Part shown: piece after piece, positions 1 through 64,000 of the stretch
Numbering within the stretch: position 1 is the stretch's first letter
Layout of the letters: each line of letters starts with the position of its first letter
Assembly (NCBI GenBank): GCA_000004985.1
Contig: GG738907.1
Source of the DNA: Naegleria gruberi
Taxonomy: Eukaryota
Strand: one strand, 5' to 3'
Length of the DNA stretch: 64,000 nt
Notes under the pieces: model-generated
The model's database searches: none
What the model saw: only the letters and a program-made list of their open reading frames with translations
What the model was told of the DNA's origin: nothing
Position numbers and translations under genes: made by a program

Positions 1-19
1 CTGAAAACTCCACCCAAAA

Positions 20-289
20 TCAGAAGTGTTTTTGGATTATTTCTAGAACTGCCACCTGAAACTCGTAGAACTCCACCACTTGGCCTTCCAGTTGTGGTAT
101 GGAGATTAGTTCTGTGGTTTCGTCTTGAGAATGCACTTCTTGAGGGAGTGTGGTGATGAGTTCTGTGTCCAACACCACCTGTCCTTCTGGCTCCGTGTGA
201 TCTATTGCCTCCACTTCTGCCACTTCTGCCACTTCTTCCTTTGGCCATTTTTTTGATTTTGATTTTGACACAAAATATCTATTTTTCAA
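20..289 (-). CDS. small acidic ORF (89 aa), hypothetical; may be a terminal exon of a gene extending past the window start
   Basis: ORF track only; Glu/Val-rich, no recognisable motif. Confidence 0.15.
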   Translation of the reverse strand: MKNRYFVSKSKSKKWPKEEVAEVAEVEAIDHTEPEGQVVLDTELITTLPQEVHSQDETTELISIPQLEGQVVEFYEFQVAVLEIIQKHF

Positions 290-522
290 ATGTCAACACT
301 TTGATTACATGAGTTCTACTTGAACTTATGTTGTTTTTAGAGAAGTTTTTAATATTAAGACAACATATTAGATTCTGTGTTTGAGGACATGGTTGTTGGT
401 TATTATTGTTCGAGCCAGAGCTCGAAGTCAAAAAGTTTGTTTTTCAGAACAAAAAAAAACTTGGAAAGAAGTATTGCAAATTTTCTCTTTGGATTTTCTA
501 AACGGTTGTTTCAAAACTTAGA

Positions 523-2733
523 ATGTGCCAAATCATGATGAGGAGTACTAGTTTCGAAGAAGAAGAGGAAACATCTGATGAGGAACAACAAGAACATACC
601 AGTCCTATTCATGCTGATGAAGAAGAAACTGCTGAACAAAGTTCCTCCGAAGATGAAGAAGAAGAAATTATGCTAGCAGAAGATGACGATTTATTAACCC
701 AACAGAATAATCACCATCAGCATCACCCTAACGAAGAAGAAGAAGAAGAGGATTTAAATAATCAACAAGAAGAAGCAGCACCAATTATTGAAGAAGAACA
801 GGAGGATGAAGATTCCGATTCAACTAAATTATCATCACCTGTTATTAGTACTCATCATAATAATCAACACAACACATCTACAGCTAATAGCAGTAGTGGT
901 GCTGCTGAGGAATCCATTCAAATTGATGAAGATGATTTAGAGACGCTGAGAAGGGATGATCATATGGAAAATGGTCTTTTGGAATGCGATGAGGAGATGG
1001 ACTACTTGTTGAATGATGAGAAGATCATGATGCCACAAACACCTCTGCTCATTAATAATGATAATTTTACGACGCCAAATAGTGCTGGATCTGTAACTGT
1101 GGCTATGCCTTTTTTGGATGATGTGGATGGTTGTGTGGAATCAAAACCATTGAATGAGAACGAAATAGAGTGTAAATTAGAATGTAATATAGTAACAACA
1201 GAGGAAGTATCAGAGAAAGAAAATGTAGAATTGGCCACTGAGAGCTCAGTTCTACAGATGAATCAGCCAATTGCACATAACTCTGAGAGTTTAATCGAGA
1301 ATCGTCAAACAATTTCTATTGCAGATGAGCAAATGAATGTTTTAGTGATGGAAGATGATCAGATTGTTGTGAATCAAGAAGTAATAGAGAAACCATCTCT
1401 AATTCAACAACAGGAAACCCAACCAAATAACACAGATATCATCTCATCAATTAATTTGGATGAAGATTTAGATATTGAAATGATTAATGACTTCCTGCAA
1501 TCAGAAAAGGGAGCCGATTTGTGTGAAGAACATTCAAAGGAAAATTCCCCTCATGGAGACTCTATCAGTAATCAGAGTATGAATGATTCTTGGAATACCA
1601 ATTACACCACCGATAGTTTAGGTTCAACAATGCACCATCGACAACCAATGCAAGGTTGTACTCCATTGATATCGAGAAAGAACTTTAATCATCATGCTCA
1701 AAGTATTCCACTGGAAGACTTGCTGCAAAATTATGATCATCGAATTGAGTACTCTACATTGGAAATGCTTATTAAGGAGCTTGAGGGAATAGGTGTTTAT
1801 ACAGTCAATAGTTTACCGCTAGTGCCAAAGAAACATATAATGGCTCTTCCAGGTATGGATGATAGATTGTATGAAAATTTGATGGATTCTGCTCAAAGCT
1901 TGGATCCTTCTCAATCCTTTGGATTTTCCACAGCAACACAATTTCTGCACGAGTTTCACACCAAAAGATACAAGGTCACTACTGGATGCACTGCTTTTGA
2001 TGAGTTGATTGGTGGTGGTTTTGAATCCTCCTCAGTGAGTGAACTTTTTGGAGAGTCTAGCTGTGGTAAAACTCAAGTGTGTTTCACACTCTGTTTAACT
2101 GCACAACTACCACTAACTGAAGATGGTCCCTCTGGAAAGGTTTTGTACGTGGATACAATGGGAACATTTAATCCGAGTAGAATTCAGAGTATTGCAGAAA
2201 GATTTTCTAAAGATGATGAGAGAATGACCACCCTCTTCATGAATAATATTTTGAAAGAAAGAATTTATACATCAGATCAATTATTTTCAAATCTCAATAG
2301 AATTACAACTCTTTTGAAAAGTAATAAGGGAAAACCATTCAAATTGATTATTGTTGATAGTGCTGTCAGTGTTTTCAGGTCTGAATATAAGGGAAAGGAT
2401 GAAATCAACATTCGTCAACAATACTTGTTAAAATATTTGGATTCTCTGAACAAACTAGCTGAACAATTTAATATTGCCATAGTAATTACCAATCAAGTTA
2501 TGGACACATTCGATAAGCCACTAATGTACTCACCTTACAAACAAAATACTTCATCTACCATTAAACCAGTTGGAGGACATATTATGGGTCACACCATTCC
2601 AACAAGAATCCAACTTTGTAGAGAGAAGCAGAAGAGAATTGCCAAAGTATTTAAATCTTCAACCAGGCCAGAAGGTGTCTGCAACTTTTCAATACAAGCA
2701 ACAGGTATAACAGATTATGAAGATGTAGACTAG
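523..2733 (+). CDS. RAD51-family recombinase paralog (RecA-like ATPase core with HhH region) and a long acidic N-terminal extension
   Basis: Walker A GESSCGKTQ and Walker B KLIIVDS in RecA-fold spacing; helix-hairpin-helix-like segment (LEGIGVYTVNSL...LPGMD) upstream as in Rad51/XRCC3-type proteins; ~430 aa Glu/Asp/Asn-rich N-terminus; single exon. Confidence 0.7.
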   Translation: MCQIMMRSTSFEEEEETSDEEQQEHTSPIHADEEETAEQSSSEDEEEEIMLAEDDDLLTQQNNHHQHHPNEEEEEEDLNNQQEEAAPIIEEEQEDEDSDSTKLSSPVISTHHNNQHNTSTANSSSGAAEESIQIDEDDLETLRRDDHMENGLLECDEEMDYLLNDEKIMMPQTPLLINNDNFTTPNSAGSVTVAMPFLDDVDGCVESKPLNENEIECKLECNIVTTEEVSEKENVELATESSVLQMNQPIAHNSESLIENRQTISIADEQMNVLVMEDDQIVVNQEVIEKPSLIQQQETQPNNTDIISSINLDEDLDIEMINDFLQSEKGADLCEEHSKENSPHGDSISNQSMNDSWNTNYTTDSLGSTMHHRQPMQGCTPLISRKNFNHHAQSIPLEDLLQNYDHRIEYSTLEMLIKELEGIGVYTVNSLPLVPKKHIMALPGMDDRLYENLMDSAQSLDPSQSFGFSTATQFLHEFHTKRYKVTTGCTAFDELIGGGFESSSVSELFGESSCGKTQVCFTLCLTAQLPLTEDGPSGKVLYVDTMGTFNPSRIQSIAERFSKDDERMTTLFMNNILKERIYTSDQLFSNLNRITTLLKSNKGKPFKLIIVDSAVSVFRSEYKGKDEINIRQQYLLKYLDSLNKLAEQFNIAIVITNQVMDTFDKPLMYSPYKQNTSSTIKPVGGHIMGHTIPTRIQLCREKQKRIAKVFKSSTRPEGVCNFSIQATGITDYEDVD

Positions 2734-3923
2734 ATTTATCTTTTGGTTATTGCCAATCTGAACTCAAAACCTTTTCTCCAAATAACCATACTTAATCTTT
2801 CTTAGATCACCTCTTGGGATCATCTTTGTTTTGATTAATCTTTGGAAGGTTATTCAAGTAAGCAACAATCTCTGGTACCAATTTTTCTAGTGCTTCCCCT
2901 CTAAATAAATTGCATTCTTTGAATAGATTTCTGATAAGTATTGGTCGCTGAGAAAGTAAGTGTTTAGAATATAGATAATCACTAATTCTGTCGGTAAAAA
3001 TGATTCGTCAAAAAACAGCATATTTTCCATAGTTATGGACTTCCTAACTTGACCATCTGAACTAGCTGATCATATCTAATTTTTTATTGAAATACAGCCC
3101 GGTAATGACACTCTTACATTTTTCTCTTCCAACGTCCTTAATAATGTATTTCTTTGCTTTTTAGGTAATTTTCCTCTGTTTTTCCTATTAGCTCAATATT
3201 AAAGCAATTTCAATAATATCCATTTTTCATTTCATTTGGCAAATAAGGATAACTTTTAGGATCCAAAGCAACCAACTTTTTAACAATTTTCTTATCTGAT
3301 AAAACCTCTCCAAAAAAGAGATCGTCTTTTTCAGGGTGTTGTTTAGCTCTGTTTCTTAATCCTCCATAGAGAATCGAACTTGTCACTCTCTATCACTATT
3401 GATCTCTTATCGATCGTCCAGTATGTAGTAATACCACTAACCATCACAGTCCTCGTTGTTTTAATTGCTGGCTTCCTGTGGGCTCTAATTATTCAATTAA
3501 TCAAATAATAATAATAAATTGTAAAAGAAAATAAAAATCAATTTAAAAAAAAATGTCTTCTTAGGGAACAAGGATTTTGTTGAAGATGCACACAAGTGGC
3601 AACAAATTATGGAAGTTGTAAAGGATATGCAGCTTCCATTCTAATGAATTATGTAAAATGAAACCTTCTAAAAACAATTCAATTTTTTAAATTCAAATAA
3701 TTATCAAAAAAATGATACGAAACGACAAGTATCTACCAATCGAGCTAGGTGATCCAATTTCCAAGTTATGGTTATTCAAACACAATTTAAAACTTTATGA
3801 TATTTGTCCCTTGTTGTTGGGATCAGAAAATGCCTTGACACACTCTCCGATCTTATTTTTCTGTAGAGGTTTGTTTCAAATGTTTAGAAGAAACTAACAA
3901 AATGTCATATTATAAAAGAAACC

Positions 3924-4868
3924 ATGTTTATTTTGAAATTATCGAGCGTGATAAACTCATGGAATAATGACAAATCAACACACTGTGAAATTGTAGAAGA
4001 ATTGATCTGGGAAGAAATCATTCCAAATAATGTAATGAAACCACCTGTGGACCAATACTCATCTTGCTATGACAAACTCTCTCAATTTATTTACTTATTG
4101 GGTGGAAGTGGCAACTTGTGGAAATTTGATTTGAAAACCAAGACATGGGCTAATATTGTAACTGTTAGGGAAATACCAATAAATCAAACTGGTCATTCAA
4201 TCATGTATACTAATGGAAAGTTGTATGTTTATGGAGGAAAGTATATGGGCTATTCATGTCTGAATGATTTTTATGAGCTAGATTTGCAGACTAAAGTGTG
4301 GAAAGAACTGAAATATGAAAGTGTTAAACGGTCAGGCTCTAGCATGAACTCTTATTTTTCTAACACTAATGGGTTTAGTATATATAATTTGGAGAAGAGG
4401 AAGTGGTCAGGATGTTTTCATATTTTTCACAACTTTAATTTCAATACTAGAATGTGGAATAGCAAATCATATCAATCATATAACTACTATGATCCAATTT
4501 GCATTTGTTGGCAAGATTCTACAAGATTCAACAATATATTGAACAATAGTTTTTACATTCTTTATCAGGATTCTGGATATTTTGATTCAGAAAACGAGGT
4601 CTATGTACATGGAGAGAACCAATATTTATATGAGTTTGATGGAGATAGGGAACAACTAATTACTCACCCAGTTTCGAAAGAATTGAATTATCGCTTGAAA
4701 GGAGGGGCATTTATGAAAATGTTCAATAATACCATAATTGTGATTGGTTCAAGTGAATTATATCTTTTAAAAGTTAAAGAGAAATCTACAAATAATTTGG
4801 ATTTTTTCCTTAATAATCTAAAAGCAAGAAAGAACTTTGTGGATTTGTCATTTATTTACACTCATTAA
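3924..4868 (+). CDS. Kelch-repeat-like beta-propeller protein (hypothetical)
   Basis: repeated hydrophobic-GG ... W motifs (LYVYGGKYMG...NDFYELDLQTKVW); 5' end uncertain. Confidence 0.35.
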   Translation: MFILKLSSVINSWNNDKSTHCEIVEELIWEEIIPNNVMKPPVDQYSSCYDKLSQFIYLLGGSGNLWKFDLKTKTWANIVTVREIPINQTGHSIMYTNGKLYVYGGKYMGYSCLNDFYELDLQTKVWKELKYESVKRSGSSMNSYFSNTNGFSIYNLEKRKWSGCFHIFHNFNFNTRMWNSKSYQSYNYYDPICICWQDSTRFNNILNNSFYILYQDSGYFDSENEVYVHGENQYLYEFDGDREQLITHPVSKELNYRLKGGAFMKMFNNTIIVIGSSELYLLKVKEKSTNNLDFFLNNLKARKNFVDLSFIYTH

Positions 4869-5117
4869 TAAGGCAAAGGAAATGGGTTTCTACCACCGCT
4901 TCTCTCAACAACAATTTGAGGAACGAACTTGTTTGGTATAGTTTTCAGTTAGATCAAACTGAAAAAGTTTATTTGAAGAAAATGAACAACTGATCTAGAC
5001 AATAGAGCTCTTCCAAAAAATCCAAATTTTCATATCATCTTTGATTTCATTGTAATAGATTGATCTTTCCGTCATCATAAAAGAACAGAAAAAAAAATAT
5101 CAACAACAACCTATTAA

Positions 5118-5822
5118 ATGATCGTCTTTGATTTTATTGCCGATTTGATCTATGAAAAAGTCTTTCGATTTTTCTATTCAATTTATGATAATTTCCGACC
5201 ACAGAAAAAGTTTTATTGCTATTCTTTTGGAATGAAGGATACAACGCAAAGCCATTCGTATGATGGCAACTTAATTACGATAAAGGAAATAAGTCGTCTC
5301 CTCCACCGATCGAATGATATCATAGATAATCCTGATGATCCGAAGAATATCTATATCAACCAAATAGAATATAGGAATTTCTATTTGCAGGATTGTTGTG
5401 TTGATTATTTATCGAAACAATATTTGTATCCGTATTACATGAGAGGAACCGAAGGAATAATTATTGGTATTTCTTGTAACAAGAAAGAAGATATTGAAAA
5501 AACACTAACTACAAAACATCAGGTTTCATTGTTTGATATGGTGAAAATTGCAAAGTGTGACGATCGATTGCCCTTGCCATCTAATATGCATTTACTTTCA
5601 TGTTCTAGCGTACCTGAAAGGAAGAAGGATTTTAGACCAATATTGTTTTTCATTCATTCGGTAGAAAGAAAGGATGTAATTATACAGATCAAATCGATTA
5701 TTGAGAGAGTTATCGAGGATACTGGATATGAAACACATAATACCATGATAGTAGTTCATTCGGATGAGGAAAGTAATTTCTATGAGGGTTTGGAATGGCT
5801 TTTTGAAAAGAGATCTGATTAA
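5118..5822 (+). CDS. hypothetical protein (234 aa)
   Basis: ATG-initiated ORF with AT-rich flanks; no recognisable domain. Confidence 0.3.
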   Translation: MIVFDFIADLIYEKVFRFFYSIYDNFRPQKKFYCYSFGMKDTTQSHSYDGNLITIKEISRLLHRSNDIIDNPDDPKNIYINQIEYRNFYLQDCCVDYLSKQYLYPYYMRGTEGIIIGISCNKKEDIEKTLTTKHQVSLFDMVKIAKCDDRLPLPSNMHLLSCSSVPERKKDFRPILFFIHSVERKDVIIQIKSIIERVIEDTGYETHNTMIVVHSDEESNFYEGLEWLFEKRSD

Positions 5823-6015
5823 TTTTTTCAAAATCTAAAGATCAAATTCACTGTACTTGAGAAGGATATTGTGGCCTTTAGGTAGAATAGTTTGAGTGTT
5901 TCAACAAAGGAGTAAAGCTATTGAAAACAACCCAATATGACTCATCAATACATTAATTGAATAAATCATTATGTTTGCCCAACATATTTAGTTTATTTTC
6001 CTTTCCATTTAAAAA

Positions 6016-7206
6016 ATGTCTCAAATGCTAGAGGAAGATTTTACAGAGGAAGGAGGAGAATTAAATCTTCAACATGATGAGCTTCAAGAACACAATAATA
6101 ACGATACAATAATCAAACAATTATCACCATCATCCGAATATATTGATTTAAATACATCCACTCTAAAACCTCTTCATCGTTACCTTTTAATTGGCTTTGT
6201 TACATTTCTCGTCTTGATATTCTTCGGATCATTGATGGGAGTGATCATCAAGAATCGGAAGAAACTCAGACAAAGTGGTTTGACCTTTCCACAGCCTACC
6301 TATACTCCAAGTGATGATAAATTACATTTTCTAGTGATTGGAGATTTTGGTAGAGAAAACGATGCTCAGAGGAAGGTTGCCAATTCAATGGGTGAATATT
6401 GCAAGGAGAATGATGGTTGTGATTTTGTGGTTGGAGTTGGGGATAATATCTATCAGAGTGGAGTTGAGTCTATTTATGATGAACAGTTTAAAACCAAGTT
6501 TGAAGATATTTACAATCATAAAGCATTGGAAGATTTGGATTTTTACATGATTTTGGGTAATCATGATTATAGGAATGATGTAAAGGCACAGATTCTGTAT
6601 ACTCAATTGAGCAAAAGGTGGAAAATGTTGGATTTCTTCTATGAAATTAACAAAAAGTCGAGATTGGGAGGATTTGATCTCAATTTACTTTTCACAGATA
6701 CCAATCCATTCCACTTTTTATTCTTTTTGGATCCATTGACTAACAAGACTGTCATTAATGAACAGGCCAAGAGAATTCCAGAACAAATGGAATGGCTCAA
6801 GAGCAAGTTGAGAAAGCCAAAAGGAGACGATCAATGGACCATTGTGGCAGGTCATTCACCAGTTTATTCTGCCTCCCAACACTACGATTCTCAACCATTA
6901 ATCCAAAACTTTGAACCTCTATTTAGAGAATACAGAGTCCCACTCTATTTGTGTGGGCACGATCACCAGTTGGGTTGGATGGCAAATAGAGAAATAATCA
7001 ATTCAAGAGAGCAAACTCAATATATTATTTCAGGTGCTGCTGGTGGATCCATCTATAGAACAATCAAGTACAATCCCAACTTGTTTAATTATTATGTGGG
7101 AGAGGGTGGATTCTACTCTGTAGAAGTTCAACATGATTTCATCTTTGTAATAGCCCTTAATGAAAATGGAGAAGAGATTTACAAGTTCAGAATTGACAAA
7201 CAATGA
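6016..7206 (+). CDS. calcineurin-like metallophosphoesterase, tartrate-resistant/purple acid phosphatase type 5-like, with N-terminal transmembrane anchor
   Basis: metal-ligand motifs GDFGR, GDNIY, GNHDY, GHSPVYS, GHDHQ in canonical order; hydrophobic segment LLIGFVTFLVLIFFGSLMGVII near N-terminus. Confidence 0.75.
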   Translation: MSQMLEEDFTEEGGELNLQHDELQEHNNNDTIIKQLSPSSEYIDLNTSTLKPLHRYLLIGFVTFLVLIFFGSLMGVIIKNRKKLRQSGLTFPQPTYTPSDDKLHFLVIGDFGRENDAQRKVANSMGEYCKENDGCDFVVGVGDNIYQSGVESIYDEQFKTKFEDIYNHKALEDLDFYMILGNHDYRNDVKAQILYTQLSKRWKMLDFFYEINKKSRLGGFDLNLLFTDTNPFHFLFFLDPLTNKTVINEQAKRIPEQMEWLKSKLRKPKGDDQWTIVAGHSPVYSASQHYDSQPLIQNFEPLFREYRVPLYLCGHDHQLGWMANREIINSREQTQYIISGAAGGSIYRTIKYNPNLFNYYVGEGGFYSVEVQHDFIFVIALNENGEEIYKFRIDKQ

Positions 7207-7489
7207 GAGCAATTGAATTATTGTAATGAAACAATCTAGTCCGTAAGAATAATGATGAACTTGTTTACTCAAAACACTTTTTAAATGTTCTGGTTGACTT
7301 TAGTGATGGCAAGTTACCGACACTGGTCCACTCTCACTTGAGAATGGTTATCAGGTCAAGTTGGAGTTCAACGTTATTAAAGGAGGAGTAGGACTATTGG
7401 TTGGAGATAAGGGTGTCAATACCGGCATTCTCAAGATGGAATAAAGTATTTCAATTATTCCAAAATATTAAAAAACATTACAAAAAAAA

Positions 7490-9763
7490 ATGATTAAACA
7501 AACCTCTTTCTACGCTTGCGGAAAGGGTTTTTTTCAAGATTGTTTGCCCACTTGTTGTTCATCAAATACCACAAAACTACCAACAAGTGCAACATCGGGA
7601 ATTAGTGAATTGACCAAAATCAAACTTTTCGATCATTTGTTTCATGGTGACGAAGAATTGATCAAGATTGAAATTAAAGGCTTGAATATGATCATGCTCA
7701 CCAAGTCAGGCTCTGTCTATTTTACCAATTCCATGATTAGATATCCATCCCAATTCACTCTTCCGAATAATAATGATGAAAATCATGCTCGGATATTTAT
7801 TGATTGTTCTTTAGCAACGAGTCATGCATTGTTTTTGACGAGGGAAGGACACGTCTATTCATGGAATTTGAAAAAGAAGACTTTGGATGATTGGAGTGGC
7901 ATCAAGAAAGTGGAACATAGCTTTGATTGTAGGATTTTGAGAGTTTTGGCATTTGATAATGGTCAATCGTACTTTATTGGGTTGAATATGAAAGTTTATA
8001 TGAGTGAAGGTGGAGGATTACCAAAAATTATTGATATTCGAAAGATTCAACTGTGTGAAGAGAAGGCATTTGTGTTTGGCTGTGACAAAGAAGAGCAATA
8101 TTTCAAAAAGTTAGATAGAGTGAGAGTGACCAATTATCATGAGGTTGACCAGTCAGATGAGAATATTTTTCTGGTGGGAGAGGTTTATACTTACAGATAC
8201 GAAATGGGAAGTTTTGTTTGCTTCAATGTATCGAATGGTGAAAAAATTGTGGACATGTCATGTTCTAATAACCATATGATTATCGCAACAAATCAGAATA
8301 GACTTTTGGCCATGGGACATAATATATCAGGTCAACTAGGTGCCAAGCATTTTAATACCATGTTTTATAATGATAATTGTGAGATGATTCTGCCATTTGA
8401 AAGAGAGGAAGATGATAAGATTATATTGGCTACGGATGATAATATGACCTTGGTTGCTCATACACGGTTAGTTAAGAAGCAATACATGAATTATCCATCT
8501 CTTTTTAAAAATATTGAGAGCTTGACAGTTGGAAATTTCATTCCATTGATTGAGTTGATCTCCAAGGATTGCTCAAATTTGATTAAGAATGACAATTTTC
8601 AATCCTCTCTCAATGTGGAAGAAAAACAGTTATTTATCAAATTGTTGGAATTTTTTTCTTTCACATTGTTTGATTTTAATTCAATTGAAGATGAAAGCTT
8701 CACAGATTTATTACATGTAGATTTTAAAAAAGATATTAAGAGTACTATAACAACTCTCTTCCTTCTCAATGACATTTCAGATATTGGCAGCAGAATTAAG
8801 GAAACTCTATTCTTAATCTTTGTAGAACAAATTAGTTTGGAAAATGTATTGGATTCATTAGAACAAATATCAAAATATTTGAGTATGAAGGTCTTGACTA
8901 ATTCCAAGACTAGTGTACTAATGGTGGCAGTTAAAGCATGCTTTACATTTATGAAAAAGAATTATCAATCAGTTTCTGGATTGTACAAGAATAATCCACA
9001 TTTTCAAAAGATTGACACGAAAGTGCAACAATGCAAGAATTCCTCACTTTTAGAAATTTCAATTACTTGGATTGACCCATATGAATGTAATACCCCATCT
9101 GCTGAAGTTATTAACAATCTTTACAACAAGGGAGAGTTGTCATTTATTGTGGATCATTTAGGAGAAAGGATAGTCAAGGTACACAAATCAATAATTTCCT
9201 CTAGTCCTGTGCTTGGTACATTGACTGATGATGTTTTTGGAAATTCAGATTCTGATACTTATAACATTTTTGATTTTGTAAGAAATTCACAGGATTCTGA
9301 AGAGGAAATGGTATTAAAATCGAATGCCATTGAGTTTATCTTACAGGCATGTTACATGAACATGAAATCAATTGATAATTCTGATTTTAGACAATTGATT
9401 CATGTATTCCTCATAGCACACCAATTCCAAATTGAACACATTCTAAAATATTCTGTTCACAAGCTCTTAGACCAAATGAGTGTTGATAATTTTGAAAATC
9501 TCCTCTACATTGCCTCGATGGCCGAACAAGAGGAATGGAGTACTGATTTTCTGGACCGATTGACTGTAGAATATTTGAGAAATGTGGAACCTTTACAAGT
9601 GTCATTCCAAGCTGATACTGAATTTAAGAAAAAGCTCTTGGAATACAGCAAGAGTTTCTCCAAGACAGCATCCCTTTCTGTTGCATTACCAAAACCAACA
9701 CTAGACAAATTCCACTTCTCTAGGCAGGTATTTTTCACAGCTTGTAATCTCCAAAGTTTTTAA
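7490..9763 (+). CDS. RCC1-repeat plus BTB/BACK domain protein (RCBTB-like)
   Basis: RCC1-like repeat signatures (RLLAMGHNISGQLG; HALFLTREGHVYSW); C-terminal BTB-like block (ELSFIVDHLGERIVKVHKSIISSSPVLGTL) followed by BACK-like helices. Confidence 0.55.
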   Translation: MIKQTSFYACGKGFFQDCLPTCCSSNTTKLPTSATSGISELTKIKLFDHLFHGDEELIKIEIKGLNMIMLTKSGSVYFTNSMIRYPSQFTLPNNNDENHARIFIDCSLATSHALFLTREGHVYSWNLKKKTLDDWSGIKKVEHSFDCRILRVLAFDNGQSYFIGLNMKVYMSEGGGLPKIIDIRKIQLCEEKAFVFGCDKEEQYFKKLDRVRVTNYHEVDQSDENIFLVGEVYTYRYEMGSFVCFNVSNGEKIVDMSCSNNHMIIATNQNRLLAMGHNISGQLGAKHFNTMFYNDNCEMILPFEREEDDKIILATDDNMTLVAHTRLVKKQYMNYPSLFKNIESLTVGNFIPLIELISKDCSNLIKNDNFQSSLNVEEKQLFIKLLEFFSFTLFDFNSIEDESFTDLLHVDFKKDIKSTITTLFLLNDISDIGSRIKETLFLIFVEQISLENVLDSLEQISKYLSMKVLTNSKTSVLMVAVKACFTFMKKNYQSVSGLYKNNPHFQKIDTKVQQCKNSSLLEISITWIDPYECNTPSAEVINNLYNKGELSFIVDHLGERIVKVHKSIISSSPVLGTLTDDVFGNSDSDTYNIFDFVRNSQDSEEEMVLKSNAIEFILQACYMNMKSIDNSDFRQLIHVFLIAHQFQIEHILKYSVHKLLDQMSVDNFENLLYIASMAEQEEWSTDFLDRLTVEYLRNVEPLQVSFQADTEFKKKLLEYSKSFSKTASLSVALPKPTLDKFHFSRQVFFTACNLQSF

Positions 9764-10100
9764 TGCATTGGATTAAGTGATAATCACTTTGTCCAATTGG
9801 ATGACTGTTAAACAGTAGCACTCAGTGCAAGAGAGTGTGAACTTTTAATGGTACTAACAAGAAGAAATTTCTTAGAGGGTAATGAAAGCAAGAATGAAGA
9901 GTGACGATTGGCAATTCTTATATTGTTCTCTCTTTGCTTTGTACTATTATTTTCTCAGAAATTCACAATTGTTCCGATATCTTTCAGTCAACAGCAAATT
10001 CTTCATCAAAAATTTTTCATCAAATATTTTGAATAACCTCAAAAAAACGATTTTCAAATAAAATTTAAAATTATAAAATTTGGATAAAAAAATTGAAAAA

Positions 10101-13100
10101 ATGTCTACGGCTACGACATCATCGAAAAAGAAGTCAAGATCCTCATCATCTTCGGGTGGTGTTGAACGTGGCAAGACCATCAAAAAGTCGAATTATTACT
10201 TGATGGGAGAGCGTGAACCAACCAGTGAAATGTTTCAAACTCATATGGACAAGTTGGTTCAACCTCATGTTTCATCATTCGATGCTTTTGGTAATGAAAT
10301 GATGGAAAATATTGCTAAATTTTTATTTCCACTTCACTTGTTCCCAATTAGAGTCGGAGGTAAGAAAACAGATGATAGTACTACTACTACTCCAAATACT
10401 ACAGCAGCAACAACAACAACCATAACCACAACAACAACTACTCTCAGATACTCAACATATATTGAATCAATGAGTTTATCAAAGCCTGTTGTTGGAGATA
10501 ATTTAGTAGACCAAACTGTTTTATCCGAGAAGAGAATGGATGATGAATCACAACAAACACTAGGTGCTTTTACTTCTTCACAAAAAAGAAAAGGCTTACG
10601 TAAGGAAATGTATCCAAAGGATGCTCGTATTGCTGGTGTTAACTATGGAGGAAGTTTAAAGGCAACAATTTTGTTAAAGAACGAAGAAACAGGAGCCATT
10701 GAACGTATTCCTGATATCCAACTTATGGAAGATTTCCCAGTTATGATTAATTCATCATTCTGTAACTTGCCTAAACTTTCTCCAAAACAAAAGATGTTGC
10801 AAGGTGAAGAAGAACACGAATCTGGTGGTTATTTCGTTGTTAGAGGAAGTGAAGTTGTCTATCGTCTCTTAACACAACAACGTGCCAATTTCCCATTTGC
10901 TATTACACGTCCTTCTTGGATGGGTTATAAGGAAGATTTTACTGATAAAGGTATTTTGGTGAGATGTAGACATCCAAAGACACTTATAACGAGATTGGTA
11001 AATATTCACTACAGAAGAGATGGTGTCGTTTTCATGAGAGCTGGTAATCCAGTGCCATTCTATATTAACATTGTTTTGGCATTGAAAGCTTTGAGAGAAT
11101 GTTCCGATAGAGATTTGTTCTTGCTACTTACTGCTGGTACCAAGAATAAGGTTACTTTGGATCGTGTTGTTGAACTTTTGGGTGATTTTAGAAAGACTTT
11201 CCCAACTGTTCAAACTCGTGAAGATGCCATCATTGCTTTGGGTACAATTTATGATCCACACGGATTGAGAAGATTGGAAGAACCAGTTGATAAGAACAAA
11301 TTAATCAAATCTGGTTATGAAGTTCTTAAAAATATCATTTTACCAATGTTTATTGATGAAGATGCGGATATGGAAACAAAGGAAGATTTGAGAATTACTC
11401 CAACTGCTTCAGAATGTCAAAAGAAATTCGATTTTTTGGTTTATTGTGTTCAAAAATTATACAAATTTGTCGATGGTGAAATTGCTGAGGAAAATTTGGA
11501 CGATTTTGATAACCACGAGCTGTTGACTGTTGGTGAAGTTCTTTCCAACGTTATTCCACTTATTATTTATAACAAGATTCAACTTGCACATGGTACTTGT
11601 GCCAAACTATTGATGAAATCGGCAACTACAATGCAACCAGATATGTTGGAACAAAAATATCTTGCTCTCTTTAGAGACAAGTGTAAGAGTATTCTTTCTA
11701 AGGCATGTCCAAATGATATTAACAGACTTTTCAGTGTTGGTGATGTTTCAGTTTCTGCTCCTTTCCGTCCAGAATTGTCTCAAACTCGTGCTCTCTTTAC
11801 CAAACTTGAAAGAATCAACTTTTTGAGAGTTATTTCTCACTTCCGTGCTACTCACAGAGGTATTGCCTTCTTGGATTCTAATTCAACACGTATGAGAAGA
11901 TTGACACCATCATTCTGGGGGTTCATTTGTCCTGTTCACTCTCCTGATGGTCACTTGTGCGGTCTCGTAAACCACTTGTCACAAACCACTGAAATTGTTA
12001 CACATCAAGCCAAACCAAAGGAATTGAGATCTGTTGTCGAAATGTGTTTGAAATTGGGTATGCTTCCTTCATCTACTGAAAAGTGTATTTCAGTTTCTAT
12101 TGAAGATGAAGCTCCGGTCATGCTCGATGGTGCCATTATTGGTAAGGTTTCACATGATAAATTGCAAAATCTTGCTGATCAATTGAGATATTGCAAGGTT
12201 TCTGGAAAGTATGGATTACCTAAATTCATGGAAATTGCTTGTCAACCAAAGTACTCTGCTATGGATATTCCATATTTGCCACAATTGAACATCTTTACCG
12301 ATATTGCCAGAGCTGTCAGACCAGTCAGATATTTACCAACAGGTCAAGATGAATGGATTGGTAGTGCTGAACAAGTTTTTATGAATATTGCTGTTACTGT
12401 TGAAGATATTAAGCCAAATACTACTCACATGGAAATTGATCCAACTAACTTTATGAGTTTCCTTGGTAATTTGACACCATTCTGTAACTTTAACCAATCT
12501 CCTCGTTGTATTTATCAGTGCCAAATGGCCAAACAATCTATGGCAGCAGTTTTCCACAGTGTTGACCATAGAGTTGATACCAAGTTGTTCGACATGAAAT
12601 TACCACAAAAACCACTCACCAGAACTAAGCATCAAACTGATTTACCTTTCGACGAATTTAACAATGGTTGTAACGCTGTTGTTGCTGTCATTTCTTATAC
12701 AGGTTACGATATGGAAGACGCTATGATTATGAACAAGACATCATATGAAAGAGGTATGATGCACGGTACTGTTTTCAAGACTGAAGATATAGATTTAACT
12801 GAAGGAACAGCTTTCCTTACAAATAGAGTTTTCGACAAGACTGAAATGGATTCTGATTATCAAGCTAAGGAATTTGAAGATTTGGATTATGATGGTCTCC
12901 CAGAAGTTGGTTTACCACTCGATGAAGGATCTATCTTTGCTAATTATTATGATCCTGAAAAGCAAAAATTCATGCCAATGAAATGGAAAGATGTTGACTC
13001 TGCTACTGTACACAGCGTTAAAGTTATTGCAACTGACCCATCTGACTACAAGAAGGTTAAACATGCTTCCATAACTTTCAGACTCAATCGTAACCCAATT

Positions 13101-13919
13101 ATTGGTGACAAGTTTTCATCTAGACACGGTCAAAAGGGTGTCTTGTCCATTTTGTGGCCTCAAGAAGATATGCCTTTCACTGATGGTGGTATTGTCCCTG
13201 ACATTGTTATTAACCCTCACGCTTTCCCTTCACGTATGACTATTGGTATGTTAGTCGAATCAATGTCCTCCAAAGCTGGTGCTTTGCATGGTTACTTCCC
13301 AGATGCTACACCATTCAGTTTCAGCGAAGAAAATACTGCTGTTGATCACTTTGGTGAACAATTAAAGAAGGCAGGTTACAATTATCATGGTAATGAAGTT
13401 ATGTACTCTGGAGCTTTGGGTACAACTTTGAAAGCTGATATTTATATGGGTGTTGTGTACTATCAAAGATTGCGTCACATGGTTTCTGACAAGTATCAAT
13501 GTCGTGTTGGTGGTCCAACTAATGCCATTACTCATCAACCTGTTAAGGGTAGAAAGAAGGCTGGTGGTGTAAGAATGGGTGAAATGGAACGTGATGCTCT
13601 CGTTGCTTATGGTGCTGCTGCTGTTGTTAAGGATCGTTTCTTTGATTGTACAGACTCTTCAACTGCAATTGTTTGTACATGTTGTAACCAAATGAATACC
13701 ATTGTTAAACCTGATATGGGAACTGGAAGTGGTCCAATTGTTAGTGGATCAGGAATTGGAGCTAATTTGGATGAACTGTTATGTTGTGTTTGTAAAACTA
13801 ATCAACATTTGCGAACAATTTACATTCCATACACAACCAAATATCTGCACAGTGAATTGGCTGCTATGGGAGTTAATTTGAAGATTTGTGTTGATGAACA
13901 CACTAGTAGGAATATGTAA
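10101..13919 (+). CDS. DNA-directed RNA polymerase I second-largest subunit (RPA2/A135-like)
   Basis: GDKFSSRHGQKGV catalytic motif, C-terminal Cys4 zinc ribbon (CTCCNQ...CCVCK), N-terminal LVQPHVSSFDAF resembling the yeast A135 VQPHIGSFNAL segment; track ORF starts at TTG 10080, first ATG at 10101; Ser/Thr-rich insertion near N-terminus. Pol III RPC2 not fully excluded. Confidence 0.85.
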   Translation: MSTATTSSKKKSRSSSSSGGVERGKTIKKSNYYLMGEREPTSEMFQTHMDKLVQPHVSSFDAFGNEMMENIAKFLFPLHLFPIRVGGKKTDDSTTTTPNTTAATTTTITTTTTTLRYSTYIESMSLSKPVVGDNLVDQTVLSEKRMDDESQQTLGAFTSSQKRKGLRKEMYPKDARIAGVNYGGSLKATILLKNEETGAIERIPDIQLMEDFPVMINSSFCNLPKLSPKQKMLQGEEEHESGGYFVVRGSEVVYRLLTQQRANFPFAITRPSWMGYKEDFTDKGILVRCRHPKTLITRLVNIHYRRDGVVFMRAGNPVPFYINIVLALKALRECSDRDLFLLLTAGTKNKVTLDRVVELLGDFRKTFPTVQTREDAIIALGTIYDPHGLRRLEEPVDKNKLIKSGYEVLKNIILPMFIDEDADMETKEDLRITPTASECQKKFDFLVYCVQKLYKFVDGEIAEENLDDFDNHELLTVGEVLSNVIPLIIYNKIQLAHGTCAKLLMKSATTMQPDMLEQKYLALFRDKCKSILSKACPNDINRLFSVGDVSVSAPFRPELSQTRALFTKLERINFLRVISHFRATHRGIAFLDSNSTRMRRLTPSFWGFICPVHSPDGHLCGLVNHLSQTTEIVTHQAKPKELRSVVEMCLKLGMLPSSTEKCISVSIEDEAPVMLDGAIIGKVSHDKLQNLADQLRYCKVSGKYGLPKFMEIACQPKYSAMDIPYLPQLNIFTDIARAVRPVRYLPTGQDEWIGSAEQVFMNIAVTVEDIKPNTTHMEIDPTNFMSFLGNLTPFCNFNQSPRCIYQCQMAKQSMAAVFHSVDHRVDTKLFDMKLPQKPLTRTKHQTDLPFDEFNNGCNAVVAVISYTGYDMEDAMIMNKTSYERGMMHGTVFKTEDIDLTEGTAFLTNRVFDKTEMDSDYQAKEFEDLDYDGLPEVGLPLDEGSIFANYYDPEKQKFMPMKWKDVDSATVHSVKVIATDPSDYKKVKHASITFRLNRNPIIGDKFSSRHGQKGVLSILWPQEDMPFTDGGIVPDIVINPHAFPSRMTIGMLVESMSSKAGALHGYFPDATPFSFSEENTAVDHFGEQLKKAGYNYHGNEVMYSGALGTTLKADIYMGVVYYQRLRHMVSDKYQCRVGGPTNAITHQPVKGRKKAGGVRMGEMERDALVAYGAAAVVKDRFFDCTDSSTAIVCTCCNQMNTIVKPDMGTGSGPIVSGSGIGANLDELLCCVCKTNQHLRTIYIPYTTKYLHSELAAMGVNLKICVDEHTSRNM

Positions 13920-14535
13920 ATTTTCAATTTTATAAAATAATATGTTATCATTAAGAATGTTGCAAAATCCTTAATGTACTAAGGCAAAATACCAAATCCA
14001 TTTGCACGTGATTTCCTTTTCAAAGAAACTAAGAACACCAGAAGAATCGTATTATTGTGTTATCATCTCTTCCTTGTTTCGTCTTTACATTTATCTGTTA
14101 TCCTAATATTGACGATAGCATCACTGCTGAAAACAAAGCCTGAATATCCTTTAAGTCGTTCTTGCATTACCCCACTAATAAAGTAGAAAATTGATGGCTT
14201 TCAATTTTTTTTTAAAATTTATTTTTGAAAAAAATACAACAAGCGCGCGGACAAAATTTGCCTTCATTTTTTGGTCAATTCATCATCATTATTCATCAAG
14301 AGTGTGCGCTGTGGCCAAATTAGCATCATCATCGTCTATTGTTTTCAGTTCTCTTCGTTTTGGTTTTGGATAGTATTGGAGAGTTGAAGAATTGAGTTGA
14401 ACATTTAATATATTCGAAAGAGTTTCATTTTGTATTAATTGTTGTTGTTTGATAAGAAAAGTAAATTAATTGTCATCATCAATACGTGATCATCATCAAT
14501 TTAAAATAATATATAAATAATAACAAGAGAGAATA

Positions 14536-15735
14536 ATGGGAAATTGTTTCGGCGGTGATCAACCGGATAAAGGCAAACAAACACCAGTTGGTGACCCGAA
14601 TACTGTAAAGAAGAGTAATGGAAAACGATTATTGTTGGTGGGTGCAGGAGATTCAGGAAAAAGTACGTGATTGATATCTAGTTGAGTCTTTAACTATTTT
14701 ATTATTATTATAGGTACGATATTTAAACAATTGAAAAGATTATTCTCGCAAGGTTTCGCACCAGATGAACTGCAGAATCTGAGACCATATATTTTGGATA
14801 ATGTCAGTAGAAATATGATAAACCTGTGCTATGCCACACAACAATTAAATATTCCAATAGATCAGGAAAATATAGAGAGAAGAGATTTGTTTGCTGGTAT
14901 GTATGCAGATACGAGAGCATCGATGGCAAATGCTAAAAAGTGGAATGCAAATACAGCAAACGATTTTAAATTACTGTGGAAAGATAATGGGTAAGTGAAA
15001 AACAAATAATAATTATCGAATTAATTTGGAAATTCAATAGAATTAAAACAGCATTCAGACAATACAGAGGTACATATCAAATAGAAGATGGTGCACCTTA
15101 TTATTTCGATAAAATAGAAGAGTTAGCTAATCCTGAATGGGTACCACTTGAAGAGGATATTTTAAGAACAAGAATCAAGACAGTTGGTCTTGTGGAGCAG
15201 CAATTTGTTTGTGATGGAACCAATTTTTCAATTATTGATGTTGGTAAGTTTTGTAATATAATTCAGAATTTTGTAAAATATTGTAATCATAGGTGGTCAA
15301 AGAAATGAACGTAAAAAGTGGTTGCGTAACTTTGAGGATGTCGACGCAATTATATATGTCTGTAGTTTATCAGAGTTTGATCAATCGTGTTATGAAGATG
15401 GTATCACAAACAGAATGATAGAATCTCTATCATTATTTGACAGTTACATTTCATCAGATTATTTTAAAACATCACTGGTGTACTTGGTAATGAACAAACA
15501 AGATTTATTCGAAGACAAAATCAATCTCGGAATTAGATTGCAAAACACATTTTCAGATTACACTGGTAATGACGTAGCATCAGCAAAACAATTTATTGAA
15601 GAAAAATACAAAGTGTTAGATACTTTTGAGAGATTACGATCGGTAATGTATTTAACTGCTTTGGACACTGCAAAAATTAAGGAAATGTTAACTTTTATCA
15701 TAGGAGACATGAATCAAGCTGAAACTGAAATATAA
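14536..15735 (+). CDS. heterotrimeric G-protein alpha subunit; CDS join(14536..14662,14714..14990,15041..15243,15293..15735), 349 aa
   Basis: MGNCFGG N-terminus (myristoylation/palmitoylation context), GAGDSGKSTIFKQLK P-loop reconstituted across intron 1, RTRIKTVGL, DVGGQRNERKKW across intron 3, NKQD, TALD; three GTAAGT/GTACGT...AG introns of 49-51 bp; exon lengths sum to 1050 nt in frame. Confidence 0.85.
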
Positions 15736-15742
15736 TTATTTT

Positions 15743-18700
15743 CTACAAATCATCAAGATATGACAAGTCATCAAAATCTATTTCTGTTGGAGTATTCTTT
15801 TTTCCTTCATCTGTTTTAGTATTGTCCTGTGTCAATTTGATATCAGAGTTCATTTCACTAAAATTAATCGTTGGTTTAAGTGTTTGGATAGGTTCATTAA
15901 ATGATAAATCCTTTTCCAAGTTTGTTGAACTGGTATCTTTCTCAGGAGTCGGTGTCATGAACTCAAACTCTTCAATAATTTCCACTTCACTTCCTGTTGA
16001 AAGTTTTTTCTTTTTTGGAGTGTTATCTTGAGCTTGAATTTCCTCTTTTTCAGGTAGGGAAATTTGATCTATCTTTCGTTTAGAGCTACTACCCTCTTCC
16101 ATTTCTTTCATAATCTCATCAGCGGCATTAAAATCAACTTCTTCATCGCTGAATTCATACTCATTTTCTTCTTCCGTGGTGTTATTAATATTAGTGGTTG
16201 GCTCTTCAGGTGAACCTGATGGTTTGTTCTCTTCAAAGTCATATTCCATTTCATCTTCATCAACCTCAATTTTATGTTTGTGTCGAACAGCAGAGAGCTT
16301 TTCCAAGTGCTTGTTCTTTTCTTTTGGTTTTGAAACCAAAAGATCTTCACTCAGAATACTGTCATCAATATCATCGTCGTCCAATAAAAGTTGCTTACTA
16401 GGCTTATTGATAGGATGATAACAATGTTTAAACTTGCTTAAAAAGTCAAAATCGTTATTGGCCAAAATAATGTCGCTAAGCCAAATAGAACCTGGAATTT
16501 TTTGGGCATGTCCAATAACTTTGCTCCAATATGATCCTCTCAATAGAGTTTTCATTTTACCAACAATAACCAAGTGATTTCTTGCTCTAGAGAGTGCTAC
16601 ATTCAAACGTTGTTTTTGTTCAATGAAAGCCAATCCGTATTCACTTGTTCTTGATGTTGAAACAAAGACAATATTCTTTTCACCACCTTGGAAGGCATCA
16701 ACAGTACTCACTTTAACTGGCTTTAAATTGTTGGTAATGAATTGAGTTTTAAGGTATGTCTCTTGCGTCTTGTATAAGGCAATGACACCAATATCTTCGT
16801 GTGCAATACCATTTTGAAGCAAGAGTTGAATAAAGTGGATTATAGCCTTGGTTTCAAGTTCATTCTTATACGAGTTGTTTTCTAAAGTTTCAGTTCCATT
16901 TTCACAATCAATTACAAGTACAGGTGGCATTCCAGGAATGAGAGCCTCTCTGTCTTCTTCAGTTATACCATCCACCAGTTTTTTGTCATAGAATAGTTCA
17001 TTGGTAATTCTTGAAATTTTTGGATGGCAACGATATTGTGTTCTAAGCAAGTGAGGTTCACAACCAATATTTGACAATCTGATAAATATTGTCTTTTCAA
17101 GAGAATCTTCCTTATTTTCGCCACTTCTACTACCTGTAAGAGTTGGTGGAAGCTGCAAAGGATCACCAACAGCAACAAATTTCATGCAACTAAATCTAGC
17201 AAGTGGAAGTAAAGCAAGAGGTTCCAAACACTGAGAACTTTCGTCAAGAATGAGAATGGAGAACTTTTGATTTTTTAAAACTTCAAAACCAGTGGCTGCA
17301 CATGTAACTCCAACAACACGGGCATCCTTGATAGATTGCTTTCTGTTTTCATAGACACCACTTTTGAGATCCTTGATAGCTTGCTTGATACCAGCTTCTT
17401 CATCAGCATCAATGTCCTTATCCTTTAACATATCCTGAAGGGATTTGATTTGGTCTTTAACAGATGTGTTCTCAGTGCTAACAGTGTAGGGAAGGACCGA
17501 TTTGGCGATCTTCTTTTGACTACCAACTCTGACAAGATTTTTGTAATTTTCAGTGATAAGACCTTCCAGAATGTTATCTACGGCAACATTAGTAACTGAG
17601 GCAATGAGAATTCTTATTGAAGAGTTGTCTGCCTCATCCAATATTCTACACATAAATAATATGAGAACAATCAATAATGTGGTCTTTCCCGCACCAAAAA
17701 CACCATGAACTAGTTATTGTTAGAATAATCAATTAAAGGAAATTAAAAACATACCTAAACAAATTGGAGAAGAAACATCACCCTTCTCAAACCACTTGGC
17801 ACATCTGTAAATAAGATTACCCTGATCCTCATTAAGCTTGTATTCTTCTATAAATGATTTGGCAGTATTGTATATTTCGTCGTGATCCATTTCCAATTCA
17901 AAAGAAACAACTTGTTGATCGGATGCATCTTGTTTCTCTTCATTATCACCCTTGGATTCATCTTCGGTTGCAGTTTTTTCAATTGGTGGTTTAAATTTTG
18001 TTTTCAATCTCTTTCTGAACAATTCCAGTGATTCTTGTTCTGTTGTACCCAATATTTCAGTTAGGAGTGGTAACTTGAGTGGATCCAATTCTGTCAAGTT
18101 TTCAATCATTTCAAATTCAGTAGAAAAGTTTGGACCTCTAATAGCAAATAGTGTCTCTTGCTCTAAATTGACTCCAAGTCCACTAATAATTTCCAATTCA
18201 ACTTTACCATCCTTGTCAGGTCCATGGAAAACACTTTTGGCAAGTACCAAGTGGCCAGTTTTGTATTGGAAATCCTTAGACTTTGACAATATCCAAATGT
18301 CATCCTTGGCATAAACGGCACTCTTTTCCTTGTTTTCTATTTGTAAGAACCATTGAGTAATGGCAGTCTTCTTTCTTGAAGAACCAAAAGTTTGCTTTAC
18401 AAGATCACAACCAAAATAAAAATGAATTCCATTTCTTCTAAAGAAGGACATTCTATCAAAGTCTCCTGTCTTATTTTCCAAGAAACCATTTCTACTATTT
18501 GTAACAAAGGATGGATGAACATTGTTGGCCCAAGAAAAAAAGTTGCAGGTATCATTCATAGTTGACTTTCCGCATCCATAGAATGGTTTGCCCTTGTTTG
18601 GTCCATCTTTCTTGACAATCTTCAATTTGGCCTTGAGGCTACATTTGCAATTAGGAGCATTATCATTCTTTGGTGCTCCTGCCATTGATCCAGTCTGAGT

Positions 18701-20896
18701 AATCTTACGATAGGTTTTGTAAAAATTATTGGCCAGATTGAACATTTGTAAATTCATTTCCTCAAAGATGGCATCCAAAAAAACAGCCTTATAGTGTTCA
18801 ATAGTTGTGAATTTGTTTGGAACCTCAATAAATCGTTTTGGATGAGTATTGTTCTGTTCATAAAGATCATTCATTTCCATATCTGGAAAGATTATTTCAT
18901 GTTTGGTCCTCTTGAGTTTTTGTACCAATGATAGAATTGGAATATCGGTTGTATTGGAGTGAGATACTGATGATTCTTTTGGAGATTCTTTCTGACCCAT
19001 ACTCAATTGAGTTTGTTTAAATTTCTTATTAGGTGAAACTCTTGTTGGTGGAGCAAACTTTTGAGCGGGAAGAGAGTTTGGTGGAGTAGCATGTTGACAA
19101 GAGGAAGAGGATGATGCAGAAGAAGGAGAAGGAGGAATAAATCTTTGAGGAGGTGTGAAGGTAGTTGAACCACTAGACTTGTTACTGGACACTGATGATG
19201 GAGCTTGAGGAGTTGTGAAATTAGAGGAGCCAGTATCATCATCATCGTCGTCATCGTCCATTAAAAGTTGTCGCTTATGTGGTTGACTTGGTTTTGGTGT
19301 CGATTTCACTGGGGGTTTCACTGTTTGGGTTGGTGGATTAAATGTGGACTTTTTAACTTTTGGTGGACTATCCAATTTCAAATCCTCATCTGAATCTACA
19401 TCAAGATTTTCCAAACTGAGATCAAGTTGTGGGGTTGGTAGTTTTTGTTTTTGTACAATTCTCGAAGCTGACTGAAAGTTTGAGCTGGTATTTACATTAT
19501 TTACACTCGTAAAAGGAGTTGTCTTTTTAGGGATATTGGTTTGTGATTGAATGTTTGGTCTAGAATTTGATTTGGTTTCTGGAATGGAAATCAGACCATC
19601 TTGGAAGTCATCGTCATCCATAAGAAGATCAATTTTTGGTTTGTTGGCTTGGTTGTGAGAAGCTGGCTTACTCATTGATTGTCCTCCTACAGCTCTGTTT
19701 GATGAAGCACTCACGGGAGGGTGCTGTTGTGCCTTAGGTACTTGAATCTCGTCCTCTTCCTCTAATATGTAATCACTTTCATTGTACGGCACCTCCTTTT
19801 CCTCTTCTTCAAATGATGGAGGTCTGTACAGGGCTCTAGTAGGCTTATTTTGATTATTTTCAAATTTACTCTTTAGGAATGAAGCTGTTGAGGAGTGATT
19901 GGAAGTTTCCTTTTCAAACTCGAGTTCAGTAAAATCAAATGTTTCGTCATCCTCTTCGTCGTAGATCTGTGGAGTGGATGATGCCCCTCTTGCATAACTA
20001 GGTTGTTGTTGTTGAGGTGGATTATATCTATTATTTAAATTAGTATTTTGATTGGCAAGGTTTGAAACTTTTTGTTGGTTGACGACCTGCTTCGGAGTAG
20101 CTTGACTAGCACTCTTAAATGATGAAGTATTATTTGCTTGACCGTAACGACTAGTTGGTGTTGTTGTGGCAGAATCATTCTTGAAGAATTTACTTGTTAC
20201 AGCAGGTTTTGTTGATGGAATATCAACATCTCCAAAATCTATTTCACCATCCTCCAAGGAAAACTCATCATCCAAGTCTTGTTGTTGTTGAACAGCTCGT
20301 GCTGGAGGAAGCCTTGAAGTGTTAGTGGAAACAGCTGAAGGTTGTTGTTGTTGGAAAATTGGTGATGGAGTCAATCTGGAAGGCTTTGGATTGCCTTCTT
20401 GTTGATTTCCCTGTTGTTGCTGGTCGCTACCATAATTCTTCTTCCATGAATCATAATTCTCCTTTAGAGGAGGCTTGAATTTCTTGACTGATGTAGTAGT
20501 AGTAGTTGTTCTGGTTATTGTTGGAGTGGTCCGAGAAGGCTGCTGAGAAGATTGGGAAGGCCTTGATTGTTGTGAGGTTGATGTTATTGATGATATATTA
20601 CTATTATTATTATTGCTACTCGATGATGAAGCCTCTGATGATGATGAAATTTCGTCTTCAATTTGAATTTTCAGACTCTTTGTTGTAAATTCCTCTCCAT
20701 TCTCCACATTTGTTATGCCATCACAGTGAGACATGAAAGTTTGCTCCACCTTGTTATTCTTCTCATCGAGAATGATCAATGATTTAGTATCCACATTGTA
20801 CTTTAAAAATCCGTCCTTGTATGATGGAGCCTTCTTTCTCAATTGATTGGTGTAGAGAATTCGGAAGGTTTTAATATTATTAGTATTAGAAGACAT
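15743..20896 (-). CDS. ZGRF1-like protein: DUF2439 N-terminal domain, GRF-type zinc finger and C-terminal Upf1-like SF1B helicase; CDS complement(join(15743..17709,17755..20896)) approx, ~1700 aa
   Basis: N-terminus FRILYTNQLRKKAPSYKDGFLKY (DUF2439/Mte1-like); GRF zinc finger CKCSLKAKLKIVKKDGPNKGKPFYGCGKSTMNDTCNFFSW; helicase motifs VHGVFGAGKTT (I, reconstituted across a 45-bp GTATGT..AG intron), ILILDESSQ (II), VAVGDPLQLPPT (III), QYRCHP (IV), TVDAFQGGEKNIVF (V), LNVALSRARNHLVIVG (VI); long Ser/Gln/Asn-rich linker. Confidence 0.8.
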
Positions 20897-21127
20897 TCAC
20901 AGAGAGATCGGAACCTTCTGTTAATTCCGATTAATGATGATGATAGCTGAAGCCTTCTCAACTAAAAGATTTGATGACTGGATAAGAGCAGAAAAACACA
21001 GCTTGAAATTTTTTGTTTTTTTTGTTTGTGGCAATTTTTATCGACTCTTCACTGGAATTTCGCAATACCAAAAAAACAAAGAAACTGGAGGCTTGATGGT
21101 GAATGAATTGACAAGTCTTTTAAAAAA
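20897..21127. promoter_or_regulatory. AT-rich divergent intergenic region between two head-to-head genes (putative shared promoter)
   Basis: 231 bp between start codons of minus-strand ZGRF1-like gene and plus-strand ORF; inference only. Confidence 0.2.
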
Positions 21128-22219
21128 ATGCATTGTTGTTTTGATTCAGTTGTCTCGTTGTGTGTATTGAGTTTTCTTCATCACAGAGACTGGCCAATCA
21201 CAAAGCCTTTCCTAATTTCCTACACTTTCCGCAAGGTATTCAATTCCGATCGTTTCACCAGAGAATTTTTACAAAGACAATTGAAATTGGAGGATTGTGA
21301 TAAATTGGAGGAGACAATTCACAACATGTACTACAAATTTAATTCATCAAATATTAAATGTTACAAAAGAGATCAAAACAAATACCAAATGATTACCAAG
21401 CCAGGTTCTTTGAGGGATGTTTTTCGAATTTATTTTATTTCATCTATTAATGGTGAAGAATCAATGCTCACTAATAAGATTGACACTATTATCAAAGTGT
21501 TTAACAAGGAACGAAATGCCAAATTGTTGGATACGGTTGTAGAACTTGTCAAGGATGTCAAAAATAGTGTAGCTACTTTAGATTCTTTTTATGACTTGAC
21601 AGAGAATGAAGATACTCACAGTACTGTTTATTATTACTTTGGAGTTGATGAGATATCATCTGAAATCTTTCCAAGAATATTCAAGAAATTGAAAGGAGTT
21701 TATTTCCTCAATCAAGAAGAAACAGACATTTATGATTGTGCAGCATTTAACACATCAGTCGTAGTATTCACAAATTCTGGCTATCCTCTACTTATTAAAA
21801 CAGAATACACAACTAACACGGATACTTATAGAGGCCGTATTGTTGAGGAGGAAAATTGTTCAATTTATTCAGATATGATATTCACACACTCGAAACATTT
21901 CGATCAACGTGGAGATTTTCGTCCTGAATTTGAATGTAGCAGATCTAAATTATTGAAAAGTATTCAACCTTTGATATTTAAAAAAGATAGTGCAATAACT
22001 TTGATGGATGAAGTTGAACATCCTGAAAACCAAGCGAAGGATGGCTTGATTTATGCATTCTTCCAATGTGCATTTGGAGTAAAGAAAAATTATTTTGCTC
22101 AAAATGTGAAGGATGATGATTGGGTACCTCTTTGCATAGTTAAAGATGGTAAATTCATTGAAAACCATGCAGATAGTTCAGATGACGAATTTCCTTCCAA
22201 AAAAAGAAAATACAAGTAA
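21128..22219 (+). CDS. hypothetical protein (363 aa)
   Basis: ATG-initiated ORF, Lys-rich C-terminal tail (KKRKYK); no recognisable domain. Confidence 0.35.
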   Translation: MHCCFDSVVSLCVLSFLHHRDWPITKPFLISYTFRKVFNSDRFTREFLQRQLKLEDCDKLEETIHNMYYKFNSSNIKCYKRDQNKYQMITKPGSLRDVFRIYFISSINGEESMLTNKIDTIIKVFNKERNAKLLDTVVELVKDVKNSVATLDSFYDLTENEDTHSTVYYYFGVDEISSEIFPRIFKKLKGVYFLNQEETDIYDCAAFNTSVVVFTNSGYPLLIKTEYTTNTDTYRGRIVEEENCSIYSDMIFTHSKHFDQRGDFRPEFECSRSKLLKSIQPLIFKKDSAITLMDEVEHPENQAKDGLIYAFFQCAFGVKKNYFAQNVKDDDWVPLCIVKDGKFIENHADSSDDEFPSKKRKYK

Positions 22220-22315
22220 ACAACAAGTTGTTGTGGCAGAATGGCAAACAAACAAATCGAACAAATTTCGTTCAACTCAGAAATCTTCCCAGTTGTTGTT
22301 TATTTTAAACCTAGC

Positions 22316-25300
22316 TTAAACAGAAGAAACAGTTACTTTCTTTCGATGTGTCAAAAACCATAATCTCAGTCCAAATGCTATACATGCCACAAGTCCCATA
22401 CCTCCAACTATTGGAATACTAATTAAGGCAAATAAGGCATACATGCTATTATCATTGGATTGTGAACAAATATTACTTTTACATCCATCTCCACAATAAT
22501 TAGCTTGGCACTGATCACAATTTGATCCAGTCCAATAACCATCTGCAGAATTGGCTTTACACTGACATATGTTTTGTGAAATGCAAAGTCCGTGACCTCC
22601 ACAAACAGCAGAATTGGTTTTTGGAATTTCAAAACATGTCCAAGAATCTGAATTGCCTGGAGTTTTTGTGGAATTTTGTGTTGTTGATTGAGTAGTATTA
22701 TTTACAAGAGTGTTATTATTACTTGTCGTGGTAGTATTTACATTATTGCCTATAAGTGTATTATTATTTACAATTGTGTTATTTGAAGAGTTAGTATTTG
22801 TAATATTATTATTTGTTATATTGTTTACAGTAGAATTATTATTCAATGACACAGTCTCATTTGTATTCATTGTTGTATTATTCGAATTATTGACAGTAGT
22901 GTTATTTGTAATAGTATTATTTGTAACGGTAGAATTTGAATTAAGTGTTGAGTTTGAAATAGCGTCATTGCTTAATGTTCCATTATTGTTTGGAATTGAA
23001 TTATTGGTATTGGAATTATTCATCTCTAGAGTGGTAGTATTTACAATAATTGAGCAATCCAATCCCTTCCATCCAAATTGACAATCACACTTATTTACAG
23101 TTGAACAGTTTCCATTTCCGGAACACACTGAACTATCATTGGCAAAAATGTTAAAGCAAGAAGGGATGGAACAATCGAATCCAAACCATCCATTAAAGCA
23201 TTGACAAGAATCAGTTGCTGTGCAATTACCATTTCCAGAACAAACTGAGCTCTCATTGCTTACAATTCCAAAACAAGTGGACAATTCACAATTATTTCCA
23301 TAAAAACCAGGATTACAAATGCAAGTATTTGGTGAATTACAAACTCCTCTTGATGAACAAACTTTTGAAGAATTTGAAATAATTCCAAAACATTTAGAGA
23401 ATTCACAAAATTGACCACCGTATAAATCTCCACAATCACAAACATCAGGTGCAAAACAAACACCCAAGCCATTACAGACATTTGGATTGTTGGCAAAGGT
23501 TCCATTGCATGTACGAAGTGTGGATATTACTCTTAGTCGACTATTGTCAGAGTCAATTACAATTATTTCACCATTTCGTCTTAAAATTACTCCAGATGGA
23601 TTATTGATTTTTGAAGCGGAGGCAGTGGTTCCATCTTCACTGTAACCCAAATCACCAGTTCCTGTAATGGTGGTGATATTACCATTAGAGAGAACTCTTC
23701 TAATTCTATTATTGTACGAATCTGCAATCAAGAGTTCATCACCGTCAATGGCAATTCCTTGTGGATATTTGAGTTGTGCATTTGTTGCTTCGATTCCATC
23801 ACCGTTATAACCTAATGTGCCTGTTCCTGCAACAGTTATAATTGTTCCATTAGTAAACATCTTTCTTATTCTATTGTTATAAGTATCTATTTGAATTAGT
23901 TCATCAATTGAAGATTCTTATTTCACTTACCTGCAATGTACATGTTATTACTTGAATCAAATGCGATAGATTGTGGATAATTCAGCTTGGTATTGTTCGG
24001 TAAGAGATAATCACCATTAAAACCAACAGAGCCTCCAATAACTGTGGAAATATTTCCACTTGGTAATATTAGTCTAATTCTATGATTATACGTATCTGTA
24101 ATATAAACAAGATCATTTGAATCAACAGTTACTGAAACTGGGGAATTGAGTTTCGCATTTGTTGCTGGAATTCCATCGCCATTGTAGCCACCTAATCCAA
24201 CTCCAGCTATAGTAAGAATTGTACCATTTGTCAAAATTTTTCTAATTCTATTATTACCAGAATCTGGTAAAGTTTCAATACAAAAAATAATGGAAGATTA
24301 CTTACCTGCAATATAAATATTACCAATGGAATCAAATGCAATTCCTGTTGGTTTGTTAACTTGAGCACTTGTTGCCAAAATTCCATCTCCATTATAACCA
24401 AAAGATCCAGTACCTGCAATGGTTGTGATGGTCCCATCCAAGTACGAAATCTTTCTAACTCTGTGATTGCTTGTATCTGTGAAAATCATTGAAACCTTAA
24501 TAAATTTCACACAATCAACTGAAAACTTACCAGCAATGTAAATATTTCCCAATGAATCCAATGCAGCACCTTTAGGTTTACTCAATGCGCTCAATCTAGA
24601 ATCAACATTTTCACCACAATATGATGGAGAACCTTGTCCAGCTATTGTGGTAATAAATCCATTTGAAATCTTTCTAATTCTGTGATTTCCCTTATCAGCA
24701 ATATATAAATCACTTGTGTTCTTGGCAAAATTCATCAATTCAGGAGAGGCAAGAGTTGCCAAATTGACCGTAGTATTATCAGTAAAACCATACAAACTCG
24801 TTCCTGCAAATGTTGTAATGGTTCCATTGGTAGACACCTTTCTAATTCTATTAGAATCTGAAAAATAAACTTCGCCTAATGATGAAACTGCAACTCCATA
24901 AGGTGAATTAATTTTAGCTAAGGTTGCCAGGCCTCCATCTCCATAATAATCACCTGTTCCAGTACCGGCTATGGTTACAATAGTGCCATTCAATAATACT
25001 TTACGAATTCTGTTATTATTGGTGTCAGCAATATAAATATTGTCTTTCGTATCAACAGCAACACCAAAGGAAAGAAACAAAGTTGCACTCGTAGCTTTCA
25101 TGTTATCTCCATTGTAACCTGTGAAAAAGTAATAAATTAAAAAACAGTTCCGTTAAAATACATACCTTGAGAATTGCTTCCTGCCACTGTTATAATTGTT
25201 CCATTGTTGAACACTTGGCGAATTCTATTATTGTTCACGTCGGTAAAGAGTAATTCTTCCTTGCTATTTAATGTAAGGCCATAAGGATAATTAATAGCTG

Positions 25301-25790
25301 CATTTCTGGCCAATCCATTATCTCCAGAAAAGGAATCAACTCCAGTTCCGACAATGGTTATAATAGTACCATTGGTTAATATCTTTCTAATTCTATTGTT
25401 GCCATTATCACTGAACAACACCTCTCCCATAGAATTAACAACTACTGATACAGGATTTTTCAATTGAGCTCTAATTGCTTCAATTCCATCTCCGTTATAT
25501 CCTGAAAATCCAGTCCCTGCAATTGTTGTAATGGTGCCATTTGGAAATACTTGACGAATTCTGTGATTATTGCTATCTGCAATGAAGAGTGAACCATCTG
25601 GACCCAATGCTGATGATGCAGGATTTGCCAAAGAAGCCTTAATTGCCAAGCCACCATCACAAACACCTCCACCTGCAATTGTTGTGATTCTTCTCAATGA
25701 TGTAGTATTCTGTGCTTGAATTGTTGCAAGAGCGCTTGAAAGTAATAGGAAGACGCTGAGCCAGTAGAATGGATTTTGAGTATTGTACAT
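22316..25790 (-). CDS. secreted/membrane NHL-repeat protein with EGF-like Cys-rich repeats, Asn/Thr-rich stalk and C-terminal TM; CDS complement(join(22316..23886,23931..24263,24306..25118,25166..25790)), 1113 aa
   Basis: signal peptide MYNTQNPFYWLSVFLLLSSALATIQA; >10 NHL-type repeats (TIAG.G..GY.GDG.A..A.L..P.GV..D..G..YIAD..N.RIRKV); EGF-like C-x-C spacing (CNGLGVCFAPDVCDCGDLYGGQFCE repeated ~6x); NNT/NNS glyco-stalk; TM MYALFALISIPIVGGMGLVACIAFGL; four track ORFs join in frame through three 42-47-bp GTAAGT..AG introns (total 3342 nt). Confidence 0.75.
22690..23050 (-). repeat. coding low-complexity Asn/Thr/Ser-rich tract (N-glycosylation-type stalk) inside the NHL/EGF gene
   Basis: translated as TNNTITNNTTVNNSNNTTMNTNETV...; mirrored spurious ORF on opposite strand (22710..23081). 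Confidence 0.5.
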
Positions 25791-26187
25791 GGTTTTGATG
25801 TCAACTGGGTTTTTTTCTTTTTGTTTTCCTGTTGCATATATGATTAATAAATGTTCTAGAGATGCAATGAAGTGTAAGAGCTCAAATTCTAGCTGCATCC
25901 AACCAAATTAAGCCCTTAATCATTTGATCTCTATTGGAATGATATATTTGGATTTCCATGGAGATCCTTGGGTTGTTGAGGAAGAGTTCAACACACAACT
26001 CGTCGAACAACATAAGAATCCAAAATTCCTTAGATATCCTACACTACACTCGATCTTATTAGAATTAATAAATAAATCTGTTGAGTTTCCACATGAGTTT
26101 CTCTAATTGTCAACAAATGTCATTGAATTACACAATCATTGCTAGACACATTCATATGATTTATTCAATTCCAAAACAACTTTGAAA

Positions 26188-26697
26188 TTAGACACTGCAA
26201 ATAAAATTAGTGTCAACCCAACCAATAGAGCTTCCAACCAAAACCTTTGTAACATAAATTCCTTGTTCAGTATAAATTGGATCAGACAATACATAACCGA
26301 ATTGACCTTGAACAAATGTGAAAGCAGGCTTTCCATAAAGCAATGGAGTTGAATACACATTCAATGAGCTTCCCTTACAAACAACTACTTTATCACCACC
26401 TCTAAACTCTGACTTGATTGCACACAAATTACTCAACAAGACATCTCCCTGAATGCCATAAACTGAAATTGGAAACATGAGTTTTTCTCTGCCACAGAAG
26501 AAACTTTGACCAATAATTTCGACACGAGTGTTGGCTGGAAGGAGGAGTGTGTAATTGTTGAGATTGCATTTATCATTGTTAATGATTGGTGCAAGTTCTT
26601 CTTTTGCTAAATTGCAAATTTCAACATAGATTGGCTTTCCAATAACTAGAAAACTCAATGCTAAGACGAAACAAGTGAATAGAATTGACTTGAACAT
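26188..26697 (-). CDS. small secreted protein (169 aa), hypothetical
   Basis: N-terminal signal peptide MFKSILFTCFVLALSFLVIG; 6 Cys; no recognisable family. Confidence 0.4.
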   Translation of the reverse strand: MFKSILFTCFVLALSFLVIGKPIYVEICNLAKEELAPIINNDKCNLNNYTLLLPANTRVEIIGQSFFCGREKLMFPISVYGIQGDVLLSNLCAIKSEFRGGDKVVVCKGSSLNVYSTPLLYGKPAFTFVQGQFGYVLSDPIYTEQGIYVTKVLVGSSIGWVDTNFICSV

Positions 26698-27579
26698 TTT
26701 TTTTTCAATAGGAGTTTGAATCTAGTTGGATATTCGAATGTTTTATAGTTTTGGATTGAATGTTAAAGCAAATTCTTAATAATCTTCAAGTAACATTTAT
26801 TTGAAAATCTTTGAATTGCTTTCATCCAATTTAGTTTGAATGTTACCGTGATTTTCACCGAAATGTCACTCTGAGTAGTTCAATTTTGATTCTACTAAAA
26901 GAAGAACATATGAAACACTTGAAATATGATTATATTCGAATCGTTTCACATGATTCTGCCCTCCAATAACATTACGGTAAACTAATAACCTCAATGTTAA
27001 TTTGAAACCAATCAGAAATTTATTTTTTACAACAAATATTATAAAGGTCAATAAGGAAACTTTATAAATTTTTGAGAATCAATACTACTAGTTTCGAATA
27101 GGTTCCGTTTGGAAATTTCTTGCACCTTTAGCAAGAGATAGCATTCGTCCTCAGCACAAACAAACATCACAACCCATCAAAAAAGTGTTTTCCCTCCATA
27201 AAAATAGAATTTACAGCTCTACCAAAAAAATTTGCAATCAAACTTTTCCTTGCCAACAACTTTCAATAGAAGAAGATAACCAAAATTGTTGTGTTGTGAG
27301 GCAAACCCTATATTCATCTATTCATCATCAAGAAGAAGAGAAGATTTATTCTGTAGTGTACCGTTCATTTGAATTATTGTCTCTTGATTGTGATCATCAT
27401 CAAGTCAACCCGGTTGTTCAAATCATCATTGTATAAAAAAACATCAAAACATCATTAGCATCATCATCAATATTATTAACGTTAAACTTTTAAAAGAAAC
27501 AAAATCATATAACAACAACAATAATAACAAATTTATAAATTTCTAAAGAGAAATCACAAGAAATAATAATAATAACAAT

Positions 27580-29047
27580 ATGGGATTAGGAAGTTCAACG
27601 CATGCAGGAGAGGAATTTAGTGCTCCCAAGAGACAATCATCTGCTTCATCATCAACTCAGAAAAAGCCTGAAGATGTTGTTTTGGAGAAGGTTTTAGCCA
27701 ATTCGATTATTAAACAAAAACTTGGTAACAATATTCAACAAATGAAGATGTTTGCTCAGCAGTTGGCCTATCCAGAAGAATTGAAGGAATCGTATTTACA
27801 CACTGATTGGGTACAAACAACAAAGTTGATATCAGACATTTCGACCAAAGTTAACGAAGATGTTTCTAATTTAAATGATGGCAGCAGTAGCCAAGATTTG
27901 ATTAGGAGAGGATCTCAATTACTTCAATCGACACAATCGGCCAATGATATGAAGATTATTGGCTCTTTTAATTCTACAATGAACTCACAAGAAGGAGATA
28001 ATTTTAATAGCGAGCTTGCTAAACAGCCTCCTCTCCAATTGAAGGACAAGATTAGAATTAAATTATTAGTAACCGAAACTGCAAGAAATAATACTGATAG
28101 AACTATTAGACAATTGTTGTCGCCTGTACTGAATCAATTTAATGTTCTACCAGAGATGGGTATGTTCCATACTGCTCTTATTGTAGGTCCATGGAAATTG
28201 GAGGTATGTTCTAATTAACTGACATTTAACTAACATTTAATTTTCTAATTATGTTCTTCATGGTGGACAATGAATATTAATCATCATCATCATTTAATAA
28301 TAATAATAATATGAACTATAGTTTAATGATTCGGGTATTGTAGTACCTAGAAAAATCATGTCACAAGCAGCTGTAGTTACTGCTGATATTGATTATATTT
28401 CGACTGTTGACAGATTGGAACAAGTTATCGACAGTCTTGCTAAAGTAATTTGTAAATGGAACGTGACAATGTATTATAAACAAACAGGTGGAGACAAGTC
28501 AAAATATGGAAATTGTCAAGATTTTGTGGATGACTGCATGGAAGCATTAGGAGTAAAATTAAACTTTGATGGAGCCTTGAAGAATTTCCTGACGCGTTTG
28601 AGAAAAACAGGAAATAGCAAACTTCAATTCGAAATGACCAGAGAATTTATTGAGACTTTTAATCTAGTTGAAATTTATCCATCACTTCAGCGAGCTTTAC
28701 AACAACACCAAGACAACTCGAGTAGTGGATCGAATAATTCTTCAGAGCAGGATGAAGATCCAGCTGGTGCTCTTATTTTTAATACCCATAAGGAACTCGA
28801 CAAGTTTGTTTGGATTTTGATGAATAAGGACTTTGAATTTCAAAATCATTACCCATGTGAATATCAACTTTTGAAATCATTTGATAGAGCTTTCTGGGTT
28901 AAGGCTATCACTTATCCAGACATGCAACAATTCCATCCACTCTATGAAGATGAGGAAAAGAATCAACCACCACCAAAGAATGAAGAAAGGAAACACAAGT
29001 GTCCTTTCGGAGATCCTTGTGCAGCATCATTCATTTATCTTCAATAA
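27580..29047 (+). CDS. LRAT/NlpC-P60-like (H-rev107/PLAAT-type) domain protein; CDS join(27580..28203,28322..29047), 449 aa
   Basis: His-containing FHTALIVGPWKLE and Cys-containing YGNCQDFVDDCMEAL ~80 aa apart, matching the circularly permuted papain-like H...NCEHF arrangement of LRAT/PLAAT proteins; the two halves are only joined by a 118-bp GTATGT...TATAG intron that restores the frame. Confidence 0.5.
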
Positions 29048-30804
29048 ATGTCACATTTTATTTCCAAATCACAAAAGAATCTCCTATCGATTCGAATATC
29101 TGAAATCGCCTCCTCCTTAATGTGGAAATAATTGGTAAAGTGTGCAACAGGTAACATTTCTGCTTTCATCAATTCAAAAGCATGATTATCAACCTTGGAT
29201 GAGGTAAGGAAAGTTTTCACAACAAAGCAATCCTGATTCTTACGAAATGGTCTGAAAGAATACATGCTTCTCTTATTGATTGTGAATTTTGGCATATTGA
29301 GTTTTTCCAATTCATTCCTAGTAAAGCCATTAATTTCTCCTCCATAATTAGTTAGGAAATGTCTTGGTTGTTGTTTCCTCTTCTTTGAAACGGCTGTGAA
29401 TCCATCTTCTAGCATTTCTTCGCTTCTAGTCTTGTAAACTGTTGGCCTAGTTTCAGTAAGTGTCTTTTTGGATAGATCCATAATTAACCATTTGGAATTT
29501 TCAAACAATTCCAAGAGAGTAATCTCTTCTGTATTGGTTCCATTATTTGCCCTTTCTAAAAGAATCAAATATTTTGATTCTGTTAATTTACAAACTTCTC
29601 CAATTTTTAAACCTTCCAAGTGTTTTGTTAAGCTTTCCGAAAGAATTTCATCCTTTTCCAAAGTAAAAGCTGATCCATTACTTCCAATAGAAAAAACATC
29701 AGAATTAGCAATCATGAACATGCCTTTGTGAGATGGTAATTCACAAGAAAGGAGCAGTTTCTTTGAGTTTTGAAGTAAACTAGGAAGAGGAAATAATCTC
29801 TTCTCAATTGTATCCAAATCGTACAATACCAACTGATTTTCATTGATTGTGAGAGTATTTGTAGACTTTCTATCTGGGAATATTCGATTCAAAGGAGTGA
29901 ATTTACCAGAAATTAATTCAGATTCTCTTTCAAATGGTGAACTCTTTACATACTTTTCAACCAAAACTCGCGTGTTTGCAATTTCCAATCTATCCATAAT
30001 TAATCTAAACTGTACATACATTCCTTCACTCAAGAATGTGAATTTCCCACTATTCACAATATGATTATCCTCATTCTCAATTTTCACGTCATTTTCAAAA
30101 GTAAACATGTAATGATTCCTCCTGGAAAAATCACCTTCCAATTCCAAATACTTTTTCATCTTGCCATCGATTTCCAAATCCAAGAATATGAAATCCTCCA
30201 AATCACTCACAATCCTAAACTTTCTCATATTTATGAGTGCAATCTTGTATTGAGATATTCCCTGAGTGAAATACTCTCCCTCCACACGTTCAGAATCATG
30301 ATGAAACAAACCACTCGTGTCCTTCCTAATCATCACCAACATGAAAGCATTCGTCATTGCACTCTTAAACCCCTCAAATTCTCTCAATTCCACGCCATTC
30401 TCCTCTACAAAACTAAAGTGCGCAGCCATCATTTTACTCTTAAACAATTGTCTTCTCTTTTCCTTCCGAGCATCCTTAGCATTCATCGTTGTATTTACAT
30501 TCTTATTATTTACATTATTTGATGATGATGAATTATTCCTTTTCAAAGCCTTTGATTTTGTATTATTATTATTATTATTATTAATTTTAATATTATTATT
30601 ATTCAAAGCCTTTGATGATGCGGAATTAATTGGCTTAAATGTTTCATGGCAAATCAAGCCTAAAGGAATGACCTCAGTGGAGGCGATGAAACTCTGTTGT
30701 GTTTCCTCTGGTTGATAATAGTAGTAATCATCGGTTTGGTAGAGATCGTTTTCATAGCCTAATAGACTGTTATATTTGATCGGAATGATACGATCGGCCA
30801 CCAT
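29041..30804 (-). CDS. hypothetical protein (587 aa) with poly-Asn N-terminal region
   Basis: long ATG ORF; N-terminal Asn/Ser low complexity; conserved-looking C-terminal ~350 aa without motif I can name. Confidence 0.45.
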   Translation of the reverse strand: MVADRIIPIKYNSLLGYENDLYQTDDYYYYQPEETQQSFIASTEVIPLGLICHETFKPINSASSKALNNNNIKINNNNNNNTKSKALKRNNSSSSNNVNNKNVNTTMNAKDARKEKRRQLFKSKMMAAHFSFVEENGVELREFEGFKSAMTNAFMLVMIRKDTSGLFHHDSERVEGEYFTQGISQYKIALINMRKFRIVSDLEDFIFLDLEIDGKMKKYLELEGDFSRRNHYMFTFENDVKIENEDNHIVNSGKFTFLSEGMYVQFRLIMDRLEIANTRVLVEKYVKSSPFERESELISGKFTPLNRIFPDRKSTNTLTINENQLVLYDLDTIEKRLFPLPSLLQNSKKLLLSCELPSHKGMFMIANSDVFSIGSNGSAFTLEKDEILSESLTKHLEGLKIGEVCKLTESKYLILLERANNGTNTEEITLLELFENSKWLIMDLSKKTLTETRPTVYKTRSEEMLEDGFTAVSKKRKQQPRHFLTNYGGEINGFTRNELEKLNMPKFTINKRSMYSFRPFRKNQDCFVVKTFLTSSKVDNHAFELMKAEMLPVAHFTNYFHIKEEAISDIRIDRRFFCDLEIKCDIY

Positions 30805-30927
30805 GATGATCTTGTTTTGCTAATTTTTTTTTGTTAATTTTATATATAGAATTATTTTAAATACAGTTTACAATAATATTTTGTAAACTTTGAACTCTAA
30901 TTACCCTAAAAACATGTCCAAAAAAAA
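30805..30927. promoter_or_regulatory. AT-rich divergent intergenic region (putative shared promoter)
   Basis: 123 bp between head-to-head start codons; inference only. Confidence 0.2.
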
Positions 30928-32545
30928 ATGTCGCAACTCAAACTGCTATTCTCTTTGATGCTGCTCATTTCCATCATCCTGGTCATGACGATGAATTTTC
31001 AAATTAATGGAAAAATCAATCATCACACATTGATGAATATTAATTCCTCCGATGTAGACAAGAAGAAGATGATGAATTATAATAATCAAAAGCGAGTCAG
31101 GGTAAAATCAAACTCTCAATGTGAATGTTCTTCCTATCCAAATTTAGAAATTCATGATGACGAAAAATTGTCTCAAATTTTGTTGGAGGCCAAAATGGAA
31201 TTTATGAAGGGTGTTGTGATGGAAAAATTCAATAGTTTGGATGTTACGTTGATGCTACCTGTCAATGGGACTAAGGTTTGGAGGAGAGGAAGTGTCAATC
31301 CTAGAAAATTGACCTATCCAGCAAGTTGTGTGAAATTGGCTTATTTATTTAGTTCATTCCATTGGTGTAAGAATGTGAAGAGGGAGAGAATTGTGGATTG
31401 TATTGATATTCATACTCATCCAATGATTACTTGGAGTGATAATTTGGAGACTGGATATGTTGTGGATGCCATCTCTGAACAATTGAATTTGTACGATTTG
31501 AATTCTGTCAATGATGCAAGATTTCATTCATGGTTAGAGAAGAGAAATTTCACAATGAAATATTTGGAGAGTAGAAATTTGATTGGAAATCAAATTTTCA
31601 TTGCCAAGACCTATCCAACCAATAGTGGACAAATGCCAATTGGAGCAGAGGCAGTTCAGAGATCTTTCACTGGACCTAATGCAATGGCTCCATGTTGTGC
31701 TGCTTCATTGGTATTGCAGACAATGTATGGACTCGAGAAGGAGGAAACTGATTATGCAAAGAAGTTGTTATTCCATAGAAGATTTGATGATTGGAGTGCT
31801 ATTGCTCCAGCTCTTCCACCTGGAAGTAAGTTTATTTTAATATTATTCGAAATTGACTACTTATTTGAAATGCTCATCAAATGAATGAATTTGTAATGCA
31901 GCTCTCTTACATAACAAGATTGGAAATGCCTATGATAATATTAATGACCTAGTTCATCTTGTTCTTCCAAATGGAAAGGAAGCAATTGTGGCCATCTTAT
32001 CCAATGGTTATCAGAGATCAACTGATTCTACTATTCTAGCTCGTTTCACAGAAATTCTTCTTCAAAAATTGGAATTATTGAAAGGTTTGCCACCAATTAT
32101 TACCTTGACCACTGATTCTGGAAATGCTCGTTACAATACACAAGAGGGATGGATCTATTTCAATAATCAAACTATTCAAACCATTGGAAAGGACAGAATT
32201 GGAAACTCGATTGTTGTTTTACCTCCAAATCAAAAAGTGGCCACAACTCTCTCATGGGATGTTGAGCTACCTGAAGATGGACTCTACGAAATTACTGTCT
32301 ATACAGCCACTGTTGAAACATCAGATGGATCTAGTCAATTTGATGTTCCTTGTATTGTTAATTACTATCCGAATGCTAGTTCTGGTTCTACTTATCAAAC
32401 TCGTTTCTCAACTTGGACAAAGATTGGCGACTATTTACTCAACAAGGGTTTGAATAAGAATGTTGTGCAAATTCAAGTTCCTCTCAATTATCCGTATCCA
32501 GTCTCAGTCAATGCCATCAAGTTTAGCAAGTATCCAAATTATTAA
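30928..32545 (+). CDS. secreted serine-hydrolase-like protein with SxxK and SDN motifs (beta-lactamase/transpeptidase-like fold suspected) plus C-terminal beta-rich domain; CDS join(30928..31825,31902..32545), 513 aa
   Basis: signal/TM segment LLFSLMLLISIILVMT; YPASCVKLAYLF (S-x-x-K), ITWSDNLETGY (S-D-N), IAKTYPTNSG (K-T-x); 76-bp GTAAGT..GCAG intron joins two track ORFs in frame. Motif spacing is shorter than in class A beta-lactamases, so the family call is weak. Confidence 0.45.
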
Positions 32546-32712
32546 ATTTCATTACGAGGTGCATTAATTTCGGTTCGAAATATATATATAATATATATCA
32601 TTTTCATTTCGCAATAAACCTCACTCGCATTAATTTCAAATTACAAAAGTAAAAAATTTGTTGTTAATAGTAAGGTGAACATCGAAATTTGGGTTGTTGA
32701 GAATATTAAGTT

Positions 32713-35700
32713 TTATGTAAAATAATATTTATTTAATGGTAAAAAGCGATGTTTAAGCCTCTTCTTCCTTGAGGTTTGCGTAATTAATATTGTTGTAATT
32801 TTCCTTCTTTTCATCACCACTGCCCGAAGAGCCTTCTTCTTTCTTCTGTAAATAACAAAGGCTACCACTCCTACAACAAGAATAACAATTACCACTATTA
32901 ATAAGATTAATCCCAATCCAATGAGGTAGTAATAGTTGTGATTTTCTCCAATAATAACACTGTTAGAGTCTTTTGGAAGGCCTTGCTGACTTGATTCATG
33001 AGTTGGAGGAGGATTTGGTGCAATCATTTGGGATATGATGGCAACGGAAGATGTCCATGATTTTGAGGAGCAGGATACTGAGAAGATGGTTGCTTCTCCT
33101 TGTTCTATTTGATTAAGGATGGTTGTAGTTACATTATCAGTGTTCCAGCTGTTAGAATCATAGAATGCACATGAAAGACTTGTTGCTGCCTCTTTCTGAA
33201 CTGAAATGTTGTGCATGTATAAGTGGATAGGCTCTTTGAGATTTGTTATTTCAATTCTTTCTGTTGTTCCATTTTGCAATAGAATGAAATTAACTATTGG
33301 ACTAACTACTTTGGAATTCTCTTGTGATTTTGATGATTCAGGAATTACAGAGGAAGCCATTGTTAGAATCGTTTGTCCTAAAGTATTATTCAAAAATACA
33401 TATTCTGAAATAGTGGAAGGTAGGACCATGATGATATTTTCATACTTTTCGAAGGTGATTGTGAGATGATTGTTAATATTTTGCACTTCCACAATGTTTG
33501 TTTCTGTTTCATTTGATTTCGATTCAATATTTGAACAATAGAAAGAATCTTTCTCAGATTCTGGACACAACACATTTTGATCACATTCAGCTCCAAAATA
33601 TCCATACTTGCATTGACACTTGTCTAATGAAGAGCAGAATCCATTACCAGAACAAACACGTTCATCAGAGAATGCAATACCAAAACAGTTGAATAACTCA
33701 CAAGAATCACCAAAGTAGCCACCAGAACATTCACACTTATTTGGAGATACGCAATTCCCTCTGGACGAGCAAACTGTCTTGTTGGACATTAGAATATCAA
33801 AACATTTGAAAAGTTCACATTCATCTCCTTCATAACCCTCTAAACATTCACATTCATTATATCCAATACAATTACCTTTTCCAGAACAAACATTATTAGC
33901 AGAAGGTATCTTTCCATAGCAAATTGTATTATCGAGGGTCAATTGAAGCATTGGATTTGGCTCTCCAGCTTTACCAGAAATAGCAATAGAAAGTTCCACA
34001 TAGCTCGATGAAAATTCTGTTATTGGAATAATTAGTGATCTGTCATGGTCTCCATTCGAAGAGTAGCTGCTGTAGTCTGGGGAGTAAATTTGTTTAGCAA
34101 CACCGACATTCACATAACCTGAAACAGCCTTAATATTCAAAACGAGATAGTCAGAATATGGCCGTCCGTAATAATTGAGGATGTTGGGCATTCCATCAGT
34201 AGATGCCTTCATCAATATAGTATCTCGTAAACGGATGAAGGCGTCATCTAAGAAGGCAGATAATTTGAATGTGGAAGCAACTAGCCCGTAAACTCCAATG
34301 TAATAGCATCCAACTTGTTGATTGCTTAACATGAGAACTTGACCGTATTGAGTTTCAGGATCCACTTTCCAATTATAATGAGTTTCATTCGCAGGTTGGC
34401 AGTCATTAGAAACATACATGATTGTGGAGCCGGTAATATTGATCAACGCAAAGGAAAGATGTGAAGCAATGTTTTTTTTGAGATCGAATCTGAATTGATG
34501 AATCTCATTGTTAGCGACACTATCTTCCCCAGAAATTCTATTCAAAGGTAATACTCTGTAAATAATTTTCACTTTCAACTTATACGAAACAGGAGTTGAA
34601 GAACTCGTCTTGACAGCAATGTAAAGGTAACTTCCTGAAAAGAGGATTTCCTGGTTGTAAATACCATTAATTTCTTGTGGTGCACCATCTTGCCCTATTG
34701 GTTTAGGATTTTCGGTACTGTAATAAAGGTTAATGACACCAACACTTTCAATTGAAATGAGCAATTTCATTGAACCATCCAATGGATATTGGTAAAATTG
34801 ATAGAAATCCGTATTTACAATTTTAGAGGAAACAATCTGGTCATTTGATAAGAGAATTGACTTGTTTGATTGTAAAGCCATTATTGAGTAGTATGAAAGT
34901 GCTGAAAGTTCTGAATAAGTTCCTTCCACTGTAACACGAAACTCATTTGAAGTTATGAGTTTAGAGATTCCTGGAATTAGCAATGCATTTGGTGACCGTG
35001 TACTCCAATTATAATCTCTTGGAGAAGGAAAGGTATTCTTGGTATTGACATACAACTCAACGCTTCCAACTGATGTTGAAATGAAGAACATTATATCAGT
35101 ATTGTTAAGTTCCTCTTGCTTGGCTTTGAAAGTGAAGTATCCATATTTTCCATAAGGTACAACAAACAATCCAACTCTTCTTCCATTGATCAATTCTGTT
35201 GGAGGATTTTCTGTTGAATATGTCAACGTATAAGAAGAGTCAACTTCACCAAAAACAGAAAATTTGAGATCACTTCTCTCGTTAATAATCAGTTGTCCAG
35301 GTTGACCTACTGTTCCATTAGCTGCCCTAGTGTGAACATATTGATTTGGTCTTTCACTTTCAAAGGAAAGGAACAATTTCACACTTCCAAAAAATACAGT
35401 CAATGTAAGGCTACTTTTTAGCATATCTTTCTTGTTATGTTGGTAGTAATTCAATTGATTTGCAGCAACTGTTCCATTCACAGCAACATCCTCTTGTAAA
35501 AGCACGTATTCTGGCATTGATTTTACGGTCAAAGTTACCAATCCAATCTTGATTCCAATGTAATAAGTGCCAACCTTTGAATCACTCATAGGAATTTGCT
35601 TTACTTTTTCTCTATTTGCCAACATGTAATAATCATAACTGTTCTCAGTTGGTTTGGTTCCATACTTGATATAAAAGTCTACCATCTTGGTTGTTCTCAC

Positions 35701-36621
35701 AATAACTTCAAACCTTAAATTTTGTAATATCAAGTTATTGTAAACAAAATAGTGCAAATCTGAAGTTGGTGAATCCTCCCTGAATGCAATACTAAGACTC
35801 TCAGATATCATTGTTGAAGTATTTGCTTGACATGAAACTATTGTAAACTTGTTGTCAACAAAATATCCATACACTCCAATCCAGTACTCTCTTGGAGAAT
35901 TTTCCTCCACTGGAATGGTAACAGAATCAGGTCCATAACTACGTGATGCATAATCATAATCTGTACTGGTTGGAAATTGAGATATTCCTGAAACATATAG
36001 ATCAGAATCTCCCTCTTGAGTACCAATAGAAATATAGAGCTTTGTTGGTAGTTGACCAGTGACTTTAACTTTAAAATAGGAATAACCATTTCTCTCTACC
36101 TGACTGTATTGTGGTTGACCATCAACTAGAGTAACATGTGCTGTTTAGGTTCGTTTCCAATAGTAAAAATTTCCCATGTTTTACAACTTACCTGGACTAG
36201 TACTTCCCCACAAGTTGAAAGTAAACCTAGCAGGAGTATTACCATACACACCAATTGTGAAAATATTTCCATTACTTGGCCATGTTCCATTCGCAGTGAC
36301 AAGTAAACTTGGATACGAAAGCAAACACTTTTCACACTGTAAAGTTGGTTGACCATACGTGCTAACATACATGTAGACTTCACCACTCAACGGAGTCAAT
36401 GCAAATGTAGCAACAGCACTAGAAAAAAGACTTGGATCTACATAGTAATAATGCCATCCTCCTTCTTCTACCATACCATTTATAGGAATACCAATTTGTT
36501 GAATGATTTCTGCTTGATTTTGAGTGGACAGTAAAATATTTAATAATAAAATGATGGTTATCAACAAGAGGGAAACAGGAAACAGCTGTGTACGGACCAC
36601 CACTGGTGGTGTGGAAACCAT
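32713..36621 (-). CDS. large type I membrane glycoprotein with four tandem beta-rich repeat domains, EGF-like repeats, Thr/Ser-rich stalk, TM and short basic tail; CDS complement(join(32713..36140,36192..36621)), ~1285 aa
   Basis: signal peptide MVSTPPVVVRTQLFPVSLLLITIILLLNILL; recurring domain-end motif [YF][YW]IG[VI]YG (TIGVYGN, EYWIGVYGY, TYYIGIKIG, CYYIGVYGL); three EGF-like modules (CSGKGNCIGYNECECLEGYEGDECE...); TM YYYLIGLGLILLIVVIVILVVGVVAFVIY followed by RRKKK; 51-bp GTAAGT..ACAG intron. Confidence 0.7.
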
Positions 36622-37091
36622 GTTGGGTTGATTTTTTTTTTGAAGGAGATTCGAATAAAGTTGTGAGATTTACCTTTCTCCTTTCAAGTCAAACAGCCAA
36701 TAAAAAATTGTGCGTACTTTTGTTTGCTTTTTACAACTTTCCATTTGGTATACACTCAATTGTGTCATTAAATATTTTCACAAAGAAAAACTTATAATGT
36801 TGATGAAGGTCAATTAAAATCAATTGCAAAAATTTGACAGCTCTTATTTTATGGATAAACAATTCAATGATTTTTTGAATGATGATTCAATCTTGTATGA
36901 GAAATTAAAGAAATTACGAAAGCTTTCCAATAAGAGTTCAACCTTGGAATAAAGATTACAATAAATATTATTATTTTGTATTATTCTATATATATTCCTC
37001 TAGGTACCAACCAAATTGAAATATGATTCTACTCTATTATTAAAATTAAAAATAAATTCATCGAAAAAAAAATATTCGAAACAAAACTAAA
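36622..37091. promoter_or_regulatory. AT-rich divergent intergenic region (putative shared promoter)
   Basis: 470 bp between head-to-head start codons of the EGF membrane protein gene and ACMSD; inference only. Confidence 0.2.
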
Positions 37092-38329
37092 ATGGCTTCT
37101 AACGGCAAAAAAATTGATATGCACGTTCATATCCTCCCATCAACCGTTCCTGATTGGAAAGAAGAATTTGGCTATGGCGGATTTATTTCTATCGAACAAG
37201 AAACAACCTCCGACAATAAAGTAAAAGCAAACATGATGAAGGATGGTCAATTCTTTAGAGCTGTTGAAGAAAATTGTTGGAATCCAGAGGCTCGTTTGGA
37301 AGATATGAAGAAGACAGGTGTAACTGCACAAGTTTTGTCAACTGTTCCTGTCATGTTTAATTATTGGGCTAAACCGAATGATGCATTGAAAACTTCAATG
37401 TTTTTGAATGATGACATTGCTAATACTTGTAACAAATATGAGGATTATTTCTTGGGACTTGGAACTGTGCCAATGCAAGCACCTGATTTGGCATGTAAGG
37501 AAATTCGTAGATGTATGGAAGAATTGCACTTGTCAGGAGTAAGTTTTTAAAAGTTTTAAAATTTGAGAAAAATGAAAAATTGGAAAATAGATTCAAATTG
37601 GATCTCATATTAATAATTACTGTTTGGATGATCCTTCATTATTCCCAATTTTTGAAACTGCTGCTGAATTGGATTGTCCAATAATGATTCATCCTTGGCA
37701 AATGATTGGTTCTGATTTGATGAAAAAATATTGGTTGCCTTGGTTGGTAAGTTTTTCAACATTATTTGAATGGAATTTAATATTGAATCGAATAATAATA
37801 GGTTGGTATGCCTGCTGAGACTACTTTGGCAATTTGCAGTTTAATTTTCGGTGGAGTATTGGAAAAATTACCAAATCTCAAAGTTTGCTTTTCACATGGT
37901 ATGTTTCATTGTTGAAAATTGAATTTCTAATAATATTTAAATTAGGTGGTGGTAGTTTCCCATATACTATTGGTAGAATTGAACATGGATACAATGTTAG
38001 ACCAGATTTGTGTCAAGTAGATTGTAAAGTCAACCCAAGAGATTTCTGTGGAAAAATTTGGGCTGATACCATAACACATGATGATGACGTAAGTTATTGA
38101 AATTCACAATTTTCAAATTGACATTGACATTTAATAGGCCCTCAAATTACTAGTCAAAGTTTTTGGAGATGATAGAGTAATGCTTGGATCTGATTATCCA
38201 TTCCCATTGGGTGAACATCATCCTGGAAAATTAGTTGAAGATTCTACAAGTTTCTCCCAAGAACAAAAGGATAAGCTTCTCTATTATAATACTAAAGAAT
38301 TTTTGAATATTCCAAAGGATAAATTTTAA
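37092..38329 (+). CDS. ACMSD: 2-amino-3-carboxymuconate-6-semialdehyde decarboxylase (ACMSD, amidohydrolase_2 family); CDS join(37092..37538,37591..37746,37802..37898,37946..38088,38138..38329), 344 aa
   Basis: near-colinear with metazoan ACMSD: IDMHVHILP...[92 protein letters not shown]; four GTAAGT/GTATGT introns of 47-55 bp; exon lengths sum to 1035 nt in frame. Confidence 0.9.
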
Positions 38330-38468
38330 ATAAATGGAATTGAGATTTAGAATTGAGATTAAAGTGGAAAATATTCGAAAGTTACAAAATTATTAGATAA
38401 GAAATGGTAATTTATTTATTTCATATTTTTGAGATTACCATGATTGAATTGGCTTCGAATGTGAAAAT

Positions 38469-39712
38469 TTAAATATCAGCAAGACCAGACCAAACGTTGC
38501 TTTCAATACCACATTCGTCCTTTCCTCTCAAAATCCAGAAGTGTCCATCCTTTGAAAAATGTTAAACTAAACTATATTCGAAAGTCGTAAACTTACAATT
38601 CCCCAAGAAGTTCCCCAAGAATTGGCAACAATCCAATATGGAGTTTCCTTTCCATCAGAAGTAACACCCCAACCTTGATTTGTAATTTCAATTATTTAAC
38701 ACTTTACAAAAAATTTCAATTCTAAACTTACCAATAACCTTAATAGCGTGACCACCCATAACACCACCAGTAACATGTCTATAAACACCCTTCTTATAAG
38801 AGAAGAAATCCCTATTTTCCATTAAAATTTCGTATAAATTATTATAAATTCAAAAATTGTAAACTTACTTGTAAACAGTGAAAGCAGCTTGAACTGGACC
38901 ATTAGCTTGAATATCCTTTTGAATATCAGAAACTGATCTCAAGTGAGCAATACTATCCTTCTTAACCTTGACCAATTCAATTTGAGATCCATCTTTACAA
39001 TTTCTAGCACAAGTGTTAACTTTTCCATTTTCACCAGAATAGTATGGGTCACATTCTTCGGTTGGGATACCAGTTGTGGCTAAGAACTTCCAGGCCAAGT
39101 TGAGGTAACCACCTTCGCAGCCATAGTTGGATTTATCGCAAGAAACCATGTATTGTGGGGAGAGAACGTGGTCAACTGAGCCATTGGTGGCAATACAGAG
39201 TCTGTCAGAGACAACTTCTGAGGCAGCTGATTGAATTATTAGAGAATTGAATCGATTTTTGATACTTACAAACTATGTAGAATGTGAATATTGATTCAAA
39301 TATGAAAAATCAAACTTACAAGCCCAACAGGAACCACAATTCTATAAAAGGAAATTCTATTAGTTTCTAATAGATTGAAAATACTTACTCCTTGATCACG
39401 AACTTCATGAACACAATGACCCCACTTTTCTCTTGAATCAAAAGTAGTGGCAACTCTAACATTTTGTTGAATAGTCTTTCTTGGAAGATTATTGACAGGA
39501 TCAACAATGACAGCTCCCAATAATTTTCTAGCTTCACCCAAAGTCATTCCTTCAAATCTTGGATACTTGGTAGCAGTCCAACCAACATCACTATTAGCAT
39601 TAATTCTGGCGATCATTCTATGATCATGAACTGGTCTACTGTCCAAGAAGGATTGGCACATGACAGCAGAAATTGCAACGAGCAATAAGACACAACAGGT
39701 AACAACTCTCAT
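38469..39712 (-). CDS. cathepsin B-like papain-family (C1) cysteine protease; CDS complement(join(38469..38549,38597..38673,38732..38811,38869..39226,39320..39341,39389..39712)), 313 aa
   Basis: signal peptide [19 protein letters not shown]; propeptide; RDQG|NCGSCWA (catalytic Cys on a 22-nt microexon); occluding-loop region [19 protein letters not shown]; HAIKVIGWG (catalytic His); [25 protein letters not shown]; five introns 47-93 bp; exons sum to 942 nt in frame. Confidence 0.85.
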
Positions 39713-39883
39713 TGTTTTCTTTTGATTTTTTTTGATAATAAGATGACAATAGAATAGTTTGATTGGGTATTTATTGGATTTTCTTATTCGGATTTCGGAG
39801 ATGCAATGTGGAGAAGGAACGGAACGGAGACGGAAAGATTTTTATGGATTTTTTAAAAAGATTTCAATGTTAAAGAAATTATT

Positions 39884-41833
39884 TTATTGTTGTAAATATC
39901 TGCAGCCAACAAGATATAGTAAATAAATCAAAATCAGCTTCAATGTCAAGGCAATGACAGCTGCATTGGTTTCTGTTGAACTAGTTCTGAATCTCTTTGA
40001 TGCAAAATAATCTGGATAGATCTGTTCTGTTTTAGTGAGCTTCAACAAGTCATCAATTGACCATTCTCCATTTCTATTTGGGGAATGATTCAACAAACGC
40101 AAGATGATTTCCTTTCTGCCTTCATAATCTGCAAGTTGATAAATTTCAAATAATTGTCCAGCTAATATTCTAGAAAGCAAAATGTTAAATGTTTTGTGAG
40201 GTCTTTCAATATCCTTCTTGGATAATAAACTTGCATAATTTACATTTTTAGAAATTTCCAAAGTTTCCAAATTTGGTAGTTGTTTTAAATAATTTACAAA
40301 TTCGTCATTGAAAAATTGAACTGGATCTACTTCTGTCTTGTAATGAACGAGGAATAGTTTGAGGAGGAGAATATTCTTGATAAATTCTTCTCTAGTTTCC
40401 AATGGTCGAGTGAATTTCTTATTAAAGAACTTGGCCACACGAACAGTATTGAATCCAATGTCGAAAATTGACATTTTAGAATCAGTAGCAATGGTTTCGA
40501 ACAGGAAAGGAATGACATGTTTGAAATTGGAAGATAACGTGTCCAGTTCTGTAAAATTATTGAGATTCAGCAAGATTAATTCATGTAAACTGAAAGCTAG
40601 AGATCTAATTAGAGCTCTATACTCCAAAGAGTTCAATTTCGTGTCATTTCCATACAGTACAATCACCATGGCAGGTGTTCTTCCTTCCTTAATAGTAAAC
40701 GTCTTACAGGGAAAATCTTCTGTTGAATTTTCCTTCTTTCTTCCTTTAACAATGTAAATAGTTCCGAAACTCTTCGATTTCTTATCACCTTCATGGCATT
40801 GAATTCTAACAAATGAATTTTCATTATCCTTAAAGAGTGAAAAATAGAAATTTCCCTTATTCATGGATATGAAATCTTTAACTGCCTTATCAGTTGAAAA
40901 TTTTCCATATTTTTCAATATTCAAATGAGGGAAAACCAACAGGGTTCTAATAAAACTCAATCTGTTTTGTAATTTCCAAATTGGAATACTTGATTTGAAT
41001 GGAGAAAATCTTAAAACACTTTCAATGGAACGTTGAGCATGTGGCTTGACAAGTTCCATTCCAGTTTCGAATATTTTCAAGAATTCGCTTGGCTCTTTCA
41101 ACATTAGCTCTTCTCTATGAATCTTGCCTTTGATAAATTCATCTCTCAATAAATTCTCCATGTCTTGATTGAGAGAATGTGAATTTTCATAAGATTCCAA
41201 TGATTTTCCATCATTTTTCCAACTTGGTTTGACATTTGGCAACTGAAATGATGGAACACTTTCATCTCCTCCAAAATATTGCTCTAACAACTCGTCCATG
41301 TATGGAACTTTCTGATTATAAACTTCATTCGAATATTTTTCAACCATTTCCAAATTTTTCTTCAATTCCAATTCAAGAATTTTCAATTTTTCCTTTTGAT
41401 TTTCAATAAATTTTAATTCTTCTTCTGTTAAAATCTCATTCATCACATAAATCCATCTCTTGATTGGTAAATAATGTGAAATTATCAAATCTTCCATTGT
41501 TGGTCGCATTTCTGCTTGTTTGTTTCGAATAGCAAGTCGTGGAATGGTTTTTAATGCATTTTCCAATGAATTTAATTTAGTTTGAATTAAATTATGGAAG
41601 GAATCTTGCCAGAAGGGAGAATTTACATTCTTCTTGTGATGATCACTTCTTGTAATTAATTTATAAATTGTTGGAAAGGAATCGTCCAGTTTCGGAGTGG
41701 TCTTAACTTGTCTATAGAAACGATTGACAACTTTTCTGGCATAATTTCTGTAAGAATGTGTTTCGTATGAGATTAAACTTGTGCCAATTCGATGAAATTT
41801 TCCCACAGAACCCGAAACTAAAGGTTTCATCAT
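39884..41833 (-). CDS. hypothetical protein (649 aa) with basic N-terminus and C-terminal hydrophobic tail
   Basis: long ATG ORF; N-terminal Arg/Lys-rich amphipathic segment (possible organellar presequence); C-terminal AAVIALTLKLILIYLLYLVG (tail-anchor-like); no named domain. Confidence 0.4.
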   Translation of the reverse strand: MMKPLVSGSVGKFHRIGTSLISYETHSYRNYARKVVNRFYRQVKTTPKLDDSFPTIYKLITRSDHHKKNVNSPFWQDSFHNLIQTKLNSLENALKTIPRLAIRNKQAEMRPTMEDLIISHYLPIKRWIYVMNEILTEEELKFIENQKEKLKILELELKKNLEMVEKYSNEVYNQKVPYMDELLEQYFGGDESVPSFQLPNVKPSWKNDGKSLESYENSHSLNQDMENLLRDEFIKGKIHREELMLKEPSEFLKIFETGMELVKPHAQRSIESVLRFSPFKSSIPIWKLQNRLSFIRTLLVFPHLNIEKYGKFSTDKAVKDFISMNKGNFYFSLFKDNENSFVRIQCHEGDKKSKSFGTIYIVKGRKKENSTEDFPCKTFTIKEGRTPAMVIVLYGNDTKLNSLEYRALIRSLAFSLHELILLNLNNFTELDTLSSNFKHVIPFLFETIATDSKMSIFDIGFNTVRVAKFFNKKFTRPLETREEFIKNILLLKLFLVHYKTEVDPVQFFNDEFVNYLKQLPNLETLEISKNVNYASLLSKKDIERPHKTFNILLSRILAGQLFEIYQLADYEGRKEIILRLLNHSPNRNGEWSIDDLLKLTKTEQIYPDYFASKRFRTSSTETNAAVIALTLKLILIYLLYLVGCRYLQQ

Positions 41834-41877
41834 TTTTTTATTTACATTTAAATATTAAATTTTGATTGAATTGTTAT

Positions 41878-42234
41878 TTACAAATTTTCTTTTTGATAAA
41901 TTTCAACTTGCTTGATCATATTGAAAAGCAAATCTTCAACTTGCATGGCAGATTTTTCAATTCCATTTACAAATTGACTATATAAGGTAAAATTAGTTTC
42001 CTTTCCACACATGCCAAGTTTCTGAACGAGTGGCATTCTGTCGAATTCTTCTATTTGTTTCCTTCTTTCTGAATATTTCTCAATTCTTTCATTTTCTGAA
42101 TAGATAAAAAAGTATAAATACCATTCTAGGTAAAGATCCAATTTTCTACTTGACAATTCGTCAACAGATTGGTGACCAGTATGGGAAATGAACATTCTCT
42201 CGAGGGGAATCCAATAATTTTCATAAATTTGCAA
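41878..42234 (-). other. downstream out-of-frame continuation of the DUF262 gene (frameshifted C-terminal segment); possible pseudogene or sequence error
   Basis: ORF begins at TTG overlapping the stop of 42221..43048 in a different frame; no GT dinucleotide exists in the ~60 nt around the junction, so a canonical intron cannot explain the shift. Confidence 0.35.
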
Positions 42235-43048
42235 TTTGCTTAGTTTCGTCCAGTTTGGAAAGTAAGTGATTCTTGATTAGGTCTGAATAGGATAAGTCAA
42301 TTCCAGGAGTTTTGATGTAAAAGAGAATTTGATTGGATTTTCCAACATCGTACCGTTCTCCAAAACATTCTTGTGCATTAATTTCAGATTCTTCATATTC
42401 AATAATCACAAATTTACCATTTATGGTAAGAATTGGAATAAGGCTTGATTTTACAATGGCCAAACTATTAACTTGTTGTTTTACAAGTTGTGATTTGAAG
42501 ATTTTGTAAAATATTTGTCTGGTATTGTGCATATTAGAGTTTTGAAGAAGATTAGTTTGATCACCTTTGAATCCAATAAGAATTTCGATATTCGAAACTC
42601 TGTCGTCATGACTTGGGATTAATCGAGAAACATTCTTTGCAATTTCACTTGCCTTTGCATATTTATCTTCACTTGACAAGTATTCCTCTTGCAATTTCTT
42701 CAAATCAACTGACTTGACAAAGATATACGAATGAATTTCGTCTAAAATCTTTTCACTATCTACCAATTCCAAAGCAGCATCTCTCAAAGCACAAATCCCA
42801 ATCAACAAGGTAGTCAATCTCTGTTGACCATCAATACAAACTCTACTTGCCAACTTCTTTTGAAAAAACAACTTTCCAATATGATGACCGAATGAAGTTC
42901 CATTGAAAACCAAATCATTGTACAATTGCTTGACAATCTTACTATTCCAGCAATATTTTCTTTGATAGATTGGAATCTGAATCTGTGAACTCTTACCAAA
43001 TGAAGGATCTTTAAATAGAGAGCTAAGTGTATGTGGTTCGATTTTCAT
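42221..43048 (-). CDS. DUF262 (ParB/Srx-like nuclease superfamily, GmrSD N-terminal domain family) protein, N-terminal part
   Basis: hallmark motifs IPIYQRKYCW and IDGQQRLTTL in the expected order and spacing; ends at a stop that is followed immediately by a +1-frame ORF (41878..42234). Confidence 0.6.
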   Translation of the reverse strand: MKIEPHTLSSLFKDPSFGKSSQIQIPIYQRKYCWNSKIVKQLYNDLVFNGTSFGHHIGKLFFQKKLASRVCIDGQQRLTTLLIGICALRDAALELVDSEKILDEIHSYIFVKSVDLKKLQEEYLSSEDKYAKASEIAKNVSRLIPSHDDRVSNIEILIGFKGDQTNLLQNSNMHNTRQIFYKIFKSQLVKQQVNSLAIVKSSLIPILTINGKFVIIEYEESEINAQECFGERYDVGKSNQILFYIKTPGIDLSYSDLIKNHLLSKLDETKQIANL

Positions 43049-43220
43049 TCTTTTTTTTTGATTTTGTTTTTGTGTTTTTACAATTTTGCGCTATTTATAG
43101 TTTTTACAGTGCTCTTGAAAAATTTTGTAAAGTTCTCAGAGCAATGTTTTTTATAGCTGGGAAGAATTTAGGAGTTTAAAATTTCAAAATTGTTTTTTTA
43201 TTAATGATATGTTTGTGGAA

Positions 43221-45671
43221 TTACATGATTGTGCATTTCCTTTTTCGTGAGGGATTTTGAAGTTTGCTTTTTCTTCTCTTCAATTCTTGTGATAGGGTGG
43301 CATCGTCCTTGGCCAATGCCTGATCAATGATTGGTAATGTTTTCACATACGTCTTGACTCGGGCTCTATACATCATGGCTGAAATTTTCTCAAAGGAGCT
43401 TTGAATATTCTCCAGAGTGTCTGTATTAACAATGACCACATCCTTAATAAAGTACGAGTAGGTTTTCTGAACCTCCCATAAATCATTCAAGGAAATCTCG
43501 TGTAAGGTGGTATTTTTCGTGATTGTTCCCAGAATGATGGCTGCTGGAGGATCCATGGTTGTTCTTTGCTCATCCTTCTTTCTAAACTCGATACACTTTT
43601 CAATGTACTTGATCATGGCATCGAGGGAACTTCTGCTCGACATGTAGGCAACGAATATGACTCCATCAGTGCCTCTGAACTTGTATTCTGCACTATTTGG
43701 AGCGAGGGAATAGTCCATAAAACTGCACGATTCTACCTTTACTTTGAATTCTTCCTTGTTAAATTTTATACTCTTACATTCAAAGTCAGTTTTGCCTGGT
43801 AAGGTGAATTTCATGTAAATAATTCATGAATAAATATTTGAAAACTTACTCTCGAAAAATAGAGATCTAATTGTTTGCACAACAAGAAAGTTGACACCAG
43901 CAACCAACAAGTAAAAGTAATTGGATGGATCGTAAACTACATTCTTCTTTTTAGGAATGACAACCTTTTGTTGCAGAGATTGAGTATTCACATACGAGTA
44001 GAGTCTCTTGTAGGAAATGTTCAATGACTTTTTACATTCGAGATCCCTCATGTACTCTTCCAGCTTGTCAATGGTTGGAAAATTAGGATAGACATATTGC
44101 CACAGTATCATGTATTTCCAAAAACCTTCCACAATACTATTCTTGAATTGATCTTCATTTTCAGGATCAAATTCAAGAGCCGAGTGAAAACTTTTAGAAA
44201 TGAGCATTAAATTAAAATAATCACGAGTAAGCTCTGCTGGGAATGGTGTATATTTCGGATAGTGGCCTATTCTTCTCATGGTTGAGCTGGAATTTCTTCT
44301 CGATATGGTAGAATTACTCGAATCTATAGGTGTTATTGAACTAGGAGAAAAGGAACCAATCATGTTAGTACCTGTTGGTGAAAAGGAAAAGTCAGCAAAC
44401 AAGCTTGACGTATGGGTTGTTGTACATAGTATAAAACTGGCAATGTGTAAAATAATTTCTTGTGGACAGTCAGAAAGATTCGAATAATTCCTAATTTTTT
44501 GTCGTTTAGGTTTTTGACTAGAAAGCTGTGACAGTGTACTACTCAACCTCCTGATGAATTTTAAATTTGATGAAGGATTATTAGTCGGTGATGAAAGTAC
44601 TTCATCTTGCTCCGTGAGACAAATTATTGTTGTTGGGTCAATCAGGCATGTGGCATTTGCCGTCATTTTTTCACCATTATTTTCAAGTGTTTGGTTATTT
44701 TTATCTCCTTCCTGATCAATCTGGGAACGATTTTCCCTTCCCAAAACCTTGTCATTAATCAAACAGTTTTCTGCTGGGTTGCCTTCTTCTGTATGTCTTT
44801 CGTTTGAGGAAGAATGAAAGCTCAGTTCTTCTCTACTACTGCAACTAGTATTAGTTGTTGGTGATTCGACAAATGGTACGACATTTGATTCATTACTGCA
44901 ACAACTAATATTTGATAAGCTGTGATTCGTATTGTGGACTCCTGAAACAGATGAGGAAAATGACTTGAATGAGGATAAAGTATTAGTGGTTGAATGTTTC
45001 TTCTTGTTAGGTGTTATTAGAGAGCCATCTACTGTTAGAAATTGAGTGTTAGAAGGACTCTTATTTAGTGGTGGAGAATGGTAATGTTTCTTTGCCATCT
45101 TGGATTCTTTAGATTTACGTAAGAGTCTTGTGAGAATGTTATTTCCCTTAATGGTCAAACTTTGACCATTAGTTAGTAGTGAAGGTTGAGTAGTATTTGA
45201 TGTTATTGAGATGGTTGGAATGGCAGTGTTAGTGAGGGCAATAGAAGGAGGACATGCTTGATTATTCTTATTATTCGAAACGAGGGTCTCTGAGCGAGAG
45301 AATGAATCTCTAGATTTCTGAGAAACTTTAGGTAATGGATTCGAGCTGGATCTTCCTCTTGTCTTACTTTCATCTGGAGCAAAACTTGGACTAGCCATTG
45401 AATCTGTCTCATGAATAGAACATCTCTTCAAATTTGCTGATTGACTAGCCAATAAATCATTCCTCTCCTGAATACCAACATCATGCTTTGAAACTTGATT
45501 TAAATTTCTACTAAATATTGAAAGAGAGCTAACGACACCATTAATACTATTTGATGAAATATCCAATCTTGAAAAGGATAAATTTGAGCCTTGATTTCTC
45601 TTACGACGTTGTTTCGTATAAGATGGAGCCAATTGAGCAGTTGAAAGTAGTACTACTTGATGAGAGGGCAT
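43221..45671 (-). CDS. hypothetical protein (~798 aa), Ser/Thr/Asn-rich N-terminal half and conserved C-terminal region; CDS complement(join(43221..43795,43850..45671))
   Basis: two track ORFs join in frame through a 54-bp GTAAGT..CCAG intron (...SLFFE|SKTDFECKSIKF...); total 2397 nt in frame. Confidence 0.5.
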
Positions 45672-46716
45672 GATAATTTCATCAACAACAACAACAATTC
45701 ATCAAGATGTTTTTTCTTCTTCTTTCCTTATTGTATTTTCCGTATATAATGTTCTAATGAAAGGCTTGATGTTTTTCTCTCAAAGAGTTTGCAATTAATA
45801 ATGATGATGATGTATTCAACCAACAACAACAACAGCAGCTAGCAATACTTGTCTTTTTTTCGTATTTGGTTTCATAGAGAACAAAATCTACAAGAGATAA
45901 TACAAAGTGAGATGAAGGGAAAGGCTTCTTCATGGCATATGAAAGGTTGATGGATTCAATCGTGTTTAGGGACGGAAACTTGCTTATTCTCAAATGTTAT
46001 CAAAAACTACCTTTCTCTTCCGAAAGTTGATGATATCTCTTCAATATGATGATAGTGGTTAGAAGTTCTACGTATTTAATTAAATAACCAATTTAAATAA
46101 TATATTTATAATATATAGTGGGTATGATTGATATGACTTGAAAGAACATAAATAATTAGATTCATCATTGTTGATTTGTTGATGGAGAAATCTCTCTTCC
46201 GTTCGGTGTTATGGCAAGCTTTACTAATGAGAAAGATGCGTATTGGGAGATTGGAATAGAAGAGTTAATCTCTCTTAGATATTACTATGAATACATGGAA
46301 TCTTTCATGAAGTCCTTCGCAGTGTGATGAATTGATGAAGCTAGTAGAATTTTTTTAAATGTTGTTCAAAAGTAAAGAAACTAAGTGAACAAGACATTAG
46401 CACAATTAATTGTTAGATAATTCTATCGATCAAAGATACCAAAACAATATTTTTATTTTTTTAATTTAAATTTAAAAAAATGGCGGCTAACGGCTAGTTA
46501 TTTACCATAGACACTTTTCAGGCTCGTTTGATCAAAAAGTAAAATTTAAAGTAAAATTTTCCTTCTCCCCTCTCTTAGGACAATAAACAAAATTCATTAT
46601 CATCAATTATTGAACCATCATCATTCCTCTTCACCATCACCCAGATAACTTTTGAAATACAAAAAGAAAAAAACAAAGAACTTCATCATCAAGAAGAACA
46701 ATAAGAAGAAAAAAAA

Positions 46717-47490
46717 ATGTTTGATTGGATACGTTTTATATGGGCTTTGATCGTGATTTACCTCTTCAAGGGAAAGGAAAATATCATACAGACAAAGGCT
46801 GAATTGGCCAAGCAAGAACACTTTCCAAAGAAGAAGAAACAAGAAGAACAAGTCTCGCATCATCATGCCGAAGATGTTTATCACGAAATTGTACCATCAC
46901 ATAAACATGTTACTCACTATTTGGTAACTCCTTTTGATTTGGACTGGAATTTGCACATGAATAATGCTCAATATTTAACTGCTATGGAATTGGGAAGAGT
47001 TTCATACTTTTTGACAACAGGATTACAAACAAGAGCTAGAAAGCTTAAAGTTAATCCATTGTTGATGGGAGTATCATTCCAATTTAGAAAAGATGTTGGT
47101 TGTTTTACTAATATCAAATTGGAAACACAAGTAATTTCCTATGATGACAAATTCATGTATTTTGAACAAACCTTGTCAACTGGTAAACATCAACATATTG
47201 GAAGAGGTATTGCTCGTGTTGGTTTTGCTCAGAGAGGAAAGGGATTGCTCTCCAGTCAAGATTGGATTAAACTTCTCCCAACAAACAGTAAATCAGAAGA
47301 GGAAATGAAATTGGCAGAAGCTATGCATCTTGATAAACAAATCGAAAAGGCCAAGACTTTCCTGAGAGAAGATCAATCACAAACAGTTAGTGTTGATGAA
47401 CACGCTCAAGCTAGTATGGCAAAGGAAGTTTTAAAGAGATTGGAAAGAGTCAAGACTTTTGCTGCTCACGATTTGACTTTGAAGGAGTAA
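46717..47490 (+). CDS. hotdog-fold thioesterase, THEM6-like
   Basis: N-terminal TM (FIWALIVIYLF), FDLDWNLHMNNAQYLTAMELGR block typical of the THEM6-type thioesterase-like family. Confidence 0.55.
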   Translation: MFDWIRFIWALIVIYLFKGKENIIQTKAELAKQEHFPKKKKQEEQVSHHHAEDVYHEIVPSHKHVTHYLVTPFDLDWNLHMNNAQYLTAMELGRVSYFLTTGLQTRARKLKVNPLLMGVSFQFRKDVGCFTNIKLETQVISYDDKFMYFEQTLSTGKHQHIGRGIARVGFAQRGKGLLSSQDWIKLLPTNSKSEEEMKLAEAMHLDKQIEKAKTFLREDQSQTVSVDEHAQASMAKEVLKRLERVKTFAAHDLTLKE

Positions 47491-47756
47491 CACTTTGTTA
47501 ATTTTGGATATTTACTTAATAATTAAAAAATTAATTATTAAATATTTCAGCAAACGATATTTTCCAATATTTTCGTCTAATTTCTGATCGCATCACCAGA
47601 CAGGAATTAACAATGATTTAATGAAACAATACATTCTTTTTATTATCAAGTCATGAAAACCAATGAAAAGACAAGCAATAATATCATGTCTGACAACTGC
47701 TAATTTTGTACAATACTGTCCCCAATTATTCATTTGGTAATACTTGTCGCAATTAG

Positions 47757-50294
47757 ATGCCACTTTATGAAAAAGAACAAAAGAAAAAAATGGCACAAGT
47801 TGAAACGTTAGATTCGTGTAGTTCAATTCAAGAGCCAATAGTGCCAGAAAGTCAGCAAGAGACTTGTCTCATAAGTGCTGACAATGATTCTAAACTTGAA
47901 GAATCTCAAGTTCATCTCTCCGAAATATCAACATCATCTTCACCTTCAGTTCACCAACAACCCGAAAATCCAAACTCATCCCTATTTGAATTGTCAAATT
48001 ACTTTGGTATTGGCCATTTATTGGATGAAACACAAGAGTATTCATATGAAACTTGTCAATTTACAAGTTGTTCTCAACAATGTCATGAATTTTTATTTAA
48101 ATTCCATCACGGATTACTCTCTTCGAAGCCTAATTCATTGATGATAGATTTCGATTGGGAAGATCACATTGATGTAGTTTCCGTCATCCTTCAGCTTGTA
48201 AACCAATCTGAAGAAAAGTCGATAGACATGGCTTCTACACAGTTAAAAGCAAAAATTTATGTAAAATGTGCTGAATCAACTGTTGATTTGCAGATCAATG
48301 CAATTTCAGGCATTCCTTTGACAAGTTGGATTGGAAAATTGGTCTTGCCGATTGTGAAATTTTCTCACTTGCCTTCAACACTTTCAAACTTGAAAGAATT
48401 CGTTCCACTGAGCGAAGAATTGAGTGAGGAGATGAAAATGGTATTCTTCTCTAGTTATCCTTCACTATTCAGACAATATTTCAATCATTTTCCAAGTGTT
48501 AATGATCAGAAAAATGCAAACATGGTATTATCCGATTTTTTGATTGGTTTATTATGGATTGGTTGTTTGAATATTGAAAAATCCAATGAAATTTCATCCA
48601 GAGTGAGGACTGTCATGCAAAGATCGATAGGATGTCTTCAGTATTGGATTAGTAATTATGGATTTTGTTTTGATGTGCTGAGTAGCAATTTTGTCAAATC
48701 ATCCCTTCAACAAATTGAAGAATTATTGAACAAGATTGAAAAGAATGAGTGGAAAGATGAATTAAGTGGAGTTTTGAAATTAATTTCAGAAGATTCATTG
48801 AATCAACATGCATTTCCATTATCTTTCAATGATTGGTCGGAATATCTTTCAAACAAGAGGAAGGAGTTGGGTCTTGATGAAGAGGAAGAAGAAAATGCAG
48901 AAGAAGAAACTCAAGAAGCAGATGAAGAAGAGGAGTATACTCAAGTTGAAGAGGAAGGAGAGGACGAAGATGAAGAGGAAGAGGAGGAAGAAGTAGATGT
49001 CTCTGAAATGTTCAACAAGCTATCCTCCTTCATTCTCTCCCAACATGATTTGCAAGCCACTGAAATTCCTGAAGTATTTGCAAATCAAGAGGAAATTCTG
49101 CTTGCTAATTTACCAAATGACATTGACAGTGTTTATTCTATCGTTTTGGATATAATGAGAAAGTCTAATCCCGAAAAGGCATCATTTTTTGAGGAGTTAG
49201 CACAACCTGATTTGTATCTTCATTTCATAATGCAATGGTCTCCTCTTGAAATTGCCAAGCAATTGACAAACTATGAGTTTACTAATCATTTTGAACAATG
49301 CAAGACTCATGACTTTTTCTCAACAGGCGCACTCAGTAATAATCAAAGTAATTTGGATCAAATGATTGACAGATTTAATTGGATGTCATTGTGGATTGTT
49401 TACACCATTCTAAGACAAGAAAGTTTGGAGAATCGTGTGAAAATTATTGGATATTTTGTTCAAGTCATGTTTTTCACATTATCCTTACAAAATTATCAAA
49501 ATACCATGTGTATCATTAGTGCATTCCACAATAGTTGCATCTCTAAATTGGCAACAGCTTGGAAGGAGGTTAGCGAATTGAGAGATCAGACCAATGCTTT
49601 TACTTATCATCAATTTCTTGAAGGAGTCAATGATTTACTCTCACTTCAAAAGAAATTTTTCAAATTGAAATATCACATTATTCAAAATATTGAAACAAGT
49701 TTGGAAAACAATGAAGAAGGCACTCAATTCTCCTGCATTCCATATGTTGGTGTTTGGCTTGGTGAAATTTCCAGTATTGAAACTTATTATAATGACTTTG
49801 TTTCACCACCAACTCATCTCAAACAACATCACAGTCACATTTCAAATTCCAACACGACTCTTCACACCCACCAATATCCTCATCACTATCTGTTCAACTA
49901 TGAAAAGAAGAGATTAATCACCAAACCTCTCAAGGAAATTCAAACATTCCAAAAGCTTTCCTTGCACACTGAAAATGAAAACATTTCACTCTTCAAATCT
50001 GTACCATTACTGTTACATGTCCTGTCAACTAATGAAATGATCAAGGCGCTTCCTCTCGATCCATCAAATAGTTCTAATAGTCCAAGCTCAAATGGACCAA
50101 CGAATGAGAGTGCTCTTTCTGTAAATTCTCAACATTCTGATTTGAGTCCAGCACTTTCGAATATTTCATTGAGCTCGAATGGATCTGGTTTCTTCCAAGG
50201 TCAATCGACAGTCATGTTAAAATCCGTAACAAATAGTGAATATATGAAGAAGATATTCCGTGAAATGACAAAGGAAATTCTTCAAAAGGAATAA
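47757..50294 (+). CDS. Ras guanine-nucleotide exchange factor (CDC25-homology RasGEF domain)
   Basis: RasGEF catalytic-domain blocks: LEIAKQLTNYEF, NRVKIIGYFVQV, NTMCIISAFHNSCISKL, IPYVGVWLGEISSIE; poly-Glu/Asp acidic tract (48880..49000); 845 aa. Confidence 0.75.
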   Translation: MPLYEKEQKKKMAQVETLDSCSSIQEPIVPESQQETCLISADNDSKLEESQVHLSEISTSSSPSVHQQPENPNSSLFELSNYFGIGHLLDETQEYSYETCQFTSCSQQCHEFLFKFHHGLLSSKPNSLMIDFDWEDHIDVVSVILQLVNQSEEKSIDMASTQLKAKIYVKCAESTVDLQINAISGIPLTSWIGKLVLPIVKFSHLPSTLSNLKEFVPLSEELSEEMKMVFFSSYPSLFRQYFNHFPSVNDQKNANMVLSDFLIGLLWIGCLNIEKSNEISSRVRTVMQRSIGCLQYWISNYGFCFDVLSSNFVKSSLQQIEELLNKIEKNEWKDELSGVLKLISEDSLNQHAFPLSFNDWSEYLSNKRKELGLDEEEEENAEEETQEADEEEEYTQVEEEGEDEDEEEEEEEVDVSEMFNKLSSFILSQHDLQATEIPEVFANQEEILLANLPNDIDSVYSIVLDIMRKSNPEKASFFEELAQPDLYLHFIMQWSPLEIAKQLTNYEFTNHFEQCKTHDFFSTGALSNNQSNLDQMIDRFNWMSLWIVYTILRQESLENRVKIIGYFVQVMFFTLSLQNYQNTMCIISAFHNSCISKLATAWKEVSELRDQTNAFTYHQFLEGVNDLLSLQKKFFKLKYHIIQNIETSLENNEEGTQFSCIPYVGVWLGEISSIETYYNDFVSPPTHLKQHHSHISNSNTTLHTHQYPHHYLFNYEKKRLITKPLKEIQTFQKLSLHTENENISLFKSVPLLLHVLSTNEMIKALPLDPSNSSNSPSSNGPTNESALSVNSQHSDLSPALSNISLSSNGSGFFQGQSTVMLKSVTNSEYMKKIFREMTKEILQKE

Positions 50295-50310
50295 ACACAG
50301 TCTGTCAAGT

Positions 50311-51690
50311 TTATTTATGCCACAATTTATAGAAATCTGTCAATCCTTCACACTGAACTGCTTTAAGAGTCAATTCATGATCCAATTCCAAATCAGCATT
50401 TTCCAAAGCTGTTCTCATACCAAACACTTTCCAACCATTGAACAGAACAAAATTATAAGAACCTTTTGAAAAGAATGGGGTTGTGTAAATTAATACACAA
50501 GTTGTGGTATTTGCAGGAATTGTAATTGAAGTGTTGTCATTCCAATCTTCAGCGTTGGAAGTGTAATTGTAAACACATGACCATGAAACTGAACTGACAG
50601 AGTTTCGTTTAGTATCATTTTGATTAGGAGTTCCCAAATAAACACTAGCTCCTTCATAACCACTGCTCCAACCACAACTTCCTCCATGAGACAATGTAAA
50701 TGAAATATTCGATGCCTTGGTATTCTTGATAAAGAAACATCCCAACATTGCTCTCGGATACTGATAAAAGTTTCCATTATTATTCAAGCAAGTATGCTGT
50801 TCCTTAAAAAGGAAAGTTCCAGTGGAACCTTGAAGAAATTCAACAGCAGGAGGTCTACTGAAAAGCACATACGTATTATTGTAGCTGTGAGTGCCACACA
50901 ATATGGCAGCCATGTTCTCAGCACCTGCAGAATGCCATTGACCAAGTTGAGAAGTAAAAGCTGCGTTGTCACTATTCGAATCTTCACATCTTGAAAGAAT
51001 TCCAAATACGAAAGGTAACGAATTGGAATTCATTATCAAACTCTTGTCCATTTTTTTAACCTTTCTTGCATTCTCCTCAAATAGCTCCTTAATTTCCTTA
51101 ACTTCATCCCTTGCTTGCATGTACATTTTCTTCCAATATTCATTGTCTTGGGAGAGCATGTTGATTTTGAAAGAGAAGGAATCGATCATCTTTTGGATTC
51201 GTTTTTCCAACAATTGTGCATTCTTTTCTAGAGCTGTTTCTTGGGTGCCAGTGTTGATTTCGGATAGAGCCAAGTAAAATACGAAACTTTCATCACTAAT
51301 GCTATCGTAAATGGTGAATCTCAAGTAGAGGAAGGCGCCTCCTACCTTGGAAATGATGCCAAGAGATGGTAAACTGTTAATTCTGGCACTAGTCTTGTAA
51401 TTTTCCAAACTTTTTGGACTAAAGAAAAAGTATCCTAAATGTTGTTGATTATTCGAAGGTTTGGAGAATAACAACTTGCAAGAATTAAAAAAGGCACGCA
51501 AATTGTTCTTTCCTTCACAATTTTGGGGAGTTCCAATGGAGAGAATTTCTTGGGCAGATTTTACAGAGCTGACAAATGTCTTGCTCTTGTTAGACAGTTG
51601 GAGGGTGAAATTTTCTTCTGACAAGGAGAGGTTCACTTTGAATGAAAGGTTTCTCTCTGGATCAAGAGAAATATCGTTTTCGAATTGCAT
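50311..51690 (-). CDS. hypothetical protein (459 aa), central coiled-coil, Cys/Trp-containing C-terminal domain
   Basis: ATG ORF; N-terminal beta-rich region, coiled-coil (LEKNAQLLEKRIQKMID...VKEIKELFEENARKVKK), C-terminal GGSCGWSSGY-containing domain; no named family. Confidence 0.4.
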   Translation of the reverse strand: MQFENDISLDPERNLSFKVNLSLSEENFTLQLSNKSKTFVSSVKSAQEILSIGTPQNCEGKNNLRAFFNSCKLLFSKPSNNQQHLGYFFFSPKSLENYKTSARINSLPSLGIISKVGGAFLYLRFTIYDSISDESFVFYLALSEINTGTQETALEKNAQLLEKRIQKMIDSFSFKINMLSQDNEYWKKMYMQARDEVKEIKELFEENARKVKKMDKSLIMNSNSLPFVFGILSRCEDSNSDNAAFTSQLGQWHSAGAENMAAILCGTHSYNNTYVLFSRPPAVEFLQGSTGTFLFKEQHTCLNNNGNFYQYPRAMLGCFFIKNTKASNISFTLSHGGSCGWSSGYEGASVYLGTPNQNDTKRNSVSSVSWSCVYNYTSNAEDWNDNTSITIPANTTTCVLIYTTPFFSKGSYNFVLFNGWKVFGMRTALENADLELDHELTLKAVQCEGLTDFYKLWHK

Positions 51691-51798
51691 ATTTTTTTTT
51701 TGTTTGACAAGTTTTCTTGCAAGACATTTGACATGATTTGTGAATTCGAAAGCAAGTTGTCAAATTTTCATATCAAGTCATCAAACATTCGTAAAAAA

Positions 51799-52749
51799 AT
51801 GCAAAAGTTTGAAAGTTCTTTCAATTTCAAAGCTTCTACTCCAGTTTCTTCTTCTCCTTCTTCCCAGCTCTCAAGTTTAATCCAAGTTAAGCGAGACGAA
51901 ATTTTAAACTATAGTTCAGAATCCAACAAACGTTTCTTCAAGGAATCTCTCAACATTGAACAAACCAACATTTGGCTATTTGGACAACCAGGTGTTGGCA
52001 AGTCAAAACTTACAAATTCCTTGTTTAAATCATTACACGGAGTTTTCGACAAGGAAACAGTTGCAATCTCCGGAGGTTCCACCAATAGCCACGTGACCCA
52101 AGACTTGAAGTACATTCCCCTTTATTCACCAATACTTTCTGGTGGAAAACCTGGTAATGTACGTGTTGTGGATGCTTGGGGTAACGATGGTTCCAATTAT
52201 GATCCAACCCTATTCGAAAGTATTTTGAAAGGAAAGGTTTCGAATAATTCACAACAAAAGAGTTTGAAACCAAGTGCAAAAGAAGATAAGAGCAGACAAG
52301 TGCATGCTATTGTTTTTGTAGTGACTGCTTCTTCGTGCTCTTCTGATCAGGACTGCAAAATGATTGCTCAATATAGCAAAATTGCAATGCAAAATAATCT
52401 TTATCCTATTTTGGTAATCACAAAGGTTGACTGTTTGAATGAAGAATTCAAGACTCATCCTGAAAAAATTGATTCTGATCCTGCTGTCAAGAAGGCTGTC
52501 ATGGATGTTTGTCAAAATACTGGAATTGAACCTGATTCAGTTTTTTGCACAAGAAATTTGGCAGTTGACATTCAAAAGGAAAGAAATGATTTCATTGTTT
52601 TGAGAAATCTTGAAATTTTAGAAGCATGCCTATCAGCAGCTGATAGATTTTTCGAATATAAGGCCTATTTCTCAAATGAGAATGAAAATGTAGAACTTTC
52701 TAATAGTTTAGTTTTAAATGCAAAATACATTGGTGATTTATTGGAATAA
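51799..52749 (+). CDS. P-loop GTPase (G1 GQPGVGKS, G3 DAWG, G4 TKVD), family unassigned (AIG1/IRG/septin-like possibilities)
   Basis: ordered G-motifs; track ORF begins at 51685 but the first two in-frame ATGs (51685, 51733) overlap or abut the divergent gene start at 51690, so 51799 is preferred (inference). Confidence 0.55.
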   Translation: MQKFESSFNFKASTPVSSSPSSQLSSLIQVKRDEILNYSSESNKRFFKESLNIEQTNIWLFGQPGVGKSKLTNSLFKSLHGVFDKETVAISGGSTNSHVTQDLKYIPLYSPILSGGKPGNVRVVDAWGNDGSNYDPTLFESILKGKVSNNSQQKSLKPSAKEDKSRQVHAIVFVVTASSCSSDQDCKMIAQYSKIAMQNNLYPILVITKVDCLNEEFKTHPEKIDSDPAVKKAVMDVCQNTGIEPDSVFCTRNLAVDIQKERNDFIVLRNLEILEACLSAADRFFEYKAYFSNENENVELSNSLVLNAKYIGDLLE

Positions 52750-53649
52750 TTACAATAAACATTGCTTGAGTTTTGAATGTAATTCATCAGGGAGCGAATC
52801 TATTGAGATTTCTTTTGTTGAATATTTGAAAGGTATCTCAATAAAACCAATGGAATTGAATTGTGACATTTCGTCAAATGACATTTTTGGTTGATTTTTA
52901 AATCTGAGAAATAAACACGTTCCTGAGGCATTTCTCACAAGATCATCCAAACTAGCATGAAAAATTTGATCTAAATTTCTTTGAATTTCTCTTGCATCAC
53001 TTTCTCTCAAAGCCACAAACACGTTGAGAATTTTCTTATTCGAAACTTTTCTTTCACAATATTCACTATACGAAAGTATACTATATTCGATATATCTTCC
53101 AACATTTTTCAATGGGTTGCTACTACTCTCCACAATACTAATCTCCAAACAGTTGGAAATGAGTGAAACAACTTCTTGAATCCATTTCTGCATGTTTTCA
53201 CAATTGTCAACTAGGATGAAGAGAAGATCAGCAATTTTTTCACTGGTTGTTGGTTTTGTTTGATGAATGGAAACTGCAGAAACCGAAGGTTGATTAGGAT
53301 GAGAATATCTTGTTGGATTGACATAAGAATTTGATTGATTCGAATATGTTGGTGGATTCGAATAATAATTTCCCACTCCTCCACCTCCACCTGTGTAAAT
53401 GTAATTATTATTGTTATTTCCACCATAAAAATTTGATTCTAACTGACTCACACGAATCTCCAAACGCGTGAGACGATTACTAATAATCTCAAGAGTTTCT
53501 TGTTGTTGTCTATTGTTAAGTTGAAGCAGATTCGAAATACCTTCAGTAATCATATCATAGGCATTATTTTTCACCTGGAGAGTTTCAATAGTGGACGATG
53601 AAGAATTGCCCATCTTGTTTTTTTTTTTGATTGATGGGAGAATTCTCAT
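52750..53649 (-). CDS. hypothetical protein (299 aa); internal MGNSSSS could be a myristoylated true start
   Basis: ATG ORF whose stop abuts the stop of the GTPase gene (52749/52750, tail-to-tail); coiled-coil N-half; no named domain. Confidence 0.4.
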   Translation of the reverse strand: MRILPSIKKKNKMGNSSSSTIETLQVKNNAYDMITEGISNLLQLNNRQQQETLEIISNRLTRLEIRVSQLESNFYGGNNNNNYIYTGGGGGVGNYYSNPPTYSNQSNSYVNPTRYSHPNQPSVSAVSIHQTKPTTSEKIADLLFILVDNCENMQKWIQEVVSLISNCLEISIVESSSNPLKNVGRYIEYSILSYSEYCERKVSNKKILNVFVALRESDAREIQRNLDQIFHASLDDLVRNASGTCLFLRFKNQPKMSFDEMSQFNSIGFIEIPFKYSTKEISIDSLPDELHSKLKQCLL

Positions 53650-53697
53650 GACAGTTTTATTGAATACAAATATTTGTTGTGATGACTGACAGGAAGT

Positions 53698-54903
53698 TTA
53701 CAGGTTGGATCTTCTCTTGTTGTGCTCTCTCAAGCAAAACTCAATGGTTTCCCTTCCAATATTAATTTCTCCGCAATGAGCTTGTTCAAATCCTTCACAA
53801 CCTGGCGATGAATTAATTTCACAAATTTTGTAAACATTTTCATGATCGAGTAAAATGTCAACTCCTGAAATATCCAAATGACATTCCTTTGTGGTCAACC
53901 GTGCCAATCTTTCTAGCTCTTCATTCATTGGAAATTTTTCACACAAAGCTCCTTGATGAAAATTTGCTTTGAAATTTCCATTCGTTGATTTTCTCATCAT
54001 TGAGCCAACTACCATATCTCCCATTACAATAATTCGTAAATCCTTTCCACTCGAATTGGAAATAAACTCTTGCAATATCCAATTATTTGAGGTTGAAATT
54101 ATTTCATTTAAATCTTGAAGTTGATTTCTGTCCTTAATTAGAATAATTCCCTTTCCTTGACTTCCATTCGTCTTTTTCAAAACCTTTGGATAGCCACCTA
54201 GTTTCTGCTCAATCCATTCGAATCTAGTGAGTGGAAATGTTGCAGCAATTGTTTTTGGAATGGAAATTCTCTTTCGTGCTAGAGTTTGCATTGTAACAAG
54301 TTTATCCTTTGAAATTTCCATTCCTTTTGAAGAATTCAAAACCAAACACTGTTCGAAACTTTCCAAAAATCGTAAAAGAGCCATTTCACAATACGTAATT
54401 TTAGCTCCACATCTATTAATGATGACATTTGGCAATTCCACTATTTTCCCATCATATTCCACTTGATTTTGCAACAAGTCAGTTTCTGAATCAGCACACA
54501 CTGAAAACAATCCAGTTACCTTACTCGAAACCAACACACCAGCTCTCCATCCTTCCTCAATAATCCTTCGTCGAGTATAATTCAATTCCTGATTGGTTGA
54601 AATAATCCAAACTCTCAATTTTGCTTTTTTATATCCAAAACCTTTAATCATTTGCAAGCCGTGCTCTTCCGAGTTGTACAATGTATCATCCTGTGCATTC
54701 AAATAAATAATCATCTTGGAATGGGATGAAGAGGATGAAGAGGAAATATATTTTGGTTTTAATTGAAATGATAAAGCATATTCAGGAATTGTAATTTCTC
54801 TTGAGGATGACAATTCCGATGCAGATGATGATGATGATGAGGTGTAGATCTCTTTCGTCATTGGTTCTGCCTTAATTGTTACTAATTTTCCATTGGTTAG
54901 CAA
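53698..54903 (-). CDS. ATP-grasp ligase of the RimK family (alpha-L-glutamate ligase/beta-citrylglutamate synthase-like)
   Basis: ATP-grasp core: GGYPKVLKKTNGSQGKGIILIKD, WILQEFISNSSGKDLRIIVMG, NFHQGA, ICEINSSPG. Confidence 0.7.
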   Translation of the reverse strand: MLTNGKLVTIKAEPMTKEIYTSSSSSSASELSSSREITIPEYALSFQLKPKYISSSSSSSHSKMIIYLNAQDDTLYNSEEHGLQMIKGFGYKKAKLRVWIISTNQELNYTRRRIIEEGWRAGVLVSSKVTGLFSVCADSETDLLQNQVEYDGKIVELPNVIINRCGAKITYCEMALLRFLESFEQCLVLNSSKGMEISKDKLVTMQTLARKRISIPKTIAATFPLTRFEWIEQKLGGYPKVLKKTNGSQGKGIILIKDRNQLQDLNEIISTSNNWILQEFISNSSGKDLRIIVMGDMVVGSMMRKSTNGNFKANFHQGALCEKFPMNEELERLARLTTKECHLDISGVDILLDHENVYKICEINSSPGCEGFEQAHCGEINIGRETIEFCLREHNKRRSNL

Positions 54904-55229
54904 GCAATCCGATTGGATTATATTCTATTTGATGAATATCTTGCTGTGATGATAATTCTACCGTGCAACTTTTATAAATTTCCTTCATTTCTCCTTAATA
55001 TAATTGTTTGTAATTTTTTTATAAAATTGTTGTTTTTTCAAAAGTATAATTTCAGTGGTCATTTCATTAATTTATTATCAATCAGCTGTAGGTATATGAT
55101 TGTTCTTCTTGTAAATATTAAGTACATTGAATCTTGCTCTTTGTAATATTAAGGTTTCACATACAAGAACAATCAAAGGAACTACTATATAGCAATCATT
55201 GTTAATTTATCTCGATTTATTGGGCGGAG

Positions 55230-55350
55230 GATTGATAGCCCAATCACAATAAGCAATGGCCTAGGTAGTTAGATTGAAATTGAACGTTACACCTGTGTTT
55301 GGCCAATCGAAATAGGCAATGACATCGCTAACATCACCATGGTATCATTC
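55230..55350 (-). pseudogene. degenerate relic copies (two) of the 3' exon of the neighbouring GPI-anchored protein gene
   Basis: minus-strand translation gives DVSDVIAYFDWPN and AIAYCDWAI, matching AIVGDAIAYFDWANRQ encoded at ~56440-56490; nucleotide similarity visible (gcccaatcacaataagcaatggc / ggccaatcgaaataggcaatgacatcgc vs tgcccaatcaaagtaggcaatagcatcacc). Confidence 0.4.
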
Positions 55351-55615
55351 AATACAAACCAACTTATAAAAATTGTTGTAATTTTCACAGTAGTACGTAT
55401 TTACAGTACTGTAAAAACACCTTAAAAACACTTTAAAAAAAATGGCATCACACCTTTTGGTCATCACCATATGATAACACGCAATTCTTTTGAATATCCT
55501 TAAGTGTGGGATCATCAGCACTCGAATAATACCACAAGCTGAAATAATTTCAGAGACTTTTAAGTAGGTGTTAAATTTAATTTAAGTATTAATCATCAAC
55601 AAGAAACTAAGTTAA

Positions 55616-56079
55616 CAATTCTATCAATCGGAAAAGTTGAGAAAAGTTCGGAGATGGATTGCATTTGTTATTGGTGCTGCCATGATGATTGCTGCTGGAA
55701 CACAGTATGCATTTTCATCGATTAGTCCTAATTAGTCCTTCTTTGAAAAAGTAAGTTGTGTGAGAAAGATCAAATATTTAGTAATAATTATTTTAATTAT
55801 TAATCATTGGAATATTAAAATAGACGATTTGATTTGACTCAAACTGAGGTGAATACTATTGGAACAGCAGCAAATTTGGGAACTAATTTCAGTTTTCTCT
55901 TTTCTTTGGTGAATGATGTTCTTGGAGCTCGTTCTTGTAGTTTTGTTTCTGGTGCCTTCTTGTTTGGATCTTATTTTCTGATGGCATTGACAGTTTCTGG
56001 AGCTATTCCAGGAGCAGAGAATTATATTGCACTTTCTGCATTCATGTTTATTATGGGTAACAGTAGTGGTGGAGCTTAG
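55616..56079 (+). pseudogene. MFS transporter (nodulin-like/MFS_1 N-terminus) pseudogene: frameshifting 10-bp tandem duplication in exon 1, one intron, premature stop after exon 2
   Basis: RWIAFVIGAAMMIAAGTQYAFSSISP then stop; removing one copy of the duplicated attagtccta restores ...YAFSSISPSLKK|GTAAGT intron (55753..55833)|DLDLTQTEVNTIGTAANLGTNFSF... typical of nodulin-like MFS N-termini; ends with TAG after ...FMFIMGNSSGGA and no further exons before the next gene. Confidence 0.5.
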
Positions 56080-56265
56080 ACAAAGAACCTACTGCCACTC
56101 ATACCACCTTGTCCGAACATTGGTTTGTGTTGCCAGCACTGTGGCATTCTGATATGGCTAAGGGATATCTACATATTCAGAGGACCTTATCTTGAATAAG
56201 ATGGTAATCCTTCATTGAACTTATTATTGATAATAATGTAATTTAATTTCTATTTTTTAGTGTAA

Positions 56266-57478
56266 TTAGAGTTGGAAGATTAAGAGGATAGAGAAAACGA
56301 GTACCATGATCCATGAGCTTCCCTTAGCAAGGAATGGTTGAGCATTACTGGTGGCAGTAACATTGAGATTAGTGAATGTGGCTAAACCATATGCAGTATC
56401 CCAAGCCTTGACGGTACACCCACACGTACCGTTCATCTGTCTATTTGCCCAATCAAAGTAGGCAATAGCATCACCTACAATGGCGTGAACAGCATTATTC
56501 TTGACATCAGTATATTGCAAGTTGACAGCTGCATACTTGACATAGGTGGCAGCTGTCAATTCAGTCTTGATGAAAGTGGCATAATTAGTTCCATCATATG
56601 CTGTTATATTTTAAATGAATGGATTGTTATAATTATTATAATATTTCACATGAAAAGATGATGATTGGAATATTTCACATGAAAAAATTGATTATAATTT
56701 TGCCAATTAATAATTTAAAACAACTTGATATACTTACCACCAACTTTGATACCAGTTTGATTCAATTGGTAGATATCATTAAAGACCTTGTTTGGTTCCA
56801 ATCCAGTTCTGATCCATCCCTTTGAAGCTCCTCCAAAAGAACATTGAAAGTGAACATCCTTAACTCTATTGTCGACATCAGGACGAGTATTAGCAGTGAC
56901 CATGTCGCCTGTAAAATATTCAAATATTATAAATTTGAATAAATTTACATAAAATTTCAATTAAATGTCAATTTTGATTTTCAAACTTACATTGATTAGT
57001 TGAAACAGCAAGTTTCAAAGTTTCAAAGAAACCCAAAGCAGTAGTGTTGAATCTGATAATATTAGTTTGATAATTGCTTCCATAGTGTTCATTGATCTTT
57101 CTGACAACAGATTGAGCCAAATAGGTCTTGGTTGATAACCATGGTTCAATAGTACCAGTTTCCCTATTAAATGTAAAATTTTAACAAGATATTGATTCAA
57201 ATCAATTGAAATACATACCAACACATGTTTAAAGCAGTTCTTCCAACGAATGGATCCTTTGCAGGCCATTTAACAGTACCTGCACATGTTGGAACGTTGA
57301 AATACATATTCTTCGAATAGTAGGCAATCCATGCAGTGTCAGTTGTCAAATCTTGAACAGCAGCATCCAAAGCATCAGAAACAGCTTGAGTGATGGATGC
57401 TTGGCAGTGGACTTGAGTAGCAAACAAGATGGCAGTTGTTGCAATTAAGAGAATGAGGATAGAAGAAGTACTTTTCAT
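56266..57478 (-). CDS. secreted, probably GPI-anchored cell-surface protein (312 aa); CDS complement(join(56266..56600,56738..56908,56991..57163,57219..57478))
   Basis: signal peptide MKSTSSILILLIATTAILFATQVHC; Cys-containing ectodomain; C-terminal small-residue omega region followed by hydrophobic tail GSSWIMVLVFSILLIFQL; three introns (55, 82, 137 bp) with GTATGT/GTAAGT donors; exons sum to 939 nt in frame. Confidence 0.55.
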
Positions 57479-58634
57479 TGTAGTTTTTTTTTTGAGTTGG
57501 GGAGAGTAATGAGGACAACAGCAAGTGTCAATAAACAACTTCAGTGCATAATACCATTTAAATGACCGTTTGTTTAAATGTCAGTTGATGTTTGACGTTC
57601 GCGTCTGTATTTCAATCCTTTTCTATATCATTTTCACATTTAGACAATCGGCACACCATATCCATGTCCTTTAATCTTTCCATATTGGTCTTATGCCTCA
57701 ACTGTTTCAGTACACACTAGATAAAACACACCATTTAGTGTCAATACCTTATTGCTTAGAGGAGGAATGCAAGAATTCATGAAGGTGAGGAATGACCCAA
57801 CCCGTGCATTCCTCAATCACTGTACTGGATGATGGAGAGATGAATGGAAATGAAATAGGAAGTCGTAAACAATGATGATGATTAGCAAGGCTTTGGATCT
57901 GTGTTTTATCTCTCTAAAATATCATTTCGAGTCGATTTATGTTGTCTCTCTTGTATGATAGTTGGTATTGATAAATAGAAGTTGGTATTGAAGCTTGGTG
58001 TCGATAGGTAAAGAGAGGTAAGTGGATCGTGGTGATATTGGATGATGGAGAGGAGTTGGAGGAATTTAAAATTCATGCAGAATATTTGCCGAAAATGTAA
58101 ATCTATATTAACAATTTAATCATGAATATTAAATATGCAGAGGCGAGATTGTGTGATCATCGAGGAGAAGTGATTGTATCGTGATCGAAATAAATAAATA
58201 ATAAAATTGAATTTTTAATTAAATATTAAAATTATATTGATTATGAAATATCAAATTATGAAACAGATCAAACCCTTTGAAATTATCTTTTCTGCATTCC
58301 TTCCGCTCAGTTCAGATATTGTGATGGTAAGAAGCTTAATTTAATAAAAATTTAAAAAAGTCACCAAAGCGCGTTAAAAATGTTGGTTCATACAACATGT
58401 TTAAAAAGTATATAATATCATGTGAGGGTTAGTGATCAGGGCATCTACGGTTCATATCAAACTTGTGCAGAACTTGCAAATATTTCCTTCCATTGCCATT
58501 ACATTTCCGAGATGTCTTCCATCATTTGGAAATTAGGTGAATACGCAATGCTAATTATCCTTTCGTCATCACATCATAAATTGAAATTAAATCCACTTGT
58601 AATATTGGTAATCAAATAACCAACACCAAAAACA

Positions 58635-61600
58635 ATGCCACCAAAATATGTCATTCAACAGCAAAAATTGAAACAACAGGCAGTGTCTAATCAATCACCA
58701 CAAGCAAATTCTAATGGTTTATTTGTTCAACTGGGTGTGTTACCACAAACCAATCCACAACCACAACCAACTTTAGTTGATTTACCTCCTCTTGTTGTTC
58801 CCACCAACAGTATCATTACTCCGTCCACACCAAATGATCAATCATCTACACCACTGTCAGCTGTTTCAACATCATCCATAAGTTTGCAAGCATCATCAAC
58901 ACCAACTAGTTCATCACCTCCTGCAGCCAAACCAGCAACAAAGAACGAAACTAAAAAACCAAAAGAGAAAGACAAGAAAGAAAAGGACAAGAAGGAAAAA
59001 AAAGAAACGAAGGATAAGAAAGAAAAGAAAGAAAAGAAGGAAAAGAAAGAAAAAAAGGAGAAGGAAGAGAAGGACAAGAAGAGAAAAAAGGTTCCAGAAA
59101 AGTCTTCTGAAAAAAGTAAAAAGAAGAAATCCGATGCTTCTACTCCAACAATCAACACAACATCAATTACCAGTAGTAGTGCAACTCCAACAGTACCATC
59201 TCCACAAAAGGTTGTAAAAGATGTTGAAATGACAGATGTCTTAACAAAGGAAGAAGTGATCAAAGCAGTGTTTGAAAATATTCCAAAACAAGTTATTGTT
59301 AAAATATCATGCTTGGATTCTAATGAGTTCCAAATTGATGAAGATATTGTATTAAGTGAAGAGGGAATTCCAATTGTTAACGGTATCAAATTGTTTCAAT
59401 CAATTGATTGGAACAATTCATTAGAAGATCATGAATCTTTCTTTAATTTCAACTGCTCACTTGTTCTTTCAACTATTGCCAGCGAAAGTTCAATAACAGT
59501 TCAAGAGTTTATTTATTCTATTGATGAGGCACTCAAATTGAATCAACAGTATTGTAAGGATTTGATGCGTTCTATGAATATTTCACACGAAAACTATTCC
59601 TTTGTGTACGATTTGCAAACCAACTCAATGAGCTTGATTTTCAAGAGAGAAACAGAAATAGTGGAACTTGCTGAAATGCTCTACGAAATCAAGACTATTA
59701 GAGAACTGAAGGAGGCTGAAGAAATGGAAGCCGAGGAGCAAATTATTACAGAGGGACCAATAGATGAAATTCAAGTCAATTTTGAGTTTAATTTTGAAAA
59801 GGAGGAGAAAAAGTATGTATTGGAGCTTCGTGCACCAAAGGCAAAATCGTACAAAACCATTGTCTCATCCCATCTCCAAATTGCTGAAAGTGATATTTTG
59901 AATTATGGTGAAATAGCTAGCGAAACACTGGTTGAAGCTAATGGTGTATTACCAACAAAACTGAAGGACGTTCTAGCTAGCAGAGTTGATGTAAAGGTAG
60001 TGCATCGTCATGTCTATTATGAGCAGAGAGTAATTTCATATGAAATATTCGAAAGAATGAAGGATATTATTGGACAGACTGAGTTTTCATTATATAATCA
60101 TCTCTGCTTTCTAGTTTGTACGCCTGATCAGAATACCTTATGGCATCAGACAATGGAAAGATTGGAAAGATCCAACATTCTGCCACCAAATACCAAACTT
60201 TCACATGTCTCAATCAAGTATAGAAAAGATCACGTCCAGATGTTCGAAAAATTCAGAGACAGAATTGCAAATGAAAAAGAAACTCTCTTCATTATAATTG
60301 TAGACGAGTGTCACTATGCAATTACCAAAGAAGGTGCTCACGACAAGATTGTTAATGATGAGCTCGCTCTTCAACACAATAACTTTTTCATTCTATTGGT
60401 GAGCGCAACCCCTTACAATGTCCTCTCAGTTGATAGTAATATTCCAGAAGTGTACAAACTCTTGAACAAACATGAAGATTTGGAAGTTGGTACAAAAATT
60501 CAAGTCACTTCCACGAATTATAACAAGATAGGATTTGGTGTATTGATCAAATATGAGGAGCAATATTCTACTCCTGTGTATGAGCTAATTGAATCCAAGG
60601 ATCAAAATATATTTTTGGAGGATGTAGAAGAAATAACTGGTAAGATTATACCACTCATGAGTGATGAATCTGAAGAGAAAAACTTTGAAATTGGAGAAGT
60701 TGTGGAATATGAAGAAGTTCCTGACACAAATCCTCAACCAACTTCTAAGAAATCAATCTCAACAGTCAGGTACATAGTCAAATCCCTAACAAGAAACTTG
60801 GAAATGGAAGTAAACCTCTCAGATAGAGATTTACGAAAGATTAATACTTCAAAAACTAGAAGAATTACAAATCAAGCAATTGGCAATATTCCAAAGGGAA
60901 AACTTGTTGAAATACATGATATAATCAAGTGGAGTGTAACTTTCAAACCAGTGAATAATGATCCAGCAGTATCCAAAGAATACACCCTCAATGATTGGCA
61001 ATTCAAACACCTTACCAATTACGAGGAGTACAATGTTGTGAGTTGGAGTGAAGTACAAAAGCGTACAACCTTGGAAAGAACAGAGCAAGATAATCAAACG
61101 AAGAAATACTTCAGCAAACAGGATTACATTAATTCTCTCAAGCAAGAAGAACCACTTGTTTTCAAAGATTTAGAATTTGAAAGAGTTCTGAAAAAGATCA
61201 AGGTTGCATCCAATACTTTAAGACCAATCATGTTAGCTATTGACTATCACTTTTGGATTATTACTGAAGGATTGAGAAGAAAACTATATGATGAAGTTAC
61301 TGCTTACAGACATTTTAATTCCATTGATGCTGCTCTTGATATTGAACCAAAGCACAAAATATACGTAGAGATTTGTAAATTAATTTATCTAGCTTACTTG
61401 TGTGCTAAACATTTGAAGATGGATGATGTTTTGGAGAATCAAGAATTTGATGACGAGGACGATGACTATGATATCCTTGATGAAACTAAAAAGACCGTAA
61501 AGAAAAAGAAGGAAGATTTGGAAAAGAAAATTCAACATTTACTGGAATATTTGAAAAATAAGTTCAAGCCAAAGAATCCTGAAAGATTATTTTCAGTTTT

Positions 61601-64000
61601 AATCGATCAAGAATCCCACACCAAAACTCTCATTAATACCTTGATAGAATCTGGTAAAATTCCAAATGATAACAGTGTGACGTTGAGAGGGAAAATGAAA
61701 ATATTGAGAATTACAACTACAGATTTTGCCAACACTGTTTTCAAGCTATTGAGAAGTTCCATTTCCAAAGTAGCAGCAAGTGGCTACATTTCACCAGATA
61801 TTCTCATAGACACTGGTGAAAATCCACTCACTCTCGATCAATTATCTTTCATCTCAAGAATGAAACTTGCTGAAAAAGTTCTGTCCACAGAAGATTATGA
61901 AGTTTTCCAAAGAAAACCAAGTAGACTTTCTAAGGAGAAAAAATCTTTGGAATACATTAATTTACACAATTTCCCTTGCATTCTAATCCTAGTTGCCAAA
62001 GGTCGTCAGGGAGATACCTTCCCTAATTCATTTGATTGCTTGGATATGAGAGCCAAAGGTGATTCCTTGCCAAATTACTCATCTTTTACACAAGAATTTG
62101 GTCGTTTGTGTAGATATGTGGACGATTCTGACAAGAAACCTATTGCACTTGTAACAGATTCAATTTATAAGGATTTATCCAAGTGCGGTGAAGGTGGAGC
62201 TACAATAGTAGGTAACACGAGCATGAAGCTTGATACCTACATGACCAAGATGAAAGGAAAGGAAGGTCAAAAGTATTGGTCCATTGTTACATTCTGTAGA
62301 AGAACCATGACTGCAGTTGATGGAAAAAAGCTTAAAGGTGAAAAGAAAAGTCCTCCTTCCTATGATTCAATGAGATCAGGTTCTGATAAGGATATCTCCT
62401 CAAAGAAAAATCACAAGAATCGTATGTTACTATTCGCCGAACCACAAGTAAGTATATTTATAGTATTTGTGAATATTAATAACAATGAAATCAGATTGGT
62501 AAAACAGACGCCTTTATTCACTGTTTGGAAAGAGTAATTCATGACATTGAGAAAAATAGAAGTGAGCGTATGGTTGATATTAATGAAGAAGAACAACCAT
62601 ACGATGATAATTCTATTGGTGTTGATGCTGTTATTTCTAACTATTCTGAATTGGAACGTGTATTACCTTACTTTGAAAATTTACAAGGTCAACAAAGGGG
62701 TGAATACAGCTCAATTTCTGCTGGAAAGTATGCCAAGCTTGTTTTGAAAACCAGAGAGGAAATATTCACTGAATTTACACCTGATAAGATCAGGTCTGTA
62801 CACAAATTATCAAGAATTGAATCTTTCATGACAAGTTCCAATCATTATTGGAGCAAGTTTATGGAAAAATTGAGTAGCCACAACTTTGATTTGGAAACAT
62901 TCCAGACATTTGATGGAAGATACAATGATATTTTACATCCTTCATCTGGATATAGAACGCTGAAGTTTGGAGAATCAAGTTCTACATCATCCTCGAAAGA
63001 AATTATTGAGAAAGTTGACTTATCCGAAAAGATGAATATTGGTCTTGCAGATATGAATTATAAGGATAAATTAATTACCATCCAATTGCAAAAGGTATTT
63101 GGATTGAAGATGGCCATGCTAGAGTCTTGCTTTCCAGGAGAAAAGCCATTAATTTCCATTCCATCAAGCAAAATGAATTGGTTTGTAATTTCATCAGATC
63201 AACAACATGTCACCAGATTCCTACTGCCTGATGATCCTAATGGTGTTAGAAGTTGGATATTTGTCCCTTCTTGGAATAGAAGTGCCTCAGGTTTATTCTA
63301 TCTGAAAAGTATGAAGGTTCCATATAGACAAGTAATTGTTGTAAGACATTCCGAATTCAAGTGCTATAGAAATGTTTTGGGAGGAGATTTTGTGATTATG
63401 AGCTTACCAGATATTGTGAATATGAAAGATCTTTTCAAACTATTCCCAATCCCAACAACTGAACAAAGAAAGTTACAGTACAATGAAATAGTGGATGGAA
63501 AAACTCTTATTGATTATGAAATGAAGGACGATGTTGGAGGAATTGGCTACTCTAGAATGGTCATTCAAATTCTTTCCTATGCATTTGGTTTGGAATTTAT
63601 TTGGATGATGGATGATAATTGCCATCACTTTGAGAAGGTTGAAAATGGTAGAAAGGTTCCTTGCTCATTGGCAGAAGTTTTAATTCCACTCGAGAAAATT
63701 GTCTATGATGAAAACAAACCAATTTCAACTATTACTCAGTCAATTCAACCAATATTTAAAAATAGACAAAATCCATCTCTGAATATCACTCTTAATGATA
63801 GTATAAGCAGTTTTACTCCTGGAAAGGATAAAATTGCCATGATTGGAGTTAGAAAGGATGGATACAGATATTCTTCATCGATCAACTACAAACCATTTGT
63901 AAACAGTTTCACCATTTGTTCTCTCTTCCTTTTGAATACAAAAAGAACAATTGATTCTGGTTGTATATTCCCATCAAGAAGATATTTAGAAGACATTGAA
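58635..64000 (+). CDS. very large multidomain protein (>1770 aa, 3' partial): Pro/Ser/Thr-rich N-terminus, KEKK charged repeat, SF2 DExH-helicase-like core (motif II DECH, motif III SAT), C-terminal GT8-like DxD glycosyltransferase-like module; CDS join(58635..62447,62495..>64000)
   Basis: LFIIIVDECHYAI followed 31 aa later by FFILLVSATPYN (canonical II-III spacing); KGRQGDTF candidate motif VI; no recognisable Walker A upstream; after a 47-bp GTAAGT..ATCAG intron the frame stays open to the window end and contains WIFVPSW ... IQILSYAFGLEFIWMMDDNCHHF resembling the GT8 LHCWSLTQYSKCVFMDAD block. Confidence 0.6.
58960..59100 (+). repeat. coding charged low-complexity repeat (KEKDKKEKKEKKEK...) within the large gene
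   Basis: aaagaaaag/aaggaaaag purine-rich reiteration translating to (K/E/D) repeats; mirrored spurious antisense ORF 58838..59389. Confidence 0.5.

What the first reader, a model, noticed from the sequence alone, without database searches (positions are those of the whole stretch)
15743..20896. ZGRF1 ortholog with DUF2439, GRF zinc finger and Upf1-like helicase all retained
The N-terminal FRILYTNQ..KDGFLKY (DUF2439/Mte1-like), the CxC...GCG GRF zinc finger and a complete set of SF1B Upf1-like motifs reproduce the architecture of the vertebrate interstrand-crosslink repair helicase ZGRF1. Motif I is only intact after removing a 45-bp intron, which the ORF track splits into two ORFs.
Basis: partly seen in the sequence, partly recalled or inferred. 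Interest (0 to 1): 0.5.

Follow-up and report, generated by a model that had tools for sequence, protein, structure and literature searches.

The report
Naegleria ZGRF1 DNA-repair helicase gene
This is an intact two-exon gene in a Naegleria amoeba for the ZGRF1 DNA-repair helicase, with the same three-domain layout as the animal protein; it is an ordinary orthologue whose main value is showing that this layout is older than animals.

Summary
On the minus strand, 20896..15743 holds one gene of two exons, split by a 45-nt intron (17754..17710, GTATGT…CTAAC…TAG). Splicing joins the two listed ORFs into a 1702-aa protein and restores Walker A (GVFGAGKT). Pfam finds ZGRF1-like_N/DUF2439 (aa 8-87), a GRF zinc ribbon (748-792) and the Upf1-like SF1B core (AAA_11/AAA_12, 1020-1433), all well above curated cut-offs. 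N. fowleri and N. lovaniensis have collinear 1670-1698-aa orthologues. Each has an intron at the same codon and phase (50 and 55 nt) and the same tail-to-tail G-alpha neighbour. Outside Naegleria, the best named hits are invertebrate "5'-3' DNA helicase ZGRF1-like" proteins (E 1e-138, about 810 aa collinear). UPF1, Sen1/SETX and DNA2 score far lower (1e-25 to 1e-40), and their own N-terminal domains are absent. An AlphaFold model (pLDDT 82) places the GRF finger between a long N-terminal helix and a beta-barrel, ahead of the two RecA domains. The most likely function is an ATP-driven 5'→3' DNA helicase acting in homologous recombination; this is inferred from human ZGRF1 and not tested here. 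Verdict: a routine new member of a known family. Entamoeba also has all three domains, so the layout is not an animal addition.

The parts
15743..20896 (-). Whole ZGRF1-like gene from ATG to stop: 2 exons, 1702-aa product.
   Evidence: Collinear with the N. fowleri and N. lovaniensis orthologues from Met1 to the C-terminus.
17755..20896 (-). Exon 1 (3142 nt; aa 1-1047 plus the first base of Val1048).
17710..17754 (-). Phase-1 intron of 45 nt: 5' GTATGT, branch-like TTCTAAC, 3' TAG, with in-frame stops.
   Evidence: Intron at the same codon and phase in N. lovaniensis (55 nt) and N. fowleri (50 nt). Same size class and signals as the three G-alpha introns. Identical in a 99.5%-identical metagenome contig.
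15743..17709 (-). Exon 2 (aa 1048-1702 plus stop).
   Evidence: Called as a stand-alone 636-aa protein (P0005) on metagenome contigs.
20636..20875 (-). ZGRF1-like_N / DUF2439 domain (aa 8-87), a small all-beta domain.
   Evidence: Pfam PF10382, 8.9e-14, 52 bits. AF2 model has pLDDT above 92 for residues 11-80, six strands. K22, D28 and G29 are invariant across 13 homologues.
18902..20635 (-). Low-complexity linker (aa 88-665), presumed disordered, with conserved islands: 139-157 KFKPPLKENYDSWKKNYGS, 489-512 PQLDLSLENLDVDSDEDLKLDSPP, 580-591 FTPPQRFIPPSP, 621-631 SPNKKFKQTQL.
   Evidence: Conservation profile among the three Naegleria species. Disorder is inferred from composition and low conservation; this stretch was not modelled.
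18656..18901 (-). Pre-GRF segment (aa 666-747) including a long helix (aa 699-733); interpreted as the first stalk helix of the Upf1-like accessory module.
   Evidence: AF2 model secondary structure. About 70% three-way identity. Included in the roughly 810-aa collinear alignment to animal ZGRF1-like proteins.
18521..18655 (-). GRF-type zinc ribbon (aa 748-792). Candidate ligands are C750, C752, C775 and C784, with GKPF in place of GRxF.
   Evidence: Pfam PF06839, 9e-13. Aligned to NEIL3 GRF 7omk (2.6e-15) and APE2 GRF 5u6z (2e-05).
18128..18424 (-). Beta-barrel (aa 825-923), interpreted as the domain-1B-like barrel of Upf1-like helicases.
   Evidence: AF2 strands 176-274 of the model. Most conserved block outside the ATPase. 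Foldseek aligns 650-750 columns to SETX, Sen1 and UPF1.
16502..17707 (-). Exon-2 part of the SF1B helicase core (aa 1049-1450). Motifs: I 1050-1057, Ia 1084-1094, II 1202-1207, III 1229-1236, IIIa 1250-1259, IV 1270-1277, V 1383-1392, VI 1415-1424.
   Evidence: Pfam AAA_11 and AAA_12. Residue-level alignment to human UPF1 2xzo. Motif positions. AF2 and Foldseek.
17681..17704 (-). Walker A / motif I, GVFGAGKT. It begins 5 nt downstream of the intron, and K1056 corresponds to human K1660.
   Evidence: The K1660A mutant of human ZGRF1 is helicase-dead (PMC7473174). The equivalence of the two lysines is inferred from motif position.
15746..16426 (-). Acidic C-terminal tail (aa 1476-1702) with genus-conserved islands: 1564-1585 EYEFSDEEVDFNAADEIMKEME, 1650-1658 SFNEPIQTL, and C-terminal DDLSYLDDL.

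Best explanation
The locus is the ZGRF1 orthologue of a Naegleria species. The species is not N. fowleri or N. lovaniensis; N. gruberi or a close relative is my guess. It is a functional two-exon gene. One 45-nt phase-1 intron lies immediately upstream of the Walker A codons. The 1702-aa product has five parts: an N-terminal DUF2439/ZGRF1-like_N beta domain, a linker of about 580 aa that is presumably disordered, a Upf1-like SF1B helicase module, a GRF zinc ribbon, and a 230-aa acidic tail. The GRF ribbon sits between the first long helix and the beta-barrel of the helicase accessory region.

By analogy with human ZGRF1, the protein is most likely an ATP-dependent 5'→3' DNA translocase/helicase. 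It would remodel recombination intermediates (D-loops, Holliday junctions) at replication-blocking lesions. The GRF finger would contribute single-strand DNA contacts, and the N-terminal domain and linker motifs would contribute protein or branched-DNA contacts.

Shown here: the gene structure, domain content, motif integrity, orthology grouping, and conservation of the intron and of synteny. Inferred only: helicase polarity, DNA rather than RNA as substrate, RAD51/FANCM partnership, and the repair role.
For: Gene model.
Pfam: all four domains pass the gathering thresholds.
Orthologues: N. fowleri (XP_044562023.1, 1698 aa) and N. lovaniensis (1670 aa) align end to end at 59% global identity (53-55% by local BLASTP) and without a gap across the exon junction.
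Intron: the position and phase are identical in all three species, while length (45/50/55 nt) and sequence differ.
Synteny: the G-alpha gene is the tail-to-tail neighbour in all three.
Family assignment: Tubulanus and Mytilus 'ZGRF1-like' score 1e-138 and 1e-129, against DNA2 at 1e-25 and UPF1 at 1e-39. In a reciprocal mini-BLAST, ZGRF1-like proteins pick the Naegleria proteins at 430-460 bits, against 180 for UPF1.
Motifs: I-VI are intact against UPF1.
GRF: aligned to solved NEIL3 and APE2 GRF domains.
Structure: AF2 model with pLDDT 81.9 and pTM 0.77; top Foldseek hits are SETX, UPF1, Sen1, DNA2 and IGHMBP2.
Polymorphism: against a 99.5%-identical contig, all 8 differences in exon 2 are synonymous.
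Biochemistry of the human protein: 5'→3' helicase, K1660A dead, D-loop dissociation, Holliday-junction branch migration, RAD51 binding, epistasis with FANCM (PMC7473174).
Against: No transcript evidence supports the splice. No biochemical data exist for any non-mammalian ZGRF1. Human ZGRF1 was not retrieved for a direct reciprocal search, and the rest of the Naegleria proteome could not be searched for a closer paralogue. The closest solved helicases (UPF1, SETX/Sen1, IGHMBP2) are RNA or RNA/DNA helicases, so the DNA preference rests only on the human ZGRF1 study. The GRF signature Arg is Lys here (GKPF), although NEIL3's second GRF repeat has the same substitution.
Confidence: 0.9

Rival explanations
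1. It is a different Upf1-like SF1B helicase (UPF1, Sen1/SETX, AQR, DNA2, IGHMBP2 or ZNFX1) that happens to carry extra domains.
For: The helicase core is 25-27% identical to UPF1 and DNA2. The best solved-structure matches by sequence and by fold are UPF1 and SETX.
Against: ZGRF1-like proteins score about 3 times higher in bits and align over about 810 aa, including the pre-GRF helix, the GRF finger and the barrel. Pfam at E<=1 lists no family-specific N-terminal domain such as the UPF1 CH domain, Sen1_N, the DNA2 nuclease or the AQR ARM domain. UPF1 and SETX come out on top in the PDB because no chain named ZGRF1 appeared among the matches.
Confidence: 0.02
2. The two ORFs are separate genes, or the locus is a pseudogene. 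The 45 nt would then not be an intron: the upstream product would be a helicase-less, Mte1/Dbl2-like protein, and the downstream ORF a remnant lacking a proper start.
For: A prokaryote-style gene caller annotated exon 2 alone as a 636-aa protein on metagenome contigs. Yeast Mte1 and Dbl2 show that helicase-less DUF2439 proteins exist (PMC4909299). The 45 nt contain in-frame stops.
Against: Canonical GT…CTAAC…AG signals are present and the size is typical for this genome. The intron sits at the same codon and phase in two other species, whose annotated models are spliced. Splicing restores motif I exactly and gives a gapless alignment. The unspliced downstream ORF would begin at a TTG inside RecA1, after Walker A. 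Polymorphisms in exon 2 are all synonymous.
Confidence: 0.03
3. The protein is a true ZGRF1 orthologue but acts mainly on RNA or R-loops (a Sen1/UPF1-like activity) rather than as a recombination DNA helicase.
For: The structural neighbours SETX/Sen1, UPF1 and IGHMBP2 act on RNA or RNA:DNA. Nothing in the sequence analysis distinguishes DNA from RNA substrates.
Against: Human ZGRF1 unwinds DNA 5'→3', dissociates D-loops and migrates Holliday junctions (PMC7473174). GRF fingers occur in the DNA-repair enzymes NEIL3 and APE2. DUF2439 relatives (Mte1, Dbl2, RAD54B/Rdh54) are recombination factors.
Confidence: 0.05

Closest known systems
Human and mouse ZGRF1 (C4orf21), 5'→3' DNA helicase
   Same: Same order of parts: N-terminal DUF2439, long linker, GRF zinc finger, C-terminal Upf1-like SF1B helicase with the Walker A lysine (PMC7473174, PMC11787654). 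Invertebrate proteins that NCBI names ZGRF1-like align collinearly over about 810 aa at 33-37% identity.
   Different: 1702 aa, against my recollection of about 2100 aa for the human protein (not checked with the tools). The linker sequence is unrelated low-complexity sequence. There is an extra acidic tail of about 230 aa after the helicase, conserved within Naegleria. The GRF motif has GKPF instead of GRxF. No functional data exist.
N. fowleri XP_044562023.1 / KAF0977310.1 and the N. lovaniensis C9374_001801 protein (UniProt 'GRF-type domain-containing protein')
   Same: Direct orthologues: same Pfam architecture, 59% global identity (53-55% by local BLASTP), same intron position and phase, same G-alpha neighbour.
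   Different: Intron length is 50 or 55 nt against 45 nt. The linkers carry several indels. The gap between the convergent stop codons is 90-100 nt in those species and 7 nt here.
S. cerevisiae Mte1 / S. pombe Dbl2
   Same: They share the N-terminal DUF2439 domain and a long disordered region (PMC4909299).
   Different: The yeast proteins have no GRF finger and no helicase, and act as adaptors for the Mph1/Fml1 and Fbh1 helicases. This protein carries its own helicase.
UPF1, Sen1/SETX, IGHMBP2 and DNA2 (Upf1-like SF1B helicases)
   Same: Same helicase fold: two RecA domains plus stalk helices and a beta-barrel, with all motifs conserved.
   Different: Only about 20-27% identity. They lack the DUF2439 domain, and no GRF finger is inserted in their accessory region. 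Their own family-specific N-terminal domains are absent here.
GRF zinc ribbons of NEIL3 and APE2
   Same: Same zinc-ribbon domain, aligned at E 2.6e-15 and 2e-05, with the cysteine ligands and the FF-W motif conserved.
   Different: In those enzymes the GRF is a C-terminal appendage to a glycosylase or nuclease. Here it is embedded in a helicase accessory module.

Membership tests
ZGRF1 helicase family | N-terminal DUF2439 / ZGRF1-like_N domain | tested here: met
   PF10382, 52 bits against a gathering score of 23, aa 8-87, covering profile positions 1-77 of 80. Confident all-beta AF2 model. The YTxQxxKK…DG signature is conserved.
ZGRF1 helicase family | Central GRF-type zinc ribbon with four zinc ligands | tested here: met
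   PF06839, 48.6 bits against 25.9. C750, C752, C775 and C784 align to the ligand positions of NEIL3 and APE2 GRF domains. Metal binding itself was not tested.
ZGRF1 helicase family | C-terminal Upf1-like SF1B helicase core with intact motifs I-VI | tested here: met
   AAA_11 and AAA_12. Alignment to UPF1. Motif coordinates. Fold match to SETX, UPF1 and Sen1 at E 1e-36 to 1e-33.
ZGRF1 helicase family | Closer to ZGRF1 proteins than to any other Upf1-like helicase (reciprocal similarity) | tested here: met
   Named ZGRF1-like hits at 1e-138 and 1e-129, against DNA2 at 1e-25 and UPF1 at 1e-39. The reciprocal mini-BLAST groups the Naegleria proteins with ZGRF1-like ones. Limits: vertebrate ZGRF1 and the full Naegleria proteome were not available, and no tree was built.
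ZGRF1 helicase family | ATP-dependent 5'→3' DNA helicase activity with D-loop and Holliday-junction remodelling | not testable with these tools
   Known only for the human protein (PMC7473174).
ZGRF1 helicase family | RAD51 interaction and a role in crosslink and homologous-recombination repair | not testable with these tools
   Human and mouse data only (PMC7473174, PMC11787654). A conserved FxxA-containing island in the tail (aa 1564-1585) is a speculative lead only.
Mte1/Dbl2 (helicase-less DUF2439 adaptors) | DUF2439 followed only by a disordered C-terminus, with no ATPase | tested here: not met
   A full helicase core is present.
UPF1 (nonsense-mediated decay helicase) | N-terminal CH zinc-knuckle domain that binds UPF2 | tested here: not met
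   No such Pfam family is listed at E<=1. The helicase is only about 27% identical.
Sen1/SETX, DNA2, AQR, ZNFX1 | Family-specific N-terminal modules (Sen1_N, the DNA2 PD-(D/E)XK nuclease, the AQR ARM/insert, NFX1/RZ fingers) | tested here: not met
   None is listed by Pfam at E<=1. Sequence scores are 3-6 times lower than for ZGRF1-like proteins.
RAD54B/Rdh54 (the other DUF2439-bearing family) | Snf2-type SF2 ATPase after the DUF2439 domain | tested here: not met
   No SNF2 or Helicase_C families are found; the ATPase here is SF1B.

The most novel reading that the evidence does not exclude
The single intron lies 5 nt upstream of the Walker A codons and is conserved at the same codon in three Naegleria species. 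It could therefore work as a switch. Retention of the intron truncates the product before motif I in this species, and I expect the same from the 50- and 55-nt introns of the other two, which I did not test. Here the result would be a 1055-aa helicase-less protein carrying DUF2439, the GRF finger and the barrel, like Mte1/Dbl2. One gene would then supply both an adaptor form and a motor form. A second, less speculative reading is that the three-domain ZGRF1 layout dates to near the last eukaryotic common ancestor and that yeast Mte1 and Dbl2 are reduced derivatives.
Probability: 0.05. Interest if true: 0.45.

Novelty: new member of a known kind. Interest (0 to 1): 0.2.

Why it matters
The practical value is small. 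The finding gives a correct gene model for a locus that ORF-based callers split in two; on metagenome contigs the helicase half is recorded as a stand-alone protein.

There is also a modest evolutionary point. A 2016 analysis described the GRF finger and the helicase as an extension found in the animal ZGRF1 family, relative to the yeast proteins (PMC4909299). The full three-domain layout is also present in Naegleria (Discoba) and Entamoeba invadens (Amoebozoa). The fusion of the N-domain with the helicase is present in Tritrichomonas, Syncephalis and Neocallimastix. The layout is therefore probably ancestral to eukaryotes, and the yeast Mte1 and Dbl2 proteins are probably reduced forms.

No paper in the searched library mentions ZGRF1 in Naegleria. 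None of this is surprising to a specialist, and domain databases already show it implicitly.

Tried and rejected
1. The full-length protein search returned only 4 hits. I think low-complexity words saturated the candidate list. It was repeated with the conserved C-terminal half.

2. I tried to identify the species and learn whether the gene is already annotated by looking for a 100% protein hit. Only the exon-2 ORF from a metagenome matched exactly. The highly conserved neighbouring gene Rpa2 also has no 100% hit; its best is N. fowleri at 81%. The source proteome is therefore not in the database, and the annotation status in the source genome cannot be judged. N. gruberi is a guess from my recollection of its GC content and from the divergence seen.

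3. A fold search of the N-terminal domain against the PDB gave only weak PH-like/DM10-like matches (best E 0.02, TM about 0.5). No functional inference was drawn from it.

4. Synteny on the upstream side was checked and not found: ORF 21128..22219 has no tblastn match in the N. fowleri or N. lovaniensis loci.

5. The readings as UPF1, Sen1, AQR or DNA2, as two separate genes, and as a pseudogene were considered and rejected (see the rival explanations).

6. The exhaustive representative-protein search was not used. It returns no names or taxonomy and would not have changed the verdict.

7. ARAGORN found no tRNA genes in the window.
Full report
**1. Observation**

The window is AT-rich (about 31-38% GC in 2-kb windows) and eukaryotic. 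On the minus strand the ORF list shows two abutting ORFs: 17729..20896 (1055 aa) and 15743..17674 (643 aa). Between them lies GTATGTTTTTAATTTCCTTTAATTGATTATTCTAACAATAACTAG. This is 45 nt at 17754..17710, with a GTATGT donor, a CTAAC branch-like element, a TAG acceptor and in-frame stops. Removing it gives a 5109-nt CDS with a single terminal stop. The product is 1702 aa.

**2. Is the intron real?**

No transcript data were available, so the support is comparative.
- The spliced protein aligns end to end with N. fowleri (1697/1698 aa) and N. lovaniensis (1670 aa) proteins. There is no gap at the junction, and the N- and C-termini match.
- I recovered the genomic loci of both orthologues and searched for the single GT..AG removal that reproduces each annotated protein. 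Each has one intron after SSPICL in phase 1, exactly as here. The lengths are 55 and 50 nt, and the intron sequences have diverged while the flanking exon sequence is conserved.
- The neighbouring G-alpha gene (14536..15735, + strand) reassembles into a clean protein after removal of three introns of 51, 50 and 49 nt with GTAMGT…TAG signals. A 45-nt intron is therefore typical of this genome.
- A metagenome contig that is 99.5% identical at the DNA level carries an identical intron. All 8 differences in exon 2 are synonymous third-position changes. The three non-synonymous changes hit two codons (952 and 982) in the poorly conserved 951-1000 block, in or beside the predicted disordered linker (aa 967-994). 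The sample is small but is consistent with purifying selection.

**3. What the protein is**

Pfam results:

| Domain | Residues | Bits | Gathering score |
|---|---|---|---|
| ZGRF1-like_N (PF10382, formerly DUF2439) | 8-87 | 52 | 23 |
| Zn_ribbon_GRF (PF06839) | 748-792 | 48.6 | 25.9 |
| AAA_11 | 1020-1238 | 106.8 | 27 |
| AAA_12 | 1251-1433 | 158.6 | 27 |

- The GRF segment aligns to the solved GRF domains of NEIL3 (2.6e-15) and APE2 (2e-05). The cysteines and the FF-W motif are in register. The signature Arg is Lys here (GKPF), as it is in NEIL3's second GRF repeat.
- All SF1B motifs are present: I GVFGAGKT 1050-1057, Ia 1084-1094, II LDESSQ 1202-1207, III GDPLQLPP 1229-1236, IIIa 1250-1259, IV RTQYRCHP 1270-1277, V TVDAFQGGEK 1383-1392, VI RLNVALSRAR 1415-1424.
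- No family-specific module of UPF1, Sen1, DNA2, AQR, ZNFX1 or RAD54B appears, even at E<=1.

**4. Reciprocal and family test**

- Using the conserved C-terminal 809 aa as query, the best named hits outside Naegleria are '5'-3' DNA helicase ZGRF1-like' proteins from Tubulanus (1e-138) and Mytilus (1e-129). The first proteins of another family, DNA2, appear at 1e-25.
- Against the PDB, the best sequence match is UPF1 at 1e-39, then SETX, Sen1, IGHMBP2, DNA2, ZNFX1 and AQR. No chain named ZGRF1 appeared among the matches.
- In an all-against-all BLAST of 16 representatives, the two animal ZGRF1-like proteins score 430-460 bits against the Naegleria proteins over about 810 collinear residues. That compares with 180 bits for UPF1 and about 130 for DNA2. 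The converse comparisons agree.
- Limits: vertebrate ZGRF1 itself was not retrieved, and the rest of the Naegleria proteome could not be searched.

**5. Anatomy from structure prediction**

- AlphaFold2 on aa 650-1480 with 19 homologues gave mean pLDDT 81.9 and pTM 0.77.
- The order of elements is as follows:
  - a long helix (aa 699-733);
  - the three-stranded GRF ribbon (about 757-789);
  - a short helix;
  - a beta-barrel (about 825-923);
  - further helices;
  - a disordered loop (967-994);
  - two more helices;
  - the two RecA-like domains (about 1045-1450).
- Foldseek aligns 650-750 columns to SETX (1.5e-36), UPF1, Sen1, DNA2, IGHMBP2, ZNFX1 and AQR.
- I interpret the GRF finger as an insertion between the first stalk helix and the 1B-like barrel of a Upf1-like accessory module. 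This comes from the order of secondary-structure elements, not from an inspected superposition.
- The N-terminal domain (aa 8-83) models confidently as a six-stranded all-beta domain (pLDDT above 92 for residues 11-80). It has only weak PH-like/DM10-like resemblance to solved structures (best E 0.02).

**6. Linkers**

Three-way identity among the Naegleria species is 64-84% per 50-aa block across aa 651-950 and 1001-1450. It drops to 12-30% through much of the linker and tail. Conserved islands within those regions are:
- KFKPPLKENYDSWKKNYGS (139-157)
- PQLDLSLENLDVDSDEDLKLDSPP (489-512)
- FTPPQRFIPPSP (580-591)
- SPNKKFKQTQL (621-631)
- EYEFSDEEVDFNAADEIMKEME (1564-1585, contains an FxxA)
- SFNEPIQTL (1650-1658)
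- the C-terminal DDLSYLDDL

These are candidate docking motifs. I have no evidence for what they bind.

**7. Organism and context**

- The orthologues and the synteny place the window in Naegleria. The G-alpha gene is the convergent neighbour in all three species.
- The adjacent RNA polymerase I subunit gene is 81% identical to the N. fowleri protein and has no exact hit. The species is therefore neither N. fowleri nor N. lovaniensis, and its proteome is not in the search database.
- N. gruberi or a close relative is my guess, not a result.
- For the same reason I cannot say whether this exact gene is already annotated in its source genome.

**8. Mechanism (inferred)**

- Human ZGRF1 is an ATP-dependent 5'→3' DNA helicase. 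Its K1660A mutant is inactive. It dissociates D-loops and migrates Holliday junctions. It also binds RAD51 and stimulates RAD51-RAD54 strand exchange. It is epistatic with FANCM for mitomycin C resistance (PMC7473174).
- Mouse ZGRF1 supports repair and normal crossover numbers in meiosis (PMC11787654).
- DUF2439 is shared with Mte1, Dbl2 and with RAD54B/Rdh54. In the latter proteins the region has been linked to Rad51 interaction and branched-DNA binding (PMC4909299).
- All catalytic motifs and all three domains are intact here and appear to be under purifying selection. The most likely function is therefore the same recombination-intermediate remodelling helicase.
- Polarity, substrate and partners are not shown for Naegleria.

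**9. Comparison and novelty**

- This is a straightforward new member of the ZGRF1 family. Sister-species orthologues are already public with the same automatically assigned domains.
- One point goes slightly beyond the literature I could search. The three-domain layout is not restricted to animals. Entamoeba invadens has all three domains. Tritrichomonas, Syncephalis and Neocallimastix have the N-domain plus the helicase without a detectable GRF finger. The 2016 Dbl2 paper had described the GRF finger and the ATPase as an extension found in the animal family.
- No paper in the library pairs ZGRF1 with Naegleria.

**10. Verdict**

The finding is ordinary, so the interest score is low (0.2).

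Noticed in passing
window 523..2733 (+): A 736-aa ORF whose last 250 aa are a Rad51-family ATPase (Pfam Rad51, 1.1e-72; Walker A GESSCGKT), preceded by an acidic, low-complexity N-terminal extension of about 430 aa. It lies about 13 kb from the ZGRF1-like gene. Human ZGRF1 binds RAD51, but the linkage here is probably coincidental. The gene model (start codon, introns) was not checked.
   Followed up: partly
window 15735..15743: The stop codons of the convergent G-alpha (+) and ZGRF1-like (-) genes are only 7 nt apart, so their 3' UTRs must overlap. In N. fowleri and N. lovaniensis the same gap is about 90-100 nt.
   Followed up: partly
window 14536..15735 (+): A G-protein alpha subunit gene with three introns of 51, 50 and 49 nt (14663-14713, 14991-15040, 15244-15292), all GTAMGT…TAG. 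The product starts MGNCFGG, which looks like an N-myristoylation/palmitoylation-type start.
   Followed up: yes
window 10080..13919 (+): RNA polymerase I second-largest subunit (Rpa2-specific domain PF06883 present), 81% identical to N. fowleri FDP41_003950. In N. fowleri it lies on the same contig as the ZGRF1 orthologue, with locus tags 13 apart. Here only the G-alpha gene lies between the two.
   Followed up: partly
window 22316..25898 (-): A run of ORFs with NHL-repeat and teneurin-like EGF domains (TEN_NHL, EGF_Teneurin). It is probably one multi-exon gene for a large protein with extracellular-type repeats.
   Followed up: no
window 21128..22219 (+): A 363-aa ORF divergently oriented from the ZGRF1-like gene, 231 nt between the start codons. 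It has no Pfam hit and no tblastn match in the syntenic N. fowleri and N. lovaniensis loci, where a different 454-462-aa gene without Pfam hits occupies that position.
   Followed up: partly
L001 / L002 (ENA ERZ929261, run ERR1078381, project PRJEB11402): A public metagenome contains a contig 99.5% identical to window 15723..18093, so the same Naegleria species (a different isolate) is present in that sample. There the helicase half is called as a stand-alone 636-aa protein.
   Followed up: partly
ZGRF1-like protein aa 140-143, 357-360, 519-522, 580-583, 586-589, 614-617, 968-971: Short [FY]-x-P-P motifs recur (FKPP, YRPP, FNPP, FTPP, FIPP, FAPP, FKPP) through the linker regions. Several are conserved in all three Naegleria species. 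Their meaning is unknown.
   Followed up: no

What the first reader, a model, noticed from the sequence alone, without database searches (positions are those of the whole stretch)
41878..43048. DUF262 (DGQQR; GmrSD/ParB-like nuclease family) gene in a eukaryotic context, split by an unspliceable frameshift
IPIYQRKYCW and IDGQQRLTTL are the two signature motifs of DUF262, the N-terminal domain of GmrSD-type modified-DNA restriction enzymes and related proteins. In the examples I know the family is mostly prokaryotic, so its presence in a eukaryotic genome would point to horizontal transfer. The ORF stops at 42221 and continues in the +1 frame from 42234. No GT exists near the junction, so this is a true frameshift: pseudogenisation, a sequencing or assembly indel, or conceivably programmed.
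Basis: partly seen in the sequence, partly recalled or inferred. Interest (0 to 1): 0.65.

Follow-up and report, generated by a model that had tools for sequence, protein, structure and literature searches.

The report
Frameshifted nuclease-less DUF262 gene, Naegleria
This is the Naegleria gruberi copy of a bacterial-type DUF262 (ParB-like NTPase) gene from an old, nuclease-free protist branch of that family; a tiny insertion has broken its reading frame, most likely as a recent inactivating mutation or an assembly error, which makes it an ordinary finding.

Summary
On the minus strand, ORF 43048..42221 (275 aa) matches Pfam PF03235 (DUF262/GmrSD_N) at E=2.3e-21, with the QR and DGQQR motifs. 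It stops at a TGA, and the homology continues in the +1 frame to 41878.

The window is Naegleria gruberi. The 275-aa ORF is the annotated NAEGRDRAFT_73802.

- **The frameshift is real in this sequence and cannot be spliced out.** Orthologues in N. fowleri and Willaertia magna, and an environmental relative, read straight through.
- **The lesion maps to 42226-42242.** That stretch holds a perfect 7-nt tandem duplication (GCAAATT x2). Removing one copy gives a 387-aa ORF. A 1-nt insertion in the same stretch fits the orthologue profile slightly better, so the two cannot be separated.
- **It is not a GmrSD-type restriction enzyme.** Neither this protein nor any member of its clade has the DUF1524/HNH nuclease half.
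- **It is not a recent transfer.** The gene belongs to a mainly eukaryotic clade (92% NJ bootstrap) and has host-like codon composition.
- **Nothing supports a programmed frameshift.**

The downstream part is as conserved as it is between intact genes. The break is therefore very recent (a null allele or young pseudogene) or a sequencing error. Interest is low.

The parts
42221..43048 (-). ORF1, 275 aa. This is the annotated gene model NAEGRDRAFT_73802 / XP_002671275.1 / D2VXM4. It holds the complete DUF262 (GmrSD_N) domain and ends at a premature TGA.
   Evidence: ORF list. Pfam PF03235 at E=2.3e-21, residues 19-263. 100% identity to P0001. The N-terminus MKIEPH matches the N-termini of the orthologues.
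42947..42976 (-). QR motif IPIYQRKYCW (residues 25-34). The clade-specific form is FQRxYCW, where bacterial proteins have YQRxYSW.
   Evidence: Sequence. P26, Q29, R30, C33 and W34 are invariant in the clade alignment. Cys versus Ser column.
42818..42832 (-). DGQQR motif (residues 73-77), the NTP-hydrolysis motif of DUF262 proteins.
   Evidence: Invariant in all 70 aligned sequences. Its role in ATP hydrolysis was shown for DndI, where R87A abolishes ATPase activity (PMC11662687).
42226..42239 (-). Perfect tandem duplication of a 7-nt unit, GCAAATT GCAAATT on the coding strand. This is the candidate lesion. Deleting one unit restores a single 387-aa ORF.
   Evidence: There are only 8 such period-7 perfect duplications in the 64-kb window, so about 0.007 are expected in the 53-nt zone where both frames are open.
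42221..42276 (-). Zone in which both reading frames are open; the shift must lie here. Homologue-profile scoring narrows it to about 42227-42242. The premature stop TGA is at 42223-42221.
   Evidence: Three-frame translation. Zone limits. Scoring of all 1-, 4- and 7-nt repairs against HMMs of the orthologues.
41878..42222 (-). Out-of-frame continuation of the gene (+1 frame). It encodes the conserved YxxYWxPxE helix (Y273, W277, P279, E281) and an all-helical C-terminal region, and ends at the stop at 41880-41878.
   Evidence: tblastn to N. fowleri, N. lovaniensis and Willaertia, where it lies directly after the ORF1 match; the two parts share one frame in N. fowleri and Willaertia. Invariant columns. 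Helical C-terminus in the AlphaFold model of homologue P0002. No DUF1524 or any other Pfam hit.

Best explanation
This is the Naegleria gruberi member of a nuclease-less, eukaryote-type branch of the DUF262 (ParB/sulfiredoxin-fold, DGQQR NTPase) family. It was inherited vertically within the vahlkampfiid amoebae.

In the sequenced NEG-M assembly its reading frame is broken by a small insertion at 42226-42242. The insertion is most simply a replication-slippage duplication of the heptamer GCAAATT. Translation then ends at a TGA after residue 275. The conserved YxxYWxPxE helix and the helical C-terminal third are lost.

- **Shown:** family membership, absence of a nuclease domain, the frameshift, that it cannot be spliced out, that orthologues read through, and that no further decay has occurred.
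- **Inferred:** the lesion is a real and very recent inactivating mutation (a null allele or young pseudogene). By analogy with DndI, SspE and BrxU, the intact protein in relatives would be an NTP-driven DNA-binding or sensing switch. Having no nuclease of its own, it could only act through binding or through a partner protein.
For: - **Family.** Pfam PF03235 at E=2.3e-21. A profile of the clade hits solved DUF262 proteins: DndI 9jfl at 1.3e-19, also SspE and BrxU. The AlphaFold model of the closest intact homologue, P0002 (pLDDT 82.5, pTM 0.86), matches DndI at Foldseek E=4e-8 over 450 columns.
- **No nuclease.** There is no PF07510 hit in any clade member. PADLOC profiles are matched only over their first half. 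The bacterial EHIxP and GNLT..N columns are empty or unconserved in all 23 clade members.
- **Frameshift.** Shown. D256, L257 and N260 lie in ORF1, and Y273, W277 and E281 lie in ORF2, all invariant across homologues. In N. fowleri and Willaertia the two parts are contiguous in one frame.
- **Not spliceable.** The nearest coding-strand GT is at 42346. All 31 frame-restoring GT-AG candidates delete the most conserved block.
- **7-nt duplication.** Removing one copy gives a 387-aa ORF. The chance expectation is about 0.007.
- **Recent.** The ORF2 part is 31-36% identical to orthologues, against 35% between the intact N. fowleri and Willaertia genes. Relative-rate tests show no significant acceleration (p>=0.05). 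There are no further stops in either piece.
- **Old resident, not a recent import.** GC3 is 0.29, against 0.28-0.31 in host genes. The clade has 92% NJ bootstrap and the heterolobosean subclade 95%.
Against: - Reads could not be inspected, so an assembly or base-calling indel is not excluded.
- HMMs built from the orthologues score 1-nt-deletion repairs 6-8 bits higher than the 7-nt repair (294.1 vs 285.7 and 255.7 vs 249.2 bits). This is because the linker then has 14 rather than 12 residues, closer to the 15-16 seen in the heterolobosean relatives (14 in Dysnectes; my count from the sequences). The lesion may therefore be a single inserted base in the A3/T3 runs, with the heptamer repeat partly coincidental.
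- There is no synteny with the N. fowleri or N. lovaniensis loci, so strict orthology is not shown.
- The truncated 275-aa product still contains the whole Pfam-defined domain and could keep some activity.
- No expression data were available.
- The function proposed for the intact protein rests on analogy only.
Confidence: 0.6

Rival explanations
1. Sequencing or assembly artefact. The real N. gruberi gene is an intact 387-389-codon ORF, and the extra base (or heptamer) exists only in the draft consensus.
For: - Apart from this one lesion the gene is flawless. All invariant residues are kept, neither piece has another stop, and the ORF2 part shows no excess divergence.
- Single-base repairs in the A3/T3 runs give the best fit to the orthologue profiles.
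- Only one assembly of this locus exists in the collections searched (P0001: 1 member, 1 contig).
Against: - A perfect 7-nt tandem duplication sits exactly where the frame changes. This is what replication slippage produces. It is expected by chance only about 0.007 times in the 53-nt zone.
- From my own knowledge, not checked here: the assembly is multi-fold Sanger shotgun, and base-calling errors there are normally single bases.
- The family looks dispensable. The N. lovaniensis copy also carries frame disruptions.
Confidence: 0.28
2. The locus is functional as it stands. Either the truncated 275-aa DUF262-only product is the working protein, or the two ORFs are expressed as separate polypeptides (a split gene).
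For: - ORF1 contains the entire Pfam-defined DUF262 domain, including the QR and DGQQR motifs.
- In DndI the N-terminal NTPase domain (residues 1-238) is a separate structural unit (PMC11662687).
Against: - The truncation removes Y273, W277, P279 and E281, which are invariant in the 8-sequence clade alignment. W277 is invariant in all 70 aligned DUF262 proteins.
- The first ATG of ORF2 (MFISH...) lies downstream of that motif, and no separate gene model for ORF2 is on record.
- No relative has the gene split at this point.
Confidence: 0.08
3. Programmed +1 ribosomal frameshifting joins the two ORFs during translation.
For: - The downstream frame is +1, and ORF1 ends at a stop codon followed by A (UUA UGA A). 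This loosely resembles stop-codon-stimulated +1 sites such as antizyme or RF2 (my own knowledge).
- Both pieces are perfectly preserved.
Against: - Orthologues in N. fowleri and Willaertia, and P0002, are in a single frame at this site, so no conserved recoding signal exists.
- A shift at UUA-UGA would read ...ANL-ENYW and lose the invariant Tyr273, whose codon TAT overlaps the stop.
- No slippery heptamer or other stimulator was identified.
- The heptamer duplication offers a simpler mutational cause.
- To my knowledge no programmed frameshifting has been described in Naegleria.
Confidence: 0.03

Closest known systems
DndI of Salmonella Cerro 87 (PDB 9JFL), the phosphorothioate-sensing DUF262-DUF1524 effector
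   Same: It is the best solved relative by sequence profile (E=1.3e-19) and by fold (Foldseek E=4e-8 and TM 0.51 over about 450 columns for the model of homologue P0002). It shares the QR and DGQQR NTPase motifs and a helical region after the N-terminal domain.
   Different: DndI carries a C-terminal HNH motif (N541) and nicks DNA (PMC11662687). The Naegleria protein and its clade end before that motif and have no equivalent residues. The Asn of the FESxN motif, invariant in the bacterial proteins aligned here, is replaced by Tyr or Gln, and about 10 residues are inserted before G249.
GmrSD / BrxU / SspE type IV restriction and defence enzymes (DUF262 + DUF1524)
   Same: The N-terminal domain family is the same (PF03235). 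SspE and BrxU are hit by the clade profile (E=1.2e-8 and 1.8e-3), and PADLOC SspE, Orf5 and HEC-06 models are matched.
   Different: Only the first half of those profiles is matched. There is no DUF1524 domain. The gene is a single eukaryotic nuclear gene and is not in a defence island.
Naegleria fowleri FDP41_001308 (P0003) and Willaertia magna ABK040_013988 (P0005)
   Same: They have the same architecture and clade signatures, are 35-38% identical over aligned columns, and cover the full length of the repaired ORF.
   Different: They are intact single ORFs of 472 and 581 aa with low-complexity inserts, whereas the N. gruberi copy is frameshifted. Flanking genes are not shared.

Membership tests
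DUF262 / GmrSD_N (Pfam PF03235; ParB-like NTPase domain) | Profile match above the curated gathering score over most of the profile | tested here: met
   77.3 bits against a 33.2-bit cut-off, E=2.3e-21, profile positions 7-199 of 199. The result is the same for the repaired ORF.
DUF262 / GmrSD_N (Pfam PF03235; ParB-like NTPase domain) | N-terminal QR motif and DGQQR NTP-hydrolysis motif | tested here: met
   IPIYQRKYCW and DGQQR are present. DGQQR is invariant in 70 aligned homologues.
DUF262 / GmrSD_N (Pfam PF03235; ParB-like NTPase domain) | Fold similar to solved DUF262 proteins | tested here: met
The model has pLDDT 82.5. Its top PDB match is DndI 9jfl at E=4e-8.
GmrSD-type (type IV) modification-dependent restriction enzyme | C-terminal DUF1524 (PF07510) His-Me finger / HNH nuclease domain | tested here: not met
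   No PF07510 hit at E<=1 in the repaired ORF or in 6 clade members, and none in ORF2 alone. The EHIxP and GNLT..N columns are empty or unconserved in the clade. The C-terminus of the model is all-helical.
GmrSD-type (type IV) modification-dependent restriction enzyme | NTP-dependent cleavage of modified DNA | not testable with these tools
   This is a biochemical property.
Eukaryote-type nuclease-less DUF262 clade (defined here) | Shared signatures (FQRxYCW, HxxGK, an insert of about 10 residues before G249) and separation from bacterial proteins in a tree | tested here: met
   Signatures are seen in the 23 clade members and not in the 47 bacterial or other sequences. NJ bootstrap is 92%. A eukaryotic source is named or inferred for Naegleria x3, Willaertia, Dysnectes, Paramoeba and contigs L004, L005 and L089; the source of the rest is unknown.
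Programmed +1 ribosomal frameshift | Shift site conserved in orthologues, and a shift that preserves conserved residues | tested here: not met
   Orthologues are in one frame at this site. A shift at the stop codon would lose the invariant Y273.
Spliceosomal intron bridging the two ORFs | GT-AG (or GC-AG / AT-AC) intron of length 3n+1 that keeps the conserved residues | tested here: not met
   There is no GT between 42346 and the stop. All 31 frame-restoring GT-AG candidates remove the block containing G249, D256, L257 and N260, or Y273, W277 and E281. By my reading of the sequence, the roughly 43 nt between the N260 and Y273 codons contain no GC...AG or AT...AC pair.
Recent horizontal gene transfer from bacteria | Closest relatives bacterial; composition unlike the host | tested here: not met
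   The closest relatives are heterolobosean, followed by other eukaryote-type sequences. GC is 0.32 and GC3 0.29, the same as host genes. IMG/VR holds only distant phage-type relatives at 22-27% identity over full-length matches.

The most novel reading that the evidence does not exclude
The N. gruberi gene is one member of an uncharacterised branch of the DUF262 family that is widespread among protists (Heterolobosea, Fornicata, Amoebozoa and unidentified eukaryotic metagenome contigs). This branch lost the nuclease half, changed the FESxN motif and gained an insert. It may be a prokaryotic defence NTPase re-used in eukaryotes as a nuclease-free, NTP-driven sensor of DNA state or modification. 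It may also be repeatedly discarded within Naegleria: frameshifted in N. gruberi, apparently also in N. lovaniensis, and intact in N. fowleri. The clade itself is reasonably supported. The functional reading is pure inference.
Probability: 0.2. Interest if true: 0.5.

Novelty: new member of a known kind. Interest (0 to 1): 0.22.

Why it matters
The practical value is modest.

- **Annotation.** The deposited model NAEGRDRAFT_73802 (275 aa) is a truncated reading of a gene of about 387 codons. It should be flagged as frameshifted or re-checked.
- **Naming.** 'GmrSD restriction endonuclease' is a misleading label for this protein and its protist relatives, because they have no nuclease domain.
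- **Wider relevance.** The only broader point is that a nuclease-free DUF262 lineage appears to be established across several protist groups. That adds one more case of a prokaryotic defence-type domain living on in eukaryotes.

The frameshift itself raises no new question.

Tried and rejected
- **Intron rescue.** I enumerated all GT-AG introns of length 3n+1 up to 400 nt. Each one deletes conserved blocks.
- **UGA read-through or selenocysteine.** Reading on in frame gives 20 unrelated residues and then another stop.
- **Synteny.** tblastn of all window ORFs from 25-60 kb against the N. fowleri, N. lovaniensis and Willaertia loci found only the DUF262 gene itself. Orthology therefore could not be backed by gene order.
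- **An independent copy of the junction.** The search for related proteins returned no other close relative of the N. gruberi gene. A JGI-metagenome pattern allowing 0-9 nt at the junction gave 0 hits. Exact look-ups of the window's proteins found no contig.
- **Giant-virus or phage origin.** IMG/VR holds only generic phage-type DUF262 genes, at 22-27% identity over full-length matches.
- **Second copy in the window.** None was found.
- **Choosing between the 7-nt duplication and a 1-nt insertion.** Orthologue HMMs prefer the 1-nt repair by 6-8 bits, while the repeat statistic prefers the duplication. This is left open.
- **Structure of the repaired N. gruberi protein.** Homologue P0002 was modelled instead.
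- **Single-sequence PDB search.** It gave nothing. The profile search did.
- **Literature.** No paper on eukaryotic DUF262 proteins or on this gene was found.

Full report
**What is in the sequence.** The feature is a gene on the minus strand. ORF1 runs 43048..42221 (275 aa, ATG start, TGA stop). A second ORF, 42234..41878 (118 aa), overlaps its end in the +1 frame.

ORF1 matches Pfam PF03235 (GmrSD_N, formerly DUF262) at E=2.3e-21. The score is 77.3 bits against a 33.2-bit gathering cut-off, over profile positions 7-199 of 199. It carries IPIYQRKYCW (42976..42947) and DGQQR (42832..42818). The nearest GT on the coding strand upstream of the stop is at 42346.

**Source and context.** ORF1 is 100% identical to the 275-aa 'predicted protein' of Naegleria gruberi (EFC38531.1 / XP_002671275.1 / UniProt D2VXM4, locus NAEGRDRAFT_73802). 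The rest of the window encodes typical eukaryotic nuclear genes in a compact, intron-poor, 31-38% GC arrangement. These include Rad51, the second-largest subunit of RNA polymerase I, ZGRF1, a RasGEF, teneurin-type EGF/NHL proteins and a GREB1-type helicase. The deposited gene model covers only ORF1. No model for ORF2 is on record.

**The frameshift is genuine in this sequence and is not an intron.** Four intact or near-intact relatives were found:
- N. fowleri, P0003, 472 aa.
- N. lovaniensis, P0004, 388 aa.
- Willaertia magna, P0005, 581 aa.
- P0002, 444 aa, on an environmental contig.

They align with 93-98% (75% for Willaertia) of a conceptually repaired N. gruberi ORF.

Invariant residues lie on both sides of the break. 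D256, L257 and N260 are in ORF1. Y273, W277 and E281 are in ORF2. In N. fowleri and Willaertia, tblastn places the ORF2 match directly after the ORF1 match and in the same frame.

I enumerated all GT-AG introns of length 3n+1 (up to 400 nt) that would give an open frame. There are 31, and every one removes either the best-conserved block (GKSNQILFYIKTPGIDLSYSDLIKNHLL) or the YxxYWxPxE motif. By my reading, the roughly 43 nt between the N260 and Y273 codons contain no GT, and no GC...AG or AT...AC pair. Reading through the TGA gives 20 unrelated residues and then another stop.

**Where and what the lesion is.** Both frames are open only between 42276 and 42221. Inside that zone, at 42239..42226, the coding strand reads GCAAATT GCAAATT, a perfect tandem duplication of a heptamer. 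Deleting one unit yields a single 387-aa ORF reading ...SKLDETKQIYENYWIPLE.... The 64-kb window holds only 8 perfect period-7 duplications, so about 0.007 are expected in the 53-nt zone.

A second test points the other way. I built HMMs from the orthologues, leaving out N. gruberi, and scored every possible 1-, 4- and 7-nt repair and every 2-nt insertion in the zone. The best repairs are 1-nt deletions between 42227 and 42238, for example ...KQIANYENYW. They score 294.1 and 255.7 bits, against 285.7 and 249.2 bits for the heptamer repair. The reason is that they leave a 14-residue rather than a 12-residue linker, where relatives have 14-16 (linker lengths counted by me from the sequences).

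The two tests agree on the place (42226-42242) but not on the event. It is either a 7-bp slippage duplication or a single inserted base in the adjoining A3/T3 runs. I lean to the duplication but cannot decide without reads.

**How old is the break?** It is very young, if it is real.
- Neither piece has a further stop.
- All 25 invariant columns of the clade alignment are intact in N. gruberi.
- The out-of-frame part is 31-36% identical to orthologues, against 35% between the intact N. fowleri and Willaertia genes. The ORF1 part is 37-42% identical, against 42%.
- Tajima relative-rate tests show no significant acceleration on the N. gruberi branch (p=0.05 to 0.9, depending on the outgroup).

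This pattern fits a recent null allele or young pseudogene in the sequenced strain. It fits a consensus error equally well, and that is the main rival.

**What kind of protein it is.** A profile of the clade hits solved DUF262 proteins: DndI (9jfl) at E=1.3e-19, two other DUF262 proteins, SspE (6jiv) at 1.2e-8 and BrxU (7p9k) at 1.8e-3. An AlphaFold model of the closest intact homologue, P0002 (pLDDT 82.5, pTM 0.86), has DndI as its only significant PDB match (E=4e-8, 450 aligned columns, TM 0.51).

In DndI the DGQQR motif drives ATP hydrolysis. A C-terminal HNH motif (N541) nicks DNA, and ATP hydrolysis controls DNA binding (PMC11662687).

The Naegleria protein has the NTPase half but not the nuclease half:
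- No PF07510/DUF1524 hit at E<=1 in the repaired ORF or in six relatives, nor in ORF2 alone.
- PADLOC GmrSD-like, Orf5, HEC-06 and SspE models are matched only over their first halves.
- The bacterial EHIxP and GNLT..N columns are empty or unconserved in all 23 clade members.
- The modelled C-terminus is purely helical.

It therefore fails a defining test for a GmrSD-type restriction enzyme. What the intact protein does is unknown. By analogy I infer an NTP-driven DNA-binding or sensing switch that can act only by binding or through partner proteins.

**Horizontal transfer?** A profile search found about 25 proteins, all without a DUF1524 hit in the precomputed Pfam column. They score above or merge into the top of the bacterial DUF262+DUF1524 proteins. 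Besides three Naegleria species and Willaertia, they include:
- Dysnectes brevis (Fornicata; transcriptome).
- Paramoeba (Amoebozoa; transcriptome).
- A metagenome contig whose neighbours are eukaryotic genes (enhancer-of-rudimentary, NFACT, PX; L005).
- Metagenome contigs with reverse-transcriptase genes or very low gene density (L004, L089).

These sequences share features that the bacterial ones lack: FQRxYCW instead of YQRxYSW, HxxGK, an insertion of about 10 residues before G249, and loss of the bacterial invariant Asn of FESxN. In an NJ tree of 70 sequences (233 columns) they form one group in 92 of 100 bootstrap replicates. The heterolobosean subgroup appears in 95 of 100.

The N. gruberi gene has GC 0.32 and GC3 0.29, indistinguishable from nine other genes of the window apart from one outlier. 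IMG/VR contains only distant phage-type relatives. An ultimately prokaryotic origin is plausible, given how the family is distributed. Even so, this is an old resident of amoeboflagellate genomes and not a recent import into N. gruberi.

One caveat applies. Flanking genes are not shared with the N. fowleri or N. lovaniensis loci, which are syntenic with each other. Orthology, as opposed to old paralogy, is therefore not proven.

**Programmed frameshifting.** Nothing supports it. The site is not shifted in any relative. A +1 shift at the UUA-UGA stop would replace the invariant Tyr273, whose codon overlaps the stop. The sequence itself offers a simple mutational cause.

**A related observation.** The N. 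lovaniensis copy is also disrupted. Compared with the intronless N. fowleri gene, it has two single-base deletions, so the homology runs through three frames. The deposited model P0004 bridges them with a 205-nt 'intron'. That assembly is PacBio RSII polished with Quiver only (PMC6125883), so errors are possible. If the deletions are real, the gene is being lost repeatedly in Naegleria, which would favour the pseudogene reading here.

**Verdict.**
It is a DUF262 gene in a eukaryote with a true, unspliceable frameshift. It is not a GmrSD nuclease, not a recent transfer, and not programmed.
- The most likely explanation is a recent inactivating insertion (0.6). A consensus error comes next (about 0.28).
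- This is a new, broken member of a known family, and interest is low. The only wider point is the existence of an uncharacterised nuclease-free DUF262 lineage in protists.

Noticed in passing
L002 10001-11372 (N. lovaniensis PYSW02000021.1), compared with L001 10001-11419 (N. fowleri): The N. lovaniensis DUF262 gene has two 1-nt deletions relative to the intact N. fowleri gene, near L002 10445 and 10672. Homology therefore runs through three frames. The deposited protein model skips about 205 nt as an intron. The assembly is PacBio RSII plus Quiver only, so these could be consensus errors or a second independent pseudogenisation.
   Followed up: partly
L003 4424-9630 (Willaertia magna JBEGDK010000070.1): In Willaertia the genes immediately upstream of the DUF262 gene are a FAN1-like VRR_NUC nuclease (1016 aa) and a SAD/SRA (methyl-cytosine-binding type) protein (606 aa). 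This may be coincidence, but it is suggestive for a nuclease-less DNA-sensing NTPase.
   Followed up: no
L005 5840-9701 (ENA metagenome contig NODE_2015, 31 kb): Two tandem 566-aa copies of the eukaryote-type DUF262 gene lie on a contig whose other genes are eukaryotic (enhancer of rudimentary, NFACT, PX domain).
   Followed up: no
window 43221-43814 (-): The 197-aa ORF directly upstream of the DUF262 gene has GC3 of 0.47 and GC of 0.39, while the other nine genes checked have GC3 of 0.28-0.31. It has no Pfam match.
   Followed up: no
window 58635-62537 (+): A 1300-aa ORF matches the circularly permuted SF2 helicase of GREB1 proteins strongly (PF20692, E=1.9e-130). From memory, this family is better known from animals.
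   Followed up: no
window 523-2733 (+): In this 736-aa ORF the Rad51 domain occupies only residues 484-731. The 480-residue N-terminal extension has no Pfam match and may be a mis-joined upstream ORF or a real extension. The exact protein is not on record in the contig collection.
   Followed up: no
window 22316-23860 (-) and 32713-35910 (-): Two proteins carry teneurin-type EGF repeats, one of them with NHL repeats. This is an animal-like extracellular repeat architecture in an amoeboflagellate.
   Followed up: no
alignment A3, columns 587-592 (query residues about 229-234): The FESxN motif, whose Asn is invariant in all 47 bacterial-type DUF262 sequences aligned, reads F[LK][WED]x[QY] in the eukaryote-type clade. 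About 10 residues are also inserted just downstream. The NTP site of this clade may therefore work differently.
   Followed up: partly

What the first reader, a model, noticed from the sequence alone, without database searches (positions are those of the whole stretch)
55200..56100. Decayed zone: MFS transporter pseudogene with a 10-bp tandem duplication, plus relic exon copies of the neighbouring surface-protein gene
The plus strand encodes a nodulin-like MFS N-terminus (QYAFSSISP ... DLDLTQTEVNTIGTAANLG) with a recognisable GTAAGT intron. The sequence attagtccta is duplicated in tandem, which introduces a stop exactly where YAFSxxSPSLKK is expected, and the gene ends after exon 2. Just upstream (55230-55350, minus strand) two degenerate copies encode the AIAYFDW segment of the last exon of the GPI-anchored protein gene at 56266-57478. 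This looks like local duplication followed by decay.
Basis: seen in the sequence. Interest (0 to 1): 0.55.

Follow-up and report, generated by a model that had tools for sequence, protein, structure and literature searches.

The report
Dead MFS gene fragment in Naegleria
A 1.4-kb gap between two Naegleria gruberi genes holds a dead, very recent 467-bp copy of part of a transporter gene whose intact original lies on another scaffold, plus two tiny older scraps of a solute-binding-protein exon; this is ordinary genomic debris.

Summary
The observations hold. The window is Naegleria gruberi. 55616-56082 (+) encodes part of a nodulin-like MFS transporter (Pfam PF06813, E 6e-14). It keeps the GTAAGT intron. 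It carries a net 10-bp tandem duplication (55721-55739) that shifts the frame into a TAG, and a second TAG replaces a Tyr codon.

The interpretation needs correcting. This is not an old resident gene that decayed in place. N. gruberi has an intact 580-aa paralogue (P0100) on another scaffold. Once the 10 bp are removed, the fragment matches P0100 residues 63-190 at 126 of 128 positions, and no other exon occurs in the 64 kb. It is therefore a very young, DNA-level partial copy covering 22% of the gene, most likely non-functional from the moment it arrived.

The two "AIAYFDW" relics (55298-55333 and 55235-55270, minus strand) are real. Peptides within one mismatch of the motif occur only there and in the neighbouring gene, and never in 100 shuffles. 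They are only about 27-36 nt long and much more diverged, so they look older.

The neighbour is a 312-aa protein with a signal peptide, an SBP_bac_3-like domain and a hydrophobic tail, from a heterolobosean family. Its public gene model is wrong: its last exon is the antisense of the MFS fragment.

No transposon signature was found. Interest is low.

The parts
55616..56082 (+). Partial DNA-level copy of the N. gruberi nodulin-like MFS transporter gene P0100 (residues 63-190 of 580). It comprises the 3' part of exon 1, intron 1 and most of exon 2.
   Evidence: tblastn with P0100 matches 55616-55732 and 55822-56082; 126/128 aa are identical after removing 10 bp. Pfam Nodulin-like E 6.3e-14. 75% nt identity to the intact gene on L001.
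55721..55739 (+). Tandem repeat ATTAGTCCT-A-ATTAGTCCT, a net 10-bp insertion that shifts the reading frame.
   Evidence: TRF period 10, 1.9 copies, 100% matches. A 10-nt gap at exactly this place in the alignment to L001.
55733..55735 (+). Premature TAG created by the frameshift (SSISPN*).
   Evidence: Translation. P0100 and L001 read SSISPSLKK here.
55751..55823 (+). Retained intron 1 (GTAAGT...TAG, 73 nt), at the same position and phase as in the L001 gene.
   Evidence: The spliced translation SLKK|RFDLTQ matches P0100.
56077..56079 (+). TAG at the position of a Tyr codon (P0100 GGAYTA; L001 TAC).
55298..55333 (-). Relic 1 core, encoding DVIAYFDWPN. A weaker in-register similarity to the SBP family's last exon extends over about 55270-55413, with internal stops.
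   Evidence: the repeat finder family D1, 78% identical to 56444-56479. tblastn E 0.004. Family HMM aligns it ungapped to profile positions 220-255, 6-8 bits. Motif count.
55235..55270 (-). Relic 2, encoding AIAYCDWA, 63 nt downstream of relic 1 in the same frame. Only about 24-27 nt are recognisable.
   Evidence: the repeat finder D1. SW score 26, aligned to the same gene segment. Motif count. Block-wise identities.
56444..56479 (-). The segment of exon 4 of the neighbouring gene that the relics resemble (GDAIAYFDWAN). It corresponds to the conserved VHAxIGDAxDLxxW stretch of the family.
56266..57478 (-). Intact neighbouring gene of 4 exons (57478-57219, 57163-56991, 56908-56738, 56600-56266), 312 aa. 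It has a signal peptide, an SBP_bac_3-like (type II periplasmic-binding-protein) domain and a C-terminal hydrophobic tail.
   Evidence: The family HMM built without this protein hits all four exons, E 1e-13 to 1e-26. Full-length alignment to N. lovaniensis P0004, 53% identity. Splice sites. SBP_bac_3 in 9 of 26 relatives. Profile against PDB E 1e-18.
55627..55697 (-). Antisense of the MFS fragment's exon 1, used as the last exon (AAIIMAAPITNAIHLRTFLNFSD) in the public N. gruberi gene model P0001.
   Evidence: P0001 also skips exon 2, and its C-terminus has no counterpart in the family.
56083..56265 (.). Unassigned stretch between the end of the MFS fragment and the stop codon of the SBP-like gene. 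The first ~100 nt are 42-48% G+C. It is probably the 3' UTR of the SBP-like gene.
   Evidence: No significant similarity to the rest of the MFS protein, to Pfam or to anything else in the window. G+C profile.
53698..54861 (-). RimK-like ATP-grasp gene. Its start codon marks the left edge of the 1.4-kb intergenic stretch.
   Evidence: Pfam RimK E 1.3e-41. ORF list.

Best explanation
The 1.4-kb spacer between a RimK-like ATP-grasp gene and an SBP_bac_3-like gene of Naegleria gruberi holds two unrelated pieces of non-functional coding debris.

(a) A 467-bp piece of genomic DNA was copied from the intact nodulin-like MFS gene P0100, which lies on another scaffold. The copy includes intron 1, so it was made from DNA and not from mRNA. 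It lacks the first 62 codons and everything after residue 190, so it could never have encoded a transporter. The most likely origin is capture of an ectopic fragment during repair of a chromosome break; this step is inferred, not shown. A 9-nt repeat plus one filler base (net +10 bp) and a Tyr-to-stop change arose at or after insertion.

(b) Two scraps of about 27-36 nt lie 63 nt apart in one frame. They encode the IAYFDW hinge-region motif of the neighbouring gene's last exon. They are the last recognisable remains of a much older duplicated last exon or tandem paralogue of that gene.

Nothing indicates that either piece has a function.
For: Shown:
- The fragment is a nodulin-like MFS piece.
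- It matches N. gruberi P0100 at 126/128 residues over aa 63-190, against 78% identity over the 143-residue peptide aligned to the metagenomic homologue L001 and 73% to N. lovaniensis.
- P0100 is full-length with Nodulin-like, MFS_1 and NFD4_C domains and has orthologues in N. lovaniensis and Willaertia.
- No other exon of it occurs in the 64 kb.
- P0100's scaffold length differs from that of the neighbour's model.
- The intron is retained at a conserved position.
- The 10-bp insertion is confirmed both by TRF and by the alignment gap.
- The relic motif occurs only at the three places, with 0 hits in 100 shuffles. It is the top direct-repeat family in the region.
- Among 99 family proteins the relic's best match is the neighbour itself.
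- By my reading of the codons printed (not a tool output), about 7 of 11 differences in the relic cores are synonymous, which suggests earlier divergence under protein-level constraint.

Inferred:
- The break-repair capture mechanism.
- The order of events.
- The youth of the copy. Two non-synonymous or nonsense changes in 384 nt imply well under 1% divergence, compared with 4% between this strain and the metagenomic strain L003.
Against: - The DNA of the P0100 locus could not be retrieved. Nucleotide identity, exact breakpoints and junction microhomology are therefore unknown.
- A full-length young duplicate trimmed by two deletions cannot be excluded.
- The relics are so short that profile-level support is weak (E 0.4; 6 bits). 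The second copy is not significant on its own at DNA level (45 of 300 shuffles).
- The 50%-clustered library may hide an N. gruberi paralogue that is closer to the relics than the neighbour is.
- No reads were available to rule out an assembly error at the 10-bp repeat.
Confidence: 0.62

Rival explanations
1. A complete MFS gene, either an old resident or a full-length duplicate, once sat here next to a tandem copy of the surface-protein gene. Both decayed in place through deletions and point mutations.
For: Two kinds of coding debris lie side by side in an unusually long spacer. The fragment carries disabling lesions.
Against: Apart from three lesions, the MFS piece is 126/128 identical to P0100, so almost no time has passed. 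Losing 78% of a gene through two clean deletions in that time, with no other damage, is less parsimonious than inserting a fragment. No other exon remnant exists in 64 kb. The flanks show no MFS similarity. The SBP relics are far more diverged (41% aa identity), so the two did not decay together.
Confidence: 0.17
2. Transposon-mediated capture (Pack-MULE, Helitron or similar). The zone is a non-autonomous element that picked up pieces of an SBP-family gene and of the MFS gene.
For: Fragments of two unrelated genes lie on opposite strands within about 0.9 kb. A 22-nt, 82%-complementary inverted pair at 55061-55082 / 56226-56247 brackets them.
Against: The inverted pair is AT-rich and no better than chance: 11-16% of equally spaced random window pairs reach the same score. 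I saw no target-site duplication in the flanking sequence. No other copy of any part of the zone occurs in the 64 kb. The two fragments differ greatly in age.
Confidence: 0.08
3. Assembly or cloning artefact. A chimeric clone or mis-joined reads placed a piece of the P0100 locus here, and the 10-bp repeat is a sequencing error.
For: Near identity to a gene elsewhere. The assembly is a draft. No reads could be examined.
Against: An internal 467-bp insert needs two chimeric junctions, with both flanks belonging to this locus. The piece differs from P0100 by F-to-V, Tyr-to-stop and the 10-bp repeat, which makes it a distinct sequence rather than a misplaced read. A perfect 9-nt direct repeat plus one base is not a typical base-calling error.
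Confidence: 0.06
4. The fragment has been co-opted. The SBP-like gene uses the antisense of the MFS piece (55697-55627) as an alternative last exon, as in public model P0001, producing a secreted isoform without the hydrophobic tail.
For: P0001's C-terminus AAIIMAAPITNAIHLRTFLNFSD is exactly the antisense translation. GT (GTACGT, about 56431) and AG (TTCCAG, about 55698) sites are in place.
Against: P0001 also skips exon 2, which the family profile supports at E 1e-14. Its C-terminus has no counterpart in any of 25 relatives, all of which keep the CxC...FTT...hydrophobic-tail ending. By my knowledge of the genus, not tested here, the implied ~735-nt intron is much longer than usual for Naegleria. 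No transcript data were available.
Confidence: 0.05

Closest known systems
Duplicated (non-processed) pseudogene or gene fragment, including 'filler DNA' / templated insertions captured at repaired double-strand breaks
   Same: It is a DNA-level copy with the intron retained. It is truncated at both ends, sits in an intergenic spacer on another scaffold from its parent, is near-identical to the parent, and has a small tandem duplication of the kind left by slippage or end-joining.
   Different: The junctions could not be compared with the parent locus, so microhomology or other repair footprints are not shown. At 467 bp it is at the long end for simple filler DNA.
Nodulin-like / NFD4-type MFS transporters (Pfam PF06813 + PF07690 + PF23262), e.g. 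N. gruberi P0100, N. lovaniensis C9374_009839
   Same: The fragment encodes the first ~110 positions of the Nodulin-like domain, with the QYAFS and NTIGTAANLG motifs. Intron 1 is at the family's position.
   Different: Only 128 of 580 residues are present. There is no start codon. A frameshift and a stop interrupt it. The remaining transmembrane helices and the NFD4_C domain are absent.
Pack-MULE / Helitron gene-fragment capture
   Same: Fragments of unrelated genes lie juxtaposed in non-coding DNA.
   Different: No significant terminal inverted repeats, no target-site duplication, and no other copies in the window.
Bacterial family-3 solute-binding proteins (SBP_bac_3, PF00497) and the ligand-binding domains of ionotropic glutamate receptors, as relatives of the neighbouring gene and the source of the relics
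   Same: The family profile matches amino-acid-binding SBPs and cyclohexadienyl dehydratases (E 1e-18 to 1e-7) and, weakly, NMDA-receptor ligand-binding domains.
   Different: These are eukaryotic, intron-containing genes with a signal peptide and a C-terminal hydrophobic tail. No partner ABC transporter or channel domain is present. The N. gruberi protein on its own does not reach any Pfam threshold.

Membership tests
Nodulin-like MFS transporter (PF06813/PF07690) | Sequence match to the Nodulin-like N-terminal domain above Pfam's gathering score | tested here: met
   52.5 bits against a cutoff of 24.7, E 6.3e-14, profile positions 1-110 of 250
Nodulin-like MFS transporter (PF06813/PF07690) | Complete 12-helix MFS core with the C-terminal half (NFD4_C), as in P0100 | tested here: not met
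   Only P0100 aa 63-190 are present. There are no further exons in 64 kb. The flanks show no similarity.
Nodulin-like MFS transporter (PF06813/PF07690) | Uninterrupted reading frame with a start codon | tested here: not met
   A stop lies directly upstream of Q63 with no in-frame ATG. The frameshift produces TAG 55733-55735. A second TAG is at 56077-56079.
Non-processed (DNA-duplicated) pseudogene fragment | Parent gene identifiable elsewhere in the same genome with high identity | tested here: met
   P0100, named 'predicted protein [Naegleria gruberi]'; 126/128 aa identical
Non-processed (DNA-duplicated) pseudogene fragment | Introns of the parent retained | tested here: met
   A 73-nt GTAAGT...TAG intron lies at the conserved position, and the splice restores the P0100 sequence.
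Processed (retro-copied) pseudogene | Introns absent, poly(A) tail, copy starting near the transcript's 3' end | tested here: not met
   The intron is present. The copy is an internal 5'-proximal piece. No A-tract follows 56082.
Transposon-captured gene fragment (Pack-MULE-like) | Terminal inverted repeats beyond chance, and a target-site duplication | tested here: not met
   The best inverted repeat bracketing the zone is matched by 11-16% of random window pairs. No target-site duplication was seen in the sequence.
Transposon-captured gene fragment (Pack-MULE-like) | Multiple copies of the carrier element in the genome | tested here: inconclusive
   None in the 64-kb window. The rest of the N. 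gruberi genome was not available to search.
Relic of the SBP_bac_3-like gene family (neighbour's last exon) | Significant similarity to the neighbour's exon 4 in the right register, on the same strand | tested here: met
   tblastn E 0.004 and 7e-4 against 99 family proteins, with the neighbour as best hit. The motif occurs only at these sites, with 0 hits in 100 shuffles.
Relic of the SBP_bac_3-like gene family (neighbour's last exon) | Significant match to the family profile independent of the neighbour | tested here: inconclusive
   8.5 bits, E 0.4: the top non-gene window of 8,514 but not significant. The register is correct, at profile positions 220-255.
SBP_bac_3 (PF00497) for the neighbouring gene | Profile-level match to family-3 solute-binding proteins | tested here: met
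   9 of 26 relatives hit PF00497, best E 1e-7. Family profile against PDB: amino-acid-binding proteins at E 1e-18. The window protein alone gives no Pfam hit.
GPI-anchored surface protein (neighbouring gene) | N-terminal signal peptide plus a C-terminal hydrophobic GPI-attachment signal with an omega site | not tested
   Hydrophobic N- and C-termini are visible in the sequence and conserved across the family alignment. No signal-peptide or omega-site predictor was run.

The most novel reading that the evidence does not exclude
The captured MFS fragment may have been exonised in antisense. Under this reading the SBP-like gene splices from the GTACGT inside exon 4 (about 56431) to the TTCCAG acceptor at about 55698. 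It then ends in the antisense of the MFS piece, as public model P0001 proposes. That would swap the membrane-anchoring tail for a 23-residue soluble ending, giving a very young example of a new alternative 3' exon born from an ectopic gene fragment.
Probability: 0.05. Interest if true: 0.45.

Novelty: new member of a known kind. Interest (0 to 1): 0.14.

Why it matters
The main value is for annotation. The fragment should be flagged as a pseudogene piece of the P0100 transporter gene. The public model of the neighbouring gene (P0001) should be replaced by the 4-exon, 312-aa SBP_bac_3-like model, because the current one skips an exon and borrows the antisense of the fragment as its last exon.

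There is a minor biological point. This is a datable, strain-level example of ectopic gene-fragment insertion in a heterolobosean. It could be used to ask how Naegleria repairs chromosome breaks, provided the parent locus and sister strains are compared. It does not bear on any open question.

Tried and rejected
- **More MFS exons.** I searched for further MFS exons with the full-length L001 protein and with P0100 at E up to 50 and found none.
- **3' tail as decayed MFS sequence.** I tested whether 56083-56290 is decayed exon 2 or exon 3 by three-frame Smith-Waterman against L001 residues 169-523, with shuffles. Nothing was significant. An apparent 'PxxNxGL' and 'GLVxVAS' resemblance I had seen by eye was dropped.
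- **Synteny.** The N. lovaniensis locus of the closest SBP homologue (L002) shares only that gene with the window and has no MFS gene. L001 shares only the MFS piece. A weak L001 match at 48900-49043 falls in an acidic, glutamate-rich stretch and was dismissed as low-complexity.
- **Transposon hypothesis.** The inverted repeat 55061-55082 / 56226-56247 is not beyond chance, and the zone has no repeats elsewhere in the window.
- **Unassigned flanks.** Pfam scans of the open frames were empty. There were no Rfam families and no tRNAs in the window.
- **Parent locus DNA.** P0100 and P0001 are not on record in the contig collection.
- **Empty site in other strains.** Metagenome scans with the SBP-like and ATP-grasp proteins found nothing. 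L003, a contig from a 96%-identical strain, stops at window 56598, short of the zone. Exact-ORF look-ups were empty.
- **Spurious library hits.** P0079 and P0072 in the representative search are repetitive proteins with no real relation to the family (P0079's repeats share only a short T-rich motif with the query) and were ignored.
- **Literature.** Searches found nothing specific.
Full report
**Organism and setting**

The window has about 34% G+C and GTAAGT-type introns. The exons of the gene at 56266-57478 (minus strand) are identical to those of a protein named 'predicted protein [Naegleria gruberi]' (P0001). The window is therefore N. gruberi nuclear DNA.

The finding lies in a 1.4-kb spacer. 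On its left is the start codon of a RimK-like ATP-grasp gene (53698-54861, minus; Pfam RimK E 1.3e-41). On its right is the stop codon of the gene at 56266-57478 (minus).

**Checking the MFS observation**

- The plus strand from 55616 reads QFYQSEKLRKVRRWIAFVIGAAMMIAAGTQYAFSSISPN*.
- After a GTAAGT...TAG intron (55751-55823) it continues RFDLTQTEVNTIGTAANLG...GNSSGGA*.
- With 10 bp removed, the peptide hits Pfam Nodulin-like (PF06813) at E 6.3e-14, 52.5 bits, profile positions 1-110 of 250.
- Tandem Repeats Finder reports 55721-55739, period 10, 1.9 copies, 100% matches. In detail it is ATTAGTCCT, one A, then ATTAGTCCT.
- An intact homologue lies on metagenome contig L001. I derived four exons from its sequence, giving 523 aa. 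The DNA alignment to it shows one 10-nt gap at precisely that place.
- L001's 36-nt intron sits at the same position and phase as the window's intron.

The exceptions are a small misreading (RFDLTQ, not DLDLTQ) and the end point: homology ends inside exon 2, at 56082, not after it.

**What the MFS piece really is**

Compared with L001, the piece shows Ka of about 0.11 with saturated synonymous sites. Differences fall 23/8/67 by codon position. That pattern means it was copied from a gene under selection; it is not the pattern of long neutral decay.

A search with the full-length L001 protein then found three intact N. gruberi paralogues. The piece matches one of them, P0100 (580 aa, with Nodulin-like, MFS_1 and NFD4_C domains), at 126 of 128 residues over aa 63-190. 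The only differences are F to V and Tyr to stop. Over the 143-residue peptide aligned, identity is 78% to L001 and 73% to the N. lovaniensis orthologue.

P0100's longest contig is 312,004 bp, against 275,174 bp for P0001. No other part of P0100 is present in the 64 kb. Directly upstream of Q63 the frame has a stop and no ATG. Directly downstream of T190 the similarity ceases.

The piece is thus a very young DNA-level copy of 22% of a gene that is intact elsewhere. The retained intron shows it was copied from DNA. It is cut at both ends and could never have made a transporter.

I infer, but cannot show, that it was captured during repair of a chromosome break. The alternative of a full-length duplicate trimmed by two clean deletions is less parsimonious, given almost no other change. 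Transposon capture has no support: the only bracketing inverted repeat is matched by 11-16% of random window pairs, and nothing in the zone recurs in the window. An assembly chimera would need two false junctions and does not explain the three private differences.

**Checking the relics**

- The repeat finder puts the three 36-nt copies first among direct repeats of the region: 55235-55270, 55298-55333 and 56444-56479.
- Alignment statistics are modest. tblastn gives E 0.004 for relic 1. The DNA score of 33 is reached by 2 of 300 shuffles, and 26 by 45 of 300 for relic 2. blastn E-values against the whole window are 0.075 and 3.2.
- A profile of 25 relatives that excludes the window's own protein gives 8.5 bits, E 0.4. 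That is still the best of 8,514 windows outside the gene, and it is in the right register.
- The clearest test is a motif count. Peptides within one mismatch of AIAYFDW occur in the six-frame translation only at 56469-56449, 55323-55303 and 55260-55240, all on the minus strand. They occur 0 times in 100 dinucleotide shuffles of the window. The two relics are in one reading frame.

The relics are therefore real, but tiny. Similarity is confined to about 27-36 nt. Relic 1 has 41% protein identity to the neighbour over 39 residues, with internal stops.

Among 99 family proteins the neighbour is the best match, so a local origin is plausible. By my own reading of the codons, about 7 of 11 differences in the core are synonymous. 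Together with the low identity, this suggests an old paralogous exon that diverged under constraint before it was lost. It is not a recent copy, and these relics are certainly much older than the MFS fragment. One caveat: the library is clustered at 50% identity, so a closer N. gruberi paralogue could be hidden.

**The neighbouring gene**

An exhaustive search found 88 relatives, from N. lovaniensis, N. fowleri, N. gruberi and Willaertia magna.

- Full-length members are 305-340 aa, with hydrophobic N- and C-termini.
- 9 of 26 hit Pfam SBP_bac_3.
- The family profile matches solved amino-acid-binding periplasmic proteins and cyclohexadienyl dehydratases at E 1e-18.
- The profile built without the window's protein hits four separate exons. 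Splice sites give exons 57478-57219, 57163-56991, 56908-56738 and 56600-56266, for 312 aa.
- The AIAYFDW segment corresponds to the conserved VHAxIGDAxDLxxW stretch of the family. That conservation explains why it is the last part of a dead copy to remain recognisable.

The public model P0001 (203 aa) skips exon 2. It also splices from inside exon 4 to an acceptor on the antisense of the MFS fragment (55697-55627), so its 23 C-terminal residues are the reverse-strand translation of the pseudogene. No relative ends that way. I regard it as a mis-prediction, but transcript data would be needed to exclude a real minor isoform.

**What remains unassigned**

Three stretches have no detectable relatives: 55414-55615, 56083-56265 (the first ~100 nt at 42-48% G+C) and the AT-rich 54862-55230. 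The most economical reading is the 3' UTR of the SBP-like gene on the right and the ATP-grasp promoter on the left.

**Limits**

- The N. gruberi DNA of the P0100 locus was not retrievable.
- Metagenome scans for an empty site failed.
- A contig from a 96%-identical strain stops at 56598, short of the zone.
- No reads or transcripts could be examined.

**Verdict**

It is wrong on origin and age for the MFS piece, which is a young ectopic fragment of an intact gene rather than a decayed resident. This is an ordinary kind of genomic debris, and its practical consequence is a correction to two annotations. Interest is low.

Noticed in passing
window 56266-57478 (-) and 55627-55697 (-): The public N. 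gruberi gene model P0001 (203 aa) is wrong. It skips exon 2 (57163-56991), and its last 23 residues are the antisense translation of the MFS pseudogene fragment. A 4-exon, 312-aa model fits all 25 aligned relatives.
   Followed up: yes
window 56266-57478 (-); relatives P0004, P0005, P0012, P0097 and others: A heterolobosean family (88 clusters at 50% identity; Naegleria gruberi, N. lovaniensis, N. fowleri, Willaertia magna) of small proteins with a signal peptide, a bacterial-type family-3 solute-binding domain and a C-terminal hydrophobic tail. They have no attached transporter or channel domain. Their ligand and role are unknown.
   Followed up: partly
L001 (ENA ERZ27315067, k141_1710963) 295-1985: A metagenome contig carries an intact 4-exon, 523-aa nodulin-like MFS gene. 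It is 70% identical to N. lovaniensis P0099 and 67% to N. gruberi P0100, so it comes from an unsampled heterolobosean. The prokaryotic gene caller split it into three ORFs (P0003, P0002 and one more).
   Followed up: partly
L003 (ENA ERZ929261, k127_50391) = window 57978-56598: A 1.4-kb metagenome contig is 96% identical to the window, with 37 gap positions. A close N. gruberi strain is therefore present in public environmental data and could provide an 'empty site' test if more of it were assembled.
   Followed up: partly
window 58635-62537 (+): A single 1,300-aa ORF with a strong match to the circularly permuted SF2 helicase of GREB1 proteins (PF20692, E 1.9e-130). It is preceded by a lysine/glutamate-rich low-complexity N-terminus.
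   Followed up: no
window 56629-56686: A 29-nt tandem pair (83% identical, ...ATATTTCACATGAAAA...) inside intron 3 of the SBP-like gene. It shows that small tandem duplications also occur in nearby non-coding DNA.
   Followed up: no
window 56083-56200: A ~115-nt stretch of 42-48% G+C, against a local background of about 27-33%. It lies directly after the MFS fragment and has open frames of 37-39 codons but no detectable relatives. It could be another unrecognised coding scrap or part of the neighbour's 3' UTR.
   Followed up: partly

What the first reader, a model, noticed from the sequence alone, without database searches (positions are those of the whole stretch)
58635..64000. Giant gene combining a Walker-A-less DExH helicase-like core with a GT8-like DxD module, running off the window
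I do not recognise the architecture: a Pro/Thr/Ser-rich N-terminus, a (KEKK)n tract, and a central region with a strong motif II (IIIVDECHY) and motif III (LVSATP) at canonical 31-aa spacing, but no GxGKT/S Walker A within ~300 aa upstream. After a 47-bp intron, the C-terminal segment carries WIFVPSW and LSYAFGLEFIWMMDDN. These resemble the GT-A/GT8 nucleotide-sugar binding strand and the DxD block of glycogenin-type transferases. A helicase-like protein fused to a glycosyltransferase-like module would be unusual in a eukaryote.
Basis: partly seen in the sequence, partly recalled or inferred. Interest (0 to 1): 0.75.

Follow-up and report, generated by a model that had tools for sequence, protein, structure and literature searches.

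The report
GREB1-like permuted helicase–glycosyltransferase gene
This is an ordinary protist copy of the GREB1 protein family, in which a helicase-like motor with its ATP-binding loop moved to the far end is joined to a sugar-transferring enzyme related to phage DNA-glycosylating enzymes; the architecture was described in 2013 and is not new.

Summary
One + strand gene runs from 58635 off the window end, with a 47-nt GT..AG intron at 62448-62494.

The architecture is known. Pfam matches cpSF2-GREB1 ("circularly permuted SF2 helicase found in GREB1 proteins", E 3e-159) followed by TAGT (TET-associated glycosyltransferase, above gathering).

The "missing" Walker A lies downstream of motifs V and VI. 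It is A1268-EPQ|IGKT-1275, split by the intron, the only Walker A consensus in the 1773 residues, and invariant in homologues.

The closest relatives are hypothetical proteins of Naegleria fowleri (50% identity, one collinear alignment across the splice site), N. lovaniensis and Willaertia magna.

Published work already lists GREB1-like proteins in "Naegleria-like Heterolobosea".

Verdict: a new ortholog of a known family, of low interest. One open point remains: all ATPase motifs are intact here, whereas human GREB1's helicase is described as inactive, so a DNA-directed glycosylation role is still possible.

The parts
58635..62447 (+). Exon 1 of the GREB1-like gene (aa 1-1271)
   Evidence: ORF. 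In-frame stop upstream at 58617. Collinear with the N. fowleri ortholog from aa 204 onward.
58635..59231 (+). Low-complexity N-terminus (Pro/Ser/Thr-rich, with a K/E tract at 58956-59090)
   Evidence: Composition. No significant Pfam hit. Orthologs also start with low-complexity sequence.
59244..60008 (+). N-terminal region (aa 204-458) aligned so far only with the Naegleria, Willaertia and two unnamed close homologs; no Pfam family
   Evidence: BLASTP alignments to N. fowleri, N. lovaniensis, Willaertia and P0003 start at aa 185-207. It has only 3 Cys, so it is not the Zn-binding domain described for human GREB1.
60009..63142 (+). Circularly permuted SF2 helicase module (Pfam cpSF2-GREB1), interrupted by the intron
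   Evidence: PF20692 at E 3.2e-159 (532 bits, gathering 26.2), best stretch aa 459-1194. Exon-2 residues 2-216 match profile positions 483-715.
60105..60131 (+). Motif Ia-like strand, CFLVCTPDQ
   Evidence: Read from the sequence. Conserved in heterolobosean orthologs. The assignment to motif Ia is inferred.
60303..60314 (+). Motif II (Walker B), DECH
   Evidence: Invariant in alignments A1 and A2. Lies within the weak ResIII/DEAD match.
60402..60410 (+). Motif III, SAT (within LVSATP)
   Evidence: Invariant in A1 and A2.
61998..62024 (+). Motif V-like, KGRQGDTFP
   Evidence: G, GDTF invariant and K, R, P nearly invariant in A4; aligned across 37 blocks.
62091..62117 (+). Motif VI-like, QEFGRLCRY
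   Evidence: Q, G, R, Y invariant in A4 (E and C nearly invariant; the second R is invariant in A1).
62436..62506 (+). Relocated Walker A (motif I), AEPQ|IGKT, aa 1268-1275, split by the intron
   Evidence: It is the only [AG]x4GK[ST] match in the protein. A, Q, G, K, T are invariant in A1 and A4. The same position after motif VI is seen in at least 25 long homologs.
62448..62494 (+). 47-nt spliceosomal intron (GTAAGT...CAG), phase 0
   Evidence: Sequence. Its removal restores the ortholog-conserved LLFAEPQIGKTD.
62495..64000 (+). Exon 2, partial (aa 1272-1773), running off the window
   Evidence: 502 open codons. Aligns in one stretch to Willaertia residues 1371-1882. About 140-170 aa are missing, judged from the orthologs.
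63083..64000 (+). TAGT-type GT-A glycosyltransferase domain, C-terminal end cut by the window
63254..63274 (+). First beta-strand of the nucleotide-sugar-binding fold, WIFVPSW
   Evidence: Strand E254-258 in the AF2 model. W, F, P invariant in A3.
63344..63346 (+). Conserved Arg (R1555) of the R...DD...ED active-site pattern
   Evidence: Invariant R284 in A3. [quoted passage not shown]
63611..63619 (+). DxD-type metal/UDP-sugar motif, DDN (within WMMDDN)
   Evidence: W, M, D, D invariant in A3. It sits at the end of strand E368-372 in the model.
63989..64000 (+). EDIE acidic motif (putative catalytic base region), the last residues in the window
   Evidence: E, D, I, E invariant in A3. Corresponds to the EDY/F motif of phage GT-A enzymes and JGT.

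Best explanation
**What it is.** The locus is one nuclear gene of a Naegleria-like heterolobosean amoeba. It encodes a GREB1-like protein.

**Domain order**
- a low-complexity N-terminus;
- a lineage-specific N-terminal region;
- a circularly permuted superfamily-2 helicase-type ATPase;
- a linker;
- a TAGT-family GT-A glycosyltransferase.

**Helicase module.** The first strand, P-loop and helix of the N-terminal RecA-like lobe (motif I) have been moved behind motif VI. The linear order is therefore Ia-II-III...V-VI-I. This explains why no Walker A precedes DECH.

**Shown here**
- family membership;
- the motif order;
- the splice junction;
- the GT-A fold;
- intact R...DD...ED glycosyltransferase residues;
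- intact motifs I, II, III, V and VI.

**Inferred mechanism.** The helicase module binds a nucleic acid and probably hydrolyses ATP on it. This positions the glycosyltransferase, which uses a UDP-sugar and a divalent metal held by the DDN motif to glycosylate a hydroxyl acceptor.

**Acceptor.** It is not established. My preferred guess, at about 0.4, is a TET-generated 5-hydroxymethylpyrimidine in DNA, as for phage TAGT enzymes and the kinetoplastid base-J glucosyltransferase. Ser/Thr of a protein, as reported for human GREB1, is almost as likely.
For: - **Family membership.** Pfam cpSF2-GREB1 matches at E 3.2e-159, and TAGT matches above its gathering score.
- **Orthologs.** They carry the same two Pfam domains: N. 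lovaniensis 52%, Willaertia 40%, and N. fowleri 49.8% in one alignment of 1614 columns that spans the splice site.
- **Motif order.** DExH > SATP > GRxGDTFP > QExGRxCRY > AExQxGKT > WxxDD > EDIE recurs in at least 25 long homologs from an exhaustive search of 1.84 billion representatives. Key residues of each motif are invariant.
- **Literature.** PMC7968844 describes the GREB1 architecture and lists Naegleria-like Heterolobosea among its carriers. N. gruberi has TET dioxygenases (references cited in PMC8256090).
Against: - The C-terminal 140-170 aa, including the end of the GT domain, lie outside the window.
- An artificial de-permutation did not extend the ResIII match to motif I.
- No sequence match to any solved structure was found.
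- No TET/JBP gene was found in the window.
- The only experimentally characterised family member, human GREB1, glycosylates a protein, and its helicase is called inactive (PMC7968844).
- No expression data were available for the intron.
Confidence: 0.9

Rival explanations
1. This rival keeps the same GREB1-like family but changes the acceptor. The enzyme would be a protein O-GlcNAc-type transferase, as reported for human GREB1. The permuted helicase would act only as a binding scaffold.
For: Human GREB1 O-GlcNAcylates ERalpha through this GT domain. Its helicase is described as catalytically inactive (PMC7968844). No TET/JBP gene lies in the window.
Against: All ATPase motifs (I, II, III, V, VI) are intact, with key residues invariant among protist homologs. 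That pattern is not expected for a mere scaffold. The nearest non-GREB1 relatives of the GT domain are phage DNA 5hmC glucosyltransferases. Heteroloboseans lack ERalpha (PMC7968844).
Confidence: 0.35
2. There are two separate genes. A helicase-like gene would end at the stop at 62535-62537, and an independent glycosyltransferase gene would start downstream.
For: The unspliced ORF does terminate at 62537. No transcript data were available.
Against: The intron has canonical GTAAGT...AG ends and is phase 0. Splicing recreates the invariant AEPQIGKT Walker A. N. fowleri, N. lovaniensis and Willaertia proteins are continuous across this point. No ATG-initiated ORF of 60 aa or more covers the GT region on its own. 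Exon 2 is open from its first base.
Confidence: 0.03
3. A conventional-order DExH helicase has lost its Walker A and is fused to a GT8/glycogenin-type transferase, making a new eukaryotic architecture.
For: No Walker A lies upstream of DECH. A DxD-like DDN follows a hydrophobic strand.
Confidence: 0.02

Closest known systems
Animal GREB1 / GREB1L (Pfam cpSF2-GREB1 PF20692 + TAGT PF20691)
   Same: It has the same two-domain core in the same order, with a circularly permuted SF2 helicase module followed by a TAGT/Fringe-like GT-A glycosyltransferase. The protein is of similar size, about 1.9-2.1 kb of coding sequence.
   Different: - The window protein has no Cys-rich N-terminal Zn-binding domain (3 Cys in aa 200-458). 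It has a low-complexity K/E and P/S/T-rich N-terminus instead.
- The helicase of human GREB1 is described as catalytically inactive (PMC7968844), whereas here motifs I, II, III, V and VI are all intact.
- I could not retrieve an animal sequence to compare residue by residue.
Hypothetical proteins FDP41_000499 (Naegleria fowleri), C9374_001944 (N. lovaniensis) and ABK040_005548 (Willaertia magna)
   Same: These are orthologs at 50%, 48-54% and 37-44% identity. They are collinear from the N-terminal region to the EDIE motif and have identical catalytic motifs.
   Different: This is a different species, since no exact product of this window is on record. The low-complexity N-termini are divergent. 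Willaertia carries a weak Cys-rich CXC-like segment that is absent here.
Phage TET-associated glycosyltransferases and T-even beta-glucosyl-HMC-alpha-glucosyltransferase; kinetoplastid base-J glucosyltransferase (JGT)
   Same: The GT domain belongs to the same Pfam family (TAGT) and has the same R...DD...ED pattern. PHROG 842 matches at E 3.3e-11, and the top BFVD structural hits are phage TAGT proteins.
   Different: Those enzymes are stand-alone proteins of about 270-310 aa, or differently built ones, encoded next to TET/JBP or thymidylate-synthase-type genes, and they act on DNA. Here the domain is the C-terminus of a protein of more than 1900 aa with a permuted helicase. No TET/JBP neighbour was found in the window, and the acceptor is unknown.
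Canonical SF2 helicases/translocases (ResIII-type, DEAD/DEAH)
   Different: Motif I lies C-terminal to motif VI, not N-terminal to Ia. About 400-500 residues are inserted between the lobes. No sequence-level hit to any solved helicase was found.

Membership tests
GREB1-like proteins (cpSF2-GREB1 + TAGT) | Match to the curated cpSF2-GREB1 profile above its gathering score | tested here: met
   532.3 bits against a cut-off of 26.2, E 3.2e-159. The exon-2 part alone scores 86.8 bits.
GREB1-like proteins (cpSF2-GREB1 + TAGT) | Match to the TAGT glycosyltransferase profile above its gathering score, C-terminal to the helicase in the same polypeptide | tested here: met
   31.8 and 34.6 bits against a cut-off of 27.5. 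The two domains are joined by the spliced frame, and the product is collinear with the N. fowleri ortholog.
GREB1-like proteins (cpSF2-GREB1 + TAGT) | Circular permutation, with Walker A (motif I) located after motif VI in the sequence | tested here: met
   The only Walker A consensus is at aa 1268-1275, after motif VI at aa 1153-1161. The same order is seen in at least 25 homologs, with key residues invariant.
GREB1-like proteins (cpSF2-GREB1 + TAGT) | The relocated P-loop strand and helix pack structurally into the N-terminal RecA-like lobe beside motif II | tested here: inconclusive
GREB1-like proteins (cpSF2-GREB1 + TAGT) | N-terminal Zn-binding domain, as described for human GREB1 | tested here: not met
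   There are 3 Cys and 4 His in aa 200-458 and no Pfam hit in aa 1-458. This is probably a feature of the animal branch and not of the family as a whole. Pfam defines the family by the two domains above.
TAGT / JGT-type DNA glycosyltransferases | GT-A fold with conserved R...DD(D/N)...ED(Y/F/I) active-site residues | tested here: met
TAGT / JGT-type DNA glycosyltransferases | Genomic or functional association with a TET/JBP dioxygenase | tested here: not met
   No TET/JBP Pfam hit among the ORFs scanned in the 64-kb window. Linkage is not expected in eukaryotes, and the rest of the genome could not be searched.
TAGT / JGT-type DNA glycosyltransferases | Transfer of sugar to 5-hydroxymethylpyrimidine in DNA | not testable with these tools
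   This needs biochemistry or nucleoside mass spectrometry.
Canonical SF2 helicase (ResIII / DEAD-DEAH) | Collinear motifs I-Ia-II-III-V-VI and a profile match above gathering | tested here: not met
   The order is Ia-II-III-V-VI-I. ResIII scores 21.0 bits against 22.5 and DEAD 15-17 against 26, over motifs II-III only.

The most novel reading that the evidence does not exclude
In heteroloboseans the permuted helicase may be a working ATPase, unlike the module called inactive in human GREB1. It would track along DNA and let the TAGT domain glycosylate 5hmC or 5hmU made by the Naegleria TET-like dioxygenases. Naegleria-like amoebae would then be a second eukaryotic lineage, after kinetoplastids with base J, that carries glycosylated bases in nuclear DNA. 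A GmrSD_N/DUF262 gene 15 kb away (42221-43048) carries the N-terminal domain of the GmrSD restriction endonuclease family. As I recall, GmrSD enzymes cut glucosylated-hmC DNA. That would fit this reading, but it may be coincidence.
Probability: 0.25. Interest if true: 0.65.

Novelty: new member of a known kind. Interest (0 to 1): 0.15.

Why it matters
For the scan, the result removes a false "unknown architecture" flag. The gene is an ortholog of a curated family whose domain logic (permuted SF2 helicase plus TAGT glycosyltransferase) is published. Public pipelines already name at least one homologue: UniRef labels a green-alga protein a [quoted passage not shown].

It is also a practical caution. 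A helicase that seems to lack a Walker A should be checked for circular permutation and for motifs split by introns.

The residual biological value is modest. Protist GREB1-like proteins keep every ATPase motif. They come from organisms that have TET enzymes and lack oestrogen receptors. They are therefore the natural place to test whether the ancestral GREB1 function was nucleic-acid glycosylation and not protein O-GlcNAcylation.

Tried and rejected
- **Sequence search of solved structures.** The protein alone and the family profile A1 both gave no hit at E<=1 and E<=10. No solved relative exists.
- **Word-indexed homolog searches.** They returned only 8, 6 and 2 hits. No animal GREB1 sequence was retrieved, so I could not compare helicase motifs with human GREB1 directly. 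The exhaustive representative search with exon 2 gave 90 hits.
- **Spliced protein as a query.** I therefore modelled exon 2 from the window, and the cpSF2 module from homolog P0008.
- **Artificial de-permutation.** I placed the Walker A segment in front of the N-lobe. This did not extend the ResIII or DEAD Pfam matches to motif I, so it gave no sequence-level proof of the permutation beyond motif order.
- **AFDB Foldseek.** The library was unavailable.
- **Exact-product look-ups.** Four window ORFs found nothing, so the source species was not identified beyond "Naegleria-like".
- **Iyer et al. 2013 (NAR).** The paper could not be read, as it is not held. What I say about it comes from PMC7968844, from PMC6163654, which cites it, and from my own recollection.
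- **Bacterial-type promoter and terminator scan.** A scan upstream of the gene was uninformative for a eukaryote.
- **GT8/glycogenin idea.** Rejected.
- **Two-gene idea.** Rejected.
Full report
**1. Observation**

The region holds a long + strand ORF, 58635..62537, of 1300 aa. An in-frame stop lies just upstream at 58617. At 62448-62494 there is a 47-nt segment with canonical intron ends, CAA|gtaagt...atcag|ATT. Removing it joins the ORF in phase 0 to a frame that stays open to the last base of the window. The result is 1773 residues without a stop. At the window's base composition, 502 stop-free codons have a chance of about 2e-17.

- the K/E tract, aa 108-152;
- IIIVDECHY, aa 553-561 (60291-60317);
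- LVSATP, aa 588-593 (60396-60413);
- WIFVPSW, aa 1525-1531 (63254-63274);
- LSYAFGLEFIWMMDDN, aa 1631-1646 (63572-63619).

However, the only [AG]x4GK[ST] match in the whole protein lies downstream. It is A1268-EPQ|IGKT-1275, and the intron splits it.

**2. What it is**

A Pfam scan of the spliced product gives two families:
- PF20692, cpSF2-GREB1, "Circularly permuted SF2 helicase found in GREB1 proteins": E 3.2e-159, 532 bits against a gathering score of 26.2;
- PF20691, TAGT, "TET-Associated Glycosyltransferase": 31.8 bits against 27.5. Exon 2 alone scores 34.6 bits.

The nearest proteins in public data carry the same two domains:
- Naegleria lovaniensis C9374_001944, 52% identity;
- Willaertia magna ABK040_005548, 40% identity;
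- Naegleria fowleri FDP41_000499.

BLASTP of the spliced product against the N. fowleri protein gives a single alignment, aa 204-1773 against 412-1967, at 49.8% identity over 1614 columns. It runs straight through the splice junction. All three orthologs read ...LLFAEPQIGKTD[AS]F... at that point. The intron and the one-gene reading are therefore supported, and the two-gene alternative is not.

The rest of the window holds ordinary eukaryotic nuclear genes:
- an RNA polymerase I Rpa2;
- a Rad51-domain protein;
- a ZGRF1-like helicase;
- a RasGEF;
- Kelch and RCC1 proteins;
- teneurin-like NHL/EGF proteins.

No tRNA was found. GC content is about 34%. Exact products of four window ORFs are not on record. 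The source is therefore a Naegleria-like heterolobosean that is absent from, or annotated differently in, the collections I could query.

**3. The "missing" Walker A**

An exhaustive HMMER search of 1.84 billion cluster representatives, using exon 2 as query, found 90 relatives at E<=1e-3. Among the long ones, at least 25 show the same linear order:

DExH > SATP > G[RK]xGDTF > Q[ED]xGRxxR > [AG]xxxxGK[ST] > WxxDD > ED[IVL][ED]

An alignment of 37 motif V-to-Walker A blocks shows a strongly conserved KGRxGDTFP ... QExGRxCRY ... HYD ... RxLLxAExQxGKTGA[FY]L.

The invariant residues are as follows:
- In a seven-sequence full alignment: DECH, SATP, K-G-R-x-G-D-T-F-P, Q-E-x-G-R-x-x-R-Y and A-E-x-Q-x-G-K-T.
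- In a 16-sequence block alignment: G-x-x-G-D-T-F, Q-x-x-G-R-x-x-x-Y and R-x-x-L-x-A-x-x-Q-x-G-K-T.

So motif I has moved behind motif VI. This is a circular permutation, and it is the feature the Pfam family is named for.

Independent support that the core is SF2-like is modest:
- The DECH-SAT block matches ResIII (E 3.4e-4, 21.0 bits against a gathering score of 22.5) and DEAD (E 7e-3 to 2e-2) over motifs II-III only.
- I could not inspect coordinates, so packing of the relocated strand beside DECH is not shown here.
- Placing the P-loop segment artificially in front of the N-lobe did not lengthen the ResIII match.
- No solved structure matches by sequence.

**4. The glycosyltransferase**

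An AF2 model of the exon-2 product was built from a seven-sequence alignment. Its N-terminal 196 residues are of low confidence. In the GT region most 10-residue blocks from about residue 200 to 410 average 63-91, with short dips; confidence falls after residue 410.
- WIFVP is the first beta-strand.
- WMMDDN places the DD at the end of a strand, the usual position of a DxD motif in GT-A enzymes (established knowledge of the fold).

- many GT2-type synthases;
- no glycogenin in the top 60.

PHROGs gives family 842, "beta-glucosyl-HMC-alpha-glucosyltransferase", at E 3.3e-11. Foldseek against viral models puts phage "TET-Associated Glycosyltransferase domain-containing" proteins and a Klebsiella phage beta-glucosyl-HMC-alpha-glucosyltransferase on top (E 1e-4 to 4e-4, probability 1.0).

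The active-site pattern reported for phage GT-A DNA glycosyltransferases and T. cruzi JGT is R...DDD...EDY/F (bioRxiv 10.1101/2023.12.21.572611). It is present and invariant here as R1555 ... D1644-D1645-N ... E1770-D1771-I-E. The window ends right after EDIE. Orthologs continue for 140-170 more residues.

**5. Comparison with what is known**

Shin et al. [quoted passage not shown] They show that GREB1 O-GlcNAcylates ERalpha. [quoted passage not shown]

A 2018 review gives the same domain description, crediting its reference 47 (PMC6163654). From memory, that reference is Iyer et al. 2013, which I could not open. UniRef already labels a green-alga homolog [quoted passage not shown].

The architecture is therefore known, and its presence in this very lineage has been noted.

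Differences from the animal proteins:
- There is no Cys-rich N-terminal domain.
- The N-terminus is low-complexity.
- The full set of ATPase motifs is intact.

I could not obtain an animal sequence to verify the claimed degeneration there.

**6. How it most likely works**

- **Shown:** domain identities, motif order, intact catalytic residues in both modules, and the GT-A fold.
- **Inferred:**
  - The permuted SF2 module binds a nucleic acid. Given its invariant P-loop, DECH, SAT and arginine-finger-like motif VI, it probably hydrolyses ATP.
  - The TAGT domain uses a UDP-sugar and a metal bound at DDN to glycosylate a hydroxyl group.
- **Acceptor:** open.
  - For DNA 5-hydroxymethylpyrimidines speak the phage and JGT affinities of the domain, the intact motor, and the presence of TET-like dioxygenases in Naegleria gruberi (Hashimoto 2014 and Pais 2015, as cited in PMC8256090).
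  - For a protein acceptor speaks the only experiment in the family, on human GREB1.
  - I put DNA at about 0.4, protein at about 0.35, and other acceptors, such as RNA, at the remainder.

**7. Verdict**

- the protein is not Walker-A-less;
- the glycosyltransferase is not GT8-like;
- the fusion is not unusual in a eukaryote.

This is a new ortholog of a known, curated family, and interest is low. The most novel reading still open is that heterolobosean GREB1-like enzymes are active, DNA-directed base glycosyltransferases. That prediction has been in the literature for years and needs biochemistry, not more sequence analysis.

Noticed in passing
window 42221-43048 (-): This 275-aa ORF has a clear GmrSD_N/DUF262 domain (E 2.3e-21), the N-terminal domain of the GmrSD restriction endonuclease family; as I recall, GmrSD enzymes target glucosylated-hmC DNA. 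It lies in a eukaryotic chromosome, 15 kb from the TAGT-bearing gene. No C-terminal nuclease domain was seen in the same ORF, and neighbouring ORFs 39884-41833 and 43221-45671 have no Pfam hits. Its exact product is not on record.
   Followed up: partly
window 15743-17674 (-) and 17729-20896 (-): Two adjacent minus-strand ORFs together look like one ZGRF1-like gene. One carries ZGRF1-like_N and a GRF zinc ribbon, and the other an SF1 AAA_11/AAA_12 helicase. They are probably separated by a short intron.
   Followed up: no
window 523-2733 (+): This 736-aa ORF has a Rad51 domain (E 1e-72) confined to its C-terminal 250 residues. About 480 residues of unassigned sequence precede it.
   Followed up: no
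window 10080-13919 (+): This is an RNA polymerase I second-largest subunit, with an Rpa2-specific domain 4. The ORF as listed starts with TTG, so the true start is probably in an upstream exon.
   Followed up: no
window 22316-25898 (-) and 32713-35910 (-): A cluster of teneurin-like NHL-repeat and EGF-repeat ORFs, apparently a multi-exon gene or a small paralog group.
   Followed up: no
window 53698-54903 (-): A RimK-type ATP-grasp ligase with a RimK_N pre-ATP-grasp domain (E 1.4e-41), a mostly prokaryotic family, in this eukaryotic window.
   Followed up: no
library proteins P0027 (4793 aa) and P0068 (2887 aa): These relatives repeat the helicase motif series twice in one polypeptide. In P0027 the full series recurs, including both WxxDD and EDIE. 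In P0068 DExH, motif V, motif VI and Walker A recur, but no SATP or WxxDD pattern was found. This points to tandem duplication of the helicase module, and in P0027 of the whole cpSF2-TAGT unit.
   Followed up: no
public protein P0001 (Naegleria lovaniensis C9374_001944): The annotated model reads ...QKYWIWSHIAEEQCKLWMERRLVLFAEPQIGKT... and lacks a stretch of about 115 residues (window aa 1337-1451). BLASTP splits into two pieces there. This suggests that introns in the public gene model were mis-called.
   Followed up: partly
tools: searches compared: The word-indexed protein search returned only 2-8 family members, while the exhaustive search found 90. Negative results from the indexed search should not be read as absence.
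   Followed up: yes
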